From IMG/VR virus record IMGVR_UViG_3300029712_000001: DNA of 64,000 nucleotides, one strand, 5' to 3'. Shown here piece after piece: positions 1-64,000 of this stretch. This stretch comes from a virus. Positions within the stretch are counted from its first letter, which is position 1, and each line of letters starts with the position of its first letter. The notes below the pieces were generated by a model. That model searched no databases and was not told the DNA's origin. It worked only from the letters and a program-made list of their open reading frames with translations. The position numbers and the translations under genes are program-made.

Positions 1-6
1 GTAAAC

Positions 7-80
7 AATGAAATAATGGATTTGAACCATCGACCTATACTTTAAAAGAGTATCGCTCTATCCATCTGAGCTAAATTCGA
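7..80 (-). tRNA. tRNA-like gene, anticodon UUU (Lys); acceptor helix pairs poorly, possible pseudogene
   Basis: Minus strand has U8-A9, D arm GCUC-AGAUGGAUA-GAGC, anticodon arm AUACU-CUUUUAA-AGUAU and T arm GAUGG-UUCAAAU-CCAUU. The 5' UCGAAUU and 3' AUUUCAU pair at only 4 of 7 positions. Confidence 0.4.
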
Positions 81-150
81 AGTAACTAACCCCATCACCA
101 CTCATTAGTTTTTATATATTTCAAACAGAGGAAAAACGGAGCCGGACAAA

Positions 151-223
151 ATGAAAATATTGGATTCGAACCAATGAAAAGTATTATTACAGAATACCGC
201 GTTATCCACTACGCTAATTTTCG
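151..223 (-). tRNA. tRNA, anticodon GUA (Tyr) with short (class I) variable loop
   Basis: 73 nt. Acceptor CGAAAAU/AUUUUCA pairs 6/7 with a C1-A72 mismatch. D stem GCGU/ACGC, anticodon arm GUAUU-CUGUAAU-AAUAC, 5-nt variable loop, T arm AUUGG-UUCGAAU-CCAAU. Confidence 0.6.
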
Positions 224-290
224 AAGTAACCGAACTCCTCACCATCTATATATTTTATTAAAACAGGGAGAACCTGGAATGTGTTTTAAT

Positions 291-387
291 ATGAAAGGAG
301 GTTTTGATCTACCAACTGATCTAATTTTTCTTACATGAAAAATATAGGACTCAAACCTATGACACAAACCGAAGTATCACCTTCCAT
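291..387 (-). ncRNA. circularly permuted tRNA-like element (3' half encoded upstream of 5' half)
   Basis: The minus strand reads, in order: GGUUU-GUGUC-AUAGG-UUUGAGU-CCUAU-AUUUUUC-A, linker UGUAA, then GAAAAAU-UA-GAUC-AGUUGGUA-GAUC-A-AAACC. Acceptor pairs 7/7, anticodon stem 5/5, and the D and T arms all pair, but the gene order is permuted. Flanks AUGGAAGG and CCUUUCAU can form an extra 8-bp helix. Confidence 0.45.
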
Positions 388-541
388 CACCACTGTCTTA
401 CATTATAATCTCTCTTGATTACGATGCAAATATAGACACTAAAATATGATTTACAAATTAAAATGATTTAAAATGTATTAATTTGGATAAATAAATGTAG
501 TGAATAATATAAAGTGGTTATACACAGCCTTGCACTTAAAA

Positions 542-579
542 GTATTACCCTCTACTTGCTAATAGGCAGAGGGTAATAC
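542..579 (-). terminator. intrinsic terminator after the giant tail gene
   Basis: 12-bp stem GTATTACCCTCT/AGAGGGTAATAC lies immediately 3' of the stop at 584 and is followed on the minus strand by TTTT. Confidence 0.6.
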
Positions 580-583
580 GATA

Positions 584-3500
584 TTATCTATTCTTAATCT
601 TATCTTCGGAAATCAACCACTGGAATATAATTTTCCGGCTGCTAATTACTTTCTTTATCCTCATCAGCATCCAACTTCCTCTTAACCTATCCAGCCATGA
701 CCGTCTGAAATTAAGAGCATCAGGATTAACTGACTTATTTATATCGTTATCGTCCTTGATCCAAATAGGGGTATCTGACCGGTCATCGTCAACCCTGTTG
801 AAGAAGTCATTTAACTTATGTCTTCTATATACCTCAGTATCCAGGACCTCAGTATAGTCGCCTACGATTTTCGGATACGATATACGTTGCGCTAAATTAT
901 TCTTTTCTTCTGGAACAAGATGAATTTCACCTGAGTTGTTTGTGTCGTTGTAGATAGTTATCGTATCTAAACCTACTTTCCTGTCAAGAGTGTAATTCAC
1001 ATCATCGACGTATTTCCTTGCATCAAGCTCGTATTCTACAGAAGCCAGCGTAGAGCCATTATATTTCTCTTTTATCGGCACTTCTAATATAAATGGATAT
1101 GTTGCTCCGTAGAATGTCTGGAAGCTCTTATTCGTCAGCAAATGACTCCATAAGCCGCCTTCTTCGTCTGATGTCGGGAAGTTTATTCCTGTCTGAAAAT
1201 ATTGTTGCTGTTCTATATAATAGTCAGGACAGAACGAATAATAAGAAATCCATTCTTGCTTCAGACACGAATATCCGATAGTGAACGACACGTCTTTAAA
1301 ATACTGTTCGTCTTTTAAAGATATTTCCTTATCGTTTGATAACACCTCTGTTTCATTGTACAAGAACCTTCCACCATCATATTTGTAATATGCCGGGTTC
1401 TTAACAGGTATATAATCTTTTTTCGTGATAAGTACTCTCTTATACCTGTTATCCCATCCAAGAGACAGACCAAGACCGATAAATTTATTGTCTGTATCTT
1501 CTTCTGTCATCTCTGTGCCGGTTAAGATATTAGTTATTCCGTATCTAAGAATCTTAAACGGAAGATGACGCTTGAGCCAATGTCTGATACCTACACTAAG
1601 TTCCTTGAGATTACGTCCGTTCGGATCGGTCATAAATACCTGTGCTCTTTTAGTATCTACCCAGAAGTGACCAAATTCTGAACTAATTATTTCAGTACTC
1701 TGGGTTCCAGAATAACCGAGGTCGGTCGTGTTGTACTCCAGAGGTCTGGACGCGAACAGACCGCCGGTGCCCATCTCAGCCTGCCCAGGGGAGGTGCGCT
1801 CCTTGATTACATCTATGGCGTTATGGAGTGAAACCTGATCCTCGAACCTGACAAGAATCTGATTAGACTCGATACGCTTCATGTGAATAAGCTTCCCGTT
1901 GCTGGTTGGAAACTCATGATAGTCCATAGGCTTGTACGTTAGCCACGGATCTGTTTGACTGTTTTCAGATACGTCAGCCCTACTCCATATAACACCATTA
2001 GGTCGCTGGTAAGCACAATCATAAAAACGACGTTCGTATGTTGCCGGCAATACATTAGGAGTCAATGTCATCCTCGATGAATAGATAGGACTTATCTTGT
2101 AATCATTGTCCCTATGGATAGACACGTTCTTTTCTTGTGTCCACCAAACAAAATCTCCTACTTTTGGATAGAATAATTCATGAGGCTGAGGACCCTCTAA
2201 TCTGAAATTACAATTTATTTCAGATTCTACAAGGAACTGAGGAATGCCATAGAACCATGTATAAAATCTGCCATCTACATACTTACCGGAGGTGTCACCG
2301 TTCAATTCATACAAGCTCTTCCTATTTGGGTAAAAAGCATATCTTCCTTTATTAGACGATGTCCAACTATTGAAACGTTCGTTATCCGTGGTTTCAAGCG
2401 CATCTTCCCCTGTATCATAATTAACAAAATATCTTGGATATCCTACATTTCTATAATCCATGTAAGGGAAAGGTATCATATCTCCAATACCAAAAGCACT
2501 ATTATAAAAAACAGGAAATTTTCTCTTTAATGAAAATCTGGTTATCACCGTATCACCACCGAACATCAGTTTCTTTTCATTAGTGAAAAATCCACATCCA
2601 CCTATGGAAATCCATTTTATATCTTCTATTTGACCATATTGATCCGGCCTATATCTCATAAGCCTCATATACGGAGAACAGATGTATGAAACTGATTTGG
2701 ATTGCTCGAATGTTCTTCCTGCTACAACATCTCTTCCAGCAATAACCGAATCATCTATACGGCTACTGTCGTAGTTGTAGACATAGTTCGGATATTCCAA
2801 TAAATATTTCGATTTACCATCTCCTTTTTCACCTGGATCACCAAATGATAAAAATAACGAAGATTCACGATCTATATTATTAACAAATAAGAATCGTCCC
2901 TCATTATCGTTTTTACCGGTTCCCCATTTAGATGACATGCTGGCATCCATCATAGGATATACACCAGACTTCATGTACTTAACAGAAGATAAACCACGAG
3001 CAAAATTTCGTTCATACTTATCCTGGTCTGTTATACCTATCATTGAATTATATAATCCTACAGAAGTATAATACCATGCATGATTACGTCTCGGTCCATT
3101 GTTTATAAACGTATTAAGCCAATCATAACGGTACTTACCGTACAATATCGGGCCCTTAGCAAGAGTTTGACTGATGGTTGACACCATTGAAGAAAACAGC
3201 ATGGCTACACTTAAATTCGTTAGGAATCCTCCTCCGGTAAGACCGGCCGACCCTCCTATGTATCCAGACTGAGCCCTTATCTGAAGCTCTTCTGCTATCA
3301 TAGCGGCTATTGTGGCACTTGATTCAACTGCGGCAAGTGACGCAGCCATCGTATAAGCAGCAGGACCTAAGATAGTCCATTTTGGATGATCTTCTACAGG
3401 CACAAAACTGCCTACAGACATTCCTCTTTGGAACCCGTCTATACATACTTCATTTGGAAGTTCGGGCTTGTTAAAATAAATATCAGGCGAACAAAATGAA

Positions 3501-6500
3501 TACCACACGTTTCCTCCTTTGTCGAAAGGATGGGATATAAACTCGTCTCTTTTGCCAGACGTATAATTATATTGATCTTGTGATAGGTCGTTATATGGGT
3601 AATTAGGATAGATATTTACATTACCATCGTCTCCTATGTATCTAAGCATATCATAGGCTAATCCTGAAGCCACAACCGACCTATTTAGCCTCCTATCTCC
3701 ACGATACAGTTCATATCCTACGATCGTATCTCTTTGTTGTTGCGTAATCAAACCAGAATCTACCGCAAAATCCAAAAACACTTGTATGGTGTTCTCATCC
3801 ACCATAATACCTACCGGATATATTTCAGAAGCTATGTCATATCCACGTTCATCACTGTTCATAAAAGGTATATGCTTGTTATCTGGGAACCGGTAATGAC
3901 GTATAGGTTGTTGGCAAAATACGGTAGAAGTATCTACTCCTCCATAAGAATGACCCTTGAAATAAGATAATCCATTTTTGTCTGACAAAGGAGCACCATA
4001 ATATTCCGTTAACTTATTCATAATATTAGAATAAGCTTCTGTTTTTTTTGGATCATCATAAGATCTTCCTGTATCTATTTTCATCCTACTACTATCATAA
4101 AGTTCAAAATTAGCAGGATATTTCTCAGATGATTCCCAATATGCAAAATCCCCGTATTTATAAGGACGAGGCTTGCAATTGATGGGCCTATCTCCACATG
4201 TCTGACATTTAGATGCAAATAAGACAGTTGATCTAAGTGTTATAGAATCCACAGACAAATCAATCTTATTTACCTCCTTTTCTCTTACACCAAAAATATA
4301 CGGATATATAGTTTTACCTGTAGCAAAAGAAACGCCTAAAATAGCACGAGACGGTTTCTTGCTTGGTTCCTCCTCCTCGTCTGGAGTATCCTTATTCTTA
4401 TATTCACAAAATTGTATTTGTCTGAATGTCATTATCCAAGGAACAGCTACAACCGGAGATTCTATTGTTACATAAAAATAATCTTGTTTTATCGTTTCTT
4501 TAAAGAATTTATCATCTATAGTTCCCCATGCGGGTCTTGCTATATTGATAATAACCGAATGTCCTGAAGCATGTTCCGGCCTATCGAAATCTACTGGTAT
4601 TATGCCAAGTGGATTCCATGTCTCTATATCCTTCCAAAAAGAAACACGAACGTAATTGGTAGACACAGCATCCATTATACCATCTATCTTCCCAAGGGCT
4701 TCAAGATAAAGGACCTTATTTTCTTCCTTATATCCTTCTATATCCCATTCCTCCGGCCTATTGATTCTAATAAACCTGGCATTGGTCATTACATTCCTCA
4801 CAAACTTGCGTACTACAAATTCAGAAGCAAATCCTATATTAAGTTTATCTCCAGTAGGATTTTCAAATGTTGCATTATTTACATACCCCTCAAATTCCCA
4901 GTCCGTTTCAGGTATGCCAGTGTCCGCATTTTTGTATATCATATCCTGGAGCTTCTTGGAAGCATCAGGCCAGAACTGTTCAATGCAATATTTCGGTCCG
5001 TTCTTTGATCGGTATTGATCATTTATTACCGTACTCGTTGATCTTCCAGCCCTCCAATTACCTTTTCCATTTATCTCTTGACTCCACCCATCTATATGTA
5101 AAATATATCCTCCAAGGATGTAATTATTGTTTTGAAAGTTATTATAATCAGACCTTGAAACAGTAGGATCCGAACAATAATTTTCAATATAACAACCACA
5201 TGTACAAGGCATTGTATCAAGAATATATATTGCATCTGACACTGTTTTTAATATACTCCCTGGTTGTAAATACGGATAGAACTCAGAACAAAGATGCCGT
5301 TCGCCATCGCCGGATACCTTACCTGCGTCGTCACCAAAAAATGCTTCATCCATCCATTCAGACAAAGAATCCATTGTATCGTAATTGAATAGAACAGAAT
5401 ACTTATTCTGGTTCTCACCTCCGGTTGTATATAAATAGTCGGTAGACACGTGCTCCATGTCTTCTAATTCTTTATATATATAGTCCTCTACAATACCAGT
5501 TATTAAAGGAACTGGAGCTGACAATATAGATTCTTGACGATGAGGTACTTCGCAGTCTCCTTCCATTTCTGGTAACCTAATATGATCAATTGGCTCCATA
5601 TAATCCTGTGTTCCATCTTCTCTGTATTTGGTAGCTATATCACATATCTGTCTTTCATTGTTTCCATTCTCCTTATTATTACAAGCTACAAGACCTATAT
5701 TTTCAGACAAATAATTTATAGGGGTTCCTACAATATCATCATAATCGATAATAAATCTTGATTTCCCTTTAAAAGTAGCGAAATTGCTTTCCACTATAAC
5801 AGTTTGACCTACAGTAGCCGGGTTGTTACACTCTTTCTGTTCTTCATCTATAACAACCACATCGTCGTCAATCAATACCCCATCTCCTGCCGTATTGCTA
5901 TACTGCCATACATATTTCCTATTAACACCTGAGCAATCCGGAGCATATGCGTTTATAGACTGGTATGGGATACTGTCTTTGTTCATTTCCTCTCTTGCCT
6001 TATCAGAAGGTGGGGGAACAAGAACGAATGCTGGAGTTTTATAACCAGTAGATGTCTTAAACGAGATAGAAAACGGATACACTTCATTCCTCATATATCC
6101 CACATACAACGAACAAGCATTACCATCCTTATATAAATCTTCGTGGGCTACAGACGCCTGCCATTTCAAGAAATGACCCATGAGGGAAACTACAGGCTGT
6201 AAATTCCATTCTTTTTCTGCCGTAAGACCATATTGAAGAAGACGGTTACCGACCGACACTATGCCCCTTGATGTATTATATATGGCTCTTTTTAAAGAAA
6301 TGTGTTCGAATGTCGTTCTTTTGTTGTTAAGATCAGAATAATAGTATATGGTCTTCTCTGTAATAGGATGAATGCCTTCTATAAAATAATCAACTACAGG
6401 TTGCGTTTCACCATTGTATCCTACAGTGTTTTGGATAACAGCTACCTTGTAATGACTAACTTGCCTATCTAAGTTAGACACCTTAAGTCTTATACCAAGA

Positions 6501-7357
6501 TTAGTTCTCTCTCCCCATTTACCGTCATTGATCCTAATATATTGCTCGTCAAATACATGAACAGGGTTAGTCAATGAAGTATAGTTAGTTTTCTCGTTAC
6601 CAAATTCATCGCACAAGGCCACAGCAAACTGATACACGCCCGCACGTAGGCTGCCCCCGTACTCTATCTGTACCGGCTCTACGCATGGCTGGTCCAGTAG
6701 TGGAAACACCCTAAGTTTCTCACATGCCAGAAAACAACCATTCTCCTGCATGAACTTTTTCCTATCGTATTCTTTATCGCATATCTTATACCCATGATAA
6801 TGATACCATATATCACCTTCATCATCAGGAGTCAGAGCCTTGTCTACAATAACATACCTGGGAGGATTATAATCGTCAGTCCAGTAAATGCATCTCCCAC
6901 ATTTCTCTGTCTTTATTTCTATGGTTTTTATAGGATGGTAGATAGAGAAATTAAGGCACGGATCTTGCTCGTTGTCTTCCAGCAAAGTTTTCATGCCAGA
7001 ACACAACGACTCCGATCCTTCTACCATAGATTCTATATCGGAATCGGATAAGATACTTGTATCGGATTCAGGCTTGAAATAAGTTATTTTAGATACGCCT
7101 GTTTCAGGATTTGTTATAAAAAAATAGATATTGCCTGAAGTAAGATCATTCTTGTAACCAATAACTTTAAACCCATCGAAATCAATGCATTTAAGATTAC
7201 TATGCTCGTTAGATCTCATCCCAACATTACCATCCTCGGATTCGATGTTGGCATTCAAGGCAAACGTATAATGCTGATCCGTAAGACTCGACGGATGCAG
7301 ATCGCGATTCATACCTGTTTGAGGAACCGCTATGTTTCTGTTATCTTCTGATGCCAT
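584..7357 (-). CDS. giant virion/tail protein (2257 aa), N-terminus nozzle/tail-hub-like
   Basis: Uninterrupted ORF with ATG start, a -7 box upstream and a terminator downstream. The N-terminal pattern GMNRDLHPSSL..YTFALNANIES..G resembles the N-terminal domain of podovirus tail-tube/hub proteins. No DxDGD-type RNAP motif was seen. Confidence 0.5.
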   Translation of the reverse strand: MASEDNRNIAVPQTGMNRDLHPSSLTDQHYTFALNANIESEDGNVGMRSNEHSNLKCIDFDGFKVIGYKNDLTSGNIYFFITNPETGVSKITYFKPESDTSILSDSDIESMVEGSESLCSGMKTLLEDNEQDPCLNFSIYHPIKTIEIKTEKCGRCIYWTDDYNPPRYVIVDKALTPDDEGDIWYHYHGYKICDKEYDRKKFMQENGCFLACEKLRVFPLLDQPCVEPVQIEYGGSLRAGVYQFAVALCDEFGNEKTNYTSLTNPVHVFDEQYIRINDGKWGERTNLGIRLKVSNLDRQVSHYKVAVIQNTVGYNGETQPVVDYFIEGIHPITEKTIYYYSDLNNKRTTFEHISLKRAIYNTSRGIVSVGNRLLQYGLTAEKEWNLQPVVSLMGHFLKWQASVAHEDLYKDGNACSLYVGYMRNEVYPFSISFKTSTGYKTPAFVLVPPPSDKAREEMNKDSIPYQSINAYAPDCSGVNRKYVWQYSNTAGDGVLIDDDVVVIDEEQKECNNPATVGQTVIVESNFATFKGKSRFIIDYDDIVGTPINYLSENIGLVACNNKENGNNERQICDIATKYREDGTQDYMEPIDHIRLPEMEGDCEVPHRQESILSAPVPLITGIVEDYIYKELEDMEHVSTDYLYTTGGENQNKYSVLFNYDTMDSLSEWMDEAFFGDDAGKVSGDGERHLCSEFYPYLQPGSILKTVSDAIYILDTMPCTCGCYIENYCSDPTVSRSDYNNFQNNNYILGGYILHIDGWSQEINGKGNWRAGRSTSTVINDQYRSKNGPKYCIEQFWPDASKKLQDMIYKNADTGIPETDWEFEGYVNNATFENPTGDKLNIGFASEFVVRKFVRNVMTNARFIRINRPEEWDIEGYKEENKVLYLEALGKIDGIMDAVSTNYVRVSFWKDIETWNPLGIIPVDFDRPEHASGHSVIINIARPAWGTIDDKFFKETIKQDYFYVTIESPVVAVPWIMTFRQIQFCEYKNKDTPDEEEEPSKKPSRAILGVSFATGKTIYPYIFGVREKEVNKIDLSVDSITLRSTVLFASKCQTCGDRPINCKPRPYKYGDFAYWESSEKYPANFELYDSSRMKIDTGRSYDDPKKTEAYSNIMNKLTEYYGAPLSDKNGLSYFKGHSYGGVDTSTVFCQQPIRHYRFPDNKHIPFMNSDERGYDIASEIYPVGIMVDENTIQVFLDFAVDSGLITQQQRDTIVGYELYRGDRRLNRSVVASGLAYDMLRYIGDDGNVNIYPNYPYNDLSQDQYNYTSGKRDEFISHPFDKGGNVWYSFCSPDIYFNKPELPNEVCIDGFQRGMSVGSFVPVEDHPKWTILGPAAYTMAASLAAVESSATIAAMIAEELQIRAQSGYIGGSAGLTGGGFLTNLSVAMLFSSMVSTISQTLAKGPILYGKYRYDWLNTFINNGPRRNHAWYYTSVGLYNSMIGITDQDKYERNFARGLSSVKYMKSGVYPMMDASMSSKWGTGKNDNEGRFLFVNNIDRESSLFLSFGDPGEKGDGKSKYLLEYPNYVYNYDSSRIDDSVIAGRDVVAGRTFEQSKSVSYICSPYMRLMRYRPDQYGQIEDIKWISIGGCGFFTNEKKLMFGGDTVITRFSLKRKFPVFYNSAFGIGDMIPFPYMDYRNVGYPRYFVNYDTGEDALETTDNERFNSWTSSNKGRYAFYPNRKSLYELNGDTSGKYVDGRFYTWFYGIPQFLVESEINCNFRLEGPQPHELFYPKVGDFVWWTQEKNVSIHRDNDYKISPIYSSRMTLTPNVLPATYERRFYDCAYQRPNGVIWSRADVSENSQTDPWLTYKPMDYHEFPTSNGKLIHMKRIESNQILVRFEDQVSLHNAIDVIKERTSPGQAEMGTGGLFASRPLEYNTTDLGYSGTQSTEIISSEFGHFWVDTKRAQVFMTDPNGRNLKELSVGIRHWLKRHLPFKILRYGITNILTGTEMTEEDTDNKFIGLGLSLGWDNRYKRVLITKKDYIPVKNPAYYKYDGGRFLYNETEVLSNDKEISLKDEQYFKDVSFTIGYSCLKQEWISYYSFCPDYYIEQQQYFQTGINFPTSDEEGGLWSHLLTNKSFQTFYGATYPFILEVPIKEKYNGSTLASVEYELDARKYVDDVNYTLDRKVGLDTITIYNDTNNSGEIHLVPEEKNNLAQRISYPKIVGDYTEVLDTEVYRRHKLNDFFNRVDDDRSDTPIWIKDDNDINKSVNPDALNFRRSWLDRLRGSWMLMRIKKVISSRKIIFQWLISEDKIKNR

Positions 7358-7373
7358 CTTTGTAACTGTTTGT

Positions 7374-7383
7374 CACAAAGATA
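7374..7383 (-). promoter_or_regulatory. Bacteroidota-type -7 promoter box (TATCTTTGTG)
   Basis: Matches TAnnTTTG about 17-26 nt upstream of the ATG at 7357. The same 10-mer recurs before five other minus-strand genes. Confidence 0.5.
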
Positions 7384-7435
7384 GCAAAAGAGATTTAATC
7401 ATGGGCTTTCAAAGTGAGCGTAAAATGGCAGATAA

Positions 7436-8182
7436 TCACCCTGTCTTATATCTTTTACCCCTAATCAACACAGTGCCATCACCGCCGGCTCCGGCAAAAA
7501 CCATAGAGTATCTGACGCCGCCTCCTCCGCCGCCATAACCTCCACCTCCTTTACCAGATCCGTTTGTTGATCCTCCTGTGCCAGATCCTTCACTATAATC
7601 GGATATTCCGCCTTGGAATACTACTCCGGTATTGGTTTCTCCGCTTCCACCACCGGCATTTCTTTTACCGCCGGATTCTCCAAAATCTCTGGTAGTATGA
7701 CCTTGACCTTTGATTACTCCATACTCTTCTCCATTAGTGTTTCCACCATCCGAAGCAGCATCTTGCGTATATGTCGAACTGCCGGCACTACCACCATCTC
7801 CTCCCCTCCGCTTATTAGCTCCCTTTCCTCCATTTGCTCTATAAGACGAGCTCATAAATTGAGAATAACCACCATCTTTACCAGGAGAATTTTGTTCGGC
7901 TTGATAAACTTGTGCTCCTCCTTTTCCTACTATTATAGAAATAGATTGACCAGGTTTTACAGCAATAGCTTCTCCGTCTTTCCAGCCTTTGTTATCAGAT
8001 TTGAAGGTCTTGGTATAACCACCTCCACCGCCGGCAGAGCTACCGCTGCCTCCGCCTCCAACTAAAAAAACGTCTACGAGAAAACAGCCATCAGGAACTA
8101 TCCATGTGTAATTGCCAGCCGGATAAAACCTTATAAGAAAGTCTTCAAGCTCCCTGTCTTTATATTCGAATCTCCTCCTCAT
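7436..8182 (-). CDS. glycine-rich tail-fibre-type protein
   Basis: 248 aa with runs VGGGGSGSSAGGGGGY, GKGG and GGGGYGGGGGG. ATG start, tightly packed after the neighbouring gene. Confidence 0.5.
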   Translation of the reverse strand: MRRRFEYKDRELEDFLIRFYPAGNYTWIVPDGCFLVDVFLVGGGGSGSSAGGGGGYTKTFKSDNKGWKDGEAIAVKPGQSISIIVGKGGAQVYQAEQNSPGKDGGYSQFMSSSYRANGGKGANKRRGGDGGSAGSSTYTQDAASDGGNTNGEEYGVIKGQGHTTRDFGESGGKRNAGGGSGETNTGVVFQGGISDYSEGSGTGGSTNGSGKGGGGYGGGGGGVRYSMVFAGAGGDGTVLIRGKRYKTG

Positions 8183-8185
8183 AAT

Positions 8186-8656
8186 TTACGCAAATATATA
8201 AAAAGAATCATTGTGATATATACTACTCTCTGTTGCAGAAGTAATACAATCAACATTTTCATCTGCATTATTAATAAGATCTCTCATTCCATCGTATCTA
8301 TTAGAAAACATAAAAACGTACCTCTGGTCATTTATCTGAAACTTGTATATAATACCCTGTTGTTCACTTGCAGGATACGGGTCAAATCTAATCCATATTG
8401 CCATTGGTTCGTAACCGGTAGAGGTGCTTGAAAACGAAAAAGAAACTGAACTATGAGTATGAATATTAAAGGCCGTTCCTTCTCTAAGTTGATTCAATAC
8501 GCTATTTATCTTATCCTGGCTAATTGTATCGGATTTGATTTTATTCATTAAATTAAATAACCTGATCCTATCTCCAGGCTCGATTTCTGTTTCTGCACAA
8601 TGATAAATAGCTCCATTACCAGATCTCTGTTCTTCAAAATATCTTCTCCTACTCAT
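8186..8656 (-). CDS. hypothetical protein
   Basis: 156-aa ORF with ATG start and an 8-nt overlap with the upstream gene. Confidence 0.5.
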   Translation of the reverse strand: MSRRRYFEEQRSGNGAIYHCAETEIEPGDRIRLFNLMNKIKSDTISQDKINSVLNQLREGTAFNIHTHSSVSFSFSSTSTGYEPMAIWIRFDPYPASEQQGIIYKFQINDQRYVFMFSNRYDGMRDLINNADENVDCITSATESSIYHNDSFYIFA

Positions 8657-9110
8657 AATGATACTCCTTCCTATAATAACCGAGGAAACTAAACCCTTCC
8701 GACTCCTTCCTCAAAACATCATGCCGATTCCAATACTTTTCTAAGTCGAAGGCTTCTCTTTCAAACACGATATTATGATATGCCTTATCATGATCGCGAT
8801 ATATGCACAACCTAATCAGGTACTCAATTAAATACCATGAATAGTATAAAAATATCGGAATAAGAGACAACCACAGCATCCACCATCCTACATTACCGAA
8901 TAAGAGACACAATCCTATTGTAAGCAAAGACACGAACATACCAAAACAAAACATTGTATGATACTGATTACAATGCGACTCTTCATGATATTCGGCCTTC
9001 AGTGATATAGCATCACGTTCGGTAAATACGGCTCCAAATAACATAATTGTTTTGTAGCCGTCAATGAACGTAAATAACTTGGCTATTTTTAATTTATAAT
9101 ATATTTTCAT
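8649..9110 (-). CDS. membrane protein with HExxH motif (putative zincin-like peptidase)
   Basis: The track start at 9116 is TTG; the first ATG is at 9110. Motif YHEESHCNQYH is followed by two or three hydrophobic spans (MFCFGMFVSLLTIGLCLLF, WWMLWLSLIPIFLYYSWYLI). Confidence 0.4.
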   Translation of the reverse strand: MKIYYKLKIAKLFTFIDGYKTIMLFGAVFTERDAISLKAEYHEESHCNQYHTMFCFGMFVSLLTIGLCLLFGNVGWWMLWLSLIPIFLYYSWYLIEYLIRLCIYRDHDKAYHNIVFEREAFDLEKYWNRHDVLRKESEGFSFLGYYRKEYHYE

Positions 9111-10224
9111 TGCCAAAAATAATTTTAAACCAATTGCACAAAATCAAAAACTCAATAGGAGAATTAACTCCATCCCATTCCCATTTTTCGAGATAAGATC
9201 TTAACTTGCTTTTATCAACGTCTTCACCCCCTCTAAGAAAAACAAGATGCGGCATAAATAGCTCTCCCCCTTCCAGAGACTTGTTAAACTTGTTAACCAA
9301 CCTCTTTCTAAACTTAGGACCGTACCATGATTTTTCATTTGTGGACCCAAGGCAATAGTAAGAATTGTTTTTAGCCTTAATACCGAACCATTTACATATG
9401 TATGGATGATATACCCTATCTGCTAAGAATATAAATGGTTTATACCATAGGCAATGCCAGAATGTACTGCACTCGCCTCCAAACTTCTTAAAAGCCCATC
9501 TGAACCCTCCAGAGAAGTACCAATTGTTAGCCCCTCTCTTAACCTTAACTTTGTATTTAAGATTCTTATTCCGGTTACTAACCCTATCCCACGGCTTAAC
9601 CTTATCGGTATCCATATCAGGAAGGAATGTCCAATGATGAAGCAAGGCGCTATAATAAGGATTGTATATCTTGTGTCTGTTTCTAATAACGTACTCAAAA
9701 ATATCGTATCCTACTTGCCCGGCTTCTTCAAATCCTTTTTCTGACAAGAAAGCTAATATAGGAGCCAGATTCCAGATCTGATCTTGTGAAGTGAATGGGG
9801 AGAAGCAAGGGTCTTCATCTTTTAACTCTATACCATTAGTATATCCGGAGCTTATCTTGGTAAGACCGAATTTGCTTGCGTCTTCGCTATGGATATCGTC
9901 TCTTAAGAAAAATCCTTTTTCGAATTTGAAATAAATACCTTTGTTGTTATTAAAAAATAGATCATAAGTAGTATCGGCAAGACGGGTAAGTACCAATATG
10001 GAATTACGCACATCATCTTCTGTCTTGCTGCCAAGAACCATTTCCGTGTATATAAACTGGAGATAATGAGCCAGGTTGATAGTTCCGTCGCCGACCCAGC
10101 CTGCCCCGTTCTTCACCGACGACAGGGGGATGCACGAGGCCTGCTCTGTGTAGCTGGAATCATAAACAAAATCCCGGTAAAACACCTCCTTAATCCTATT
10201 GTATTTATCCCAAAGACCTTCCAT
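9094..10224 (-). CDS. hypothetical protein (aromatic-rich, 376 aa)
   Basis: The track start at 10227 is GTG; an ATG lies at 10224, 4 nt after the upstream stop. Confidence 0.5.
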   Translation of the reverse strand: MEGLWDKYNRIKEVFYRDFVYDSSYTEQASCIPLSSVKNGAGWVGDGTINLAHYLQFIYTEMVLGSKTEDDVRNSILVLTRLADTTYDLFFNNNKGIYFKFEKGFFLRDDIHSEDASKFGLTKISSGYTNGIELKDEDPCFSPFTSQDQIWNLAPILAFLSEKGFEEAGQVGYDIFEYVIRNRHKIYNPYYSALLHHWTFLPDMDTDKVKPWDRVSNRNKNLKYKVKVKRGANNWYFSGGFRWAFKKFGGECSTFWHCLWYKPFIFLADRVYHPYICKWFGIKAKNNSYYCLGSTNEKSWYGPKFRKRLVNKFNKSLEGGELFMPHLVFLRGGEDVDKSKLRSYLEKWEWDGVNSPIEFLILCNWFKIIFGNENIL

Positions 10225-10228
10225 CACC

Positions 10229-10957
10229 TTAACCTATAACAACAACACAATCACGCTTTTCCTTATTATAAACCATCGTACCCATCTTAGTGTACAAACC
10301 TTTTATATTTTGGTAATTGGTTTCACCATGAGCCGAAACGTTAGTAGTGATGCTGTCGGAGTAAACTTCCGTACCTCCTTCATTAATGAAATTAAATCCT
10401 TGTTTAACCATCTCTCCTCCAAGGTAGGCTGTAAAAGACACAACAACATTTCCTCGCCCTCTATTTCCATACCAATTACCATAGATATCAGCATTGATAT
10501 TAGGTTCCGACTCGTCCATTCCAGGCGCTGATAGCAAGGTCTTCATCTTAATAAGCGCACCTTCAAGACCGGACTGCATGTTATCACCACCATAAATAAG
10601 GTAATCACCTACCTGTTGTTGGGTAGTAGCCCACTGCTTACTCCATCCAACGTACTTGTTATCCACATTTGATATGCCTGTATTGGTAAAACCGGTTGCA
10701 GTATCAAAATCGGAACCGTCTTCTGATTCCCATCCGTATCTAAGAACAAGATAATCGAACTCAGGGATTACAACGACCTGCTCGCCGGCAGCTTGTGTGA
10801 TTGTAACGTTCTTACTCTCTCCACCAGCCGTTACCTTAGCTACGCCTCTACGATCTTCAGCTACCGGATTAGGGCCGGCTGTGAAAATGATGTTTGCCGG
10901 TCCTACGCCTCTCATTTTGTCGGCAGTTACTATTTCGCTTGCACTAACTTCTAACAT
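10229..10957 (-). CDS. virion-associated protein with N-terminal Ig/BACON-like module
   Basis: 242 aa. The N-terminal segment ..RRGVAKVTAGGESKNVTITQAAG follows the 'xxVxVxxN..R.xxItxxQ' pattern seen in other fibre genes of this window. Confidence 0.4.
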   Translation of the reverse strand: MLEVSASEIVTADKMRGVGPANIIFTAGPNPVAEDRRGVAKVTAGGESKNVTITQAAGEQVVVIPEFDYLVLRYGWESEDGSDFDTATGFTNTGISNVDNKYVGWSKQWATTQQQVGDYLIYGGDNMQSGLEGALIKMKTLLSAPGMDESEPNINADIYGNWYGNRGRGNVVVSFTAYLGGEMVKQGFNFINEGGTEVYSDSITTNVSAHGETNYQNIKGLYTKMGTMVYNKEKRDCVVVIG

Positions 10958-10958
10958 C

Positions 10959-11126
10959 TTATTTATTTTTTAATATTTCGAATACGTATATCCAACTCGA
11001 CAAAAATACTATTGGGCAATACATTGTCTCTACCAAACTCGCATCTCCTTTAAATTGCCTGATTGACCAAACAATCATAGATATAATAACACCAAGCAAG
11101 TATATAAATAGAACTACTTCCGTCAT
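10959..11126 (-). CDS. small membrane protein (55 aa, below ORF-track cutoff)
   Basis: The ATG overlaps the upstream stop (ATGA at 11123-11126). The stop at 10959-10961 abuts the next ATG at 10957. Sequence MTEVVLFIYLLGVIISMIVWSIRQ..CPIVFLSSWIYVF has two hydrophobic spans. Confidence 0.5.
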   Translation of the reverse strand: MTEVVLFIYLLGVIISMIVWSIRQFKGDASLVETMYCPIVFLSSWIYVFEILKNK

Positions 11127-12019
11127 ACCAATTTAAGTATATTGTCAATTACAGGATACGCCTTAGTATATATTTCAAACTCAGCACGGCGCCGCCTAAG
11201 AGGTTCGTACATGCCTTTTAATGTCATACCCATCATCTTAAGTTCGGTCTTAGCATTTTTCAGCTTAACCAAATCTTGCTGTGCATACAACTTGAACAAA
11301 TCGGCAGCCCCTTGTGCTTCTCCATTATACATCAGTTCCTCAAAGAATCTCATCTTTACAAAATTATCTACATAATCCAATACCAGACCTTGAGGCGTGT
11401 CTGGTATAATTATATTAGATTCTCCGTCAAAGGGAAGAGACCGGTACTGCATGTAAATAGGACCATCGAAATTGGCATACAGGAATCCGTTTACGATATT
11501 TATCTCATACGGACTATCCTTGATTACCTTATTCCGGCATTTACTTAAACAAGAATCACGAAGCATAGGCTTAGCAAGACCTAACATTACCGGCCGGTCA
11601 TAATAGCAACGAACTTCATGATCGCGATCATGAACATTGATATAAAATTTTTCAACTATCACTTTCTCGCATTCGTCTTTACAACATTCATCGCAAGAAC
11701 ACCACCTATAACTTCTTTCGGTACGTTCTTTCCAAGCTATTGTATTTTGAAGTTCTGATATCACCTTGTCACCTTCCGGCACCTCATATCCTTTAAAATC
11801 GCATTTAAAAGCCAGAATAAGATCAAAGTAATCACCAGGCATACGGGCCTGCCCTCGCTTGACATCCACTACCGCTTCTTTGCGCATAGTAATATCGCCT
11901 CCAAACTTCTTCAGGGCAATTTCTATCCATTTGTAGATGGATACCTCATCTATCAGATCACGCTTGTCAAATGATCTTAAAGACGATTTTAACTCTATGA
12001 TATAATTTTCGACTGTCAT
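11123..12019 (-). CDS. hypothetical structural-module protein, Cys-rich centre
   Basis: 298 aa with ATG start and the motif WCSCDECCKDECEK. A -7 box and a terminator lie directly upstream. Confidence 0.45.
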   Translation of the reverse strand: MTVENYIIELKSSLRSFDKRDLIDEVSIYKWIEIALKKFGGDITMRKEAVVDVKRGQARMPGDYFDLILAFKCDFKGYEVPEGDKVISELQNTIAWKERTERSYRWCSCDECCKDECEKVIVEKFYINVHDRDHEVRCYYDRPVMLGLAKPMLRDSCLSKCRNKVIKDSPYEINIVNGFLYANFDGPIYMQYRSLPFDGESNIIIPDTPQGLVLDYVDNFVKMRFFEELMYNGEAQGAADLFKLYAQQDLVKLKNAKTELKMMGMTLKGMYEPLRRRRAEFEIYTKAYPVIDNILKLV

Positions 12020-12025
12020 CTCTTA

Positions 12026-12062
12026 AAAAAAAATGGAGGACAAGAAACGAACCTGACCTCCA
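12026..12062 (-). terminator. intrinsic terminator
   Basis: Stem TGGAGG/CCTCCA is followed on the minus strand by T9. It lies directly 3' of the KilA-N gene. Confidence 0.65.
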
Positions 12063-12070
12063 CAAAGATA
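12061..12070 (-). promoter_or_regulatory. -7 promoter box TATCTTTGTG
   Basis: Same 10-mer as at 7374, 27625, 29208 and 46114, lying upstream of the ATG at 12019. Confidence 0.4.
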
Positions 12071-12103
12071 TAAATAATATGTATAACGCCATATTTTGTG
12101 TTT

Positions 12104-13063
12104 TCAAAATTTAGGATCTTCAAACTTGCCGTACTTCAAGAAAAGGCTCCTACACTTTTCCTTTATCCCCTTAAGTGTGACTTCATATCCGGCACCAGTC
12201 ATGTAGATGGTTTGCTGATTAACTCTTTCCCCAGAATATTTGTCAACAAAATATGATCTGTAAACACCAAACTTATTTTTGACAATATCACTGTATAGCT
12301 CCCATCTACCCTGCCCATTTCTGAACATAAACTTGACTTCCTCAAGAAACAAACGAAGATTCTTTTCTGCGATGATGATTCCATTCTGCTCAAGCTTCTT
12401 CGCCACATCTCTGATTAGCCACATGTTTTCATGATCCACCTTCTTAAATGACTCAGAAAACTCTATATCCCCCTTCTTTTCTTCTAACGTATTTACAGCT
12501 ATTTCTTTTTCCATTCTTTCTTGCTCCGCCCTTTTATGTTCAGCCAAAGCAATAGCTTCCGCTTGCTGAGCTCTACGATACTGCTTAGCCCATTCTTCGG
12601 CTGCTTCTGCCGGATCAGTAAAATTTGGAATAGAAACCAAGTTTGATGTTAAAAATTCTTTTATCTTCGAGTTACACCATAATCTAAAATCAGTATCCAA
12701 CCATCTCGCAAAATCTATGGCGAGATCTTCAAACATCCATGTACCTCCTCCATTTTCAGGACTTCCAAGCATAGTTGTAACTATCTGATTCTCAGAAAGG
12801 TGGGAAAATCCCACCATTGACTTAATTAATTGATTTACAGACGGCAACCTTAGATACTCGGCAGGTTTCTTATTGAATGCTTTTGCCATCTGTGTGGCAT
12901 TTAATAATATACCATAAGAAGTTTTTATAAAAGAAACATTATGGCCATTATAGCTAAAAATTTTAGATAATTTTACAGATAAATCCATTTCGTTGGATTC
13001 TGACGTCAAAATAATGTTACTATCCTTCGCATTGTTTTGAAAATTGTTTACCTTTGCCTCCAT
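12104..13063 (-). CDS. KilA-N domain DNA-binding protein (antirepressor-like)
   Basis: The N-terminal region ..LNATQMAKAFNKKPAEYLRL..GGTWMFEDLAIDFARWLDTDFRLWC is typical of KilA-N/Bro-N. It is followed by a coiled coil (RRAQQAEAIALAEHKRAEQERMEKE). Confidence 0.6.
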   Translation of the reverse strand: MEAKVNNFQNNAKDSNIILTSESNEMDLSVKLSKIFSYNGHNVSFIKTSYGILLNATQMAKAFNKKPAEYLRLPSVNQLIKSMVGFSHLSENQIVTTMLGSPENGGGTWMFEDLAIDFARWLDTDFRLWCNSKIKEFLTSNLVSIPNFTDPAEAAEEWAKQYRRAQQAEAIALAEHKRAEQERMEKEIAVNTLEEKKGDIEFSESFKKVDHENMWLIRDVAKKLEQNGIIIAEKNLRLFLEEVKFMFRNGQGRWELYSDIVKNKFGVYRSYFVDKYSGERVNQQTIYMTGAGYEVTLKGIKEKCRSLFLKYGKFEDPKF

Positions 13064-13181
13064 AGAGCTTTATTTGTATAAAGATATTTTGTTAGCATTA
13101 TATCCGTCCGCTTGCGAAAGTAGACGGATATGCAAAAATAGTGATTATCCTATATCTACAAAGGGTGATCGCTATTTTTTT

Positions 13182-13676
13182 CTACGACCTTCTATGTCCC
13201 AATTCTTTATCTTCGAAAACTCTCTTAATCTGGAAGTCTTTAAACACCCTTCTTTTAGCAAGTATTTCATTGTACATAAATCGATATCTTCGTCCTTTAT
13301 TCATTTTAACCCTTAACTTCTTTTTCAAGCTATCTTGTATTACAAAATGGTAATATCTTTTAGAGTCTGCGAAATCCATAGCCAGGTGGTTGTAGAGGTA
13401 GCCGTTGGTGCCGAGCCTGCTCACGATGTCCAGGTCCCGCCTGACGGTAAAGCGCTGGCCCGGTATAAGCACATGGCATAAGTAGCCCACGTTATCTACG
13501 TAAACACCAGCATCAGCTTCCACATAATGCTCTGATACGGTTTTCCATATAATAGACAACAGCCTTAAAACCTCTCCTCTATCTCTTATCATGCCTTTCT
13601 TAAAACCATTCTTTCTCTTCATAAGACGATGGTAGTAGGCTGCAAAATACGGTGATTGTATTGATGTTCTTTTCAT
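13182..13676 (-). CDS. hypothetical basic protein
   Basis: 164-aa ORF with ATG start. It contains one of the GC3-rich islands (13381-13463). Confidence 0.45.
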   Translation of the reverse strand: MKRTSIQSPYFAAYYHRLMKRKNGFKKGMIRDRGEVLRLLSIIWKTVSEHYVEADAGVYVDNVGYLCHVLIPGQRFTVRRDLDIVSRLGTNGYLYNHLAMDFADSKRYYHFVIQDSLKKKLRVKMNKGRRYRFMYNEILAKRRVFKDFQIKRVFEDKELGHRRS

Positions 13677-13690
13677 GTTACCAAGTTATA

Positions 13691-13723
13691 TAAAAATGGG
13701 TCTTGGTTTCACAACTAAGACCC
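13691..13723 (-). terminator. intrinsic terminator
   Basis: Stem GGGTCTT/AAGACCC is followed on the minus strand by ATTTTTAT. It lies 3' of the gene ending at 13747. Confidence 0.5.
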
Positions 13724-13746
13724 AAATAAAGATAAATAATATTTTA

Positions 13747-14451
13747 TTATTGAACAATTTGACTTTTCTGATTGGAATCAAGATTCGGATTTTCATCAAT
13801 AGGAATCTGTAGCCTGAATGCTACTTCCTTTATCGTCTCTGCCACTACATACTCAATCAGCTTAATAGGGCAAATAAATTCGTATTCCCATTCAGATTCG
13901 CACCCTTTAGGTGTAGGATCGCAAGCCATTAACTCCAGCGCCTTCTTTCTTCTTGTTGTAAAGAACTCTACGTTAATAAGCTCTATATGGAAATCCGGTA
14001 TATAAATATAGTCGTTTTCTACATAATAAAAAGGACGACGTTCTTTAACATATTTAGCATACGGTCTTTTCTGTTCATTGCGATACGACTTTATTTCAGC
14101 GAACTTAAAAAATATAGTGTTATCTACGTTAGTCACCTTAGTAATAGCCGGTCTAAGGGCAGAATAAAGAAGTCCTGGAAGCTTATGCTTTGAACGCATA
14201 AGTGTATTACACAACGCAAATTCGGCATCGCAGCAAACTATTTTATCAACTTCAATCATCTCCAGACAAGTAACGTAAGTTAGGAGCCGGTGGTCGCCAA
14301 GTAACGTCCCATCATCCCACCTCTGGGCCGTATAAGATTCGGCTTTAGTTCTACCGATATTCAATATCCATCTCCGACTAACATGCGAATCTTTGTCAAG
14401 GGCATGAATACCGTTTACGACTCTTGATACAAATTCACCATTAGTGATCAT
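13747..14451 (-). CDS. hypothetical structural-module protein
   Basis: 234-aa ORF with ATG start and a 4-nt overlap with the upstream gene. Confidence 0.45.
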   Translation of the reverse strand: MITNGEFVSRVVNGIHALDKDSHVSRRWILNIGRTKAESYTAQRWDDGTLLGDHRLLTYVTCLEMIEVDKIVCCDAEFALCNTLMRSKHKLPGLLYSALRPAITKVTNVDNTIFFKFAEIKSYRNEQKRPYAKYVKERRPFYYVENDYIYIPDFHIELINVEFFTTRRKKALELMACDPTPKGCESEWEYEFICPIKLIEYVVAETIKEVAFRLQIPIDENPNLDSNQKSQIVQ

Positions 14452-14837
14452 GCTCCCCTCCTTTCTTTTGCTCTTGATTCTCTTGATTTAGCATTCAATA
14501 TCCTCATATAAATATCTCTTTCACTCATACCGGATATGGTTTTTATAGCCTCATCCAACATGACTTTCGCATATAAAGGCTTAGGGAATCCCTTTATCTT
14601 AACCGGATCAGGAACTAACTTAGCCTTACGATATTCATAAAATCTTTTAGAAGTTACATTAAGATAAGAAACAGCCTCTTCCCCGGTATAGTACTTAGCC
14701 GGATTAGCAAGCTGCGTCCATGTCTCAAGATCGTTGGCTGTAAGATGATCGCATTCCCCGCTTAAAAACATCTCCTTTATCTTATCGCATACCGCCGCAC
14801 CGCTTTTACGCAGCGTCTCTGTCAGAATTTCTTTCAT
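14448..14837 (-). CDS. small HTH-type DNA-binding protein
   Basis: The track start is TTG; an ATG lies at 14837. The segment YYTGEEAVSYLNVTSKRFYEYRKAKLVP resembles an excisionase/MerR-type HTH. Confidence 0.4.
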   Translation of the reverse strand: MKEILTETLRKSGAAVCDKIKEMFLSGECDHLTANDLETWTQLANPAKYYTGEEAVSYLNVTSKRFYEYRKAKLVPDPVKIKGFPKPLYAKVMLDEAIKTISGMSERDIYMRILNAKSRESRAKERRGA

Positions 14838-15222
14838 TTTCAAAACATCCTGTTTTAAACCTTAAAACAATAGAGGCAATGATTATCAGAAGAGTAACAG
14901 CCATAACAGACCACACTACGATATTGTGCTCAATAGGCATCTCAATATTAACCGTAACCCATTCTACACAGATATTAAAAATCATGCTATAGATCAATAA
15001 CCTATGCCATATACAAAACCTGAACATTCTTGAAAAAGCCAAGAGAAATAGATCCCATGATATAGAATGATCTAATATCGGATACAGCCAATTAGTGATA
15101 CTAAAAGGATAAAACTCATCAAAAATGCTGGCTAACATAATAACCTGCATCAACACAGGATAATACTTCACAAACGTCACACAGACGTTCCTCTGTCCTT
15201 TGCTAATAAACTTGTTGCTCAT
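14806..15222 (-). CDS. multi-pass membrane protein
   Basis: 138 aa with four hydrophobic spans and an ATG start. Confidence 0.45.
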   Translation of the reverse strand: MSNKFISKGQRNVCVTFVKYYPVLMQVIMLASIFDEFYPFSITNWLYPILDHSISWDLFLLAFSRMFRFCIWHRLLIYSMIFNICVEWVTVNIEMPIEHNIVVWSVMAVTLLIIIASIVLRFKTGCFENERNSDRDAA

Positions 15223-15243
15223 AATATGTTGTTGTTATGTTAT

Positions 15244-15274
15244 TAAAATGGGGAAGGCGATCAGCACCTTCCCC
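15244..15274 (-). terminator. intrinsic terminator
   Basis: Stem GGGGAAGG/CCTTCCCC is followed on the minus strand by ATTTTAA. Confidence 0.55.
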
Positions 15275-15284
15275 TGGTTTTCAA

Positions 15285-15407
15285 TCACTTTTTAGTGCTC
15301 GTCTTCTTTCTTTTCATCTTACCGCCAACACTACCGCCTTGACGCATTTTGGGTTTGTCCTTTTTATCAACTTCCCCACCCTGACGAGCTTTCTTTTTAC
15401 AAGCCAT
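15285..15407 (-). CDS. 40-aa Lys/Arg-rich peptide (stand-alone unit)
   Basis: Sequence MACKKKARQGGEVDKKDKPKMRQGGSVGGKMKRKKTSTKK, with ATG and TGA. It is bracketed by two hairpin terminators (15494-15531 and 15244-15274). Confidence 0.35.
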   Translation of the reverse strand: MACKKKARQGGEVDKKDKPKMRQGGSVGGKMKRKKTSTKK

Positions 15408-15493
15408 GATACTAAAAATTTAAAATTGAATGATGTGCAATATTAATCATTTTTATTCTAATAGACAATACTTAAAACACAATATTATAATCT

Positions 15494-15531
15494 AAAATAT
15501 TCAAGGGGAGAGAACTAAATTCCCTCCCCTT
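15494..15531 (-). terminator. intrinsic terminator after the 1503-aa gene
   Basis: Stem AAGGGGAG/CTCCCCTT starts 6 nt past the stop at 15537. A T-rich tract follows on the minus strand. Confidence 0.55.
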
Positions 15532-15536
15532 GCTAA

Positions 15537-18500
15537 TTATGCTGGATTAAGATCCATTTGAGAATAAGCGTATTTCAAAGTACCATTTTCATCACCACAC
15601 TCAGCTCCATCTACGATAAAGTTGTAAGAAGCAGGAGATTCATTATATACATTGAAAATACCACCTTTCTTGGAGATATTTTGTTTTTCATACTGCCTAA
15701 CAGTAGCGGTCTTATACACTTTGCCTTCGTAAGACACGTTTATAGTTCGTATATACCATGTAGTATCTCCATTCTCATCTCCAGAATGAACATATCCTGC
15801 CAATATACCACCCATTACAGCCCCGAAATACGAACAAGAGCTTCCGGATTGTTTTCTCTGGGTTGTTGTTCCGATGCTTATAGTAGCTCCAGATATCTCA
15901 CGATAATCAGCATCCACCACCTTAATATCACAGGTGTAGATTCGGATATTTCCATTTTCATCACTAGTCCATTCGAATCCGGCAATACACTTACCGGCGC
16001 CAGGATTATAAGAAACATTATTCTTCCTATATGTAGCCCAAGAGCCGTTTTTCAATGTAATATGCGCCGGAACAGGTTTAGCCTCTGCCTTTCCTTCTTG
16101 GTTGACTGTTATGTTAACAGTCTTCCCAGACTCATTTTGCTTCAATGTCACAGTGCCACTTCTGGAAGATGAAGAGCTGTTTGCGGATGAGATTATTACA
16201 AATGAATAATCATAGCCTGACAAAACAGGACAATTTACTCCTGACGGTTTTTCTGTAACTTCTGTAACCCAACTTGGCTTAGATGATACAGTGTATCCTA
16301 TCTTACTTCCATTCTTTTTACTTTTTAATTGAATACATAAATATGAGTTATTTGTACCTCCATTTGCATCGGCATTCCAAGTGCTTTGGTTGGTACTAAA
16401 TTCGTAAGTAACTGCAACATCTTGTGTGATGCTAAGAGTAACAGTCTTTCCAGATTCATTTTGAACAAAAACAATGTCACCAGATCTGGAAGAAGATGTT
16501 GTATTGGCAGATAATGTCACCACAGCCTTCATGCTTTCAGATGTCTGGTCTCTGTAATCAACAGAACACCAAGAAGGTTTCGATTTAACAGAATATCCTA
16601 TATATGAATCATTCTTAGTACTTATGATAACTTCTTTAATATCCTGAGATTCTCCAGTTACAGACCTTGACTTGCTCGTTCTTCCATCATGGAACTGAAA
16701 TTCATATGGAGCATATCCGCAACTTCCAATAACATACTCTTCTTTAGTATCAGAATTTCCGCAATCATCGTAACGAATAAACTTAGTTTTGGTTCCATTA
16801 CATCCATTTTCTTGCCAAGAACCGTAAGATCCGCAATTACAGCAATTTCTACAACTTACAGAATATTGACGATCTATGCTACCAGAGCAACTATCACGAT
16901 AAGCATTGTACTGAGTATGACCTACGCAGTCTCCTGTTCCATAGTAAGACCAGTCAGTACAAGACTCTCCACCTCCATTAACCCATCTTGTGTCGTTATA
17001 AGAAGAAGAGCATGGATTGGTGTCACGTTGTTGCTTCTGAGACGTACACCCGTCACAACGGGTGCTTCCGGTATCCGACCAAGAAGGTGTTGTGCTATCA
17101 GGCAAGCAATCAGCATTCTTATTAGCTACTGCCTGACCTTGGGAATTTACAGCATCTTGAGCCTTCTTATTAGCATCAGCTTGACTGATATTGGACGTAA
17201 ATGGACCACCCACCTGATCTTGGGTTACGGTAACAGACGAACCATGCTGACAGCTTCCGCAATTGTTTCTGGTGAAGACCTTACTTGCCTTACCGGTCCA
17301 GGTACAAGTTCCCTGCGCGTCAGCAAGAGCCTGTCCCTGCTGTTCGACGGCAGCCTGAGCCTTGCTATTTGCGTCTTCCTGACTTACGGTAGACGTAAAA
17401 GGACCGCCGGTTACATCATCCTGATCTATGGTAACCTTAGATCCGACACCTCCATCAGCACACTGTTTTGTAAATTGCTTGCTATATGTTCCGGTCCAGG
17501 TACATACCTTATCTCCACCTTCTACCCAGCGTTCATCTGCTCCACCATAACATTCGTTGGTATTGACTTGCTTCTTATAAGATTTGCCTCCTTCACATTT
17601 GGTTTCAAGTGGTTCAGAATCTACCCATACAGGATCGGTGTTGTCCATTTCGCATGTCCCGTTCTTGTTAACATAAGCCTGACCTTGGGCTTCTACGGCT
17701 TCCTGAGCCAGCCTATTTGCCTCTTCCTGACTTTCATTGGAATAGAACGGTCCGCCTACCATATCTTGTGTTACACTCATCGGAACACCATGATGACATG
17801 ATCCGCAATTGTCTTTTGTAAACTGCTTGCTATATACGCCTACAAACCTACATTTACCTTTTTGGTTAGCAATAGCCTGTCCTTGAGCTTTAACAGCTTC
17901 CTTAGCCTTATTATCAGCATCCTCTTGACTTACGAAAGAAGTAAAAGGATTGCCTTCAACATCAGCTTCACTTACCTCTACTTCTGTTCCTGAATCCGGT
18001 ATTTCACAGTCGTTCTTTTGGAACGTTTCTGAGTAATGACCGGTCCAGCTACAAACTTTGTTCCCACCATCTACCCAACGTTCTTGATTGTGGGTTTCAG
18101 AACATTCGTTGGTATCATGTTGCTTTTTCTGAGACTTACCTTCATTACATCTAAGTTCTTCCGGAACAACGTCTTCCCATACAGGATCGGTGCTAAGTGG
18201 CGTACAGTTGCCGTTTTTATTAACATAGGCCTGGCCTCCTTCTTCTACGATCCTACGAGCTTCTGCGTCTGCCGCATCCTGGCTTTCTGTAGACGTAACA
18301 GGACTACCATTAACCATTTCGGCCGTAACCTCCATTTCTACACCCTTATGGCAAGCTTCACATTCAGGAACGAATCTCTTGCTGTAATGACCGGTATAGA
18401 CCGTCATATTCTCACAATTACCCTTACTGTTAGCAATAGCCTGTCCTTGTTCTTTGACAGCAGCTTTAGCCTTGTTATTAGCATCATCTTGACTCACGGT

Positions 18501-20048
18501 AGATGTGAAAGGAGCACCAACAACATCTTGTTCGGTTACAGTAATCTTAGACCCTACCTGACCTTCATTACAATCGTTTTTGGTAAATTCTTCACTGTAT
18601 TTACCAGTCCACGTACAATGGCCGTCCCGGTTGGCTATGGCCTGGCCCTGCTGCTCGACGGCAGCCTGAGCGAGCGCGTTAGCCGCCTCCTGGCTTTCGT
18701 ATGAAGTAAAAGGACCACCGGTTACATCATCTTGGTCTACTGTTACCTGCGAACCTACGCCTTCTCCGTCGCAATTGTCTTTTGTGAATACCTTGCTATA
18801 TACACCAACAAATTGGTTTTTATCTATGCAAGTGCCTTTCTTATTTGCAAGATCCTGTTTCTGTTCTTCCATAGCAGCCTGAGCGAGCGCGTTAGCCGCC
18901 TCCTGGCTTTCCCTTGATACAAAAGCATCCGGGTATCCAGCAAGATCCTTTTCAGTTAAATCGACAAAGCTTCCGGTCTGAGATTCAGCATCGCAATCAT
19001 TTTTCTGAACACGAGCCGAAGCCTTTCCGACGAAATAATTTGGATCAGTAACGCATTCTCCATTCAGGTTTGCCTGATCCTGACCATTTTTCTCTACATC
19101 ATCAAGAGCTTTCTGATCAGCATCTTCTTGACTTACGTCTGATGTGTATTTACCGGCTTCTACCGTGTAAGTGTAAGGTGCTCCGATAAACCCATCTTCG
19201 CAGTCATTCTTATAAAATACTTTCGACTTCTCTACGTTATACCATAAATTAGTTTCACAGGTGCCATGCTCATTAGCATACCCTGGACCTTCAGCTTCCA
19301 AGGCTTCCAAAGCCTTCTGATTAGCATCCTCCTTAGAAACAGAAGAAGAGAAACGGCCGGCTTCTACAACGTACTCTACCATAGATCCAACTTCAGTCAC
19401 CTCACAATCTGTCTTTTGGAACATTTTGGATTTCCTGTCGTTGTACCATTTTATGGTATTGCAAGTGCCATGAGAATTAGCATAGTCTTGACCTTTGGCA
19501 TTCAACTCGGCTTCAGCCTTACGGTCAGCATCCTCTTGGCTTATGGAAGAAGAGAACTGCCCGGCTTCGATCGTCATCGTAACCAAACTTCCTTCTTCGG
19601 TATCAGGATCGCAGTCGTTCTTTCTAAACGACTTTGATTTCTTGACATTGTACCATAATATGGTTATACAACGACCATGCTCATTAACCCAGTTCTGACC
19701 ATTTTGCTCAATGTCTCTCATAGCCTTGTCATCAGCATCAGACTGAGATATGATAGACGTGTATTTTCCGGCCTCAACAACATACTCAAGCTCTTCCCCT
19801 TTCTCTGTTTCAGGATTACATCCTTCTTTTGTGAAAAGAGCTGACTGTCTTTTATTTCTATAAACTACCTGTTCTTTTTTTTTATGAACTAACGTATATT
19901 CTTCAGATACGCTACCGTCCCTGGAAGACACCCTTATCTTGACACTTCTGTTGGCACCAGTATCATTTTCATCAAAGTAAATATTAACCTTACTGTTAAG
20001 ACCGCCTTCTTTCTTATCTATGTTCGCCCAACAATTATCTACTTTCAT
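15537..20048 (-). CDS. giant repeat-containing fibre/decoration protein with BACON-like modules
   Basis: 1503 aa. About 14 tandem ~70-aa units fit Y.K.F.KNDC....GS.V...V.AG.F.S..SQEDAD.KA......GQ..AN..G.C. The N-terminus and two C-proximal modules (PSWCSV..ANTTSSSRSGDIVFVQNESGKTVTLSITQ; PSWVTE..ANSSSSSRSGTVTLKQNESGKTVNITVNQ) look BACON-like. Confidence 0.6.
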   Translation of the reverse strand: MKVDNCWANIDKKEGGLNSKVNIYFDENDTGANRSVKIRVSSRDGSVSEEYTLVHKKKEQVVYRNKRQSALFTKEGCNPETEKGEELEYVVEAGKYTSIISQSDADDKAMRDIEQNGQNWVNEHGRCITILWYNVKKSKSFRKNDCDPDTEEGSLVTMTIEAGQFSSSISQEDADRKAEAELNAKGQDYANSHGTCNTIKWYNDRKSKMFQKTDCEVTEVGSMVEYVVEAGRFSSSVSKEDANQKALEALEAEGPGYANEHGTCETNLWYNVEKSKVFYKNDCEDGFIGAPYTYTVEAGKYTSDVSQEDADQKALDDVEKNGQDQANLNGECVTDPNYFVGKASARVQKNDCDAESQTGSFVDLTEKDLAGYPDAFVSRESQEAANALAQAAMEEQKQDLANKKGTCIDKNQFVGVYSKVFTKDNCDGEGVGSQVTVDQDDVTGGPFTSYESQEAANALAQAAVEQQGQAIANRDGHCTWTGKYSEEFTKNDCNEGQVGSKITVTEQDVVGAPFTSTVSQDDANNKAKAAVKEQGQAIANSKGNCENMTVYTGHYSKRFVPECEACHKGVEMEVTAEMVNGSPVTSTESQDAADAEARRIVEEGGQAYVNKNGNCTPLSTDPVWEDVVPEELRCNEGKSQKKQHDTNECSETHNQERWVDGGNKVCSWTGHYSETFQKNDCEIPDSGTEVEVSEADVEGNPFTSFVSQEDADNKAKEAVKAQGQAIANQKGKCRFVGVYSKQFTKDNCGSCHHGVPMSVTQDMVGGPFYSNESQEEANRLAQEAVEAQGQAYVNKNGTCEMDNTDPVWVDSEPLETKCEGGKSYKKQVNTNECYGGADERWVEGGDKVCTWTGTYSKQFTKQCADGGVGSKVTIDQDDVTGGPFTSTVSQEDANSKAQAAVEQQGQALADAQGTCTWTGKASKVFTRNNCGSCQHGSSVTVTQDQVGGPFTSNISQADANKKAQDAVNSQGQAVANKNADCLPDSTTPSWSDTGSTRCDGCTSQKQQRDTNPCSSSYNDTRWVNGGGESCTDWSYYGTGDCVGHTQYNAYRDSCSGSIDRQYSVSCRNCCNCGSYGSWQENGCNGTKTKFIRYDDCGNSDTKEEYVIGSCGYAPYEFQFHDGRTSKSRSVTGESQDIKEVIISTKNDSYIGYSVKSKPSWCSVDYRDQTSESMKAVVTLSANTTSSSRSGDIVFVQNESGKTVTLSITQDVAVTYEFSTNQSTWNADANGGTNNSYLCIQLKSKKNGSKIGYTVSSKPSWVTEVTEKPSGVNCPVLSGYDYSFVIISSANSSSSSRSGTVTLKQNESGKTVNITVNQEGKAEAKPVPAHITLKNGSWATYRKNNVSYNPGAGKCIAGFEWTSDENGNIRIYTCDIKVVDADYREISGATISIGTTTQRKQSGSSCSYFGAVMGGILAGYVHSGDENGDTTWYIRTINVSYEGKVYKTATVRQYEKQNISKKGGIFNVYNESPASYNFIVDGAECGDENGTLKYAYSQMDLNPA

Positions 20049-20815
20049 TCACTAACCCTCCATCTTAAATTTTTGGGAGTTGTACTTACGTTGATTACCT
20101 CAGAAGATCCATCGGAATCAAGATCAACAACATCCTTGTCCAGGTGAATTTCCTCCTTATCCACAGACTCGCATTCAACTATTTCAATAACATAATCTTT
20201 TATATTACTTTCTATACTTAACTGCGTGCTTGTTTCATCACCCTCAACCTGTTCAAATTCCTTATCCAATTTGATGTAAGGAACAACCTTTCCGGGTTGA
20301 TAGATAGGAATCAGTACACCATTTATAGTTATATTCTCATTAACTTCATCCCCATCCTCATTATCAGGCATGGAAACAATCATCGAAACCTGGAACGTGT
20401 CTTCAAGACCCGGATCACCAGGGAAACCATAATCAAGCCTAATATCATTGACGTCAATATTAAGACTGGAAGCGGTGGTAAATGCTTTTATGACACCCTT
20501 TATATCTTTCTCACCTGTAATAAGGGCATTGATAGAAGCGGCGTTGGTAGTAATAAGGATCTGCTTGTCTCCACCAGATATAGGGAACTCCAGCCTGCTA
20601 ACCGAGACTTCTGTGATCTTAATGCCTTTTTGCCTGAAAGTAATAGCTTTCATACTTTCAGTATCGGATTTCTTCACAATTCGGATAGTGATCCTGTCTT
20701 CCCTTCCTTTCCAAGATGGAGCATCGAAATTCATTTTATCACGACCGACACCTTCCTTCTTGTCCGAGGTAAGCCAAGAACCATCATCCATCTTATATAT
20801 TCTTTCTTTGCTCAT
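20045..20815 (-). CDS. fibre-associated protein with BACON/Ig-like modules
   Basis: 256 aa with an ATGA overlap to the downstream giant gene. The N-terminal segment GSWLTSDKKEGVGRDKMNFDAPSWKGREDRITIRIVKK has a BACON-like pattern. Confidence 0.45.
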   Translation of the reverse strand: MSKERIYKMDDGSWLTSDKKEGVGRDKMNFDAPSWKGREDRITIRIVKKSDTESMKAITFRQKGIKITEVSVSRLEFPISGGDKQILITTNAASINALITGEKDIKGVIKAFTTASSLNIDVNDIRLDYGFPGDPGLEDTFQVSMIVSMPDNEDGDEVNENITINGVLIPIYQPGKVVPYIKLDKEFEQVEGDETSTQLSIESNIKDYVIEIVECESVDKEEIHLDKDVVDLDSDGSSEVINVSTTPKNLRWRVSE

Positions 20816-20830
20816 AATAACCCTCCTTTA

Positions 20831-21217
20831 TTAAAGTGTCAGTTCCCATTCAACGCCATCATCTACCACAACCTGTACCGTAGCCGTACCACCTGTGGCT
20901 TCAAATGTTATGTCAGTAGGAATAACGTCAAATATCTCTTGTACCCCTACACATCCTAAACCACAGATAATGTCCTTAAACCATTCCTCTTTAGCATATT
21001 TTTTAAGAACCTCTTTAAAGAACTCACGAAGCCAATCTGAATCAATAGATTCCTTAAGTATGGTTTCTATTATCTCCTTAAGCCAAGATTCGTGCATTTC
21101 CTCTTTTAGAATCTCTTTAATAAGCTCGATAATAGTTTCTTTATCTAACTTATCAGAAGGCACAGAGCCATCAACGAGATTACCCCCGCATATAAATCCT
21201 TTGCATTTTTCTGCCAT
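20831..21217 (-). CDS. hypothetical protein with W-x-K/R-E-I/F heptad repeats
   Basis: 128 aa with ATG start. The segment ESWLKEIIETILKESIDSDWLREFFKEVLKKYAKEEWFKDI carries the repeats. Confidence 0.45.
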   Translation of the reverse strand: MAEKCKGFICGGNLVDGSVPSDKLDKETIIELIKEILKEEMHESWLKEIIETILKESIDSDWLREFFKEVLKKYAKEEWFKDIICGLGCVGVQEIFDVIPTDITFEATGGTATVQVVVDDGVEWELTL

Positions 21218-21233
21218 TTCTTATCCTCCTAAA

Positions 21234-21659
21234 TTAACAATGGAACCCATAAGAACTATTTGCCTCTTCTCGGTACACGACCCTCACTTCAGCAAATTCA
21301 TCTTGTTGACACATATCCCGGCAGAACCTAACAGTACGGCCCTGGACTTTATACATATCAGAAGGTACGACACCTCCGCAATAAGATACAAGCAAAATCT
21401 CTGCCGGATCCTTCTTTAGAACCACATGAGAAGTACCGTCAAATACTTCCGTATTGACAGATCCACTTACGTTAATAGCCCTTGAAACGTATTTAGCTAA
21501 ATTAGCCAAAGCCCTGTTTAAAGGCATACCATGATACAAACCAGCTTCTTCTATAGTTTCCCCATCATAGAATATTTTAGAAGAAGGAATATCGCAATGA
21601 TGCGGGCGTTCGCACCCACCATGACTGCCAAAACAACCGTTGTTACCTGTTATTGCCAT
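21234..21659 (-). CDS. hypothetical Cys/His-rich N-terminus protein
   Basis: 141 aa with ATG start and the motif GCFGSHGGCERPHHC. Confidence 0.45.
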   Translation of the reverse strand: MAITGNNGCFGSHGGCERPHHCDIPSSKIFYDGETIEEAGLYHGMPLNRALANLAKYVSRAINVSGSVNTEVFDGTSHVVLKKDPAEILLVSYCGGVVPSDMYKVQGRTVRFCRDMCQQDEFAEVRVVYREEANSSYGFHC

Positions 21660-21921
21660 TATTGCTTAAAATATTTATTTTTTGTTTTAAAAATTCTATT
21701 TCCCCATCCTGATATTCCATACGGCATATCATTGCATTGATTAAAGCCGTAAGATCAGATTTCTGAGCCAGACTGAAGTAGCCAGCGTTAATGCCGTCAG
21801 CGCAGTACACGCAGTTCGTGCAGGTGTATCCGTCCGGGCATGGCACCGGCGTTTCGTCCACATGTGGAACATATACGTGTTTACCACTTAAGTCCTTACC
21901 AATTTGTGCACTCTTTTCCAT
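21643..21921 (-). CDS. small Cys-rich plus coiled-coil protein
   Basis: The track start at 21948 is TTG; the first ATG is at 21921. Motif PCPDGYTCTNCVYC is followed by a heptad region. Confidence 0.4.
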   Translation of the reverse strand: MEKSAQIGKDLSGKHVYVPHVDETPVPCPDGYTCTNCVYCADGINAGYFSLAQKSDLTALINAMICRMEYQDGEIEFLKQKINILSNNGNNR

Positions 21922-22252
21922 TTTGAAGTTGTTTTTCAAGTTGTTCAACCCTTTGTTTTAGAAGCGTATTTTCTTCAACTATCCTATCCAAAAACTTATC
22001 TATGTTTTCAAAAACCAGTTCTATATTATGCATAACCTCATTATAAGGCATACCTGGAGTTAATTTGGATATGAATGTCTTGCATCCTGTATAATGAATG
22101 CAATGATCGCTTAAATGACCATACGGGCAATCGCATTCTTTTGGAAGAATCTCGCAATTGTCCGTACAGTCATTACATGGATCAGACCCGATACAAATAT
22201 TAGATCTCAGAATATCAGGTCTGTCATCTTTACAAGTGTTACATGAGTTCAT
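21896..22252 (-). CDS. small Cys-rich plus coiled-coil protein
   Basis: The track start at 22315 is TTG and overlaps the HNH stop; the first ATG is at 22252. Motifs CNTC..CNDCTDNCEILPKECDC are followed by LLKQRVEQLEKQL. Confidence 0.4.
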   Translation of the reverse strand: MNSCNTCKDDRPDILRSNICIGSDPCNDCTDNCEILPKECDCPYGHLSDHCIHYTGCKTFISKLTPGMPYNEVMHNIELVFENIDKFLDRIVEENTLLKQRVEQLEKQLQNGKECTNW

Positions 22253-22311
22253 GACTTTCTTTTTTTTTGGTGCAAGATAATAATTTTCATTCACACCATC
22301 ACAATGAGAAG

Positions 22312-22974
22312 TCAATCAATGTATTCTATGTTATTATTCGCATTTTTTTTCTTTTTAAGCCTGTATTCTTTTCCGTACTTTTTTTGACACTCTTTGCACA
22401 TATACTGATAGCCATGACCCTTTATGTAATAAAATTCAGATACAGATTTCACCTCGTTGCATGCATTACATTTTTTTGCAGTCCTATCTCTCTTATAAGG
22501 CAATATCCCATTATCGTTCCAGTCCGATAAAGCTTTGTCGTATGCATTTCTTGCATCTTCAACATCACAAAACACACCTAAATGATATTGTATCTTATTT
22601 ATCTGAATGCAAGCACCATATTTATTTATCTTCTCAAAGTAATGCACTCCCCTTCCGTATTTTGAAACCTTTGACCTACATATATTCTCTCTATTTGTGA
22701 GTTTTCTTAAATTACTAAGATTATTATTTAACTTATTATTGTCTATATGATCTATTACCAAATCATCTTTTACCTTACCATTAAAAGACTCATATACTAT
22801 CCTATGCACCCTCATTTTGCTCTTTCCACTCTTAACACTTGAAAGCGTCACCTCCTCGTAACCATATATATTAATACGAGTCTTCATTACAGTTCCTTTT
22901 TTAATATTGAAAATAATACCAGTATCACTTACTGCATATATACCTTCATACCCAACAACATTAATGACATTCAT
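22312..22974 (-). CDS. HNH homing endonuclease (NUMOD4 / HNH / AP2-like architecture)
   Basis: The N-terminus MNVINVVGYEGIYAVSDTG is NUMOD4-like. VHRIVYESF..IDHIDNNKLNNNLSNLR is the HNH core. GVHYFEKINKYGACIQINKIQYHLGVF..EDARNAYDKA is AP2-like, and a C-terminal CxxC..CxxC follows. The track's TTG start at 23001 was replaced by the ATG at 22974. Confidence 0.8.
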   Translation of the reverse strand: MNVINVVGYEGIYAVSDTGIIFNIKKGTVMKTRINIYGYEEVTLSSVKSGKSKMRVHRIVYESFNGKVKDDLVIDHIDNNKLNNNLSNLRKLTNRENICRSKVSKYGRGVHYFEKINKYGACIQINKIQYHLGVFCDVEDARNAYDKALSDWNDNGILPYKRDRTAKKCNACNEVKSVSEFYYIKGHGYQYMCKECQKKYGKEYRLKKKKNANNNIEYID

Positions 22975-23055
22975 ATAGCATTTATCGTATTTATACGGCA
23001 AATATAATAATTACTACGATTAAAATAATAAATTATTCGGATTTGTTTTAATGTA

Positions 23056-23113
23056 ATTCAGATTACGAGGCGAACAATTGCCATTGTTCGCATTACCGCC
23101 GAAACGAGCAGCC
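23056..23113 (-). repeat. DGR-like template repeat (TR), non-coding copy
   Basis: 58 nt homologous to 23520-23577. It carries AAY at all six codons that differ. The copy sits behind in-frame stops and runs to a TAA at 23030-23032. Confidence 0.6.
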
Positions 23114-23269
23114 AATTCTTTTTAACCTTTTTCTCAACCGTTATTTGCTATTTCAGAGGTCAGATCCCAATGTAAAACTTGTTAGCAGACTAACGGATTT
23201 CATTGAATAGATTTTTATTGTTTATAATGTTAACTATCTCTGTTGTCTAATGACATTGCAAATGTATGT

Positions 23270-23342
23270 ATAATATTTTATAGCTACAAAACAATTTGTA
23301 TTAAATATTTTAAATTTTTGTTTTGTGGCTATAAAATATTAT
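23270..23342. repeat. long near-perfect palindrome (25-nt arms, 23-nt loop)
   Basis: ATAATATTTTATAGCTACAAAACAA and TTGTTTTGTGGCTATAAAATATTAT pair at 24/25 positions; the single exception is a G-T pair. Confidence 0.8.
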
Positions 23343-23353
23343 ATTAACAAGAT

Positions 23354-23436
23354 ACGGCTGCGCCGTGATATAGTATATAAGGCTGCGCCTTAGCGCTGCG
23401 CTTATGATGGCTGCGCCATCAATGGGTTGCACCCAT
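23354..23436 (-). repeat. array of five GC mini-hairpins (core GGCTGCGCC)
   Basis: The five units are ACGGCTGCGCCGT, AAGGCTGCGCCTT, AGCGCTGCGCT, ATGGCTGCGCCAT and ATGGGTTGCACCCAT. The flanking dinucleotides covary to keep pairing. The last unit touches the stop codon at 23436-23438. Confidence 0.75.
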
Positions 23437-23493
23437 CAAACCTGCGGTTGACTGACGTCTAATAACAACTGGGCAAGGCCGCAATTGCTGCGA
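23436..23493 (-). other. 3' tail of the fibre gene downstream of the variable region (GC-rich)
   Basis: Encodes ..SRSNCGLAQLLLDVSQPQV*. This is a relatively GC-rich stretch between the VR and the hairpin array, where a DGR IMH-type element would be expected. Confidence 0.3.
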
Positions 23494-25493
23494 GACGTAT
23501 GAGAAGCGGCGTAATTCGCATACAGAAAACGAGGCGAACAATAGCCATGGGGCGCATAACCGCCGAAACGAGCAGCCACTCTGGACTTTATACCAACAGA
23601 TGAAGCCCAGTAGCAGTTGTCCCATGTATAAAAACATTCTCCTGAATTATAATTTCCTCCCTTTTTACCCTTCCATCCGGTATAAGGGATACGATGTAAA
23701 ACATGACCATCTCCTAAATTTTGGGTAGTTGCTATCTTCTTATATTTGGATTCAAAATCAAAAACCTCACCATTATTTATAGTAGACCTTTTCTCATATG
23801 TCCATTTCTTTTGATCTGGCTCTATATAAATATCAATAGTATTACCTATTCGAGTGACATTAGGATCATTTAAACAAGTCCCTACCTGTTCGTATCCTCC
23901 TCCACAATACCTAAAGACATCTCCAGACAAATTCATGCCATCGTACAAAGACATCCTTAAGATAACTTCCAAATCAAATTCTGCCGGTTCGTCATTTTCG
24001 TTTAAGGCCGATATAGTGCCGGTCATTTCCTTAAACACAATAACATTCATATGACCTTCAACCATACTCTTGGCTCCCTGGACGTTCTTATACCAATATT
24101 TTCCTCCATAAAAATCGAACTCCAATCCTTCCTCTATTCCTGCCTCAAATGCAAAAGAAGCCGCCATCTGGCTTTCCATGCACTGTTCTTTAGGATATTC
24201 TGAATTTATGAGGTAAGAAAAATGAGTTTTTTTAGTAGGTTCATAATGTATAATAGAAGAATTTGTAGCCCATGATCCATACAACCATGTCTCTTCTCCT
24301 TTTTTACGATACTTTACACCTCCGTATTTGCGATAATTAACATCATTACCTACTCCGGAGTTACTTGATATCCCTGATCCAAAAGTATCTGGATTAGCTA
24401 AGTGTTTAGTACCGTACAGCATTTCAAGGTATATGATATAAGCATTCAAGGTCAAAAAACCACCTTCAGAAAAAGGATAAGAAGATTCAGGATCTACGTT
24501 ATTAACCCTCGAATACTTAGCTATATTGATTTGATTTACATCATTGCTTCTCGGATAAGTTCTTCCATTTAAAAACATCGTGCAGGCGTTACCAACTCCG
24601 GCTCCGGATTTACAATTTGTTTCTCCTTCATACAAGAAAAAGAAAGATCTTGCCTTGGAGTCTACTGTACATACCGGTCCAGGAGATAAGGCTGTGGGCG
24701 GAAGCACAGGGCACGTCTGGCGCAGGTCAAGTCCGTCCAGCATAGGAACCGTGTCTGCGTCGTACACACCAGACCATATTTTCCCGCTTTTACCAACTAC
24801 CTTATCAGCTACATACAGACTCTTGCTACATCCTAAGAATATGCTATAATTCTTTGAAGTAGTCTCCCAAGGTCTTAAAATCCTTACCTCTGATCCTGAT
24901 ACATTATAAAGTTTTTGACCAATACCATACTCTTCGTAAAAAGCCTTGGCGTCAAATGCTCCGGCATCACAATACTTATTTTTATGACCGTTATCCAAAT
25001 ACAGTTCCACATCGCATTCGGCTCTCATTTCCTCGGTTATACCTACCGTAGGAGCAAAATCTCCGTTTTCAAATCTAAGGAGATTATTCTTACGAAGCTT
25101 CCCGACCGGACGCACTTTGTCTCCGGTATTTTGAGTCATGTCTATAAGGTAAAAATCCCAAGAAGGGAGAAGGCTTTTGTCGCCAACTGATTCCGTGGCT
25201 TCTGGAGGAAGTTGGTCCTCAGCCCAAGCGGATGCCGATCCTGAAGCACCTTCTTTAAGAACATTGAAAGTATTACCATCAGACAAAACAAAAGGCTCAG
25301 ATTCCTCCCCTTTCTTCGATAAAAACTTTTCCCTTTTACCAACTTGATTAACGACGATGTTCTTCTTAGCCTTATTCCCTTCATCGGAAATAGTGTAATT
25401 CAAAGTCGTATCAAGACCTTCATTTATTTCAGAAAACACCGACACCAGTTTATCATTCTCACCTTCTGTCGGATTAAATTTTACGTTGCTCAT
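23436..25493 (-). CDS. tail-fibre / receptor-binding-type protein carrying the DGR-like variable region
   Basis: The track start is TTG; an ATG lies at 25493. The N-terminus is an Ig/BACON-like module (NPTEGENDKLVSVFSEINEGLDTTLNYTISDEGNKAKKNIVVNQVG). The C-terminal ARFGGYAPHGYCSPRFLY is the VR. Confidence 0.6.
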   Translation of the reverse strand: MSNVKFNPTEGENDKLVSVFSEINEGLDTTLNYTISDEGNKAKKNIVVNQVGKREKFLSKKGEESEPFVLSDGNTFNVLKEGASGSASAWAEDQLPPEATESVGDKSLLPSWDFYLIDMTQNTGDKVRPVGKLRKNNLLRFENGDFAPTVGITEEMRAECDVELYLDNGHKNKYCDAGAFDAKAFYEEYGIGQKLYNVSGSEVRILRPWETTSKNYSIFLGCSKSLYVADKVVGKSGKIWSGVYDADTVPMLDGLDLRQTCPVLPPTALSPGPVCTVDSKARSFFFLYEGETNCKSGAGVGNACTMFLNGRTYPRSNDVNQINIAKYSRVNNVDPESSYPFSEGGFLTLNAYIIYLEMLYGTKHLANPDTFGSGISSNSGVGNDVNYRKYGGVKYRKKGEETWLYGSWATNSSIIHYEPTKKTHFSYLINSEYPKEQCMESQMAASFAFEAGIEEGLEFDFYGGKYWYKNVQGAKSMVEGHMNVIVFKEMTGTISALNENDEPAEFDLEVILRMSLYDGMNLSGDVFRYCGGGYEQVGTCLNDPNVTRIGNTIDIYIEPDQKKWTYEKRSTINNGEVFDFESKYKKIATTQNLGDGHVLHRIPYTGWKGKKGGNYNSGECFYTWDNCYWASSVGIKSRVAARFGGYAPHGYCSPRFLYANYAASHTSRSNCGLAQLLLDVSQPQV
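23520..23577 (-). repeat. DGR-like variable region (VR)
   Basis: Identical to the TR except for 8 substitutions, all at TR adenines. Confidence 0.6.
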
Positions 25494-25495
25494 TT

Positions 25496-26134
25496 TCAAA
25501 AATCAAATTTGCATTCATCAACAACAGGCTCGCATTTGGTATTTTCATTAACCCATTTCATGCCCTCTTCTTCCAGTATCTTCTTAGCCTTTTCATTGGC
25601 ATCATCAACGCTAATGAAAGACGTTACGGTACCGGCGTATATCCTCCTATATTTCTCAGGAGCCTTCCATCCTTCCTTACAACGCTTACTAAACCAACCA
25701 TGTTGATCTTCGTTGTAATAAACGGTTTTACATACTCCAGATTCGTTAGCGGCAGCCTGCCCTTCTTGCTCAAGAATCTTCGCAGCTTCGTAGTTGGCTA
25801 TTTCGGTACTGAACTTAGACCATACACGCCCGGCCTCTACCACGTGATGTGTGGGTTGTTCTTGTTTTTGACCATCAGGACAATCATTTTTAAAGAAATC
25901 CCCTTCCTGTCTTGTGTTATAATATACCTCGCAACATCCACCTACTTTATTAGCATACAACGGACCTTCTTTATCCGCAAACTCTTCCGCTTTCCTATCT
26001 GCATCATCTTGGCTTATATCCGAACAAAATTCAGCCTCATGAACGATAAACGTTTCTCCAGAACCAAGATCTTCCGGACAGTCCGATTTCTTGAAAGCTT
26101 TTCTGTATTCTTTGTTGTAATACATCTTTTTCAT
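25496..26134 (-). CDS. 3x 'SQ[ED]DAD' repeat protein (paralog of the repeats in the 1503-aa gene)
   Basis: 212 aa with three units such as FKKSDCPEDLGSGETFIVHEAEFCSDISQDDADRKAEEFADKEGPLYANKVGGC. Confidence 0.55.
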   Translation of the reverse strand: MKKMYYNKEYRKAFKKSDCPEDLGSGETFIVHEAEFCSDISQDDADRKAEEFADKEGPLYANKVGGCCEVYYNTRQEGDFFKNDCPDGQKQEQPTHHVVEAGRVWSKFSTEIANYEAAKILEQEGQAAANESGVCKTVYYNEDQHGWFSKRCKEGWKAPEKYRRIYAGTVTSFISVDDANEKAKKILEEEGMKWVNENTKCEPVVDECKFDF

Positions 26135-26382
26135 GACAAGATCTTATTAAGTTCTTCTTTGAATTTCTGAATCTCGTCCGGGCACAACCCGCATTTCCCT
26201 TCACATACGATTCTTCTCATACGATCTATTTTAAGAACTGTATCCATATCAGGCTTGATACCTACCTTATACTTATGATATTGTAGATACTGATCAGCCT
26301 TACATGCTATAAAACGATCAGCACACTCACATAAGTAAGATGAAGGGAAAAGAATTTGCTGTGTACTTCCGGTAGCTGACAT
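26131..26382 (-). CDS. small Cys-rich protein
   Basis: 83 aa with ATG start and a 4-nt overlap with the downstream gene. Confidence 0.4.
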   Translation of the reverse strand: MSATGSTQQILFPSSYLCECADRFIACKADQYLQYHKYKVGIKPDMDTVLKIDRMRRIVCEGKCGLCPDEIQKFKEELNKILS

Positions 26383-26383
26383 A

Positions 26384-26710
26384 TTATTTCACGGTAAAAT
26401 ACCTGGCGTATTCTTTATTTATGTATTCAGAATAAGTAGCAAGATCATCCGGATCTGGGCACTCGTTCTTCAAATTAACAATCCAGCCTCTTACCAGCTT
26501 TTGAATATCAGCATACCTTTTACTTACACCTCCTACAAACCTGAACTTGCGATGAAGGTCTATGATTTTCTTGTCCAATACAGCAAGTTCATCGTATTTC
26601 TGAATACAAGCCGCATTAGAATCAGCTTTAGGTGTCGTATTCGACTGAGGCTTTATAGCCCTATTTCTATTAACAGAAGTAATATTACTTCTTCCACATC
26701 CACATCCCAT
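26384..26710 (-). CDS. hypothetical protein (N-terminus MGCGCG)
   Basis: 108 aa with ATG start. Confidence 0.4.
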   Translation of the reverse strand: MGCGCGRSNITSVNRNRAIKPQSNTTPKADSNAACIQKYDELAVLDKKIIDLHRKFRFVGGVSKRYADIQKLVRGWIVNLKNECPDPDDLATYSEYINKEYARYFTVK

Positions 26711-26731
26711 AACTTATTTATATTTAATTAA

Positions 26732-27610
26732 TTACATTTTGCAACCACAATTTTCACAATTATTGAGAACGTAAATCAATTTAGATGCTTTTTCGTATAA
26801 TTGTTTTACGTTTTCAAAATTCCCTAATCTCATATTAGCTTCAGCCGCAGCCAGCAGAAACTCTATTTCTTTTATTTTGTCAATAACGTCATCATCCTCA
26901 TGATCACATAACACAGTTGACCTGGCCCATATCTTATCTATGTTAAGACGGATCAGATCTGTTTTTAAATACTTTCTGTTAAATGAATAAGAGGAAGGAC
27001 TGCCTTTTATGGTAATATCGTATATACCATCTTTTAGGTTTTCAAAATCATTTCCACGACCTGGATTTATGCCAAGGGTCTTACTGTTGAATACATTCAA
27101 CTGATTCTTACCAAGATAATAAACATACTTATTCTCGTCTTCAGGTGGCACAATCTCTATAATAGCCGGTCTGTCTGCCAGTATCCCCCATTCCGACTGA
27201 TCGGCTATGCGAAGCGTTTTAGGGTTGTTGGTGCTTATAACCTCAAAATCAAGATGGATGTTGTTCATACTCTCCTCCCATCCCATTCTGGCAAGGGAAT
27301 CATCGTATCTGGCTGTTATATCAGCTCCCTCTACCTCAGTGCTATTAACACGTACCTCGGTACCATTTATCTTGACTCCTACTATTTGGGCTACCAACGA
27401 CTTAGCCATACCAAACATAGGAACAATGATTTCCCCGTTATAATCAGTTCCTTCATTTGGATACTGTACTACTTCCGTCTTGTACAGGCCATCATTTCTT
27501 CTGACTACTATTCTAATAACCATCTGATTTTCTACATCGTAGTCGGTCATTACTATCCTGACATAGAAAATGTTATTTCTTATCTGTGGTAAAATATCGA
27601 TATAATTCAT
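26732..27610 (-). CDS. hypothetical tail-module protein
   Basis: 292 aa with ATG start, a -7 box upstream and a C-terminal CENCGC. Confidence 0.45.
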   Translation of the reverse strand: MNYIDILPQIRNNIFYVRIVMTDYDVENQMVIRIVVRRNDGLYKTEVVQYPNEGTDYNGEIIVPMFGMAKSLVAQIVGVKINGTEVRVNSTEVEGADITARYDDSLARMGWEESMNNIHLDFEVISTNNPKTLRIADQSEWGILADRPAIIEIVPPEDENKYVYYLGKNQLNVFNSKTLGINPGRGNDFENLKDGIYDITIKGSPSSYSFNRKYLKTDLIRLNIDKIWARSTVLCDHEDDDVIDKIKEIEFLLAAAEANMRLGNFENVKQLYEKASKLIYVLNNCENCGCKM

Positions 27611-27624
27611 AACTTACCTTTTTC

Positions 27625-27634
27625 CACAAAGATA
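27625..27634 (-). promoter_or_regulatory. -7 promoter box TATCTTTGTG
   Basis: Lies 15-24 nt upstream of the ATG at 27610. Confidence 0.5.
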
Positions 27635-27693
27635 AGTAAATGGGGTGATAAAAGTTTAAAATGTTGTGTATTAAATAAAATAGGACGTGATTA

Positions 27694-28161
27694 TTACCAT
27701 ATCCGATAATAGATTCCAGCGCCTAAGTAGGGGGAGAAGCCCTCGCGCCCAACCCCATACCCTGCCGTCAGTCCTATGCCCCAGCGCCGGCTCTTTTCAT
27801 ATATTATTTCTTTTTTGTGGTAGATGATCATCGTGTCTAAATTAGGTCTGTATCCGCTTATAACAGCCCGATAATCATCTGTTTTGTATGTTTTTCTTTG
27901 TATAGGAATATTGATATAAACAGTGTCTCTTATCGTATCTTTTTCAACTATAGCATCCATAGGGAAAGGTGTTTCTACCTCCCCTACGTCAACTATATAC
28001 TGAGGAACAGGAACAGGTTGGATAATGGTATCTATTACAGTATCTATTTTTATATCGTATATTATTTCTTGTTTCTTGCATGTTTTACCAAACAAGAAAG
28101 ATATAAAACACAGTAGAAGAACTCCTAACACATGCCTGGCTCTCATTTTTTGCAAACACAT
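27694..28161 (-). CDS. signal-anchored envelope protein, possible spanin-like lysis accessory
   Basis: 155 aa with an N-terminal hydrophobic anchor and a Gly/aromatic C-terminus (GIGLTAGYGVGREGFSPYLGAGIYYRIW). It lies last in the lysis cassette. Confidence 0.35.
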   Translation of the reverse strand: MCLQKMRARHVLGVLLLCFISFLFGKTCKKQEIIYDIKIDTVIDTIIQPVPVPQYIVDVGEVETPFPMDAIVEKDTIRDTVYINIPIQRKTYKTDDYRAVISGYRPNLDTMIIYHKKEIIYEKSRRWGIGLTAGYGVGREGFSPYLGAGIYYRIW

Positions 28162-28730
28162 CTTTTACCCTCCTTATCTTCGTCTAAAAGTTCTTGTATA
28201 TCACCGTTGTTAATACCTTCTTTAAGCTCTTCTCCGAATGGAACTTTTTGCCACCAACTTACTTTGCTAAAGAAATACTTAACACCTTTTACTATCATCA
28301 AATCAGGTGCAAGGTCGCCGAGGCGTTTGAATGCCATTCCACCGTATAATATTAAGGCGAATATCGTAATCCACTGAAGAAGCATGTCTATAAACTCTGG
28401 GGATTTATGCCCTCCCATAGACATAATAAGATCCATTCCGGATATGGTAAACAGCCCGAAAGAGCAGGCCGCGAACTCAAGAAGGATTTTCAAAACTCCA
28501 ATTTCGCTTATGCATGTCAATATCTTAAAAGGCCTCTTTCTCTTTCTTCGGATATAGCAGTGTTTGATACTTTTTATAGTAGCTAACAAAAGATTTATAG
28601 CTAATATAAACAATATAGAATATATAAGGTGGTGAATCTCCTGGAAATTCATCCACAATGCTGATAATCCGGAAATGAGAAAAGCCCAGAAACTTTCTAA
28701 ATTCATCCTTCCTACAAATCTGTAAGCCAT
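28143..28730 (-). CDS. multi-pass membrane protein, putative holin
   Basis: 195 aa with about four TM spans and a charged C-terminus. It lies immediately downstream of the endolysin. Confidence 0.4.
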   Translation of the reverse strand: MAYRFVGRMNLESFWAFLISGLSALWMNFQEIHHLIYSILFILAINLLLATIKSIKHCYIRRKRKRPFKILTCISEIGVLKILLEFAACSFGLFTISGMDLIMSMGGHKSPEFIDMLLQWITIFALILYGGMAFKRLGDLAPDLMIVKGVKYFFSKVSWWQKVPFGEELKEGINNGDIQELLDEDKEGKRCVCKK

Positions 28731-28731
28731 A

Positions 28732-29193
28732 TTAGAACATAGTTACTTTCTTGCTACTTCCAAGAGAGTCATATACGTCAATATGGACCCAATTGGTACC
28801 TGATTCTAATCTAATGGGACAAGGAAGTAAATCCTGTGACTGAATTATTTTATTCCTTGTCTCTTCTGCCGTCATACCCTTGGCATCAAAATCGATGGCT
28901 GCCCCAAGCATATGAGGACTGATATACAAAGACCCTGATACGGTCTTGGATTTTACTATGTCTGAGATATTGTTCCTAAACCCACGCTCATCAAACCTTC
29001 CGCCCGACTTCCAGGTATTAACCGTCATCGGAGTTTTCAAAATGTCTTTCCTTAAAACCAGTATCGTGTGAAGCAACTCAGTTCTTAAATACCTCCAGCA
29101 AAGATCTTTGTCTCTACCGTACTCTTTAGGACCAACTAATTCAACAATACTAAAATACTGACTCAATTCTTTTATAATATCACTTCTTTCCAT
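28732..29193 (-). CDS. endolysin, zinc D-Ala-D-Ala/L-Ala-D-Glu peptidase (M15-like)
   Basis: Motifs SGGRFDERGFR, SPHMLGAAIDFD and WVHIDV match the H-x6-D...H metal ligands of the VanY/M15 family. Confidence 0.7.
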   Translation of the reverse strand: MERSDIIKELSQYFSIVELVGPKEYGRDKDLCWRYLRTELLHTILVLRKDILKTPMTVNTWKSGGRFDERGFRNNISDIVKSKTVSGSLYISPHMLGAAIDFDAKGMTAEETRNKIIQSQDLLPCPIRLESGTNWVHIDVYDSLGSSKKVTMF

Positions 29194-29207
29194 AACTTAA
29201 CCTTTTT

Positions 29208-29217
29208 CACAAAGATA
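29208..29217 (-). promoter_or_regulatory. -7 promoter box TATCTTTGTG
   Basis: Lies 15-24 nt upstream of the endolysin ATG at 29193. Confidence 0.5.
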
Positions 29218-29258
29218 ATCAGAACCTTACCAAATATTAAAATAAGTAGAGTCTGGAT

Positions 29259-29296
29259 TAAAGAAAAACCCCTGCATAAATAAATATACAGGGGTT
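29259..29296 (-). terminator. intrinsic terminator
   Basis: Stem AACCCCTG/CAGGGGTT is followed on the minus strand by TTTTTCTTT. Confidence 0.6.
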
Positions 29297-29324
29297 ATCC
29301 ATAACATTAACAACAAATCACGAC

Positions 29325-30437
29325 CTAAACAACCCTTACATATCCTGCTGATACAAGATCAGAAAGATTCTCGTAAGCCAAAGGGATGCCTGAATCTCTT
29401 ATGCAAAGATACTTAATTTCTTTGTCAATGTAATACTTTCCATTCTCTAAAATAGAATTATATACCCAAGGAATAGGATCGTCTATCGTACCTGAATGCT
29501 TTTCTTGAACAACCATATACAGGCTTTCAGTTCCACCTCCCTGACCAGGAACCCAGTCGGCTTGGAGATTGTGATTTTGCCTTACTTCAAACAGAGTCCA
29601 ATCCAAATCCGAAGGTTTGTTTTTGCTACGGAAACGCTGCCCTTTTACAACAGCCGTGCCCATAGGAAGACCTTTGTCGCCGTAAACTCCATCCTTGTCC
29701 CAGATAGGGTACAATCCCTTTATCTTAAGAGCAAGATTCTGGTCGGTGTTTTCCAGCATAGCCGGCGTGTTGATCATCGCCCTCATGTACATAGCTGTAG
29801 CCTTCTCCGGATCATTGGCTTCAAGGATCTTATTTTTTTCTATGATCTGATCCTTTGTCCTTACCAACTTCTCAGGATAACCTTCATCCACTTTCATAGA
29901 CTCAACTTCACTCCTGTCGGTTTTAGAAGTTATTTCCTTTTCTATGGCAGCAGTACGATCGTTGCACTCAGATTCATATACATGCATTTCATTCATTGCC
30001 GTATTAGCAATATCAAGCTCGTATTCTGAATCTGCTACGGATACGGTGTATATCCCGCTTCCTTTTGCTACGTCAATATCGTTTTTAACCTTCTGTCTCA
30101 TGCTGCTATTATACCATATCTGTTTACCATCCAAACTATAAGAACGAACGGCATCAGAATAAGCATATTCCCTGGCCTCAGAAACTTTCTTGTCCTTAGC
30201 CTTGGCAAGCAACTCCTCTTCAGTTGGTCCAGGAGGCTCCGGGTCAAGCTGCATAGCAATAACTTCTTTCACACTCGCATCAGGATTGTTTTGATGGAAT
30301 TTTTCTTGATCGGAATCAAGTTGAACCCATTTCCCATCTAAGAAATCTTGGTAAGAATACCCTACTTCGTAAGAAGAGGAATCCAACTCGTATCCTTCCC
30401 AGTAAAAACCTTTTACGTTTTTATTTACATAAAGCAT
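29325..30437 (-). CDS. tail-fibre-module protein
   Basis: 370 aa with ATG start and a terminator downstream. Confidence 0.45.
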   Translation of the reverse strand: MLYVNKNVKGFYWEGYELDSSSYEVGYSYQDFLDGKWVQLDSDQEKFHQNNPDASVKEVIAMQLDPEPPGPTEEELLAKAKDKKVSEAREYAYSDAVRSYSLDGKQIWYNSSMRQKVKNDIDVAKGSGIYTVSVADSEYELDIANTAMNEMHVYESECNDRTAAIEKEITSKTDRSEVESMKVDEGYPEKLVRTKDQIIEKNKILEANDPEKATAMYMRAMINTPAMLENTDQNLALKIKGLYPIWDKDGVYGDKGLPMGTAVVKGQRFRSKNKPSDLDWTLFEVRQNHNLQADWVPGQGGGTESLYMVVQEKHSGTIDDPIPWVYNSILENGKYYIDKEIKYLCIRDSGIPLAYENLSDLVSAGYVRVV

Positions 30438-30452
30438 ACTCTATCCTTTCTA

Positions 30453-31514
30453 TTAAGCTTGTTCACCCACTCTGATAACCAACTTATTATTGATATACCA
30501 GATACTTAATTCTATAAAACTGTTTTTAGGTACTACTACTCTATCGCCTGACATGCTCTGGAACCGGCCAGAGGTAGGAAGCGGCTGCGTGATGTCTGTG
30601 CCGGTGGTGTTGTTGACCCGCACCTGCCATTCCCTCCCAACATACTCAGAAGATACGGTCATATACAGATCCGTAGCAGAAGCGACGTTGGCTATGATAT
30701 TATGAGCACCTTTTGGTAAATTTGCCAATGTTGTAACAACCTTAGGGGGCATAGCCATAAAATTCAAATAAGACAATATCGTATTAGACAACTGAACCAT
30801 ATTGTTCATAACCTCATATGTCTTATCTTGAATAACAACAAAAGTCCCCACCTGAATTTGTATATCATATTCAGATGCGCCTACCGCTGAGTCGGCATTA
30901 GCAAATGAGGCAAATACTATTTTTAATTTAAAATTATTTTCAAAATCATTACCTTCTAAAAAATAATTCAAATAATAATAATCACCAGCTAACTTACCTA
31001 ATGTGATATTATTATTGTATGCATCCAAAACTTTTGCAAACGAACCTTCATCAAGTGTTCCTGAATTACCTGAAAACATAGATAGATCAAGATAATTCGA
31101 ATCTACTCCGGTACTTACCATACCAAGAGATTCAAGCACCTTACCACCACTTTCTTCAGTAACCAAAATATATTCGTTATACACGTTTTTGGTTTCTGTA
31201 GATGCCACATCATCTTTTACAAGATACATGACATTATCCTTCGCCTCCTCAACAGTAGGAAGTTTGCTAACAATCTGCTTCTTCCACCCTGCTGCCGATA
31301 CAGCATCATCTACATACTTCTTGTTTACATAATCGCCCCATGTCATGTTACTAAGAAGAGTCTTGCTACCGTCTTGACTTCCGGCAGGGGGAGCCGGGAT
31401 GAGGCCTCCCTTGCCCGACTCCGAACTTGTTCCAGGAGCGGCCTGCACCACATTCTCAAGTCTGGAATCAACCTCCAGACCTTCGAATTTACTGTTATAA
31501 CCTACTTCTGCCAT
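30453..31514 (-). CDS. tail-fibre-module protein
   Basis: 353 aa with ATG start. Confidence 0.45.
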   Translation of the reverse strand: MAEVGYNSKFEGLEVDSRLENVVQAAPGTSSESGKGGLIPAPPAGSQDGSKTLLSNMTWGDYVNKKYVDDAVSAAGWKKQIVSKLPTVEEAKDNVMYLVKDDVASTETKNVYNEYILVTEESGGKVLESLGMVSTGVDSNYLDLSMFSGNSGTLDEGSFAKVLDAYNNNITLGKLAGDYYYLNYFLEGNDFENNFKLKIVFASFANADSAVGASEYDIQIQVGTFVVIQDKTYEVMNNMVQLSNTILSYLNFMAMPPKVVTTLANLPKGAHNIIANVASATDLYMTVSSEYVGREWQVRVNNTTGTDITQPLPTSGRFQSMSGDRVVVPKNSFIELSIWYINNKLVIRVGEQA

Positions 31515-31517
31515 TTT

Positions 31518-31736
31518 TTATTTCTTGTTAATTTTGTCCAACAATTTCTTGATCTGGTCTACGATGTCCATCACCGCGCCAACCTTATTTTTTACGTCCT
31601 CAACCTTCTGATCGATCTTAGAATCCAAAGCCTTTAAACGGTCTTCGTTTTTACGATACACTAAATACAGGGCTAAACCGATGATTGCTATCGTAAGAAT
31701 ATTAGCCAAAACACATCCGATTATTATCTGAAACAT
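31518..31736 (-). CDS. small TM plus coiled-coil protein
   Basis: 72 aa. The N-terminal span IIIGCVLANILTIAIIGLALYLVY is followed by a charged helix. Confidence 0.45.
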   Translation of the reverse strand: MFQIIIGCVLANILTIAIIGLALYLVYRKNEDRLKALDSKIDQKVEDVKNKVGAVMDIVDQIKKLLDKINKK

Positions 31737-31822
31737 GATGATTATATAGTAGATAACGCTACCACACGCTTTAATTATTCAACTTTTTTACAAATATAGC
31801 AATTGTCCCAACCATAACAAGA

Positions 31823-32095
31823 TCAAAAACGCTCGTCATTAACATCAGACACCCATTCTTTAGATGAAAGAACAGATTCAAACTCAGAAGAAGGGCTGTC
31901 ATATACCGGATACGGATATTGAGGTTCGTCATCAGCCTGCATGTCTAAAGACTTAAATAGAAGGTCATAATGTTCTACATGTAAAATAACTTTAGAGCCA
32001 TCTACGCTCGCTCTTGGGCTACCTATTCCTAATTCACGTCTCTTTTCTTCAGATACGGAATAATATACTTCTTTTGGTATGATAATAAATTTCAT
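31823..32095 (-). CDS. hypothetical protein
   Basis: 90-aa ORF abutting the upstream gene. Confidence 0.4.
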   Translation of the reverse strand: MKFIIIPKEVYYSVSEEKRRELGIGSPRASVDGSKVILHVEHYDLLFKSLDMQADDEPQYPYPVYDSPSSEFESVLSSKEWVSDVNDERF

Positions 32096-32096
32096 A

Positions 32097-34220
32097 TTAC
32101 TTTGATTTTAGGGTTTGTAAATAGTTGTAGGCTTTGATACAGTCGTCTTTGGAGAGGATTCTTGGATAAATTGCAAGGTTCTTAAAAGCTATTCGATCAA
32201 ACCTACCACCACTACTCGATACCTCCAATGTACCACCAGAACCAACTACATTACCTGTATTTGCCAGTATTTCATTCCAATTACGATCATAGGCCCTACC
32301 ATCTGAACATGCAGCATTAATACTTTTAATTCCGTCAAGACTATTTTTTACTGATCCTGAATTAATATAAAGATCAAGTCCAATCATTGTGTTGTAGATA
32401 TAAAAACTAGACCCTTTTACTAAACCAACACCACTCTTTTTATTATTAATAAACTTCCAATCCCCAACAATCGTAAAATCCTTACCCATTCCAAAAACTG
32501 ACGAAACTATCTTATCATCCACCCCATCAGTAACCAGGTATCCTTCGTATTCGGGGATTTGCTCTATGGTGATATCACAGGTTTCTTGTATTTTATCTAA
32601 TGTAAATCCATACCAATCTCCATTTGCTTTAAATAAAAAAGACGGTAATGTATAAATTCCATCTTCTGATATTTTGTATATCTGTTGTCCTTCAGAAGTT
32701 ACTTGTTTATAGGATAGAGTTTGACCATCTTTCAGTCCATAAACTTTTATCTTATAAGAAGGAACTGTAAAAGAAGGTTGTTCAGGATAGGATTGATAAT
32801 ATAACTGTGTAGACGCAACTTTAACTGAAGTTATATTTACAGAATAACTCGTCCAAGTTAAATCCGCTCTATCAGTAGATTGAACCCATCTACCACCAGC
32901 ATAATTCTCAGCATACAACCCATACCCACTCCCTTCTGCAAACCCAAAATTCGACAGTACAAGATCATTACCATTGCCCGTAATGTTGGCAATAGTAGCA
33001 CGATCTTCGTCCTCGTTGGTTTTGCCTACCACTGTCCATGCTTGATCAAAGAATAACCAAGGATAGGTTTTGACGAAGTAGTCTTTGACCTTGGTTAGTT
33101 CTTCTTCGGTGGCATCGTGATCGAGAAATACAAGTTCCCAAATAGCAGCATTAATACAAGTTCCTACATTAGTTGGAGCTAATTTCCCAACATGTAGCAC
33201 ATCTGTTCCTTCAAAATTACCAGTTGTAATCGAAACACCATTATAACTTTTAGATGTCTGATAAGTGAGGATGTGTGGTAAATCATTTTCACTCCCTATT
33301 GCTCCAAAAGATATAGGCTTATTAAGATGCTCGGCTTGTATATTTCTATATTCTAACAAGAAGGCACCATCCTTGAGCCAATTCTTTACATTAGATACTA
33401 ATCCTTGGGCTATTTCACCCCTTGTAATCCACTGTCTCAACGCTACAACCGTATATCCCTTTTCCTTAGTCAGAATGGGGAAGTTATCACAGACACCGTA
33501 ATCGTCTACTCCATCAAAGACAAGTGCACCAGGGTAGAGAGGTAGTTGTTCGATGGTAATATTGCAAGATTCCTGTAATTTTAAGAACTTGAATCCGTAA
33601 TAAGCATTTTTAGCTCCAAAATCAAAACTTGGTAGATGATATATACCATCATTTTCAATTCTCATTATAACAAATTGTTGTGTTCCATTAGAAACATATT
33701 CAATTCCTTGTCCGTCTGTTAAACCAGAAACTTTGATAGTACATGATAAAACCCTAAATCCAGTATCACTTAGTGATGATTGATAAAATAATTGAGCTGA
33801 TCTATTATCCTTTATTGATCTTGCATTAAAAGACTTATAAGTCCAAGTGGCATCAATTCTTGATTCTACCTTATACCATTTATTACTATTATAGTTCTCT
33901 GTATATCCACCTACCCCACTCATTCCACCCCAAGCGAAATTCTTGAAGGATAAGAACCGACCTTTATGGTCCGCATCCTCAATCCTCGGATCGTCCATCG
34001 CTGCCATCATCTCGTTCGTCAGGCCGCCGAAATACCAACGGGTGATATCGCCAGGAAGTTTAGGAAAATCATCTACCCTACAAGGTAAATCGGATATCAT
34101 CTTCGCATACTCTTTAAAAGGTATGGAAGTAGGTACATCATACCCTTTGGATATAAGGGCTTGCCTTATATCCTCCTTGGTATTTATGATCCTCATTAAC
34201 TTATCTGATATGGTTCCCAT
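32097..34220 (-). CDS. tail fibre with internally duplicated module, each copy ending in a LamG-like start (FDGVDDY / TDGVDDK)
   Basis: 707 aa. Residues ~60-240 and ~415-575 align with each other, e.g. IENDGIYHLPSFDFGAKNAYYGFKFLKLQESCNITIEQLP with ISEDGIYTLPSFLFKANGDWYGFTLDKIQETCDITIEQIP. Confidence 0.5.
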   Translation of the reverse strand: MGTISDKLMRIINTKEDIRQALISKGYDVPTSIPFKEYAKMISDLPCRVDDFPKLPGDITRWYFGGLTNEMMAAMDDPRIEDADHKGRFLSFKNFAWGGMSGVGGYTENYNSNKWYKVESRIDATWTYKSFNARSIKDNRSAQLFYQSSLSDTGFRVLSCTIKVSGLTDGQGIEYVSNGTQQFVIMRIENDGIYHLPSFDFGAKNAYYGFKFLKLQESCNITIEQLPLYPGALVFDGVDDYGVCDNFPILTKEKGYTVVALRQWITRGEIAQGLVSNVKNWLKDGAFLLEYRNIQAEHLNKPISFGAIGSENDLPHILTYQTSKSYNGVSITTGNFEGTDVLHVGKLAPTNVGTCINAAIWELVFLDHDATEEELTKVKDYFVKTYPWLFFDQAWTVVGKTNEDEDRATIANITGNGNDLVLSNFGFAEGSGYGLYAENYAGGRWVQSTDRADLTWTSYSVNITSVKVASTQLYYQSYPEQPSFTVPSYKIKVYGLKDGQTLSYKQVTSEGQQIYKISEDGIYTLPSFLFKANGDWYGFTLDKIQETCDITIEQIPEYEGYLVTDGVDDKIVSSVFGMGKDFTIVGDWKFINNKKSGVGLVKGSSFYIYNTMIGLDLYINSGSVKNSLDGIKSINAACSDGRAYDRNWNEILANTGNVVGSGGTLEVSSSGGRFDRIAFKNLAIYPRILSKDDCIKAYNYLQTLKSK

Positions 34221-34504
34221 TACACTTCCTCCCCATTTATATAATCTAATACCGAACCTATGTCTCCGATGTCTGATTTTATTGACTCTCCTTGAGAATA
34301 TATTTCAATAAGTTTCTGATATAAAGTGTTATCCCCTATACGATTCTTATCTGTAGCTTGTTCTTCGATCTTAGTTATCGTATCAGGATTTTCGTACTTA
34401 ACACCATCAGGACCATACCATTCGTCTGTTAAATTCGTGTATTTATGACGAACTGGAGTCGATTTAGACTCCAGTGTTACTAAAAAATATTCATTACAGC
34501 TCAT
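34220..34504 (-). CDS. hypothetical protein
   Basis: The track start is TTG; an ATG lies at 34504, after the upstream stop at 34516. Confidence 0.4.
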   Translation of the reverse strand: MSCNEYFLVTLESKSTPVRHKYTNLTDEWYGPDGVKYENPDTITKIEEQATDKNRIGDNTLYQKLIEIYSQGESIKSDIGDIGSVLDYINGEEV

Positions 34505-34515
34505 GACAATAAGAT

Positions 34516-36258
34516 TTAGTGGTTGCAACAATTACATCTACAAACTGTTCTCACGTAGCCAGAGGGAATGGCAGCCAGCTCCGTCCCTACGGCGATCGCC
34601 GGGTCAGTGCTTTCCATGACCGTCAGCGCCATCTTGTCCACGTCAAGGTCATTATCGTAAACGATTTCTCCCTCAACGTAAATGCTCCCTGCATCAGAAA
34701 CGTAGCAGTTTTTGACCTGTCTTATATGGCGCTGTGTAGCAGACGCAAAATCACACTCGATACTTAACCACCCTACCGGTATCTGATCAATATTAGATCC
34801 GATATTGTAATCAGGATCGGTTGTTTTAAGCACCATATGCCTCAATTCCCTTGTATTTCCGTATCCGTCCATTGTTATATATGTCCGGATCTGAACCTTG
34901 CCTTTTTCCGTCTTATAACAGTTTTCTACTATTTCAGTGTCGGATGTGGTAGCATCAGGGAAATCACAAACAATACGCTGCCATCCTTCTTGTATTTTGC
35001 TGAATGTGGCGCCTCTTTGTATATCAGGATCGGTCGTTTCTAAGACAATAAGATACTCGTCCCGGACACCTATTATGCTATCTACCGACCTGTATCCACC
35101 AAGATGTATTTTACCACCAGGAGTAGTATAACATTCATCTACGGACATAATATGTCTTTCCGTAAGATCAGGAAAATCGCATTCGGTTTTCGTCCATTCG
35201 TTAGGTATCTTATCTATTCTCGTCCACTGAGGATAGGCGGCGTCCGTTGTCTTAACAATATAATAATACTGTTCCCTTACACCAAGAACGGCATCAATAG
35301 CTTGATAACCTTTTATATTGACCTTACCACCATCCGTCTTGTAGCATTCGTCTACTTCAACAATTTCCCGGTCCGTCATGTCAGGAAAATCACATACCAT
35401 CCTCACCCAATCTTCGGGAATGGAATCCAGCACGGCCCCTACCTTAATATCAGGATCAGTAGACTGAAGGACGGTATAAACCTCTTCCCTGGTCCCAAGA
35501 ATATTATCTATGGCTACCAAACCTTCTACTTGCACTTTTCCTTTTTTAGTAGTGTAACATTCAAGAACGTAAGTTACGTCTCGTTCTGTCATGTCAGGAA
35601 AGTCACAAACCATTCGAACCCAATTCTCTGGAATTAGTTTAAAAACATGGCCGGCAGGGAAATTATCGTCCGTCGATTGAATAACGGTATAAATAGATTC
35701 CCTGATATTTATCTTATCATCTATGGCCTCCAATCCTTCTATTTCAACCTTACCATCCGGAGTCTTATAACATCTGTTGACGAACGTAATGTCGCGTTCT
35801 GTCATATCAGGAAGATCGCAGTCGATCATAACCCACTCGTCCGGTATTTTAGTAAGAACTTTACCTACCGGATTATCCATGTCGGTACTGTCGGTAATTC
35901 TATGGGTTTCTTTAAGAACATCCATCTGATCGTTAAGAAGATACCAACTCCATACTTCGACCTTTCCACCAGGTGTACGGTAACAGGTTTTGAAATCTTT
36001 GATAACTTTCTCAGCTATGTTAATCCACTCCCATTCGGTTGTGGCCGGAATACCAGAAACAGGATGCTTCTTACCTTCTTCGTCAAGATACCAATAACAG
36101 CCATTTAAGGACACAACCACTTGGTAGATTTTGTCCCCTATTTTTATACCGGATTTGCTGTCATCTACCGGTTGGGAGGAACCCCATTTTCCAACTATGT
36201 TGGTTATTTTATCAATGCCCCTACCTAAGGCACCGACTAAAGAATCCACGCCGTTCAT
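34516..36258 (-). CDS. tandem-repeat fibre/decoration protein (about 8 x ~65 aa)
   Basis: 580 aa. The repeat unit is CDFPDMTERD[IV]T.V.ECY.T..GKV.[IV]EG..AID.....RE..YTV.QSTDPD...G.....IPE.WVRMV. The C-terminus is CRCNCCNH. Confidence 0.55.
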   Translation of the reverse strand: MNGVDSLVGALGRGIDKITNIVGKWGSSQPVDDSKSGIKIGDKIYQVVVSLNGCYWYLDEEGKKHPVSGIPATTEWEWINIAEKVIKDFKTCYRTPGGKVEVWSWYLLNDQMDVLKETHRITDSTDMDNPVGKVLTKIPDEWVMIDCDLPDMTERDITFVNRCYKTPDGKVEIEGLEAIDDKINIRESIYTVIQSTDDNFPAGHVFKLIPENWVRMVCDFPDMTERDVTYVLECYTTKKGKVQVEGLVAIDNILGTREEVYTVLQSTDPDIKVGAVLDSIPEDWVRMVCDFPDMTDREIVEVDECYKTDGGKVNIKGYQAIDAVLGVREQYYYIVKTTDAAYPQWTRIDKIPNEWTKTECDFPDLTERHIMSVDECYTTPGGKIHLGGYRSVDSIIGVRDEYLIVLETTDPDIQRGATFSKIQEGWQRIVCDFPDATTSDTEIVENCYKTEKGKVQIRTYITMDGYGNTRELRHMVLKTTDPDYNIGSNIDQIPVGWLSIECDFASATQRHIRQVKNCYVSDAGSIYVEGEIVYDNDLDVDKMALTVMESTDPAIAVGTELAAIPSGYVRTVCRCNCCNH

Positions 36259-36289
36259 ATGAAACTAACTTATTTCAAATTATTTTATT

Positions 36290-36325
36290 ACAAAAAGGGG
36301 GTGGAGGACCAGCCTCCTCCCCCTT
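36290..36325 (-). terminator. strong intrinsic terminator
   Basis: 13-bp GC stem AAGGGGGTGGAGG/CCTCCTCCCCCTT is followed on the minus strand by TTTTTG. Confidence 0.7.
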
Positions 36326-36348
36326 GGGATATATAGAAAAAAGGAAAA

Positions 36349-38337
36349 TCAAATCTTGCAGGGCTTGATATTTGCCGAAGCAGCTAACAAGTCCATAAGG
36401 TCTTGAATACCTTCGTGAGCGCCATACGGTACATGGAAGTGTACTGTAATATGATCATCAATTACCCTACCGAAGCCGTTAGAGTAACGTGCCGGCTTCA
36501 ACGTTACTGAATAATCAGCATACGGAGCCAACAGGTCTAAGCGGGTTTCTTCGTTGGTAAACATCCGTTCCATAAGTTCTTGGTGAGTCTTACGGAAGTC
36601 GAAGAACATACGTTGTTCGCGTTCCTTATCCAGCAATTCAGCGCCGAGGTGAGTACGCGGAGCCCAGTGCTGTTTGTATTCGGTATGGATCGGGTTGAAG
36701 TACGTGCTGATAGCCTCGCGCTGTTCATCCGGATAACCACCGTTTACGGCAATACGAACAGAACCTTCTTGGAATGTCAGACGGTCAATCAAACAATCAG
36801 ACGGAGAAATCATGTAGTCAATACCACGGAACAAGATACCGCATTTGCAGTTCTTAGGAAGCGGATCGGCGATAATGGACTGATCTCCTGCTACGGCACC
36901 CAAACGTTTCCAGTTACGTCCACGATAAGATTCGGGAGCTTTAGATACGAAGAAGTCTTTGAAAATTTTATCGCATTCGTCGCAAACCATGTTAGTAACG
37001 ACCGTTGTTTTGAATTTGTGTTGACATCCACCAGGCGTACCGTAATCTTCGATTGTCAGATACGGGAATGCTGCCTGCAATTCTTCTTTAGCACTGTTAC
37101 CACATTCATCATCCGGCAACGTGATTTCATAAGCTTCTTTCGAAATCTTACAAGAACCACATGCTTCCCAACTAACGGTAGTAACAGTAGGATTGCTACA
37201 CATATCTGCTGTTTTAGCAACGAACGTTACTGTGGCAGTCGGATTGGTTTCTACAAATGCATCGATATCAGCCTTCGTCAGTTTCTTGCTTACGGCCACA
37301 GTGTACATACCTACTCCGCCATCTTGGGCTGCTGTTTTCTCGGCAGTGCTACTAACGGCATTCTTAATGCTTTCTACTACAGTAGACTGATCAACGCCAT
37401 CATCCTCTAACGTTACGGCATAAATCAAACCGCCGTCTACCTTAGTATATCCTTCAGGGCACTCTTCGCAGCCTTTCATTATAGAAGACAGCTTTTGAGT
37501 ATAATCAGCAGGCTTACCACCTTCTTTCATCACCTGATATTTGGAAGTAGAAAGATGACGTCCAACTCTCTTAATATCCAAACCAGGATAAGCAGCCTTA
37601 AGCTGAGCCAGGGCATAAGCATCACCGGTATCACACATTTCCATACAATAGAAATTCATGTCGGTTTCCACCGGAGTTTTTTTCAACTCGTCACAAGAAT
37701 GGATAGGATGGATTTCTACAAAATCACCTACCTTTCCACCACCTGCAATCGGCTGATTCTTGATACGTTCGATTGTTTTCAAGATAGCAGCCAAAATATC
37801 AACATCTTCGCAAGGATCACATTCTGAACACATATCCTCACGACCAGGACAATTTTCGAAAATGATGTAATCATCGATATTCACCTCACCCATCGGATAA
37901 CCACGAAGCTCAAACAAACGTCCTGTCAGCTTAATATGGATAGGAATACGATCGCCTTTTCTTGCTGTAATAGCGGTACTGTCGTCAATTCCGTTATAAC
38001 CGAAAATAACTTCATCTACTTTAATTTCTTTACTCTTCGGAGCAGAAGCATACACTTCTATAATTTCATCAATAGCAAACGTAGGTGTAGAGAATGATTT
38101 ATCATCAGATACACGGTCGTTCACCATCTCATTACGTCCGATTCTGATCTGGAAACGTTGTTCGTCCTTACGATATCCTTTCAAGTCTTTCAACGCTTTC
38201 AAACCATCTTTAGTCTGCTCACCATCCAAATCATAGATAGCGATCTGACCTTCTTGAAGCAACAAAGAATCTACGTCCGCCAACTTAGCGTGCGGAGGAC
38301 AGATAATGTGTCTGTCATACGGTTTATGGATAGCCAT
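36349..38337 (-). CDS. abundant virion structural protein (function unresolved; second capsid/auxiliary candidate)
   Basis: 662 aa. GC content and codon choice are visibly shifted relative to neighbours. The gene is its own unit, with a terminator and a TATTTTTG box (38380-38387) upstream and a strong terminator downstream. Confidence 0.45.
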   Translation of the reverse strand: MAIHKPYDRHIICPPHAKLADVDSLLLQEGQIAIYDLDGEQTKDGLKALKDLKGYRKDEQRFQIRIGRNEMVNDRVSDDKSFSTPTFAIDEIIEVYASAPKSKEIKVDEVIFGYNGIDDSTAITARKGDRIPIHIKLTGRLFELRGYPMGEVNIDDYIIFENCPGREDMCSECDPCEDVDILAAILKTIERIKNQPIAGGGKVGDFVEIHPIHSCDELKKTPVETDMNFYCMEMCDTGDAYALAQLKAAYPGLDIKRVGRHLSTSKYQVMKEGGKPADYTQKLSSIMKGCEECPEGYTKVDGGLIYAVTLEDDGVDQSTVVESIKNAVSSTAEKTAAQDGGVGMYTVAVSKKLTKADIDAFVETNPTATVTFVAKTADMCSNPTVTTVSWEACGSCKISKEAYEITLPDDECGNSAKEELQAAFPYLTIEDYGTPGGCQHKFKTTVVTNMVCDECDKIFKDFFVSKAPESYRGRNWKRLGAVAGDQSIIADPLPKNCKCGILFRGIDYMISPSDCLIDRLTFQEGSVRIAVNGGYPDEQREAISTYFNPIHTEYKQHWAPRTHLGAELLDKEREQRMFFDFRKTHQELMERMFTNEETRLDLLAPYADYSVTLKPARYSNGFGRVIDDHITVHFHVPYGAHEGIQDLMDLLAASANIKPCKI

Positions 38338-38407
38338 AGCCTTATAATATTTTAAAAATTAATATTCTGTTATCTGTTTCAAAAATAGTGATAGTCATAT
38401 AAGCAAC

Positions 38408-38445
38408 AAAAAGCATTATGAATTAATTAATTCTTAATGCTTTTT
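38408..38445. terminator. bidirectional hairpin terminator
   Basis: 11-bp stem AAAAAGCATTA/TAATGCTTTTT flanked by A and T runs. Confidence 0.55.
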
Positions 38446-38479
38446 GATAATCTTTAATTTAGGATATGCCTTTCTTCTG

Positions 38480-39154
38480 CTACAAAGGAGATTGGACGTT
38501 GTTTGAATCTATTTGATAACGTCCGTATTCGCTTTCATTCAAAGCAAATTGTTTTTCAATCATGTTAAGGATAATACCAATTAATTTATCATCTAATTCA
38601 GAATCTATATCAGTTGAATTAGAACCATCGGATTTAATATATCCTTCGATGTCAACTTCCTTCGGATAGCGGTAATACGTAAGGTAAACGGTGTCTACAT
38701 CAAAACCAGACTTATACACCCTTACCGAATCTTCGCCTATTGTATAGAATGTTTCCCTAAAATCAAAATCAGGTTTGTTAAAAAAGTCGGCAAGAAGCTC
38801 ATGCGGGTTTTCATTCTTAGCCTCCCACATGGTAAAATCAGTGACCGTGCATTCACCTTTGGTAAATACGCCTGATATGTTTGAAAAAGAAAAGAAATCA
38901 GAAGGCAATGAAAACAAAGTGCTTTCCGGATTATCTTTATCTCCTCTCTCATCAAGTTCTTTCGAATACACAACCAACTTTTGGATATAACGTATATCCT
39001 CTTCATTTTTCTTATCAAGGATATAACGAACAAGGCGGTTTTGCTCGTCATTAAAAAGCTGAACAAAACGTGCCTTGTCAAGTTTTATACCACCGTTGGT
39101 CATGTTTTCTTCAGCCTTCTGTAAGGCCCGGAGATAACAATCAACGATTCTCAT
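38480..39154 (-). CDS. head-tail joining-region protein (hypothetical)
   Basis: 224 aa with ATG start. It occupies the second position after the capsid gene. Confidence 0.35.
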   Translation of the reverse strand: MRIVDCYLRALQKAEENMTNGGIKLDKARFVQLFNDEQNRLVRYILDKKNEEDIRYIQKLVVYSKELDERGDKDNPESTLFSLPSDFFSFSNISGVFTKGECTVTDFTMWEAKNENPHELLADFFNKPDFDFRETFYTIGEDSVRVYKSGFDVDTVYLTYYRYPKEVDIEGYIKSDGSNSTDIDSELDDKLIGIILNMIEKQFALNESEYGRYQIDSNNVQSPL

Positions 39155-39157
39155 AAA

Positions 39158-40246
39158 TTATTTTTTTTTATCAGCGTATTGATCAACATCAAAACCTTTT
39201 TCGTCTTCCTTTTTCTTCTTGTCAGACTTAGCGCCTTCTATTTTTTTATGCTTGTTCTTTAAAGCATTATACGCTTCCAGAACACGAGACTTGGTTTCTA
39301 ACATAGACTTATTGGAAGCAAGAGCCATAGATGCAGAGATGGCGTCGGCGCCCAGGAGCTCGCCATTCAGATACAGTCCGTCGGTGTTGACGGTGACAGC
39401 CAGGCCCTCAATCATTTCCTTGATCATACGATGGAATTTAATCACCTGCATCCCTTCGGAAGATTCGTCGTCAGATAAGAACCTTGAGCTTGCTTCTTTA
39501 TACATGTCAACGTTCGTATTCTTGGCGTCAATCCAATTAGTGAATATGTATTGAACCATGCTCTGATCAAGCTCTACGCTGTATATGATGTCAAGATACA
39601 AAAGCAGATCGTAGATGCTTTTCCTTTCAGCCTCAGATCCTTTCAACTTGTTCATGAACTCGTATAAAATATCAGCCTTGTCAATCTGACGTTGTTTCCT
39701 GATATCTACGGCCGTAGTCTTGTCTTCTACACAATAATAAGATTCGACATACATCGGATTACCATCTTCCTCTTTAGGAGTAAGAGACTTGGACAAAATA
39801 GCTATATACAACTCAAATAAATCACGAACGTCATTAGTGTAGAACAAACGACCATCATACAAGTCAATTCTGTAAGAATCCCAGAAATCGAAATTCTTTT
39901 GGTCCAGGTCCTCATTGACAGTTTCTTCAAACGGATACCGAATATTCTTAATACGCATATCCATTTCATTCTTCTTGTCTTCAAGTGAGTAACCTTTATA
40001 ACATGCTGAATTGATGAAGAAACCGGTATCATACACCCTAAGATCCTTATCCCATCCACAACAAGATACTGTCTTGTTCCCAGGGAAAGGAGTCTTGGAA
40101 ATGCCTCTTTCCTGATATCCGGAAGGAGCTTCTTCATCCATCTTACCTGTTATAACATAAATAGAGTCGGAATATATCTTCATTCCTCCTACGGTAGCCA
40201 GCAGTTTCTTAGACTCATGGCTTTCTTCAAAAATCTTTTTTCCCAT
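39158..40246 (-). CDS. virion-module protein (hypothetical)
   Basis: 362 aa with a Lys-rich C-terminal tail, directly downstream of the capsid gene's terminator. Confidence 0.4.
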   Translation of the reverse strand: MGKKIFEESHESKKLLATVGGMKIYSDSIYVITGKMDEEAPSGYQERGISKTPFPGNKTVSCCGWDKDLRVYDTGFFINSACYKGYSLEDKKNEMDMRIKNIRYPFEETVNEDLDQKNFDFWDSYRIDLYDGRLFYTNDVRDLFELYIAILSKSLTPKEEDGNPMYVESYYCVEDKTTAVDIRKQRQIDKADILYEFMNKLKGSEAERKSIYDLLLYLDIIYSVELDQSMVQYIFTNWIDAKNTNVDMYKEASSRFLSDDESSEGMQVIKFHRMIKEMIEGLAVTVNTDGLYLNGELLGADAISASMALASNKSMLETKSRVLEAYNALKNKHKKIEGAKSDKKKKEDEKGFDVDQYADKKK

Positions 40247-40262
40247 CTTTTATATATCCTAT

Positions 40263-40301
40263 GAAAACAAAATTTGCGGCCGGTTTTAAAGCCGACCGCA
40301 A
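40263..40301 (-). terminator. intrinsic terminator after capsid gene
   Basis: Stem TTGCGGCCGG/CCGACCGCAA is followed on the minus strand by ATTTTGTTTT. Confidence 0.65.
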
Positions 40302-40321
40302 GTTAATATTAAAAGTTATGA

Positions 40322-42022
40322 TCACAAAGAACTTGGTAACAATTCAATTGTTACGAACCGGCTGGTATCTTTTACCCAACAAGCCGATACAGAGTGGCAC
40401 CAGAATTGTTCTGACATACGAGGATGGCTGGATACAATTTCTTGAGCCGATACTCTGGATGACCATCTACCTTGTTCGTAACCCCACCACATAGAACCGA
40501 TATCAGGCTTAACGTAGAATACGTTGCTGTTGATATTACCAATACGAGCTTCGGCTGAAGCAGGGATGCCGGCGAATGCATTGGAATATTCAGGAGCGGT
40601 CAAGTCTTCCATAATACATGAATATGATGTGATAGGAGTCATACCGTCTACCAACTGGCTTCTATCTACCATATCAACGTAATCCAAAGAAGGTTCGTGT
40701 TCTACAATAACCTTACCAATACCCGGAATAGTAACACCCTTGATCTTTACAGTTCCTAATTCAAGAGCATCGTTTGATCCTGTTACCGGGTTATTGATGA
40801 TACGTTCTGTACCCATAAGCGGAGCCAAAGCACCTAATTGAGAGAAGAACTCATCACGGAAGATTTCAACGATGTTCTTATAAGCCATAGCACCTACCTT
40901 GAATTTCATTACACGATTTTCAATCGGCATATCGCTACGACCACGGAAAATATAGTCAGCAGCAGCCAGGAAGTGTTCACGCTTGATACCGCCCGGACGT
41001 GCATATGAGATAACGAAACCACGGCGAAGTTGATGGTACAAACCTTCGTTTTTCATCAAAACACCATTATGACCCTTGACTCTACCTCCACGCATGAACA
41101 TAAGTTCGTATGCTTCCATCTTAGCCAACTCAGCCAAGCAGAACAAAGACACTGTGTTGGCTACACGTGCTGTACGCATATCAATGCTTCCGTCACCAAG
41201 ACGAGAACCGATGATAGCATAACTTGCATCACCTCCTCTGATTTCAGAAAGCTGACGAACTTTCTGGTAAGCTTTGTCGATGAAATTCTGTGTACGTTCG
41301 TCCGCATAAGCCAAAGACTTAATACCAGCGTACATAGTCGTTTCACCTTCAACACCACGGTGTCCACCAAGCGTAAATTCACAAGTCATAGAACCAGCCT
41401 TAGAAGCACCTCCTACACCAGAGAACTGAGTAGAGAACTCACCAAGAACGTTTGTTACCTTCCAGTATTTAATACCGGCGCGAAGCATGTCTTTCGGGAA
41501 GTATTTAGCACGAGAACGGCCCCACAGCTTACACCAGTATCTCCAGTTTTCACCTTCTTGTTTCGGAGGACGCTCTGTAGAGATAAGAGCCTGGCAACCG
41601 TTAATCACATCGTAAGTAATAACATCTCCTTGTTTAAATTGTGCATTCAACACAATTTCGAAGAAGCTTTCATCAATACCAGGTTTTGCATATTTCAAAG
41701 ACGTGTCTTCTACTGTAACCACCTCATACGTTTCTGATACTGGAAGATCATAACGGAATGAACCATTGATACCATTTACGGTAATAGTAGCATCCTGTTT
41801 GATCATACCCATATACATAGGCAGAGGATAGTTTGTAATGTTAGAAAACAACTCAAGCATACCCAGATGGTTCTTATCCGGATCTTCGTAGTACCAATCT
41901 TCTAAAGAGCTAAGATCGTGTTCTACGATACTTTGCTTAACGACTTTAGCGTCGGTATATCCAATCACCGTGTCACCATTCATGGTGGCCGGGAAATTTT
42001 TTGTTAAAAGTACATTAGCCAT
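40322..42022 (-). CDS. putative major capsid protein
   Basis: 566 aa. It holds the canonical position (terminase, portal, acidic scaffold-like protein, this gene), shows expression-type codon bias and has a dedicated terminator. The fold was not verified. Confidence 0.55.
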   Translation of the reverse strand: MANVLLTKNFPATMNGDTVIGYTDAKVVKQSIVEHDLSSLEDWYYEDPDKNHLGMLELFSNITNYPLPMYMGMIKQDATITVNGINGSFRYDLPVSETYEVVTVEDTSLKYAKPGIDESFFEIVLNAQFKQGDVITYDVINGCQALISTERPPKQEGENWRYWCKLWGRSRAKYFPKDMLRAGIKYWKVTNVLGEFSTQFSGVGGASKAGSMTCEFTLGGHRGVEGETTMYAGIKSLAYADERTQNFIDKAYQKVRQLSEIRGGDASYAIIGSRLGDGSIDMRTARVANTVSLFCLAELAKMEAYELMFMRGGRVKGHNGVLMKNEGLYHQLRRGFVISYARPGGIKREHFLAAADYIFRGRSDMPIENRVMKFKVGAMAYKNIVEIFRDEFFSQLGALAPLMGTERIINNPVTGSNDALELGTVKIKGVTIPGIGKVIVEHEPSLDYVDMVDRSQLVDGMTPITSYSCIMEDLTAPEYSNAFAGIPASAEARIGNINSNVFYVKPDIGSMWWGYEQGRWSSRVSAQEIVSSHPRMSEQFWCHSVSACWVKDTSRFVTIELLPSSL

Positions 42023-42044
42023 GAACGAAAAAATGTTTTAATTT

Positions 42045-43211
42045 TTAATCTATACTGATTTCATCGAACTTCACACCTTGAACTTGATCACCTTTATCAT
42101 CTACCGGAGCCACCCTCTTGTCTTTATTTGTATGGCTGATGAGCTTATAAATTTTCTTTTTCTCATCAACTACAGCTTGATTCGACTTCTGTTTTATGAA
42201 CTCTCCTGGGTTCATAAGAAACATAATCAAATCTGGCGCTTCTTCCGGATTCATCATCATCTCCCTTACCCTATTAAATGCTTTGGTAATTCCGGGATTC
42301 GATTCAGAAGGTTTTAGAGCAAAATCAAGAGCTTTAGATACCATAGTGTCATTTAGCTGATACTTTGCCTGGATAGAAGACTTAAGGTCTTTCTTATACC
42401 TTCTAAAATCTTCTGCATCCTTCGCCTTCTTGTCGGCAGCCTCTTTAGTACGTTGCTGGATAATATCATCCATTCTCTTATCAAGCTCAGCCTTATACTT
42501 TATAGCCTTTGCTTCAACATACTCTTCTCCTTTATTGATAATGCCTTTGAAAAATTCATCAGCTTCATCTTTAGGCAACCCAAGAAGATCAACATAATGG
42601 CGAACGATCTTTATCTGATCTGCTTTGTTTTCAATGTCAAGCTTTTCTATCGGAGCGACATTCGTATCATATTGCTTAAGAATATCAACGATATTCGCGC
42701 CGGCCTTATCAGCCTGGATAAGCTTCTTAGTAATATCAGAAACAGAGGTAACATCTATCTTATCCTTAACAATGTCCTCTTTCTGGCTTTCAAGGACTGT
42801 AGATAGTATGTCACACAACGAATCTTCTTTACTAAAATCAAGATCATTGATAGTAATCTCTTCGCCGTTTTCACCGCTAAACACCACATCTTTCAAATCG
42901 GGAATGACTCCCCTTGAAGAAAGGGCATCCAATACTTTTCTGTAATTGACAACCGGGGTCTCTACCTGATCCTGATTAACATCAACTACATTCTCCTCTC
43001 CTTTTTTATCCTCTTTAGGATCAGGAGTAGGGTCAACAACCGGCTCTTCTTTAATTTGAGAACCTTCTTCTGCAGGCTTCTCATCTTTTTTAGCCGGTTC
43101 ATTACCATTAATAGGCAGAATATCTTCTTCCCTATTATAAACATCATCAACCGGACCGATACTAAAAATATCGTCCAATTCTACTATTCCATTTTTTTCT
43201 AATTTTCCCAT
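42045..43211 (-). CDS. acidic/Lys-rich scaffold-like protein
   Basis: 388 aa with a low-complexity acidic N-terminal third (PAKKDEKPAEEGSQIKEEPVVDPTPDPKEDKKGEE). It lies between the portal and capsid genes. Confidence 0.35.
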   Translation of the reverse strand: MGKLEKNGIVELDDIFSIGPVDDVYNREEDILPINGNEPAKKDEKPAEEGSQIKEEPVVDPTPDPKEDKKGEENVVDVNQDQVETPVVNYRKVLDALSSRGVIPDLKDVVFSGENGEEITINDLDFSKEDSLCDILSTVLESQKEDIVKDKIDVTSVSDITKKLIQADKAGANIVDILKQYDTNVAPIEKLDIENKADQIKIVRHYVDLLGLPKDEADEFFKGIINKGEEYVEAKAIKYKAELDKRMDDIIQQRTKEAADKKAKDAEDFRRYKKDLKSSIQAKYQLNDTMVSKALDFALKPSESNPGITKAFNRVREMMMNPEEAPDLIMFLMNPGEFIKQKSNQAVVDEKKKIYKLISHTNKDKRVAPVDDKGDQVQGVKFDEISID

Positions 43212-43281
43212 ACTGCAAAAATATTTAAATACCTATATTTCAGACAAAAAACTTATAAGTGTTTAATCTTCACTAAAAATT

Positions 43282-43332
43282 AAATATCCCCAAATTTTAT
43301 TAGAGATTTTCTAATGAAATTTGGGGATATTT
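43282..43332 (-). terminator. hairpin (16-bp perfect stem) after portal gene
   Basis: Arms AAATATCCCCAAATTT/AAATTTGGGGATATTT, followed on the minus strand by AATTTTTAG. Confidence 0.55.
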
Positions 43333-43337
43333 AATCC

Positions 43338-46097
43338 TTAATTCTTATTGATTCCGGCTACATATCTTCTGGTGGCATCTTCCCTCGCTCGTTGAGCAAG
43401 CTCTTTGGATTTTAATTTTAACTCTTCCATTTTCATTCTCATTTCATCATCATGAAGTTTGGAATCGTTTTCAATTTTCTTATCCTCTATCCTTTCCTTA
43501 CTTTCTATATCAGCTTGCCTTACGGTCTGATCTGAAACAGAAGCCAGGAAGTTGAGGGAGGTGGCGTCACTCTTGGCGTCTGCCGCCCTGCCTGCCGCCT
43601 GGATCTTCTCTTGAAGTATCCGGTATTGACCTTTCTTGTCTTCCAAAGCAAGTTCATGCTGACGTTGCTTATCCTTCTCAGCAGCTTCAGCTTGTATCTG
43701 TTGCTGGTTAAGCTGCATCTGATTCTGTTGTTGCTGCTGTATCTGACGCTCGTTGTATGCGCGAGTATTCCTTGCATTCTGTATAAGCTCTACCATAGAA
43801 TCTGATGTGAAGATAGATGCAAGATCGTAAATATCGCCTCCGGCTGTATTTAGCTGCAACATGAAAGTTTTAAATTTCTCAAGCTCATCCCTTTTCTTGG
43901 AATTAGATAATGCCTGAACACCAAGATGCCTTAGACTAAGACCGTCGGTTCCTATAGATAAGAATGCTCTGGTAAGGTCACTTTTTGTGTACATTACAGA
44001 AATATCCTTTCCTTCTTCCTGACATTGTTGAGCAACAGCCAGATGAAGATCCAAAGCGCGTTTCTTGAAGTAACCGAAATTATCAAAGTATATCTGTGTT
44101 TGTAACATAGATGCTGTAACGCCCTGCTGGACCCCGGTGGCGGTCTCATACCTGTTGGGACCGTTAATTACTTGAGGCGTGATACCAACCATTTCAAAAC
44201 ACTTCATCCTCGACCATTCAGCAAGCTCCATTCTTGTTTTAAGCTGCTCTGTCTGCGACAAATCATAGACGGCGAACTGGTTGAAAGGAACACCGCCTTT
44301 CGTGTTTTGAGATGAGGTATCTAATGTCAGAGCACCTACAGACTTAGCTACATCAAGAAGATTAGCCCATATATCAGCCACATCTTCACCCAAATCCTTA
44401 TATTCACTTGGAACCAAATTAATATCCCCTAAGAAGAATTTACCGATCTCCTTTTCAAGAATATTGTTGATCTGGTTTATGGAGAAATTATAGAATATTT
44501 GATATGGCTGAATCCTGTTAGCCATAGAAGTACCGATATATCCGGCAACAGGTAGAACAAAGTCATAGATATTGCTATCTCCTTTTATCTGGTGATCGAT
44601 AGGTTCTCCGTCCAGATACAGGTTGTCCTGAGCGAGAGCCCCGCCACTGATTTTAACCCCGTACCTTACCTGTGGAACGTAATCTACGAAATAGGTATTA
44701 ATCTCCGGGTTCTCCATTCCCTTACTCATGGTTCTGGTAATTTTCTTAATACCATTTTCCTGTAAAAAGTCTTGAAGAAGCTCATCGGTTACCATTTCGG
44801 TAGTTACTAATCCGGTTTCAGTTTGGTAGGTAATTACATACACCTGAGCCGGAGATACCCAGTATGATTCAGTTACCTGATACAAATCACTACGAACATG
44901 CTCGTCGCTCAAACTCTGGGCACGGTTATAATAATTACCATGCTCTAAATTTGGCATAAATCTGGTTCTGTGATATTCGTTGCCATTACTATCATATCCG
45001 GTATATGTGCCGGCTGGAATACCGTAATAATCCTCATAAGCTTTTATAGAAGCATAATCATTATATCCTTTCCAAGGTATTACCTTATTCTGATATAACA
45101 TCCCTACACTCGCCGATTTGGATAAACTTACATAGCTCCCATTATCACCATTATAATAAGTGCCATTGAAATTATCAGCACCTCCTATAAGCTTTTGCTT
45201 GTCTTTTGCCGTAAGAAGATGCCCCCACCTTACTATAATGTCATTGGCAGTATAATAATGAACACGACCAATATAATCCCCATATTGAGGATACTTGCTA
45301 TCTAATGTCTTAGAATAAAACGTATTCAACGGAGACCACCTCTCCGGCTTATAATAGTCGTATCCTACATGATAATTTCTAAAGCAACGACCGGTAAGAA
45401 GATAGTCGATGAAATTCTCAGTGTCTATCTCATCCATGTAAAAACGCCCCCTGTCCGCCTCAAGCGTATGAGAACCCCATATAACCTCGGCAGTCTTCCA
45501 TTTTGTATTCATGAAATTCTCTATCTCAGGAGGGGTCATAGATGCTTTCACCTCTTGTATCTGCTGAGCATAAGCCTGCTTTTCTTCTTCGCTGGCAAAA
45601 TTATTATAATCCGGATCCAATCCCCTATTTAATAACTCTTGCCTAACCCTTCTGTCCAATTCCTCTCTAATGTAATTATAAAGAAGATTTTCCTTCGTGG
45701 CAGAATACTGATTCACTTCAGATTCGTCCAATCCCACTACATTATACTTGTCAGAAAGGTTGCCCAACCATCCTACAAAAGCGTTTACGATCGTACCTAT
45801 TATATCATAATGACGTAAGAATGATGGAATGTTTACGTTGTCCCTTATAGACTGAACATCCTTAAGATAAGGAATTACATCTTTCAGCTCCATAAATGAC
45901 AGCTTCCCTTCCATCATCCTGTAAAAATCTTTGAACTTTTGGTTCTCATCAAGCTGCTTCAAACCAATCAATTCAAGAGAATCCATAGTGGCTTTAAACC
46001 ACTCCTTGGTTTTTCTCTTGGTAGGTATAGCCTGCACCGGCAACCCTGAAAATACTCCTCTGGCCGGAAAAGCCTGATCTCTGTTAAAATACTCCAT
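43338..46097 (-). CDS. portal protein
   Basis: 919 aa immediately downstream of TerL. The size and the C-terminal Q-rich coiled coil (ERQIQQQQQNQMQLNQQQIQAEAAEKDKQ) are reminiscent of a portal barrel. Confidence 0.65.
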   Translation of the reverse strand: MEYFNRDQAFPARGVFSGLPVQAIPTKRKTKEWFKATMDSLELIGLKQLDENQKFKDFYRMMEGKLSFMELKDVIPYLKDVQSIRDNVNIPSFLRHYDIIGTIVNAFVGWLGNLSDKYNVVGLDESEVNQYSATKENLLYNYIREELDRRVRQELLNRGLDPDYNNFASEEEKQAYAQQIQEVKASMTPPEIENFMNTKWKTAEVIWGSHTLEADRGRFYMDEIDTENFIDYLLTGRCFRNYHVGYDYYKPERWSPLNTFYSKTLDSKYPQYGDYIGRVHYYTANDIIVRWGHLLTAKDKQKLIGGADNFNGTYYNGDNGSYVSLSKSASVGMLYQNKVIPWKGYNDYASIKAYEDYYGIPAGTYTGYDSNGNEYHRTRFMPNLEHGNYYNRAQSLSDEHVRSDLYQVTESYWVSPAQVYVITYQTETGLVTTEMVTDELLQDFLQENGIKKITRTMSKGMENPEINTYFVDYVPQVRYGVKISGGALAQDNLYLDGEPIDHQIKGDSNIYDFVLPVAGYIGTSMANRIQPYQIFYNFSINQINNILEKEIGKFFLGDINLVPSEYKDLGEDVADIWANLLDVAKSVGALTLDTSSQNTKGGVPFNQFAVYDLSQTEQLKTRMELAEWSRMKCFEMVGITPQVINGPNRYETATGVQQGVTASMLQTQIYFDNFGYFKKRALDLHLAVAQQCQEEGKDISVMYTKSDLTRAFLSIGTDGLSLRHLGVQALSNSKKRDELEKFKTFMLQLNTAGGDIYDLASIFTSDSMVELIQNARNTRAYNERQIQQQQQNQMQLNQQQIQAEAAEKDKQRQHELALEDKKGQYRILQEKIQAAGRAADAKSDATSLNFLASVSDQTVRQADIESKERIEDKKIENDSKLHDDEMRMKMEELKLKSKELAQRAREDATRRYVAGINKN

Positions 46098-46113
46098 GAG
46101 CTATATGTTTTTT

Positions 46114-46123
46114 CACAAAGATA
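46114..46123 (-). promoter_or_regulatory. -7 promoter box TATCTTTGTG
   Basis: Lies 17-26 nt upstream of the portal ATG at 46097. Confidence 0.5.
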
Positions 46124-46138
46124 GGTAAATTGTTCTAC

Positions 46139-49100
46139 CTATCTCATTTTGTAAGGGTTATGTCTTCTTACCGTAAATCCTTTGACCTGTTCCATCTTCT
46201 TGCGCTCTCTCTTCTTTTGATTCTCCTTCTGAGTCGTACTTTCAGGCATATAACCCATATCATCATAATACTTAGCCAGAAGAAGAGCGTGGCCGAAGGC
46301 TATGATACGGTCGGTGTTGGCCCCAGGGCCGAAGGCTATGATCTCATCAAGAAGTTCTATATCAGGGATACGGTAAATACCTTTCTGTGTTATTTCATTA
46401 CCATCATCATACCCAACTACAACATCCTCCCAGCAATATTGAATAACGGTATTGAAAAGCATGCGCTGATTGGGAACCGTAGGGGCCAAACCGAGCTTGT
46501 TGTTCTGACGGGCGCCAGCACGAATAATCTTACCGGCAAGACGTTCGCCATCTTCCAGCAACATAAGCTGCTTATTTCGTCTCGTAAGATAAAATTCATA
46601 CATTCGGTCAGCATTCTCCATAAGACACTTAGCTCCATACGCCTCTTGAAGTATTTCACAATTCCTACAAAAATCATCGGAAGATGGAGGACGTGATGCG
46701 TATGATGCTACTATGCAATAAGCAAATGGATCGTTGATTTTTACATACCTTTTAAGTACATAAAACGAACCAACAGAATCAGTATCAGCCTTGTCAGATT
46801 TATATGGGTCGAGCGATGAGACATAAGTGTAATCAAAAACACCTCCTTCTTCTGGTGGATCCTCATATATAACAACAGGAGAATCTATGTTACCACCTTG
46901 AAACGGATAATCAGCAAGCTGCTTATCACTAAAATTATACCCCATTTTCATGCCGTCTATCTGATAAATATCCACTGTTTTACCAGGCCTACCTTCTTCA
47001 AGAAGACGGCTTTTGTGCTTCAACGCATCTTCTACAGGGAACCTATTTACGTTCGTATTAAGGAAACAATCATCTATAGACAAAGGGAATGCCATTCGTT
47101 CCTGGACGTATAAAGCTCTATCCTTTTTGACAAGTTCGTCAAGACGTGATTTTATTATTCCAGTATTTTTATCAAAGTCTGAAACTTTTATTTTTATCTT
47201 CTTAAGACCGGGAGCATTCTCTACTCCAAGATACTTATCAAGAGTCGTTTCTTTCTTTTCATACGCATGAGACATCTGGGCCGGAACAAAGCATCCGGAT
47301 TTACATATACGCCATGTTGGTTTAATAACTCTCTTATTTAGAATATCATAATTCATTATAATAAATCCATATTCGTCCGGAGAGTTCATGATTTTCTGTG
47401 CATCTTGAGACTTTTCTACATTACCGCCAGTGTTATGAGTTATAATACCATTTGCTATATAAGTGTGAGTATCTGATGCAGTGAGGTTGTAAACAGGCTT
47501 AATTCCTATATACTCTATCTTATCTATCCTTTCTATTATCACTCCATCTAAATATTTTGACCTAAAAGATCCAAATGTGCTAAAATTAGAACCGAATTTC
47601 CTTATAGAATCAAGTTTCTCTCTTCTATATCCTATATCTGTTCCAATTATATCACAATATTTAAGCATGGATAATTTATCCAATATATTACATACATATG
47701 AATCAAGAATAATTGATCTATCTGCTGGATTTTTAGATGGGCTATAAGAAATAGTACTATGTATTCCAAATTTAAAAAGAACATCCTTTACTTCTTCAAG
47801 AAGATGCCTATTACAAGATCCTAAACTTATACGATGATCCCTATTATTGTTATTAGAATAAAAAGTAGCATCAGCATCAAAATACCCCCTAATCATCATA
47901 ATAACATCCTCTCTTCTATATGAATGTATATTTAAAGGAAGTGTTTTGTTTTTTTTAGTCTGACCATATATACCAAGTTCCCTTAACTCATGGCATATAC
48001 CTTTTATTCTTATTTCCCTATAGTCTTTTCCGTCCTTAGTCTTATACTGTTTCTCTATACAACACTCATATTTAGATCGTATATAATCATACACCTCATC
48101 ATCACTGGTAGACACAATAGGAGTCTTATCAAAACCATAGCTCCCATCCCCTATTAGAATGCCAACAAGGTATGGATCAAACATTTTTTTATCTCCCCAT
48201 ATATCCACACCATCCGATACACATATTTTACGACCAACTCTAAGAGAGTCAGCTCTTCTGAAGTCAGCCCCAAAATACCTAAATTCACCACTTCTTTTAC
48301 TTATAACAGTCAAAATAGGGTGATCACCGCTACATTCCAATACCCTGCCTCTTTTGGTCGTTATTCTATAACACTCTTTCTCGGCAGGAGGTTTCATCCA
48401 TGTTATTTCTTGACTTACAGCTTTTGATGATATATTATCGAATCCTATTATTCCATCTTCTTGTTTTAAATCCTCTATCCTACACGGTTCTCCGTTTGAT
48501 TTGTAAACTATTGTACCAGCACAACAACATCCAGCCATCAAACAAACGCCCCTCATTCTACCATGCATCATATGAGCCGGCCTACCGGCAAGCCATGCTC
48601 CAAGCACCGGAAATTTACCTACCTCATCATATATAGACGTATATGGAGTTCCGCCTGCGGTCTTCAATGAGCCTCGTGTCTTTCCATCATCAACGTTGGT
48701 GATTCTTATTCTGGCATGAACATCACGTTGATTATTGATGTTTCTTGTACCTAAAACAACTTCTTTAGTCCAGTCGTTACCGGTCCTGTTTATAGTAAGA
48801 TAAGGAGGAAGATTATCAAGTCCAAACTCAAGATACTCTCCCATATTGGCAAGGTCTTCTTTACTTGCTCCAATAACATTATGCGTCAAATTGTACGTCA
48901 TTGTAGCATTACGAGCCAGAAGAGAGCTCATTATGGCCGTATTATGAGTAACGATGTAATTGGTGGTCAAAAATAAATGAGAGTCATTATCAACGGTTAT
49001 ACAAGTGGCATGCTCCTTTCCGTATATCGATATGGATCTTATTTTTAATTCCTTACGATTCCTTGATAGTATAAGTTTGTTCCCCTCCAATTTAGCATAC

Positions 49101-50002
49101 CAACCTGAAGCCCAAAACATACGTTGTACAAAATTTATGACATCCATGTCAATATGAGACAACGTAAGCTCTTCTTCTCCGGTTACTACGTTTCTGAAAG
49201 AACGAATGAAGTTTTCTATAAAATCTTTCTTTTGATCTATGGACGATCTTAGAAATTTCTTACAAATGTATTTATCGAAAAACATATCCCCACTATAGCC
49301 ACCGAGATAAGCCGCCAGCATCGAGGCGTAGGCCGACGGTGGAACCGGCAGCTTTGCCGTAGGGTAGTTCAGGGCCTCACCTACTGGAATAGACATACTC
49401 TTATAATCCAATCCGGCTATGGATCTAAGACTCCTAACATGCCATTTTCCGCCATGATTGACACGCCATTGGTGATTTCCGCAACAAATAACGTTACGAC
49501 CGTCTTCGAATACGACTCTGTAGGTGGTTACTTTCCCTTGAGGGTAGACACCTACGACCTCTACCAAATTACCTTTATCGTCATATATCTTATCCCCTAC
49601 AACAATATTTCCTATCATCTTTTCCCGGTCCTCAAGATAAAGTATCTCAGAATCAAGAAGGGCTTTCCCAAAACGACGGCACCCGAACATGAATATTCCT
49701 TTATTCTCTTCTTCAGCCTGCTTTAGAAATTCGGCAAACATCCATTCATTATCACGAAGCTGAGAATTTCCAGGGATACGATCATCTCCTACATCAATCA
49801 TCATCTTCCAGAAATTGATATGCCAGTATAGCCAAGGATGGATAAATACACCATTTATGGTAACACCGTTAAGGAGTTTCATAGCCTCATTCTCCCAGAA
49901 TTGCTTGACATCATCGTCTTGCTCTTCATAAGAATAAAGGTCATTCCATAATGGAATATCGTTACCCATATTTATATAAAGTTCTTTACTGTTAATATTC
50001 AT
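46139..50002 (-). CDS. terL: terminase large subunit interrupted by two inteins
   Basis: Walker A GCRRFGK|T is split by intein 1. Walker B is SIYDEVG. The C-terminal nuclease-type motif is TDRIIAFGHALLLA. The track start at 50047 is TTG; ATGs lie at 50038 and at 50002, and the latter follows the upstream stop at 50010. Confidence 0.85.
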   Translation of the reverse strand: MNINSKELYINMGNDIPLWNDLYSYEEQDDDVKQFWENEAMKLLNGVTINGVFIHPWLYWHINFWKMMIDVGDDRIPGNSQLRDNEWMFAEFLKQAEEENKGIFMFGCRRFGKALLDSEILYLEDREKMIGNIVVGDKIYDDKGNLVEVVGVYPQGKVTTYRVVFEDGRNVICCGNHQWRVNHGGKWHVRSLRSIAGLDYKSMSIPVGEALNYPTAKLPVPPSAYASMLAAYLGGYSGDMFFDKYICKKFLRSSIDQKKDFIENFIRSFRNVVTGEEELTLSHIDMDVINFVQRMFWASGWYAKLEGNKLILSRNRKELKIRSISIYGKEHATCITVDNDSHLFLTTNYIVTHNTAIMSSLLARNATMTYNLTHNVIGASKEDLANMGEYLEFGLDNLPPYLTINRTGNDWTKEVVLGTRNINNQRDVHARIRITNVDDGKTRGSLKTAGGTPYTSIYDEVGKFPVLGAWLAGRPAHMMHGRMRGVCLMAGCCCAGTIVYKSNGEPCRIEDLKQEDGIIGFDNISSKAVSQEITWMKPPAEKECYRITTKRGRVLECSGDHPILTVISKRSGEFRYFGADFRRADSLRVGRKICVSDGVDIWGDKKMFDPYLVGILIGDGSYGFDKTPIVSTSDDEVYDYIRSKYECCIEKQYKTKDGKDYREIRIKGICHELRELGIYGQTKKNKTLPLNIHSYRREDVIMMIRGYFDADATFYSNNNNRDHRISLGSCNRHLLEEVKDVLFKFGIHSTISYSPSKNPADRSIILDSYVCNILDKLSMLKYCDIIGTDIGYRREKLDSIRKFGSNFSTFGSFRSKYLDGVIIERIDKIEYIGIKPVYNLTASDTHTYIANGIITHNTGGNVEKSQDAQKIMNSPDEYGFIIMNYDILNKRVIKPTWRICKSGCFVPAQMSHAYEKKETTLDKYLGVENAPGLKKIKIKVSDFDKNTGIIKSRLDELVKKDRALYVQERMAFPLSIDDCFLNTNVNRFPVEDALKHKSRLLEEGRPGKTVDIYQIDGMKMGYNFSDKQLADYPFQGGNIDSPVVIYEDPPEEGGVFDYTYVSSLDPYKSDKADTDSVGSFYVLKRYVKINDPFAYCIVASYASRPPSSDDFCRNCEILQEAYGAKCLMENADRMYEFYLTRRNKQLMLLEDGERLAGKIIRAGARQNNKLGLAPTVPNQRMLFNTVIQYCWEDVVVGYDDGNEITQKGIYRIPDIELLDEIIAFGPGANTDRIIAFGHALLLAKYYDDMGYMPESTTQKENQKKRERKKMEQVKGFTVRRHNPYKMR
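47432..48526 (-). mobile_element. intein 2 (~365 aa) with LAGLIDADG homing endonuclease
   Basis: It begins C(C)AGTIVY. Block B is SGDHPILT. The LAGLIDADG motifs are LVGILIGDGSY and IRGYFDADATF. It ends NGIITHN|T, and the extein resumes TGGN. The exact N-terminal Cys (aa 507-509) is ambiguous. Confidence 0.75.
48941..49663 (-). mobile_element. intein 1 (241 aa) in the TerL P-loop, class-3-like (Ala1, W-C-T triad)
   Basis: It begins ALLDSEILY directly after GK and ends IVTHN|T. Block B is GNHQW, block F is ATCITV..HLF and block G is VTHN. The central ~100 aa looks like a degenerate endonuclease remnant. Confidence 0.7.
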
Positions 50003-50009
50003 GACAAAA

Positions 50010-50348
50010 CTATTTATCGAGCTTGTTCTTAGCTTCATTCTTGACAAAAGACTGAATACCTGATACTGTTTGTCCTCCTTTTAGACTTTTCTTGTTTTTG
50101 GCAGCCTCAAGCTGATTATAGACATCCATTATCCCACACATCTTAATATAAGATTCAGTCCATTGCATTAAGCTATCAGACAAGCTTTTTTGAAACCTAA
50201 ATTCTTTCTCTCTCTTATCGGAATCTTCTATTTTATCCCAAGGGTTTTCAGATAGATAACGTTCAGCCTTATCTATCTGATCCCTTAGCACAAGAAGTTT
50301 CCGATCTACGTAAGAGACATCATCGTTAGTCGGCTTTCTTGCTTTCAT
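50010..50348 (-). CDS. small basic protein upstream of TerL (possible small terminase; unverified)
   Basis: 112 aa with ATG start. The call rests on position only. Confidence 0.3.
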   Translation of the reverse strand: MKARKPTNDDVSYVDRKLLVLRDQIDKAERYLSENPWDKIEDSDKREKEFRFQKSLSDSLMQWTESYIKMCGIMDVYNQLEAAKNKKSLKGGQTVSGIQSFVKNEAKNKLDK

Positions 50349-50868
50349 TGTTGATAATTTTTAAAAAATCCTCATACTGAGACTTAAGCATATTAAACCT
50401 GTCTTCAAGAGAAGATGGATCAACACGATACTTGCACATGTTTTTTATTCCTTCCTCAACAGATTCGTCTTTGAATACAACAGAACCAGTATTATTATCA
50501 ACGTACATAATAAAATCTGATTCTCCGTCATTTACTATCCTATCAAGAACCTTCTTACTGTCATCATCTACATTGAGATCATGACCGGCGTTAATAGATA
50601 ACCTGTAAACGGCCTTTATAGAAGAAGATACTTTCAACATCTCTTGTTGATACAAGTTGGTCATAAACGACTTTTCTTCTAAATCAATAAAGTCTTCTAA
50701 CTCTATGTCGTTTTCCTCATCCTTCTTCCTAATAATATCCTTAGTTATCTCTTCCATCTCCTCTCCCGCCTTGTCTTGCGCAGACAGTAGATGGTTGTAA
50801 TAAGAAATAAGATGTTTTATATCTGAATCAAAATCAATCTTCTTCATTATCAAGAACCTTTTTATCAT
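50326..50868 (-). CDS. hypothetical acidic protein
   Basis: 180 aa; an alternative ATG lies at 50847. Confidence 0.4.
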   Translation of the reverse strand: MIKRFLIMKKIDFDSDIKHLISYYNHLLSAQDKAGEEMEEITKDIIRKKDEENDIELEDFIDLEEKSFMTNLYQQEMLKVSSSIKAVYRLSINAGHDLNVDDDSKKVLDRIVNDGESDFIMYVDNNTGSVVFKDESVEEGIKNMCKYRVDPSSLEDRFNMLKSQYEDFLKIINNESKKAD

Positions 50869-51115
50869 GAATAATAACGTCCATCAACTCCATTGATAAA
50901 TTATAATCAGCCACTTCAAAAAGCTCGCTGTCTGTCAACGTCCTTAAAAAAGAAACAGACAATCCTCTTTTCTTTGCAAAAGATCTAAGTACGGCATAGA
51001 GAATGTCCCCGGCAGAATAATCTGGGAGATCGTCACAAGATGCCTGCAACATAGAAAATAAGGACTTCCTTTTATCCTCGCATTGTAAATGCCTTGCTTT
51101 ACCACATCCGCCCAT
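50834..51115 (-). CDS. hypothetical protein
   Basis: 93 aa with ATG start. Confidence 0.4.
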   Translation of the reverse strand: MGGCGKARHLQCEDKRKSLFSMLQASCDDLPDYSAGDILYAVLRSFAKKRGLSVSFLRTLTDSELFEVADYNLSMELMDVIIHDKKVLDNEED

Positions 51116-51118
51116 AAC

Positions 51119-51856
51119 TTAACTTTTTTGAATTATAGTACCTTCAAAATTAAACGGAATCTTTTCCTCTTTTTGAGACCCATCTTTTTGATAGTGAATA
51201 GTCATGTACTTTACGAATCTTCCTATTCCAAATCCTGCTGTATGTATCTCTATATTGAACTTAAAGTGACGGGAGTCTATGATATTCAAATTAGAGGACG
51301 TACAGCCACAAGATGTCTCTGATGCTGTTATCTTCATATCATGCTTAGACTCAAGAACGAATGAAAACCTTATACTGTTCCCTTTTTCTACCGGTTCGAA
51401 AATGATTTCAAATGATTTACCGTCTTTAGAGAGGTCAATATTATATTGCTTGTCATCTGTAGAAATAACATTAAATTCATCAGAATCCATTGTAATAAGT
51501 TCTAACCTGTTCCATCTTGACTTCTCATCATAAAAATCAATAGAATACTGACGATCCATCCACGAAGGACGGGGAAGCCCCTCCCCAAGCGCACATTCCT
51601 CTGTCTTGCTCCAGGCCTTCTGCTTGATGAAGCACGTACATACCGAACAACGATTTTTACCTATTTTCTTGCTTACGTATAAAGAAAGAGGAAGCATAGA
51701 GTTAGGGACGTTCTTAGTATTGAATTTACATCCCTCACACTTTTCAAGACGTTCCTTGTACCAATCAGGATAATCTTCTTTTTTTCTTGGAAGTTTTTTT
51801 AATATCGTATCCATAAAAGCATCGTATATAACTTCCGCTTGCAAAATCTTTTTCAT
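51119..51856 (-). CDS. Zn-ribbon plus Ig-like (CGCT-motif) protein
   Basis: 245 aa. The N-terminal CEGC..CSVCTC is Zn-ribbon-like. The C-terminal beta-rich domain carries SCGCTSS, the pattern typical of DUF1573-type Ig folds in Bacteroidota. Confidence 0.4.
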   Translation of the reverse strand: MKKILQAEVIYDAFMDTILKKLPRKKEDYPDWYKERLEKCEGCKFNTKNVPNSMLPLSLYVSKKIGKNRCSVCTCFIKQKAWSKTEECALGEGLPRPSWMDRQYSIDFYDEKSRWNRLELITMDSDEFNVISTDDKQYNIDLSKDGKSFEIIFEPVEKGNSIRFSFVLESKHDMKITASETSCGCTSSNLNIIDSRHFKFNIEIHTAGFGIGRFVKYMTIHYQKDGSQKEEKIPFNFEGTIIQKS

Positions 51857-51859
51857 GAC

Positions 51860-52309
51860 TTATCTGTTAAATTCCTGTTCTTGAATATTTTGTATTTCAC
51901 TAAAACCATGACCCTTACGAGATTTAAAGATAGATAATTTGTTGTGTTTTATCAACATATCCCCACCTTTTATCTCACCTGAGTCATAAGCATCCTTTAT
52001 CATCCTTATCTTAATATCAAGGCACTGAAGTTCTTTTTCCTGATACTTAGATAATTTTTCTACCTTGGATTTAAGACGCTCAAGATTGTGTTTGCGCCTC
52101 TCCATCTCATGAAGATTACAAACCATATCACCCACATACGGGAACGATACAGACACGTTATCTGTGTACGTACATAAGTTATTGGCATAAGAAATACTGG
52201 CTCTGAAAACGTCACGTATTTGGTTTCGGTCGTAAACGCCCCCGGTCTTATCCATCACATCATCTATAATATGTGACTCAAATGATATAGGGAAATCATT
52301 CTTCGGCAT
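51860..52309 (-). CDS. hypothetical protein
   Basis: The track start is TTG; an ATG lies at 52309. Confidence 0.4.
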   Translation of the reverse strand: MPKNDFPISFESHIIDDVMDKTGGVYDRNQIRDVFRASISYANNLCTYTDNVSVSFPYVGDMVCNLHEMERRKHNLERLKSKVEKLSKYQEKELQCLDIKIRMIKDAYDSGEIKGGDMLIKHNKLSIFKSRKGHGFSEIQNIQEQEFNR

Positions 52310-52736
52310 CGGATTCAAAAGTTTTCTTTCTATAAAATAAAGAAACCAACGCACATTGATCTCTTGAACCCTCCAATACAAAAAGACGGCGCATGTTCTC
52401 TATATCCGGGCACAAACACCTTGTCCTGTAATTCCCTTCACGGTCAATCAAAATACCACGCTTCTTCATCTCCGTATCCAAAACCGATACATATTGAAGA
52501 TCGGTACTGAAACAATGAGAAAACTTCTTCTTCGTCTCATACGAATATCCAAACACAAAATAATAGGCAAGAAGATTTAAGTGCCTCGCATCTATGACAT
52601 TCTTCTCATTGCCGGAGGCCATTAGGTATCCGTTATAAAACAGAAGTATCTTCTTAGCCATATCTACCGTATTGGAATAAGGTACTAAAAGCCTATAAGC
52701 CCTATTACTAACATCTTTATTATCACTTTCTTTCAT
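52296..52736 (-). CDS. hypothetical protein (first gene of the minus-strand block)
   Basis: The track start is TTG; an ATG lies at 52736, with a -7 box 17-26 nt upstream. Confidence 0.4.
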   Translation of the reverse strand: MKESDNKDVSNRAYRLLVPYSNTVDMAKKILLFYNGYLMASGNEKNVIDARHLNLLAYYFVFGYSYETKKKFSHCFSTDLQYVSVLDTEMKKRGILIDREGNYRTRCLCPDIENMRRLFVLEGSRDQCALVSLFYRKKTFESDAEE

Positions 52737-52752
52737 GAGATTATCGTTTTGA

Positions 52753-52762
52753 TACAAAGATA
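52753..52762 (-). promoter_or_regulatory. -7 promoter box TATCTTTGTA
   Basis: TAnnTTTG match upstream of the ATG at 52736. Confidence 0.45.
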
Positions 52763-52837
52763 AGGATTAAAGATTTATAAATTTAAAATTAACGTATTTT
52801 ATATATATAATAAGGTTAATCGTTCCACATGAAAAGC

Positions 52838-52905
52838 TGTCCCTGCTGCCGGGGCTGTCGGTGCGGTGACACGGGCCTGCCCTGAGCCTGCCGCCTGTCC
52901 AGCTT
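52838..52905. other. non-coding GC-rich island in an AT-rich intergenic region
   Basis: Sequence GCTGTCCCTGCTGCCGGGGCTGTCGGTGCGGTGACACGGGCCTGCCCTGAGCCTGCCGCCTGTCCAGC, flanked by the imperfect inverted repeat CATGAAAAGCTG / CAGCTTATCTCATG. Confidence 0.7.
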
Positions 52906-52948
52906 ATCTCATGGAATCAGTTTGTAATAACATTTTGTATTTTACTAT

Positions 52949-52995
52949 CATTTTGTTATCATATGTTGATAAATCTAACATATGATAACAAAATG
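52949..52995. repeat. perfect 19-bp inverted repeat, 9-nt spacer
   Basis: CATTTTGTTATCATATGTT, spacer gataaatct, then AACATATGATAACAAAATG. Confidence 0.85.
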
Positions 52996-53042
52996 GAATA
53001 TTTATTATAAATCCATATGTAGTGTAATGATTATATAGAGAA

Positions 53043-53077
53043 GGGAATACGAATGCGGGAACCGCATGAGTGTTCCC
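53043..53077. other. nested hairpin element
   Basis: In GGGAATACGAATGCGGGAACCGCATGAGTGTTCCC the inner stem is TGCGG/CCGCA with a GAA loop and the outer stem is GGGAA/TTCCC. Confidence 0.5.
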
Positions 53078-53306
53078 GAAAGTAAATAGATTAAATCCAT
53101 TTAAGTTATTATATAGTTGAAAATTTATTTTCTGCTATATACATACGAAGTATGTTATATATCCAAATTGCCACTTGCTGAAAATGAGGCTATTACCAAC
53201 TGCCTTGTGTGTTAAATAATGTCAACAATAATAAAAGCTCCTATCTATCTCAGACCGGAGCTTTAAATTAATATACATGTATCATACATCGTATATTAAT
53301 TTCTGC

Positions 53307-53314
53307 TATATTTG
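53307..53314 (+). promoter_or_regulatory. -7 promoter box TATATTTG
   Basis: TAnnTTTG match 22 nt upstream of the ATG at 53336. Confidence 0.45.
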
Positions 53315-53335
53315 CAGAAATTAAAAAAACCAAAT

Positions 53336-54304
53336 ATGGACAAAGATATTGACATAATTTCAATTACAATTAATGGTGAATCAAATTTTTCGCTTTTAAG
53401 GAGAAATTTCTCGCTTACACCTTCTGAGGCTCGTCAGGTATCGGAAGGGAAGATGGCTATCAGACAGTCTAAAAACTCATTGATTTTTCCTGGTATTCCT
53501 AAATATGCCAGAGATGAGTGGCATAAAGATAGAATTAAAAAGTTTGAAGAGACTGGTGTATGGGAGGCTCCTTCCAATATGTATTGGATGTTCAAGATGC
53601 AAACAGTAGCGTATATTTTAGCCAATGCAAACCCGTTTTCAAGCATTCAAGTAGATTATGATAAGTTAGCGTCTGGTATTGTTTATTTTTTTAGAGTGAC
53701 ATATTTTGGTATTACAACTATTCGCATAGAGGATCTTAATTATATAACAAATGTTGTCATAAGTGAGATAAGAGAAGTAAAAAGAATAGGGTACGCAAGA
53801 TATCTCAAGAATGCCAGAGAGAAATATCGAGATATGTTTGTTAGTAAAACCAGGTTTCGTTGTGTTAAAAAAGTAAGGGGAGAGAGAAGATGTGATACAG
53901 CAAGAAAGGAGAGGACGAAATCGAAGGTATGTGCTGTAGCTGAATTTATTCTTCAAAACCTAAAGAAGAGAAAGGGGGTGAGGAAGTTTATGACTAAAGA
54001 TGGAAGATTTAAAATAAATCTACTTATTAAAATTAAGGATTTGATACTTAGTAAATTTGGAGATGATTTGAAGTTCAGAAGAATAAGAGATTATATAAGA
54101 GAAGCATTATTATTCCTTAATATAAAAAAGGAACAAATATTAGAAGAATGTGCTATATATGATATGGAGGAGGATTATGACGAGTTCTTTGTTCGAAAAC
54201 TTATTCGAAAATATAGGCAATGGTCTTATTCTGTATTGGGGCATGTTGTTAATATGGTAATGCCTAAAAATAAAGATGATATGATTATTGAAATGATATG
54301 TTAG
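53336..54304 (+). CDS. basic protein, first gene of the replication block (possible initiator; unverified)
   Basis: The track start at 53312 is TTG; an ATG lies at 53336. The protein is Lys/Arg-rich and adjoins the structured intergenic region. Confidence 0.35.
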   Translation: MDKDIDIISITINGESNFSLLRRNFSLTPSEARQVSEGKMAIRQSKNSLIFPGIPKYARDEWHKDRIKKFEETGVWEAPSNMYWMFKMQTVAYILANANPFSSIQVDYDKLASGIVYFFRVTYFGITTIRIEDLNYITNVVISEIREVKRIGYARYLKNAREKYRDMFVSKTRFRCVKKVRGERRCDTARKERTKSKVCAVAEFILQNLKKRKGVRKFMTKDGRFKINLLIKIKDLILSKFGDDLKFRRIRDYIREALLFLNIKKEQILEECAIYDMEEDYDEFFVRKLIRKYRQWSYSVLGHVVNMVMPKNKDDMIIEMIC

Positions 54305-54405
54305 AATAGAATATTAGAATTTGTTACAAAGCCACTTATCTAATTTATTATTTCTTTTTAATTCTAATTAATTCATTTTATGTTTTATGTTTTATCTTAT
54401 TTTCA

Positions 54406-54413
54406 TACTTTTG
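54406..54413 (+). promoter_or_regulatory. -7 promoter box TACTTTTG
   Basis: Lies 26 nt upstream of the ATG at 54439. Confidence 0.45.
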
Positions 54414-54438
54414 TTTTATAGAACAAAATCAGAAAAAT

Positions 54439-55866
54439 ATGGCTATAAGTTACAACAAAAAACTAATGGAATGCGTTCTTCGTTCAGTTATGTCTGAAGG
54501 TAATGTCGCTCAAGGAAAGGCTATTAAGTCTATTTGTAAGTCACCTAAACCGCTTTTTATAACAGGTAGGGCCGGATCTGGGAAGACATTCTTCCTTAAA
54601 CGTATTATACCGGCATTAAAAAATGCGGTTGTTGTCGCTCCTACCGGTATTGCTGCTGTTAATGCAGGCGGCCAAACCATTCATTCTTTTTTTAGAATCG
54701 GTATGCAACCTTACATTCCTGAAATAAGGAAGGGTAAGTTTATGGATAATTGCGAAAACAAGTTCAGAGGAGAATCCGAAAAGATTTTACAGAATATAAA
54801 ATATCTTATCATAGACGAGATTTCTATGGTTCGACCTGATCTTCTTGATAATGTAGCTGACATTCTTCGTCACGCAAGAGGCGACAAGGATCCGTTTGGT
54901 GGTGTGAAACTTATTATGGTAGGCGACCTGTTTCAGCTCCCTCCTGTTATTAAAGAGGATTTCTTTAGAGAAATATACGATACATCTTATTTCTTCAGCT
55001 CTAAGTCCCTTATGGCTTCTGGTATGGAAATGGTGTCTTTTGAAAAAATATATCGTCAGAAAGATGAGAAATTTATTAGCATCCTTAATAAGGTTCGTGA
55101 TGGTCAGATGGACGATGATGTGTTTAGTACGTTAAATAGCAGATGTATTCAGCCTGAAAATGGCGCCGGGTATGTTGAGATCGTTACGACTAATGCCAAG
55201 GCTACGGCCATTAATGAGATGAGGATAAATTCGGTACCTGGATCTTTAAGAAAGTTCGAAGCTATTATAAAAGGTGATTATCCTAAAGAAGCTCCTGTTG
55301 AAAAGACGCTTCTTATAAAAGAAGGTTCCAGGGTTATGATCACTAGAAACGGAGGAGAGTATGTCAATGGTTCTCTTGGCGTTGTGTCTTCTATTAAGAA
55401 TGGAGAGATCGAAGTCGTTCTTGATCGTCCTAAAGATGAAGAACATACTAAGGTTATTATTACACCGTGTTCGTTCGATAAAGTAAAATACGTCAGAAAT
55501 GGGTACAAGGTAGAATCTGAAGTTATTGGTTCTATTGTTCAGTACCCGATAAAAGCTGGTTATTCGATAACTGTTCATCGCTGCCAAGGTCTTACGTTAG
55601 ATGCTGCCATGATGGACGTATCGAACTCTTTTGAAACAGGACAGTTATATACGGCACTTTCCAGAGTGAAAAGCTTGGACGGAATGTATCTTCGTCAACC
55701 TATCCCTAAAATGGTAAAGACAAGTGATCCGGTGGTTATTGATTTCTATAATAAAACACTTTCAAACGAAGGAATTGTTGAACCTATCTCAATGGAAGAA
55801 CTTGAGAAGTCAATGATCAATTTGTCAACCGGATCTGAAATAGATTTTGCAGAGTTTAATTTATAA
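54439..55866 (+). CDS. SF1 helicase, Pif1/RecD-like
   Basis: Walker A is GRAGSGKTF. Other motifs are APTGIAAVN..GQTIHSFF, LIIDEISMV, GDLFQLPPV, VHRCQGLTLD and LYTALSRV. Confidence 0.8.
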   Translation: MAISYNKKLMECVLRSVMSEGNVAQGKAIKSICKSPKPLFITGRAGSGKTFFLKRIIPALKNAVVVAPTGIAAVNAGGQTIHSFFRIGMQPYIPEIRKGKFMDNCENKFRGESEKILQNIKYLIIDEISMVRPDLLDNVADILRHARGDKDPFGGVKLIMVGDLFQLPPVIKEDFFREIYDTSYFFSSKSLMASGMEMVSFEKIYRQKDEKFISILNKVRDGQMDDDVFSTLNSRCIQPENGAGYVEIVTTNAKATAINEMRINSVPGSLRKFEAIIKGDYPKEAPVEKTLLIKEGSRVMITRNGGEYVNGSLGVVSSIKNGEIEVVLDRPKDEEHTKVIITPCSFDKVKYVRNGYKVESEVIGSIVQYPIKAGYSITVHRCQGLTLDAAMMDVSNSFETGQLYTALSRVKSLDGMYLRQPIPKMVKTSDPVVIDFYNKTLSNEGIVEPISMEELEKSMINLSTGSEIDFAEFNL

Positions 55867-55882
55867 AAAAAAAGATATAATT

Positions 55883-56755
55883 ATGTCGCGAGTAGATAAA
55901 ATATTTCAAGACAATTTGGCTCTTATAATGAGTCAGCCGTGGGAAGAGGTAAAGCGACCGGTCTACGGTGACGGGACAGGCGTCAAGGTGAAGCGTATCC
56001 TACAAGTATGTAACCAGTACGATCTTCGCCGGGAATTTCCTCTTGGTTCTCTTAGACCTAATAATCTTAAGAATGCCATAAAAGAAATTTTGTGGATTTG
56101 GCAAAAAAGATCGGTAGATATTAAAGATCTTGGTCTTCATATATGGGATCAGTGGGCTGATGATAATGGAAAGATAGAAGGATGTTATGGGGATATGGTG
56201 AACAGACATGTTTATATGGGAACCGGAAAAGCTCCAGAGGGTATGACAGATATCCATGATGGTCTTTACGGTTTTCTTAACCAAACAGACTTCATTCTTT
56301 GGTCACTCAAGAATGATCGTTCGTCAAGAAGAATAGTAGCATCTATGTTCGATCCTGAAACCAATAGTCTTAAGCCTCTTCAAGAATGCGCGTTTCAGAT
56401 CAATTTATCTGTTAAAGGAGATGAGCTGTATATGACTCTTTACCAGCGTAGCCAGGATGCTATTGTTGCCGGCCTATGGAACGTAGCCCAATATGCTGCA
56501 CTTATGATGATGTTCGCTCACGACGCAGGCCTGAAGCCGGCTATTTTTACGCACTTCATTCAAGATATGCACGTATATGACCGGCACGAAGAGCAGGCAA
56601 ACGAGCTCCTCCGTCGATCCCTATTCGGCCCGGTTCCACAGGTTACTATCTCGTCTCGTATGGAAGGGAAAGGATTTTATGATTTTGTGGCTGATGATTT
56701 TGAGGTATGGAATTATGAACCGAAGGAGCAAATAAAATTTGAGGTTGCGAAATGA
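55883..56755 (+). CDS. thyA: thymidylate synthase (ThyA) family enzyme, divergent
   Basis: Motifs are LQECAFQINL (catalytic Cys), LYQRSQDAIVAGLWNVAQYAALMMMFA and IQDMHVYDRH. The track's TTG start was replaced by the ATG at 55883. Confidence 0.7.
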   Translation: MSRVDKIFQDNLALIMSQPWEEVKRPVYGDGTGVKVKRILQVCNQYDLRREFPLGSLRPNNLKNAIKEILWIWQKRSVDIKDLGLHIWDQWADDNGKIEGCYGDMVNRHVYMGTGKAPEGMTDIHDGLYGFLNQTDFILWSLKNDRSSRRIVASMFDPETNSLKPLQECAFQINLSVKGDELYMTLYQRSQDAIVAGLWNVAQYAALMMMFAHDAGLKPAIFTHFIQDMHVYDRHEEQANELLRRSLFGPVPQVTISSRMEGKGFYDFVADDFEVWNYEPKEQIKFEVAK

Positions 56756-57054
56756 AAATAAGCATAGATCGAAGGGTTAAGATGGTTCCTATCATGGAAA
56801 TCAATGCCGGAGATGAAGTTAATATCGGAGGTTTTGATTATGTTGTTGAAAACATAATTCCATGCAGGAAAGGGTCTTATTCAGATGCGTATGGAGTTAG
56901 GTTGGTCATATCTTCTTATAAGCATGGCCAACTTGTAAGGAAAGTAGATAGTGTTTTTTCTATCGATTCTATTTTAGTATTCCTCCCTAAAGGAGATTCT
57001 GTTGTAGTAGAGTGCTCTTATAGAGAACTTGAAGAATATTTCCCTAAAATATAG
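56752..57054 (+). CDS. hypothetical protein
   Basis: 100 aa with an ATGA overlap to thyA. Confidence 0.45.
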   Translation: MKISIDRRVKMVPIMEINAGDEVNIGGFDYVVENIIPCRKGSYSDAYGVRLVISSYKHGQLVRKVDSVFSIDSILVFLPKGDSVVVECSYRELEEYFPKI

Positions 57055-57058
57055 TACA

Positions 57059-57307
57059 ATGACAGGCGAAGAAAAATGTAACCGATGCGAGCAGTTTGGG
57101 CCGAACGGTCTCACTGACTATCCATGTAAAAGGATTCCATCAAGGAACTGTCCTTGGTTTATTAAAATATCGGATAAGAAATATAAGAAGATTCTTGCCG
57201 ATAGGGTGAAAAGAATTAAGGAGAATGAGAAACTTAAGCAGAAAATGATGAAAGATCAGGATCTTGTTGAAGAAGTAAAACAAAACACGAAAAGATTAAT
57301 GCAATGA
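57059..57307 (+). CDS. small Cys-containing basic protein
   Basis: ATG at 57059 (track start is TTG). Motif CNRC..C..C, with a Lys-rich C-terminus. Confidence 0.4.
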   Translation: MTGEEKCNRCEQFGPNGLTDYPCKRIPSRNCPWFIKISDKKYKKILADRVKRIKENEKLKQKMMKDQDLVEEVKQNTKRLMQ

Positions 57308-57738
57308 AAAAGAAAAATATAAAACCAGAAGAAGTGGAAGTCGTTATTCCTAAAGAAGTAGAAGCTATTAACATATGTGGGGATATCAATGGTTTTATAA
57401 AACATATTATATATGTCAGCTTGGATAAGGTGAGTAGTGATAGGGCGTTTGTCAATAACGATATTCTGTATATGGTTACATACGCATCTATAAAAGGTGA
57501 AAATATACCCGTTGGTGTATTAGCAAAACAAAAGGATGCTAATACAGAAGATATCGCTATGCCGTTTGGGGATATTGGAAGGGATGTAAATGTAGTGTAT
57601 CCTATTGAAATAGGAAAGAAGTTTAAAGGATTTTATATTCTTAGTAATGGTGCTGTGGCTATCGATTACGAACTTACAGACAATGGAGGTTTTGAAAATG
57701 ACGATAGTATTGGTAAAATCGACATGAATCTAAATTGA
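57304..57738 (+). CDS. hypothetical protein
   Basis: 144 aa with an ATGA overlap to the upstream gene. Confidence 0.45.
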   Translation: MKKKNIKPEEVEVVIPKEVEAINICGDINGFIKHIIYVSLDKVSSDRAFVNNDILYMVTYASIKGENIPVGVLAKQKDANTEDIAMPFGDIGRDVNVVYPIEIGKKFKGFYILSNGAVAIDYELTDNGGFENDDSIGKIDMNLN

Positions 57739-57744
57739 TATATT

Positions 57745-58278
57745 ATGGTATTATATATAGCAGCAGACCCAGGAAAAGATGGAGCCATAGCCTGCATCGA
57801 TCAAGACAGCAAACTAATATCGAGAATCTCAACCCCAAGAATATCAGCTTCAGGACCGGTAGACTTGACTAAAGAATATGTTTTTTGCCGGGATACGATC
57901 GTAGAAAACAATCCTGATAGGGTAGTATTTGTCATAGAGGACGTCCACGCACTGTACGGGGTCAGCACGTCCTCTACAGCCTCCCTCATGGAGAACAAAG
58001 GCCAACTGCATGGGCTGTTCCTCTCCCTCTGCATGGCATTTACGGACATAAGTTGCTCCGTTAATTTCATAGCCCCTAAAACATGGCAGAAATTGGTTTG
58101 GACGCATTCTGATAAGGTCATGGAAGCCAGTAAGGTAAATACTAAGAAAACGTCATTGGCTTGCGCTAAAAGGCTGTGGCCAAACGATACGTTCGTTAAA
58201 AACGAAAGATGTAAGACAGCCCATGACGGTATAGTTGATGCGATGCTTATAGCAGAAGCAGCAAGAAGAACCATTTAA
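57745..58278 (+). CDS. ruvC: RuvC-like Holliday junction resolvase
   Basis: Motifs are IAADPGKDGAIA (Asp 1), FVIEDVH (Glu) and AHDGIVDAMLIAEAA (Asp/Asp). Confidence 0.7.
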   Translation: MVLYIAADPGKDGAIACIDQDSKLISRISTPRISASGPVDLTKEYVFCRDTIVENNPDRVVFVIEDVHALYGVSTSSTASLMENKGQLHGLFLSLCMAFTDISCSVNFIAPKTWQKLVWTHSDKVMEASKVNTKKTSLACAKRLWPNDTFVKNERCKTAHDGIVDAMLIAEAARRTI

Positions 58279-58331
58279 TCTATTTTAAATCATTTTAAAT
58301 CCAATTAATTCAAAATTAGATTTTAAAATAA

Positions 58332-58339
58332 TACATTTG
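58332..58339 (+). promoter_or_regulatory. -7 promoter box TACATTTG
   Basis: Lies 36 nt upstream of the ATG at 58375. Confidence 0.4.
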
Positions 58340-58374
58340 CAGTGTTAGATAATCATAATCGTAAGTTTTAAAAA

Positions 58375-59484
58375 ATGAAAGTAAGAGTTCCTGGCATACT
58401 AATGAATGAGAAACTTTCAAACATTTCAAAGATGTTTGATAAGGTTCTAAAGGATTGTGTCACATCGAATATAAAAATTACTTTATATTTTGATCATATC
58501 CGGATACAAGCCATGAACGAACGTATAACATATACGGATGATATTTTCGATGTGAATACTGATATTTCTTGTGACCATAAGTTTTCTTTTTTAGTAGATG
58601 CCGGGACTCTTATTTCGTTTTTTAAAAATCATAACCAGGATATAGAGATAGAGATTAAAAACGATTACAGTATCGTTTTTAAATACGATAGAGGATCTTT
58701 TTCTTCTACTTGGATTGAGGATAAGGCTTTCCCTGATTTCTTTTATCCTGTAGGTGATGGTATTCGTGTTATGAGCTCGTCTTTCATTCAGTCTATGAAA
58801 AGATCTTTTGCGTTTGTTGGATCGGATGAATTTAGACCGGCTATAGGCTCGATTCTTCTTAATGTGAAGAAGGACTATATTGACATTGTTTCTACTGATA
58901 TGTTCCGTCTGTTTATAAACAGGAAAGAGTATGCTAATGCAGTAGAAGAAAGGTCGATTATGTTAAGTGAGGTCGCGGCTTCCATTTTATACCGCTTTCT
59001 GTCTGATAAGGATACGGAGATCAGTATTTCAACAGATGGTGTTAGGACGTTCTTGTGCTTTGATAATGTGATTATATCGGATATGAACGTAGAAAAACAG
59101 TATCCTAACTACGAATACGTATGTAATAAATTCGAAAAATCTTCGAGTGTTAAGTTCGACAGGGATTTGCTTATATCGGTTCTTAATTCCATGACTTTAG
59201 TGGATAATGTTGTCAATGTTAAGGTAGATAAAGAAAACGGCATAACAGTGATGTCTGAGGATTTTGGAAATAGAAAAAAGATAATGGAATCAATGCCTTT
59301 GAATGCGCTTGAAGGCCCGTGTTTTAATTTTTCTATCGGTAAGGAAAATATACTGTCTTCCGTAAAATCACTTATAAAAGGAGATGTTGTCATGGATTGG
59401 TCTGATCAGTATAAGATGATAAAGATGTTCAATCCTAAATACGAATCAACATACGTCTTAAATCAAACATTGTATAATCTATAA
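58375..59484 (+). CDS. DNA polymerase sliding-clamp (beta/DnaN-like) protein
   Basis: 369 aa. The size fits a three-domain clamp, and FRPAIGSILLNVKKDYIDIVSTDMFRL resembles the DnaN domain-II signature (..GV.L......L..VATDGHRL). Confidence 0.5.
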   Translation: MKVRVPGILMNEKLSNISKMFDKVLKDCVTSNIKITLYFDHIRIQAMNERITYTDDIFDVNTDISCDHKFSFLVDAGTLISFFKNHNQDIEIEIKNDYSIVFKYDRGSFSSTWIEDKAFPDFFYPVGDGIRVMSSSFIQSMKRSFAFVGSDEFRPAIGSILLNVKKDYIDIVSTDMFRLFINRKEYANAVEERSIMLSEVAASILYRFLSDKDTEISISTDGVRTFLCFDNVIISDMNVEKQYPNYEYVCNKFEKSSSVKFDRDLLISVLNSMTLVDNVVNVKVDKENGITVMSEDFGNRKKIMESMPLNALEGPCFNFSIGKENILSSVKSLIKGDVVMDWSDQYKMIKMFNPKYESTYVLNQTLYNL

Positions 59485-59496
59485 AAAAATAATAAT

Positions 59497-60444
59497 ATGG
59501 CTTTTAGAGAAAACAGAAGTTTTGGTACAACTTATTATCTGTATATTAATTCAGATGGTAACTTGTATGAAAAAAGTAACGAACCAAAAGAAGGTTTTGT
59601 TCAGCACATAAATCCTAATAGCGGTCAGCCGGCTGGATATTGGAAAGAGTATTATAATGGAGTAGTTGGATACATCAACTACATCGGGTTAAAGTCAAGC
59701 TCTTTCTCTAATGGAAATACTGTTACTAATTTCCTTATCGTATTAAAAGATTACGAGCTTAATGAAAACTATTGTATTTCCATACCTCTCGTTAATCAAA
59801 AAGGAAATATCAAGGGCTTTGTTAAGAGCTTCGTAAAATACTACGAAAACATCGATTTCAGTCGTGAAATTTATTTCAATGTCTTTAAGAAGAAGAAAGA
59901 TGACGAGTTTGGATCTTCGGAGCTTATTATCGCATATGCCGGAGTAGACGGAGAAAAAGATCAGCTTGTTGAACGTTTTTATAAAAAAGGCGTAAATGGT
60001 TGGCCTGACCCTGTTGAAGTTACAGGATTTGATGGCAAGAAAAGCCTCGATTATTCAGCTCAAAACAACTTTACTTATCAGAAGATTACTGAATATTCAA
60101 ACAGGTTCAATGCTTCTATTAAAGACATCAGAGCCGGTATAATGGCTAAATTAGGTTTAGGAGGAAATACTCAGCAAGAGCCTACAGCTCCTCAGACTTA
60201 TACCCAGCAGCCGGCCGAGCCTCAACAGGTTCAACAACCTCAGTCTGTTCCGAGTGCTATTCCGTATCAAAATTACCAACAGCCTGCTCAACAGCCAGCA
60301 CAGTATCAGGCACCGGCTCAGCCTGCTGCACCTGCCCAGGCGCCTACTACAAGGAGCACCAAGCCTCAGCATCAGACGCAGCCACAGCCGCAAGCACAGA
60401 TGCCGAACTTTCCTCCTATGGAAGAAGAAGACCTTCCATTTTAA
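59497..60444 (+). CDS. ssb: single-stranded DNA-binding-type protein
   Basis: A globular N-terminal domain is followed by a long P/Q/A-rich linker and an acidic tip ..MEEEDLPF, comparable to the bacterial SSB C-terminal DDDIPF. Confidence 0.5.
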   Translation: MAFRENRSFGTTYYLYINSDGNLYEKSNEPKEGFVQHINPNSGQPAGYWKEYYNGVVGYINYIGLKSSSFSNGNTVTNFLIVLKDYELNENYCISIPLVNQKGNIKGFVKSFVKYYENIDFSREIYFNVFKKKKDDEFGSSELIIAYAGVDGEKDQLVERFYKKGVNGWPDPVEVTGFDGKKSLDYSAQNNFTYQKITEYSNRFNASIKDIRAGIMAKLGLGGNTQQEPTAPQTYTQQPAEPQQVQQPQSVPSAIPYQNYQQPAQQPAQYQAPAQPAAPAQAPTTRSTKPQHQTQPQPQAQMPNFPPMEEEDLPF

Positions 60445-60499
60445 TATAAACATCAGCCCAGGAGAATAACATCTCTTGGGCTTTTAAAGATTGTGTAGA

Positions 60500-60748
60500 A
60501 TGATGGTAGAAATAGTTACAAGATTTCCCCTTATTAAACTTCGTAGGAAAGTGACAGAAGAAAGGATTATGGCGAAGCATGGGGATAAATTATGTATGAT
60601 CTACTCAGAAACCAGAGAAAAATATAAGCAAGGAGATGAGTGGGTCGATGATCCTAATGATGCAGACATAAGTACTTTTCGTGAGTGCTATGAATCAACT
60701 AAGGATATAAAAAAAGAAGGTATTGTTTATTGTACTATAAAAATATGA
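60500..60748 (+). CDS. hypothetical small protein
   Basis: ATG at 60500 (track start is TTG); an alternative ATG lies at 60569. Confidence 0.35.
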   Translation: MMVEIVTRFPLIKLRRKVTEERIMAKHGDKLCMIYSETREKYKQGDEWVDDPNDADISTFRECYESTKDIKKEGIVYCTIKI

Positions 60749-61401
60749 TTATGGATAAGTTAGAAGATATTGAAAGACTTCTTTCTGAAAAAGAAGATAG
60801 CAAGAAGGATACTGTTTCTGAAAAGAACAACAAACATAAAAAAGAAGATAAGGTCGTTAATAAAATACCTGAATCGTATTTGACTCCAGGTTATCAGAAG
60901 ACTGTGCAGGTAGGTATTAAGAAACTTTATCCTGATGTCGTGGTACCTGAATACAAACATGATGGCGATGCATGTTGTGATATTCGTGCATATAGAGTGG
61001 TGAAGATGGTGAATGACATGGGAGTGGAAATAGATGTTCCTTCCGATTTTGAATCAATTACCTTATATCAAGGTTATTCTGTTAGAATCGGAACCGGCTT
61101 CAAGTTGAATATCCCAGAAGGATGGTGCGTGAATGTAGAAGGAAGATCAGGATTCTCTTTTGACGAGGGAGTGGTAGTTACTAACGCACCCGGTAAATGC
61201 GAATTTACCTACAAAGGAGAGTATATGGTTAATCTTACTAAAATCAATAAAAAACCGACCGTAATCCATAAAAACGATCGAATAGCTCAGATGGAAATCG
61301 TTCCACAATACAAAATGGTATTGGAAGAGGTGACAGATATTGAGGTAGAAGACGGAAATGAACGTGGAGAAAAAGGTCTTGGTAGTTCTGGAGTTAAGTA
61401 A
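60745..61401 (+). CDS. dut: dUTPase with N-terminal extension
   Basis: Motifs are CCDIRAY, GRSGFS, GKCEFTYKGEYMVNL, DRIAQMEI and C-terminal RGEKGLGSSG. ATG at 60745. Confidence 0.8.
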   Translation: MIMDKLEDIERLLSEKEDSKKDTVSEKNNKHKKEDKVVNKIPESYLTPGYQKTVQVGIKKLYPDVVVPEYKHDGDACCDIRAYRVVKMVNDMGVEIDVPSDFESITLYQGYSVRIGTGFKLNIPEGWCVNVEGRSGFSFDEGVVVTNAPGKCEFTYKGEYMVNLTKINKKPTVIHKNDRIAQMEIVPQYKMVLEEVTDIEVEDGNERGEKGLGSSGVK

Positions 61402-61419
61402 TGTTTAAATATTTTGAAA

Positions 61420-62151
61420 ATGAGCATGTTAGGTTTTACATTCATCACAGACAGCAAGCTGTCAATGTACAGGGAAAAAGCTATTAAATCCGAAAATCTT
61501 GCAAAAGAAATTGAGGAAATGCAGGATAAGGCTGATTTTTACAAGGAAAGGCTTTCCGAACTTAAGTCAGATATTGCTTCAAAGGATAAAGAGATTTTAT
61601 CTATTGGCAAAGATCTTTCTGAGTCTAAGGAAAAGATTGACGCCTTAAAGGAAAATCAGAAAAAGCTGATAAAAAGCGTCAAGAAGAAAACGGAAGAACT
61701 TGATGCGGCCAAGGCTGATCTTGACAAAGCTAAGTCTGATCTTGATGAGGCTAATTACAAAATCAGTAACTTGGAAGAAAAGAAAAACAGTATATCATTT
61801 GAATTAAAAAAGAAATCAAATGAATTGATTGAAGCCAGGATCAGAATCGGAGATTTGGAAAATGAGGTTTCTATTGGAGCCAAGGCAATACTGGAGTTAG
61901 AATCGAAGCTGAAATCAATGCAAGTAGAATTAAGAGGCTACCAGATAGGTATAATCGGTAAAGACAAAAACGATGTCGCTGAGCCGGAATTGGATAAAGA
62001 TGAGGAGTCAGATAAGGATGTGGCAGAACCAGAGAAGTCCGATGTTGTTCCTGAGACGGATGTGATTCAGGAAGAAGCCGGTGATATTGTGGAGTCCGAA
62101 AACGAAGCTGAACGAGTAAAAGACACCAAAAAGAAGAAGAAAAAGAAATAA
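61420..62151 (+). CDS. coiled-coil protein with acidic tail and poly-Lys end
   Basis: The heptad-rich K/E sequence ends KKKKKKK. ATG at 61420. Confidence 0.5.
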   Translation: MSMLGFTFITDSKLSMYREKAIKSENLAKEIEEMQDKADFYKERLSELKSDIASKDKEILSIGKDLSESKEKIDALKENQKKLIKSVKKKTEELDAAKADLDKAKSDLDEANYKISNLEEKKNSISFELKKKSNELIEARIRIGDLENEVSIGAKAILELESKLKSMQVELRGYQIGIIGKDKNDVAEPELDKDEESDKDVAEPEKSDVVPETDVIQEEAGDIVESENEAERVKDTKKKKKKK

Positions 62152-62259
62152 GTATTTTAATCTTTTTTTTATGTTTTAAAGTTTGCCATATTATGGGTTA
62201 GTACTTAACTTTGCGTTGAGAGAGTTTTTAGGATAATTATTGGTTAATATTTAGCTGTT

Positions 62260-62295
62260 ATATGCAGGCGTCTGTGAAGGCTCCTGCATATTTTT
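62260..62295 (+). terminator. intrinsic terminator
   Basis: Stem ATATGCAGG/CCTGCATAT plus TTTTT, ending 3 nt before the first tRNA. Confidence 0.6.
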
Positions 62296-62297
62296 AA

Positions 62298-62370
62298 GGT
62301 CCTGTAGCTTAGTGGTGAAAGCAGGCGGCTCATAACCGCAAGATCGTGGGTTCAAATCCCTCCGGGACCA
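62298..62370 (+). tRNA. tRNA anticodon CAU (Met, or Ile2 if lysidinylated)
   Basis: Acceptor is GGTCCTG/CGGGACC, D arm TAGCTTAGTGGTGAAAGC, anticodon loop CTCATAA and T arm GTGGG-TTCAAAT-CCCTC. Confidence 0.85.
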
Positions 62371-62371
62371 C

Positions 62372-62442
62372 TGTCCAATGGTGTAGTGGTAGCACAACAG
62401 ATTTTGGTTCTGTTAGCGGAAGTTCGATCCTTCCTTGGATAA
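62372..62442 (+). tRNA. tRNA-Gln (UUG)
   Basis: Acceptor is TGTCCAA/TTGGATA, anticodon arm ACAGA-TTTTGGT-TCTGT and T arm GGAAG-TTCGATC-CTTCC. Confidence 0.8.
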
Positions 62443-62511
62443 CGATTAAGTTTTTGTGGAAATGTTAATTATCTGAATGTTTGCGGTGTGTGAACATAGC
62501 AAACATTAAAT

Positions 62512-62583
62512 GGCCCATTAGTTTAATGGATAAAACCTTTGAGTCCTAATCAAAAGTTGCCTGTTCGATTCAGGCATGGGCTA
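62512..62583 (+). tRNA. tRNA-Arg (CCU)
   Basis: Acceptor is GGCCCAT/ATGGGCT (G1-U72), anticodon arm TTTGA-GTCCTAA-TCAAA and T arm GCCTG-TTCGATT-CAGGC. Confidence 0.7.
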
Positions 62584-62586
62584 CAT

Positions 62587-62658
62587 GGCTTGTTGGATGA
62601 GTGGTTTAGTCAGGGATCTGCAAAATCTCGTAGGGCGGTTCGATTCCGCCACAAGCCT
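62587..62658 (+). tRNA. tRNA-Cys (GCA)
   Basis: Acceptor is GGCTTGT/ACAAGCC (perfect), anticodon arm GGGAT-CTGCAAA-ATCTC and T arm GGCGG-TTCGATT-CCGCC. Confidence 0.8.
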
Positions 62659-62674
62659 CTAAAAAAGTAAGACA

Positions 62675-63115
62675 ATGAACTACCCAGAGCAACAAATGCT
62701 TAAGATCCTTAATAGGGATCTGTTAAGTAATCCGATGTATGTTATTAACAATCTCCATATATATGATTGGGAATCTGACTTCCTGGCCATAACAAGATCA
62801 TTGTACGCTTATGAAGTAGAGGTCAAGATGTCTAAACAAGATTTCTTTAACGACTTCAAAAAGGATAAAAAACATAAGGTTCTTAAAGACGGCATTATTA
62901 AGGTAGGTGGTGTCATAAGCTATCCTCCAAACTATTTCTACTACGCCTGTCCGCCTAATATGATTGACGTAAGTGAAGTCCCTTCTTATGCTGGACTGAT
63001 TTATGTCGATGTTAGTAAAAATAGGAAGAACATCGTTAAGACCGCACCTTTAATTCATAGACAGAAGTTTGATGTAGTGGGTAGGAAACTGGTGGATAAG
63101 TTTTACTATCTTTAA
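62675..63115 (+). CDS. PD-(D/E)XK-type nuclease-fold protein (MmcB-like)
   Basis: The motif WESDFLAITRSLYAYEVEVKMSKQDFFNDFKKDKKHK fits a D...E-x-K core followed by K..KH. Confidence 0.5.
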   Translation: MNYPEQQMLKILNRDLLSNPMYVINNLHIYDWESDFLAITRSLYAYEVEVKMSKQDFFNDFKKDKKHKVLKDGIIKVGGVISYPPNYFYYACPPNMIDVSEVPSYAGLIYVDVSKNRKNIVKTAPLIHRQKFDVVGRKLVDKFYYL

Positions 63116-63210
63116 CAAAGCCCCTGCTTTTAAGCAGGGGATCAATGATTCTTTTATTCATATATGTATTCTTTAATAATTGATTCTGATATATTCCAAA
63201 AAGTTATTAT

Positions 63211-63218
63211 TATATTTG
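63211..63218 (+). promoter_or_regulatory. -7 promoter box TATATTTG
   Basis: Lies 21 nt upstream of the tnpB ATG. Confidence 0.4.
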
Positions 63219-63238
63219 TATTATAAATGTGGTTAAAA

Positions 63239-64000
63239 ATGATTTCATACAAATACAACATATACCATTCAAAGAAAACGAAGTATCTTGACAAGATGCT
63301 TCGTGAATGTTGTTTTGTGTGGAATCATGCTTTAGCTCTACAACGTAGATATTACAAACTGTTTGGAAAATATATCTCAGTTGGTAAGATGCAAAAACAT
63401 TTCTCTAAAAGAATTAAGAGAAATCTTCTTCATTCCCAAACAGTACAAGAAATCCTTCATAGATTAGACTCATCATACAATCGTTTCTTCAAGAAATTGG
63501 CCAAACGACCTCCTAAGTTTAAATCACCGGATAAATTCAATTCTTTTGTATTCAAACAAGGAGGGTTTACCCTAAATGGTAATTGTTTAACAATTAACAA
63601 AGGAAAGAAACGTTTTAAGTTTTCATACAGTAGACCTTATGAAGGTAATGTTAAACAAATTAGAATAGTTAGAGAAACATGCCATCGATATAGTCTGATA
63701 ATTATTACAGATCATAATCTTATAAACTCTTATAGAAAGACACATGATGGTGCATCTATAGGATTGGATTTTGGGCTGAAAACTTATTTAACTAAAAGCG
63801 ATGGTAGCAAAATCGATTCTCCTCTATTCTTCAAACAATATCAAAACAAGATTAGAAAACTAAGTAAGAAATTTTCTAATGCTAAGAAAGGATCTAACAA
63901 TAGAAGAAGGAGACTGTTTGAACTACAACAAACGTATCGTAAAATAAACGATCTTCGATCAGATTTTCAATGGAAATTAGCTCATCAGTTATGCAAACAG
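63239..64000 (+). CDS. tnpB: TnpB (IS200/IS605-family OrfB, RNA-guided nuclease), 5' part, truncated by window end
   Basis: My own translation, since the ORF is absent from the track because it runs off the window: MISYKYNIYHSKKTKYLDKMLRECCFVWNHALALQRRYY..HSQTVQEILHRLDSSYNRFFKK..PPKFKS..ASIGLDFGLKTYLT..FQWKLAHQLCKQ. It shows the typical N-terminal YxxxLxP..Q-type wedge region and the first RuvC Asp (GLDFG). No tnpA lies upstream. Confidence 0.8.
   Translation, partial: MISYKYNIYHSKKTKYLDKMLRECCFVWNHALALQRRYYKLFGKYISVGKMQKHFSKRIKRNLLHSQTVQEILHRLDSSYNRFFKKLAKRPPKFKSPDKFNSFVFKQGGFTLNGNCLTINKGKKRFKFSYSRPYEGNVKQIRIVRETCHRYSLIIITDHNLINSYRKTHDGASIGLDFGLKTYLTKSDGSKIDSPLFFKQYQNKIRKLSKKFSNAKKGSNNRRRRLFELQQTYRKINDLRSDFQWKLAHQLCKQ

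What the first reader, a model, noticed from the sequence alone, without database searches (positions are those of the whole stretch)
23056..23577. Adenine-only mismatched repeat pair: DGR template/variable-region signature in a fibre gene, with no reverse transcriptase in 64 kb
The two copies, read on the coding (minus) strand, are as follows. Copy at 23113->23056: G GCT GCT CGT TTC GGC GGT AAT GCG AAC AAT GGC AAT TGT TCG CCT CGT AAT CTG AAT. Copy at 23577->23520, inside the 3' end of the 685-aa gene: G GCT GCT CGT TTC GGC GGT TAT GCG CCC CAT GGC TAT TGT TCG CCT CGT TTT CTG TAT. Over 58 nt there are 8 mismatches, and every one falls on an adenine of the non-coding copy, which has 12 A in 58 nt. 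If mismatches were placed at random, the chance of all eight hitting an A is about (12/57)^8, on the order of 1e-6. All six differing codons are AAY (Asn) in the non-coding copy: GGNANNGNCSPRNLN versus GGYAPHGYCSPRFLY. AAY-rich template, A-specific divergence and a VR in the last ~45 codons of a receptor-binding-type protein together define a diversity-generating retroelement. What is odd is that the repeat is short, that homology stops abruptly on the 3' side, and that I find no RT (YxDD) or Avd-like ORF anywhere in the window. The possibilities are a trans-acting RT elsewhere in the genome, a fossil DGR, or an unconventional arrangement in a crAss-like phage.
Basis: partly seen in the sequence, partly recalled or inferred. 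Interest (0 to 1): 0.85.

Follow-up and report, generated by a model that had tools for sequence, protein, structure and literature searches.

The report
Hypermutation cassette disabled by selfish endonuclease
The repeat pair is a genuine footprint of a diversity-generating retroelement (DGR) in the receptor-binding protein gene of an epsilon crAss-like gut phage. In this genome a mobile HNH endonuclease gene has replaced the reverse transcriptase and the end of the template, so the cassette cannot run on its own.

Summary
A 59-nt direct repeat (23056-23114 vs 23520-23578) has 8 mismatches, all at adenines of the downstream copy (p = 2e-7).

It is a real DGR variable region (VR) plus a 5' stub of its template repeat (TR). 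The published relative crAssE-Sib (OR575929.1) is 97% identical on both sides. At this site it has target gene-VR-IMH, a 96-nt TR-IMH*, and a 465-aa reverse transcriptase (RT).

In the window, 1,527 bp are replaced by a 729-bp cassette encoding an HNH_3/NUMOD4 endonuclease. The lost DNA is the TR 3' end, IMH* and all but the last 15 nt of the RT gene. The HNH ORF ends on the RT's last four codons and stop. The window's VR still carries adenine-only changes at TR positions the stub no longer holds.

In IMG/VR, 244 contigs encode the target protein, 134 an RT relative and about 31 the HNH allele. Identical HNH cassettes sit in flanks as diverged as the population average; identical RT cassettes do not. 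The HNH ORF is under purifying selection (pN/pS 0.13). This indicates an actively spreading homing endonuclease gene.

Every HNH-type genome has a unique VR. Whether these VRs are frozen or rewritten in trans is unresolved. The DGR and its frequent RT loss are published; the HNH replacement is not.

The parts
23436..25493 (-). DGR target gene: receptor-binding / tail-fibre protein (685 aa from the ATG; the ORF lister extends it to a TTG at 25499)
   Evidence: ORF list. It is 97% identical and collinear with WOZ57270.1 'putative tail fiber protein' of crAssE-Sib. 244 IMG/VR contigs encode a relative. No Pfam family matches. A C-type-lectin fold is published for the orthologue (PMC11054128).
23484..23579 (-). 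Variable repeat (VR), 96 nt, the last ~32 variable-region codons of the target gene
   Evidence: Coordinates transferred from the relative's annotated VR (L001 6781-6876 + 16703). There are 13 mismatches to the TR of the nearest RT-bearing neighbours, all 13 at TR adenines, including TR positions 66-91 that are absent from the window's own TR stub. Population variation is confined to TR-A positions.
23468..23483 (-). IMH (initiation of mutagenic homing) at the 3' end of the VR, intact
   Evidence: Transferred from the relative's annotation. It is identical between window and relative. It differs from IMH* at the positions that set directionality (positions 109-113).
23352..23438 (-). Array of 4-5 short GC-rich hairpins with the core GGCGCAGCC just after the target gene's stop codon; candidate DGR target-recognition hairpins or a terminator array
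   Evidence: Four copies of a 13-nt direct-repeat motif. The DNA fold of 23340-23490 gives -28.8 kcal/mol with z = -3.18. The role is inferred by analogy with the BPP-1 hairpin/cruciform requirement (PMC3240598). The loops here are 3 nt, not the GRNA tetraloop.
23269..23343 (.). Long AT-rich inverted repeat (26-nt arms, 96% complementary) in the VR-TR spacer
   Evidence: the repeat finder I1. Its function was not tested.
23056..23115 (-). Template-repeat stub: the 5' ~59-60 nt of a 96-nt TR
   Evidence: Identical (one C>T difference) to the first 59 nt of the relative's annotated TR; homology ends at 23056/23055. The C>T is also present in the window's VR and in the TR of RT-bearing neighbours.
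22327..23055 (-). 729-bp HNH cassette that takes the place of 1,527 bp (TR positions 60-96, IMH*, the TR-RT spacer and RT codons 1-461) of the intact allele
   Evidence: blastn breakpoints against the relative. The same cassette sits at the same site in 31 IMG/VR contigs and 7 metagenome contigs. Cassette divergence is 0.2-0.4% within the window's subtype, against 4.4% in the adjacent target gene.
22312..22974 (-). HNH homing-endonuclease gene (220 aa from ATG 22974)
   Evidence: Pfam HNH_3 (1.2e-15) and NUMOD4 (2.1e-6). pN/pS is 0.12-0.14 and the ORF is intact in 30 of 31 copies. The nearest named homologues are phage HNH homing endonucleases at <=39% identity.
22312..22326 (-). Remnant of the RT gene: its last four codons (EYID) and stop codon, now the C-terminus of the HNH ORF
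   Evidence: Junction alignment. The RT ends ...NRLEYID* and the HNH ORF ends ...NNNIEYID*. Identity with the relative resumes at GAATACATTGATTGA.

Best explanation
This locus is the target end of a genuine diversity-generating retroelement in an epsilon crAss-like (Epsilonunovirus-type) gut phage. Its VR and IMH are intact in the 3' end of the receptor-binding protein gene. In an ancestor, an adjacent 96-nt TR and a DGR reverse transcriptase rewrote the VR with adenine-specific mutagenesis. In this genome the donor half is destroyed. A 729-bp cassette carrying a free-standing HNH (HNH_3 + NUMOD4) homing-endonuclease gene replaces TR positions 60-96, the IMH*, the TR-RT spacer and RT codons 1-461. 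That leaves a 59-nt TR stub upstream. The HNH ORF is fused in frame to the RT's last four codons and stop, in the RT's position and orientation, so it probably uses the former TR-RT transcription unit (inferred).

The cassette is a presence/absence allele in the phage population. It behaves as a mobile element that converts RT-bearing alleles by very local gene conversion. Most likely the endonuclease cuts the intact TR/RT allele during co-infection and the break is repaired from the HNH allele (inferred, not shown).

The DGR of this genome is therefore non-autonomous. Without an RT and without the TR 3' end and IMH*, the stub cannot template anything. The window's VR is a record written by a full-length TR before the conversion. 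Each HNH-type genome has its own VR because each descends from a different RT-bearing recipient.

Shown: the anatomy, the allelic replacement, the population polymorphism, the island-of-identity pattern and selection on the HNH ORF. Inferred: endonuclease-driven homing, the cleavage target, and that the VR is now frozen.
For: 1. The repeat is real and the mismatches are A-specific.
2. The relative crAssE-Sib is 96.9-97.6% identical on both sides and carries annotated VR/IMH/TR/IMH*/RT. The window's 22327-23055 replaces its 1,527 bp. The relative's RT matches RVT_1 and shows YADD.
3. Against the full TR of the nearest RT-bearing neighbours, the window VR has 13 of 13 TR-body mismatches at A, five of them beyond the stub. 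A C>T TR polymorphism is shared by the window's TR stub and VR.
4. The full TR has 12 AAY codons holding 24 of its 25 A.
5. Across 82 genomes VR entropy is 1.47-1.48 bits at TR-A positions against 0.10-0.11 elsewhere. L005 (RT intact) and L008 are identical over ~6.9 kb upstream but differ at 5 VR positions, all TR-A.
6. There is no RT and no second TR/VR in the window. The relative's genome has exactly one RT, one TR, one VR and no HNH homologue in the 150,000 of 151,256 nt read.
7. HNH_3 and NUMOD4 domains are present. pN/pS is 0.12-0.14 and 30 of 31 ORFs are intact.
8. Copies at >=96% aa occur only at this locus, in ~31 of the 244 target-encoding IMG/VR contigs. The next homologues are <=46% identical.
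9. HNH-type genomes are not a clade. Fifty-two HNH pairs with cassettes differing by <=1 of 729 nt have background-level flank divergence: spacer 1.4-2.7%, and +300-600 nt downstream 2.3%. RT pairs with identical cassettes have near-identical flanks: spacer 0-0.1%, and target gene 0.6-2.6% against 4-9% background. Cassettes differ by <=2 nt in 88 HNH pairs (19% of the 465 pairs among 31 genomes), against 18 of 1,128 RT pairs (1.6%).
Against: Endonuclease activity and a cleavage site in the RT allele are untested. About 87 kb of this phage's genome lies outside the window, so a second RT cannot be excluded for this particular genome. No same-strain pair of HNH genomes from demonstrably independent samples was found, so 'VR frozen after conversion' is not shown. 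The four identical pairs found may be re-assemblies of the same data. The window and L099 are identical from 382 nt before the VR to 43 nt after the cassette, except for 3 scattered differences and 17 in the VR, 16 of them at A. That pattern would equally fit diversification after RT loss. The two upstream junction subtypes (TR broken after position 59 or 67) are not explained in detail. All comparison genomes are metagenome assemblies.
Confidence: 0.8

Rival explanations
1. Orphan but live target. The VR of HNH-type genomes is still being rewritten in trans, either by the TR-RNA/RT complex of co-infecting RT-bearing relatives or by an RT and TR encoded in the unseen part of the genome. The locus would then be a free-riding DGR target rather than a fossil.
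For: The VR, the IMH and the downstream hairpins are intact. In BPP-1, a phage deleted for avd-TR-brt accepts mutagenic homing from a donor supplied in trans, and IMH plus hairpin suffice as a target (PMC3240598). All 31 distinct HNH-type genomes have unique VRs, as diverse as those of RT-bearing genomes: 62% against 59% of A positions differ. Window and L099 differ almost only in the VR within ~1.7 kb. In L024/L099, L007 and L073 the TR stub and the VR disagree at non-A TR markers. RT-bearing and HNH alleles co-circulate.
Against: It is not needed. Cassette-identical HNH genomes also differ at background level in the spacer and target gene, which DGR activity cannot change. So different recipients already explain the different VRs. 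Stub/VR discordance at non-A sites is also seen in RT-bearing genomes. The complete relative has no second RT or TR. None of the 80 listed RT loci lies on an HNH-type contig (54 further RT loci were not listed).
Confidence: 0.2
2. Passive relic. The RT was replaced once, or twice, by illegitimate recombination. The HNH allele has since been shuffled among backgrounds only by the general homologous recombination that makes these genomes mosaic, with no endonuclease-driven homing.
For: The genomes are clearly mosaic: near-identical target genes go with 1-4% diverged neighbours. The downstream junction is the same in all copies, and over 0.7-2 kb downstream the HNH genomes are about half as diverse as RT genomes. 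Both points fit a single origin. Other, non-endonuclease routes of RT loss occur at the same locus, including frameshifts, deletions and a TnpB-like insertion.
Against: General recombination should treat RT and HNH cassettes alike. Yet identical RT cassettes keep near-identical flanks, while identical HNH cassettes sit in background-diverged flanks within <=300 nt. HNH cassettes are about ten times less diverse than RT cassettes (0.2-0.4% for subtype A against 2.08%) in equally diverged genomes. The ORF is under strong purifying selection.
Confidence: 0.15
3. The repeat is a chance match or an ordinary duplication unrelated to a retroelement.
For: It is short (59 nt), no RT lies nearby, and Pfam finds no domain in the target protein.
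Against: All 8 mismatches fall at A (p = 2e-7). The orthologous locus has a full TR and an RT. Adenine-only differences extend to the full ancestral TR. Population hypervariability is restricted to TR-A positions.
Confidence: 0.01
4. Assembly artefact. The HNH allele and the VR come from different co-resident strains and were joined by the assembler across the TR/VR repeat.
For: The comparison genomes, and presumably the window, are metagenome assemblies of mixed populations, and repeats can mis-join.
Against: The same two junctions recur in 38 contigs from several datasets and assemblers. The TR stub and the VR are only 86% identical over 59 nt and lie 464 nt apart in the same order as in the intact allele. 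The junctions that define the replacement lie outside the repeat.
Confidence: 0.03

Closest known systems
DGR of phage crAssE-Sib and other 'Epsilonunovirus' epsilon crAss-like phages (Viruses 2024, 16:513; PMC11054128; GenBank OR575929.1)
   Same: The locus is orthologous. Flanking DNA is 96.9-97.6% identical and the target gene is the same. The VR and IMH sit at the same place, as do the VR-TR spacer and the first 59 nt of the TR. The paper already reports that the RT is fragmented or absent in many members and concludes that those members do not use retrohoming.
   Different: In the window the TR is truncated after position 59, and the IMH* and the RT are gone. An HNH endonuclease gene occupies the RT's place. 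The paper never mentions HNH (0 occurrences). It gives no account of a truncated TR, of cassette mobility, or of VR diversity in RT-less genomes.
Bordetella phage BPP-1 DGR (prototype: mtd VR, TR, avd, brt)
   Same: The substitutions are adenine-specific. The template is AAY-rich (12 AAY codons in the full TR). The VR lies in the last codons of a receptor-binding protein. An IMH sits at the VR 3' end and is followed by GC-rich inverted repeats. In BPP-1 a target lacking cis avd-TR-brt can be written in trans (PMC3240598).
   Different: No avd-like gene is annotated in the relative or detected next to the locus. The family's RT has GxxxSP rather than GxxxSQ (sequence; PMC11054128). The hairpins here are several and have 3-nt loops, not one hairpin with a GRNA tetraloop. 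In this genome the donor half is missing.
Free-standing HNH homing endonuclease genes of phages (the T4 Seg/Mob type of 'intronless homing'; HNH_3/NUMOD4 proteins annotated as HNH homing endonucleases, e.g. in Cellulophaga phage phi19:1)
   Same: It has the HNH_3 + NUMOD4 architecture. It is a presence/absence polymorphism at one fixed site among near-identical genomes. The cassette is far more uniform than its flanks, and the ORF is under purifying selection. The description of T4 intronless homing rests on my own knowledge.
   Different: It does not sit between genes or in an intron. It replaces a 1.5-kb retroelement module, reuses the displaced gene's stop codon, and knocks out a diversity generator. 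Nuclease activity, target site and biased inheritance are untested. The best named homologue is only 39% identical.
Degenerate or incomplete DGRs (orphan VRs, TR/VR pairs without an RT) reported in DGR surveys and in other crAss-like families
   Same: A VR/TR signature without a cis RT. The same population also shows decay by frameshift and deletion. PMC11054128 states that some crAss-like phages contain only DGR fragments.
   Different: Here the cause of RT loss is identifiable, precise and recurrent: a specific mobile endonuclease cassette that accounts for roughly 13% of the genomes.

Membership tests
Diversity-generating retroelement (DGR) | TR/VR repeat pair whose differences fall at adenines of the TR | tested here: met
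   8 of 8 mismatches are at A over the 59-nt stub. 13 of 13 are at A over the full ancestral TR taken from the nearest RT-bearing neighbours.
Diversity-generating retroelement (DGR) | A DGR-type reverse transcriptase encoded next to the TR | tested here: not met
   No RT is present in the 64-kb window (tblastn best E 1.9; motif scan). Only the last 15 nt of the RT gene survive. The feature is met in the orthologous allele: 465 aa, RVT_1 at 2.2e-10, YADD.
Diversity-generating retroelement (DGR) | Full-length TR with IMH* (donor competent for cDNA synthesis and homing) | tested here: not met
   The TR is truncated after position 59 of 96, and the IMH* and the TR-RT spacer are replaced.
Diversity-generating retroelement (DGR) | IMH at the 3' end of the VR, with inverted repeats downstream (recipient competent) | tested here: met
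   The IMH is identical to the relative's annotated IMH. A GC-rich hairpin array starts ~30 nt downstream (z = -3.18). Function was not tested.
Diversity-generating retroelement (DGR) | Hypervariability among related genomes confined to TR-adenine positions | tested here: met
   Entropy is 1.47-1.48 bits at the 26 A positions in both the HNH and the RT-intact groups, against 0.10-0.11 at the 70 other positions. Variable codons show 6-13 different amino acids.
Diversity-generating retroelement (DGR) | VR displayed on a C-type-lectin (or Ig-like) fold of a ligand-binding protein | tested here: inconclusive
Diversity-generating retroelement (DGR) | Accessory gene (avd or HRDC type); common but not universal | tested here: not met
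   No Pfam family matches the small ORFs flanking the locus. None is annotated in the relative.
Free-standing HNH homing endonuclease gene (HEG) | HNH nuclease domain with a NUMOD-type DNA-binding module | tested here: met
   Pfam HNH_3 at 1.2e-15 (57 bits; cutoff 24.8) and NUMOD4 at 2.1e-6 (28 bits; cutoff 23.4).
Free-standing HNH homing endonuclease gene (HEG) | Presence/absence polymorphism at one fixed genomic site among close relatives | tested here: met
   The junctions are the same in 31 IMG/VR contigs and 7 metagenome contigs. The gene is absent from the RT-bearing genomes and from the relative's genome (150,000 of 151,256 nt read).
Free-standing HNH homing endonuclease gene (HEG) | Horizontal spread: the cassette is much younger than its flanks, with short co-conversion tracts | tested here: met
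   Identical cassettes lie in background-diverged flanks within <=300 nt. The control with identical RT cassettes shows linked, near-identical flanks.
Free-standing HNH homing endonuclease gene (HEG) | Site-specific cleavage of the HEG-less allele and biased inheritance | not testable with these tools
   This needs nuclease assays on TR-IMH*-RT DNA and mixed-infection crosses.

The most novel reading that the evidence does not exclude
The HNH gene is a selfish homing endonuclease whose natural target is the intact TR-RT module of a DGR. It would be a genetic parasite of a diversity generator that spreads by converting RT-bearing genomes. Converted phages lose autonomous receptor diversification. 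Either they are short-lived lineages continually replenished by new conversions, or they free-ride on RT-bearing kin that rewrite their intact VR in trans during co-infection.
Probability: 0.35. Interest if true: 0.65.

Novelty: new variant of a known kind. Interest (0 to 1): 0.45.

Why it matters
The DGR itself is published, and so is the fact that many relatives lack the RT. What is new is the cause and the dynamics of the loss. A specific, selected, horizontally spreading HNH endonuclease cassette precisely replaces the donor half of the DGR in roughly one genome in eight of an abundant human-gut phage.

This gives a natural set of near-isogenic RT-bearing and RT-less phages sharing the same target gene. 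With it one could measure in real gut populations what a DGR is worth to a phage. One could also ask whether orphan VRs are frozen or rewritten in trans, and whether selfish endonucleases limit the persistence of DGRs.

It also has a practical lesson. A truncated TR beside an HNH gene should be read as a disabled DGR, not as an unconventional one.

Tried and rejected
1. Structure of the target's C-terminal domain. The single-sequence AlphaFold model had pLDDT 30. A 22-sequence alignment gave pLDDT 51, with the VR segment below 50. Foldseek against the PDB gave no match at E <= 0.001. phmmer against PDB sequences found nothing meaningful (best E 1.4). The first query was out of frame. The fold test is inconclusive, so I rely on the published model.

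2. Test of a frozen VR through same-strain HNH pairs. None was present among the IMG/VR genomes. The metagenome scan added only 7 close copies. The 4 with a VR are identical to contigs already held and are probably re-assemblies.

3. An apparent asymmetry, with ~1 kb of downstream identity in cassette-identical pairs, was an artefact of gap columns. It disappeared when the alignment was projected on window coordinates. I withdrew it.

4. Hitch-hiking upstream of the cassette. Only a slight reduction in spacer diversity was seen.

5. TR-stub/VR discordance at non-adenine markers as a sign of recombination or trans-writing. It also occurs in RT-bearing genomes, so it is not diagnostic.

6. The ~10% diversity pockets in the target gene outside the VR were considered as possible extra VRs. 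They are a few diverged haplotypes, not hypermutation.

7. Rfam gave only tRNAs, with nothing at the locus.

8. A literature search for the record name 'csAssE-Sib' found nothing. The paper spells it crAssE-Sib. A search for DGR together with homing endonuclease found no report of an endonuclease replacing a DGR RT.


Full report
**Observation.** The repeat is there as described. The repeat finder gives 23056-23114 and 23520-23578, 59 nt at 86% identity. On the coding (minus) strand the 8 mismatches all fall at adenines of the downstream, non-coding copy, which has 12 A in 59 nt. The hypergeometric probability is 2.2e-7. The six affected codons are all AAY in that copy. The upstream copy lies in the last ~45 codons of ORF 23436-25499. 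Homology ends abruptly after position 59.

**What the locus is.** A megablast of 21500-26500 against annotated phage records found one record, OR575929.1 (phage 'csAssE-Sib', 151,256 bp, human gut), at 96.6% identity. It has 'VR', 'TR' and 'retron-type reverse transcriptase' annotated under the match. Its order on the coding strand is:
- target gene (685 aa) with a 96-nt VR and a 16-nt IMH;
- a ~350-nt spacer;
- a 96-nt TR with IMH*;
- a 465-aa RT.

Base-level comparison shows that window 23056-29000 is collinear with the relative at 97.6%, and window 19001-22326 at 96.9%. Between them, 729 bp of the window (22327-23055) stand where the relative has 1,527 bp. The lost DNA is TR positions 60-96, the IMH*, the TR-RT spacer and RT codons 1-461.

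The inserted DNA encodes a protein with Pfam HNH_3 (1.2e-15) and NUMOD4 (2.1e-6). Its reading frame runs into the RT's last four codons and stop: RT ...LEYID*, HNH ...IEYID*. The short repeat, the abrupt 3' end of homology and the missing RT are therefore one event.

**The VR was written by a full-length TR.** I aligned the window's VR to the intact TR of the nearest RT-bearing neighbours (L021, L002, L006). There are 13 differences in the TR body, all 13 at TR adenines. Five of them (TR positions 66, 78, 84, 85, 91) lie beyond the end of the window's own stub. The only other differences are the IMH/IMH* positions. A C>T polymorphism at TR position 41 is present in both the window's TR stub and its VR, as expected if the TR was copied into the VR. 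The full TR has 12 AAY codons containing 24 of its 25 adenines.

**No RT in reach.**
- tblastn of the relative's RT against the window gives nothing (best E 1.9).
- There is no other TR or VR copy in the window, and no RT-like YxDD context.
- In the 150,000 of 151,256 nt read, the relative has exactly one RT, one TR, one VR and no homologue of the HNH gene.
- About 87 kb of the window's own genome remain unseen.

**Population survey.** 244 IMG/VR contigs encode the target protein, 134 encode an RT relative and about 31 carry the HNH cassette at >=96% aa identity. All 31 are at this locus, and the next homologues are <=46% identical.

Among the best 80 target loci plus the relative and the window:

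| State downstream of the target gene | Genomes |
|---|---|
| RT intact | 48 |
| HNH replacement | 17 |
| RT frameshifted, truncated or largely deleted | 12 |
| No RT or HNH detected, or contig ends before the locus | 5 |

In some genomes a TnpB-like gene or a plain deletion takes the place of TR and RT. The HNH alleles have two upstream junction subtypes: the TR is broken after position 59 (the window's type A) or after position 67 (type B). They share one downstream junction.

**The DGR is active where the RT is present.** VR variation is confined to TR-A positions: 1.47-1.48 bits at the 26 A positions in both the HNH and the RT-intact groups, against 0.10-0.11 at the 70 other positions. L005 (RT intact) and L008 are identical over ~6.9 kb upstream yet differ at 5 VR positions, all TR-A. 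RT pairs with identical RT cassettes and near-identical flanks differ at 54% of A positions.

**The HNH cassette behaves as a mobile element.** HNH-type genomes are not a clade. Their target-gene bodies differ from each other by 4.4-4.8%, the same as RT-type genomes, and their nearest neighbours are mostly RT-bearing.

| Cassette comparison | Divergence |
|---|---|
| HNH, within type A | 0.2-0.4% |
| HNH, within type B | 1.2-1.35% |
| HNH, type A vs type B | 3.5% |
| RT cassette among RT-bearing genomes | 2.08% |

The decisive contrast compares pairs whose cassettes are essentially identical:

| Region | 52 HNH pairs (cassette <=1 of 729 nt) | Background | 17 RT pairs (cassette <=2 of ~1,527 nt) | Background |
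|---|---|---|---|---|
| TR stub | 1.5% | 2.2% | – | – |
| VR-TR spacer | 1.4-2.7% | 1.6-2.9% | 0-0.1% | 1.6-2.8% |
| Target gene, 0-900 nt before VR | – | – | 0.6-2.6% | 4-9% |
| Downstream +300-600 | 2.3% | 3.1% | – | – |
| Downstream +300-1500 | – | – | 1.0-1.5% | 3-8.5% |

(HNH values; RT values.)

General recombination cannot explain this difference. It is what a homing endonuclease gene with short co-conversion tracts produces. The ORF is intact in 30 of 31 copies, with pN/pS 0.12-0.14, so the protein is maintained by selection. Cleavage of the RT allele, the presumed mechanism, is inferred and not shown.

**The open point.** All 31 distinct HNH-type genomes have different VRs, as diverse as those of RT-bearing genomes. 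The window and L099 are identical from 382 nt before the VR to 43 nt past the cassette, apart from 3 scattered differences and 17 in the VR, 16 of them at A positions.

The simplest account is that each HNH genome descends from a different RT-bearing recipient and its VR has been frozen since. Spacer and target gene differ just as much, so this account is sufficient.

The alternative cannot be excluded. In it, intact VR/IMH targets are rewritten in trans by co-infecting RT-bearing relatives. In BPP-1 a phage lacking avd-TR-brt accepts homing from a donor in trans, and IMH plus a hairpin suffice as a target (PMC3240598). No informative same-strain HNH pairs were found.

**Comparison with what is known.** The relative is described in Viruses 2024, 16:513 (PMC11054128), which reports:
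- a complete DGR;
- an RT with GxxxSP instead of GxxxSQ (visible as G-TPT-SP);

The paper never mentions an HNH gene. A full-text search for DGR together with homing endonuclease found no report of an endonuclease replacing a DGR RT. My own structure predictions were too poor to test the fold.

**Verdict.** The locus is a non-autonomous remnant of a known DGR, not an unconventional DGR. The new element is the precise, recurrent replacement of the DGR's donor half by a horizontally spreading HNH homing-endonuclease cassette. Interest is moderate (0.45). Novelty: a new variant of a known kind.

Noticed in passing
window 46139-50047 (-), insertion at 47432-48548: The large terminase ORF is 1,302 aa against 937 aa in crAssE-Sib because of a 1,117-nt in-frame insertion. 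The insertion matches Pfam Intein_splicing (residues 516-872, 8e-14) and LAGLIDADG_3 (5e-12). It is an intein with its own homing endonuclease, absent from the relative. It is a second selfish endonuclease polymorphism in the same genome.
   Followed up: partly
window ~7416-8232, ~11135-11140 and 63234-63985: The relative's two TnpB (IS605 OrfB) genes are absent at the corresponding window sites. Window 63234-63985 is 76.8% identical to one of them, so a TnpB-like copy sits at a different place.
   Followed up: no
L014 (~1.1-2.3 kb after the VR), L068; L040, L045, L061, L081: There are other ways of losing the DGR donor at the same locus. In some genomes a 407-aa TnpB-like ORF on the opposite strand replaces TR and most of the RT (L014; a fragment in L068). 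In others plain deletions remove TR and RT. Five further genomes have frameshifted RTs.
   Followed up: partly
window 23352-23438 (-): There are four copies of a 13-nt motif with the core GGCGCAGCC, each forming a small GC-rich hairpin, directly after the target gene's stop codon. The DNA fold z-score is -3.18. They are possible DGR target-recognition hairpins, but they are several and have 3-nt loops, unlike the single GRNA-loop hairpin of BPP-1.
   Followed up: partly
window 23269-23343: A 26-nt-arm, 96% complementary AT-rich inverted repeat with a 23-nt loop lies in the spacer upstream of the TR. It may be a terminator or a promoter-region element of the TR transcript. It was not examined.
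   Followed up: no
window ~23580-23879 and ~24180-24479 (target gene, 0-300 and 600-900 nt before the VR): These are pockets of 6-10% diversity among genomes, outside the VR. The one next to the VR was inspected: it consists of a few diverged haplotypes that recombine, not hypermutation. The pocket 600-900 nt upstream was not inspected.
   Followed up: partly
window 15537-20048 (-) and 25496-26134 (-): A 1,503-aa protein has 12 DUF5977 repeats plus BACON domains. A 212-aa protein with 3 DUF5977 repeats lies immediately upstream of the DGR target gene.
   Followed up: no
window 7-223 (-) and 62298-62658 (+): tRNA genes cluster at both ends of the window: two and four Rfam tRNA matches respectively.
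   Followed up: no
L005 vs L008 (IMG/VR contigs 3300029362_000001 and 3300029791_000002): Two contigs from different datasets are identical over ~6.9 kb upstream of the VR but differ at 5 VR positions, all TR-adenine positions. This is a direct snapshot of ongoing DGR activity in an RT-bearing strain.
   Followed up: partly
L001 4811-6208 (relative's RT); paper PMC11054128: The paper is internally inconsistent about which motif the RT carries. The abstract and discussion say GxxxSP; one results sentence says the reverse. The sequence shows G-TPT-SP, i.e. GxxxSP, together with YADD.
   Followed up: yes
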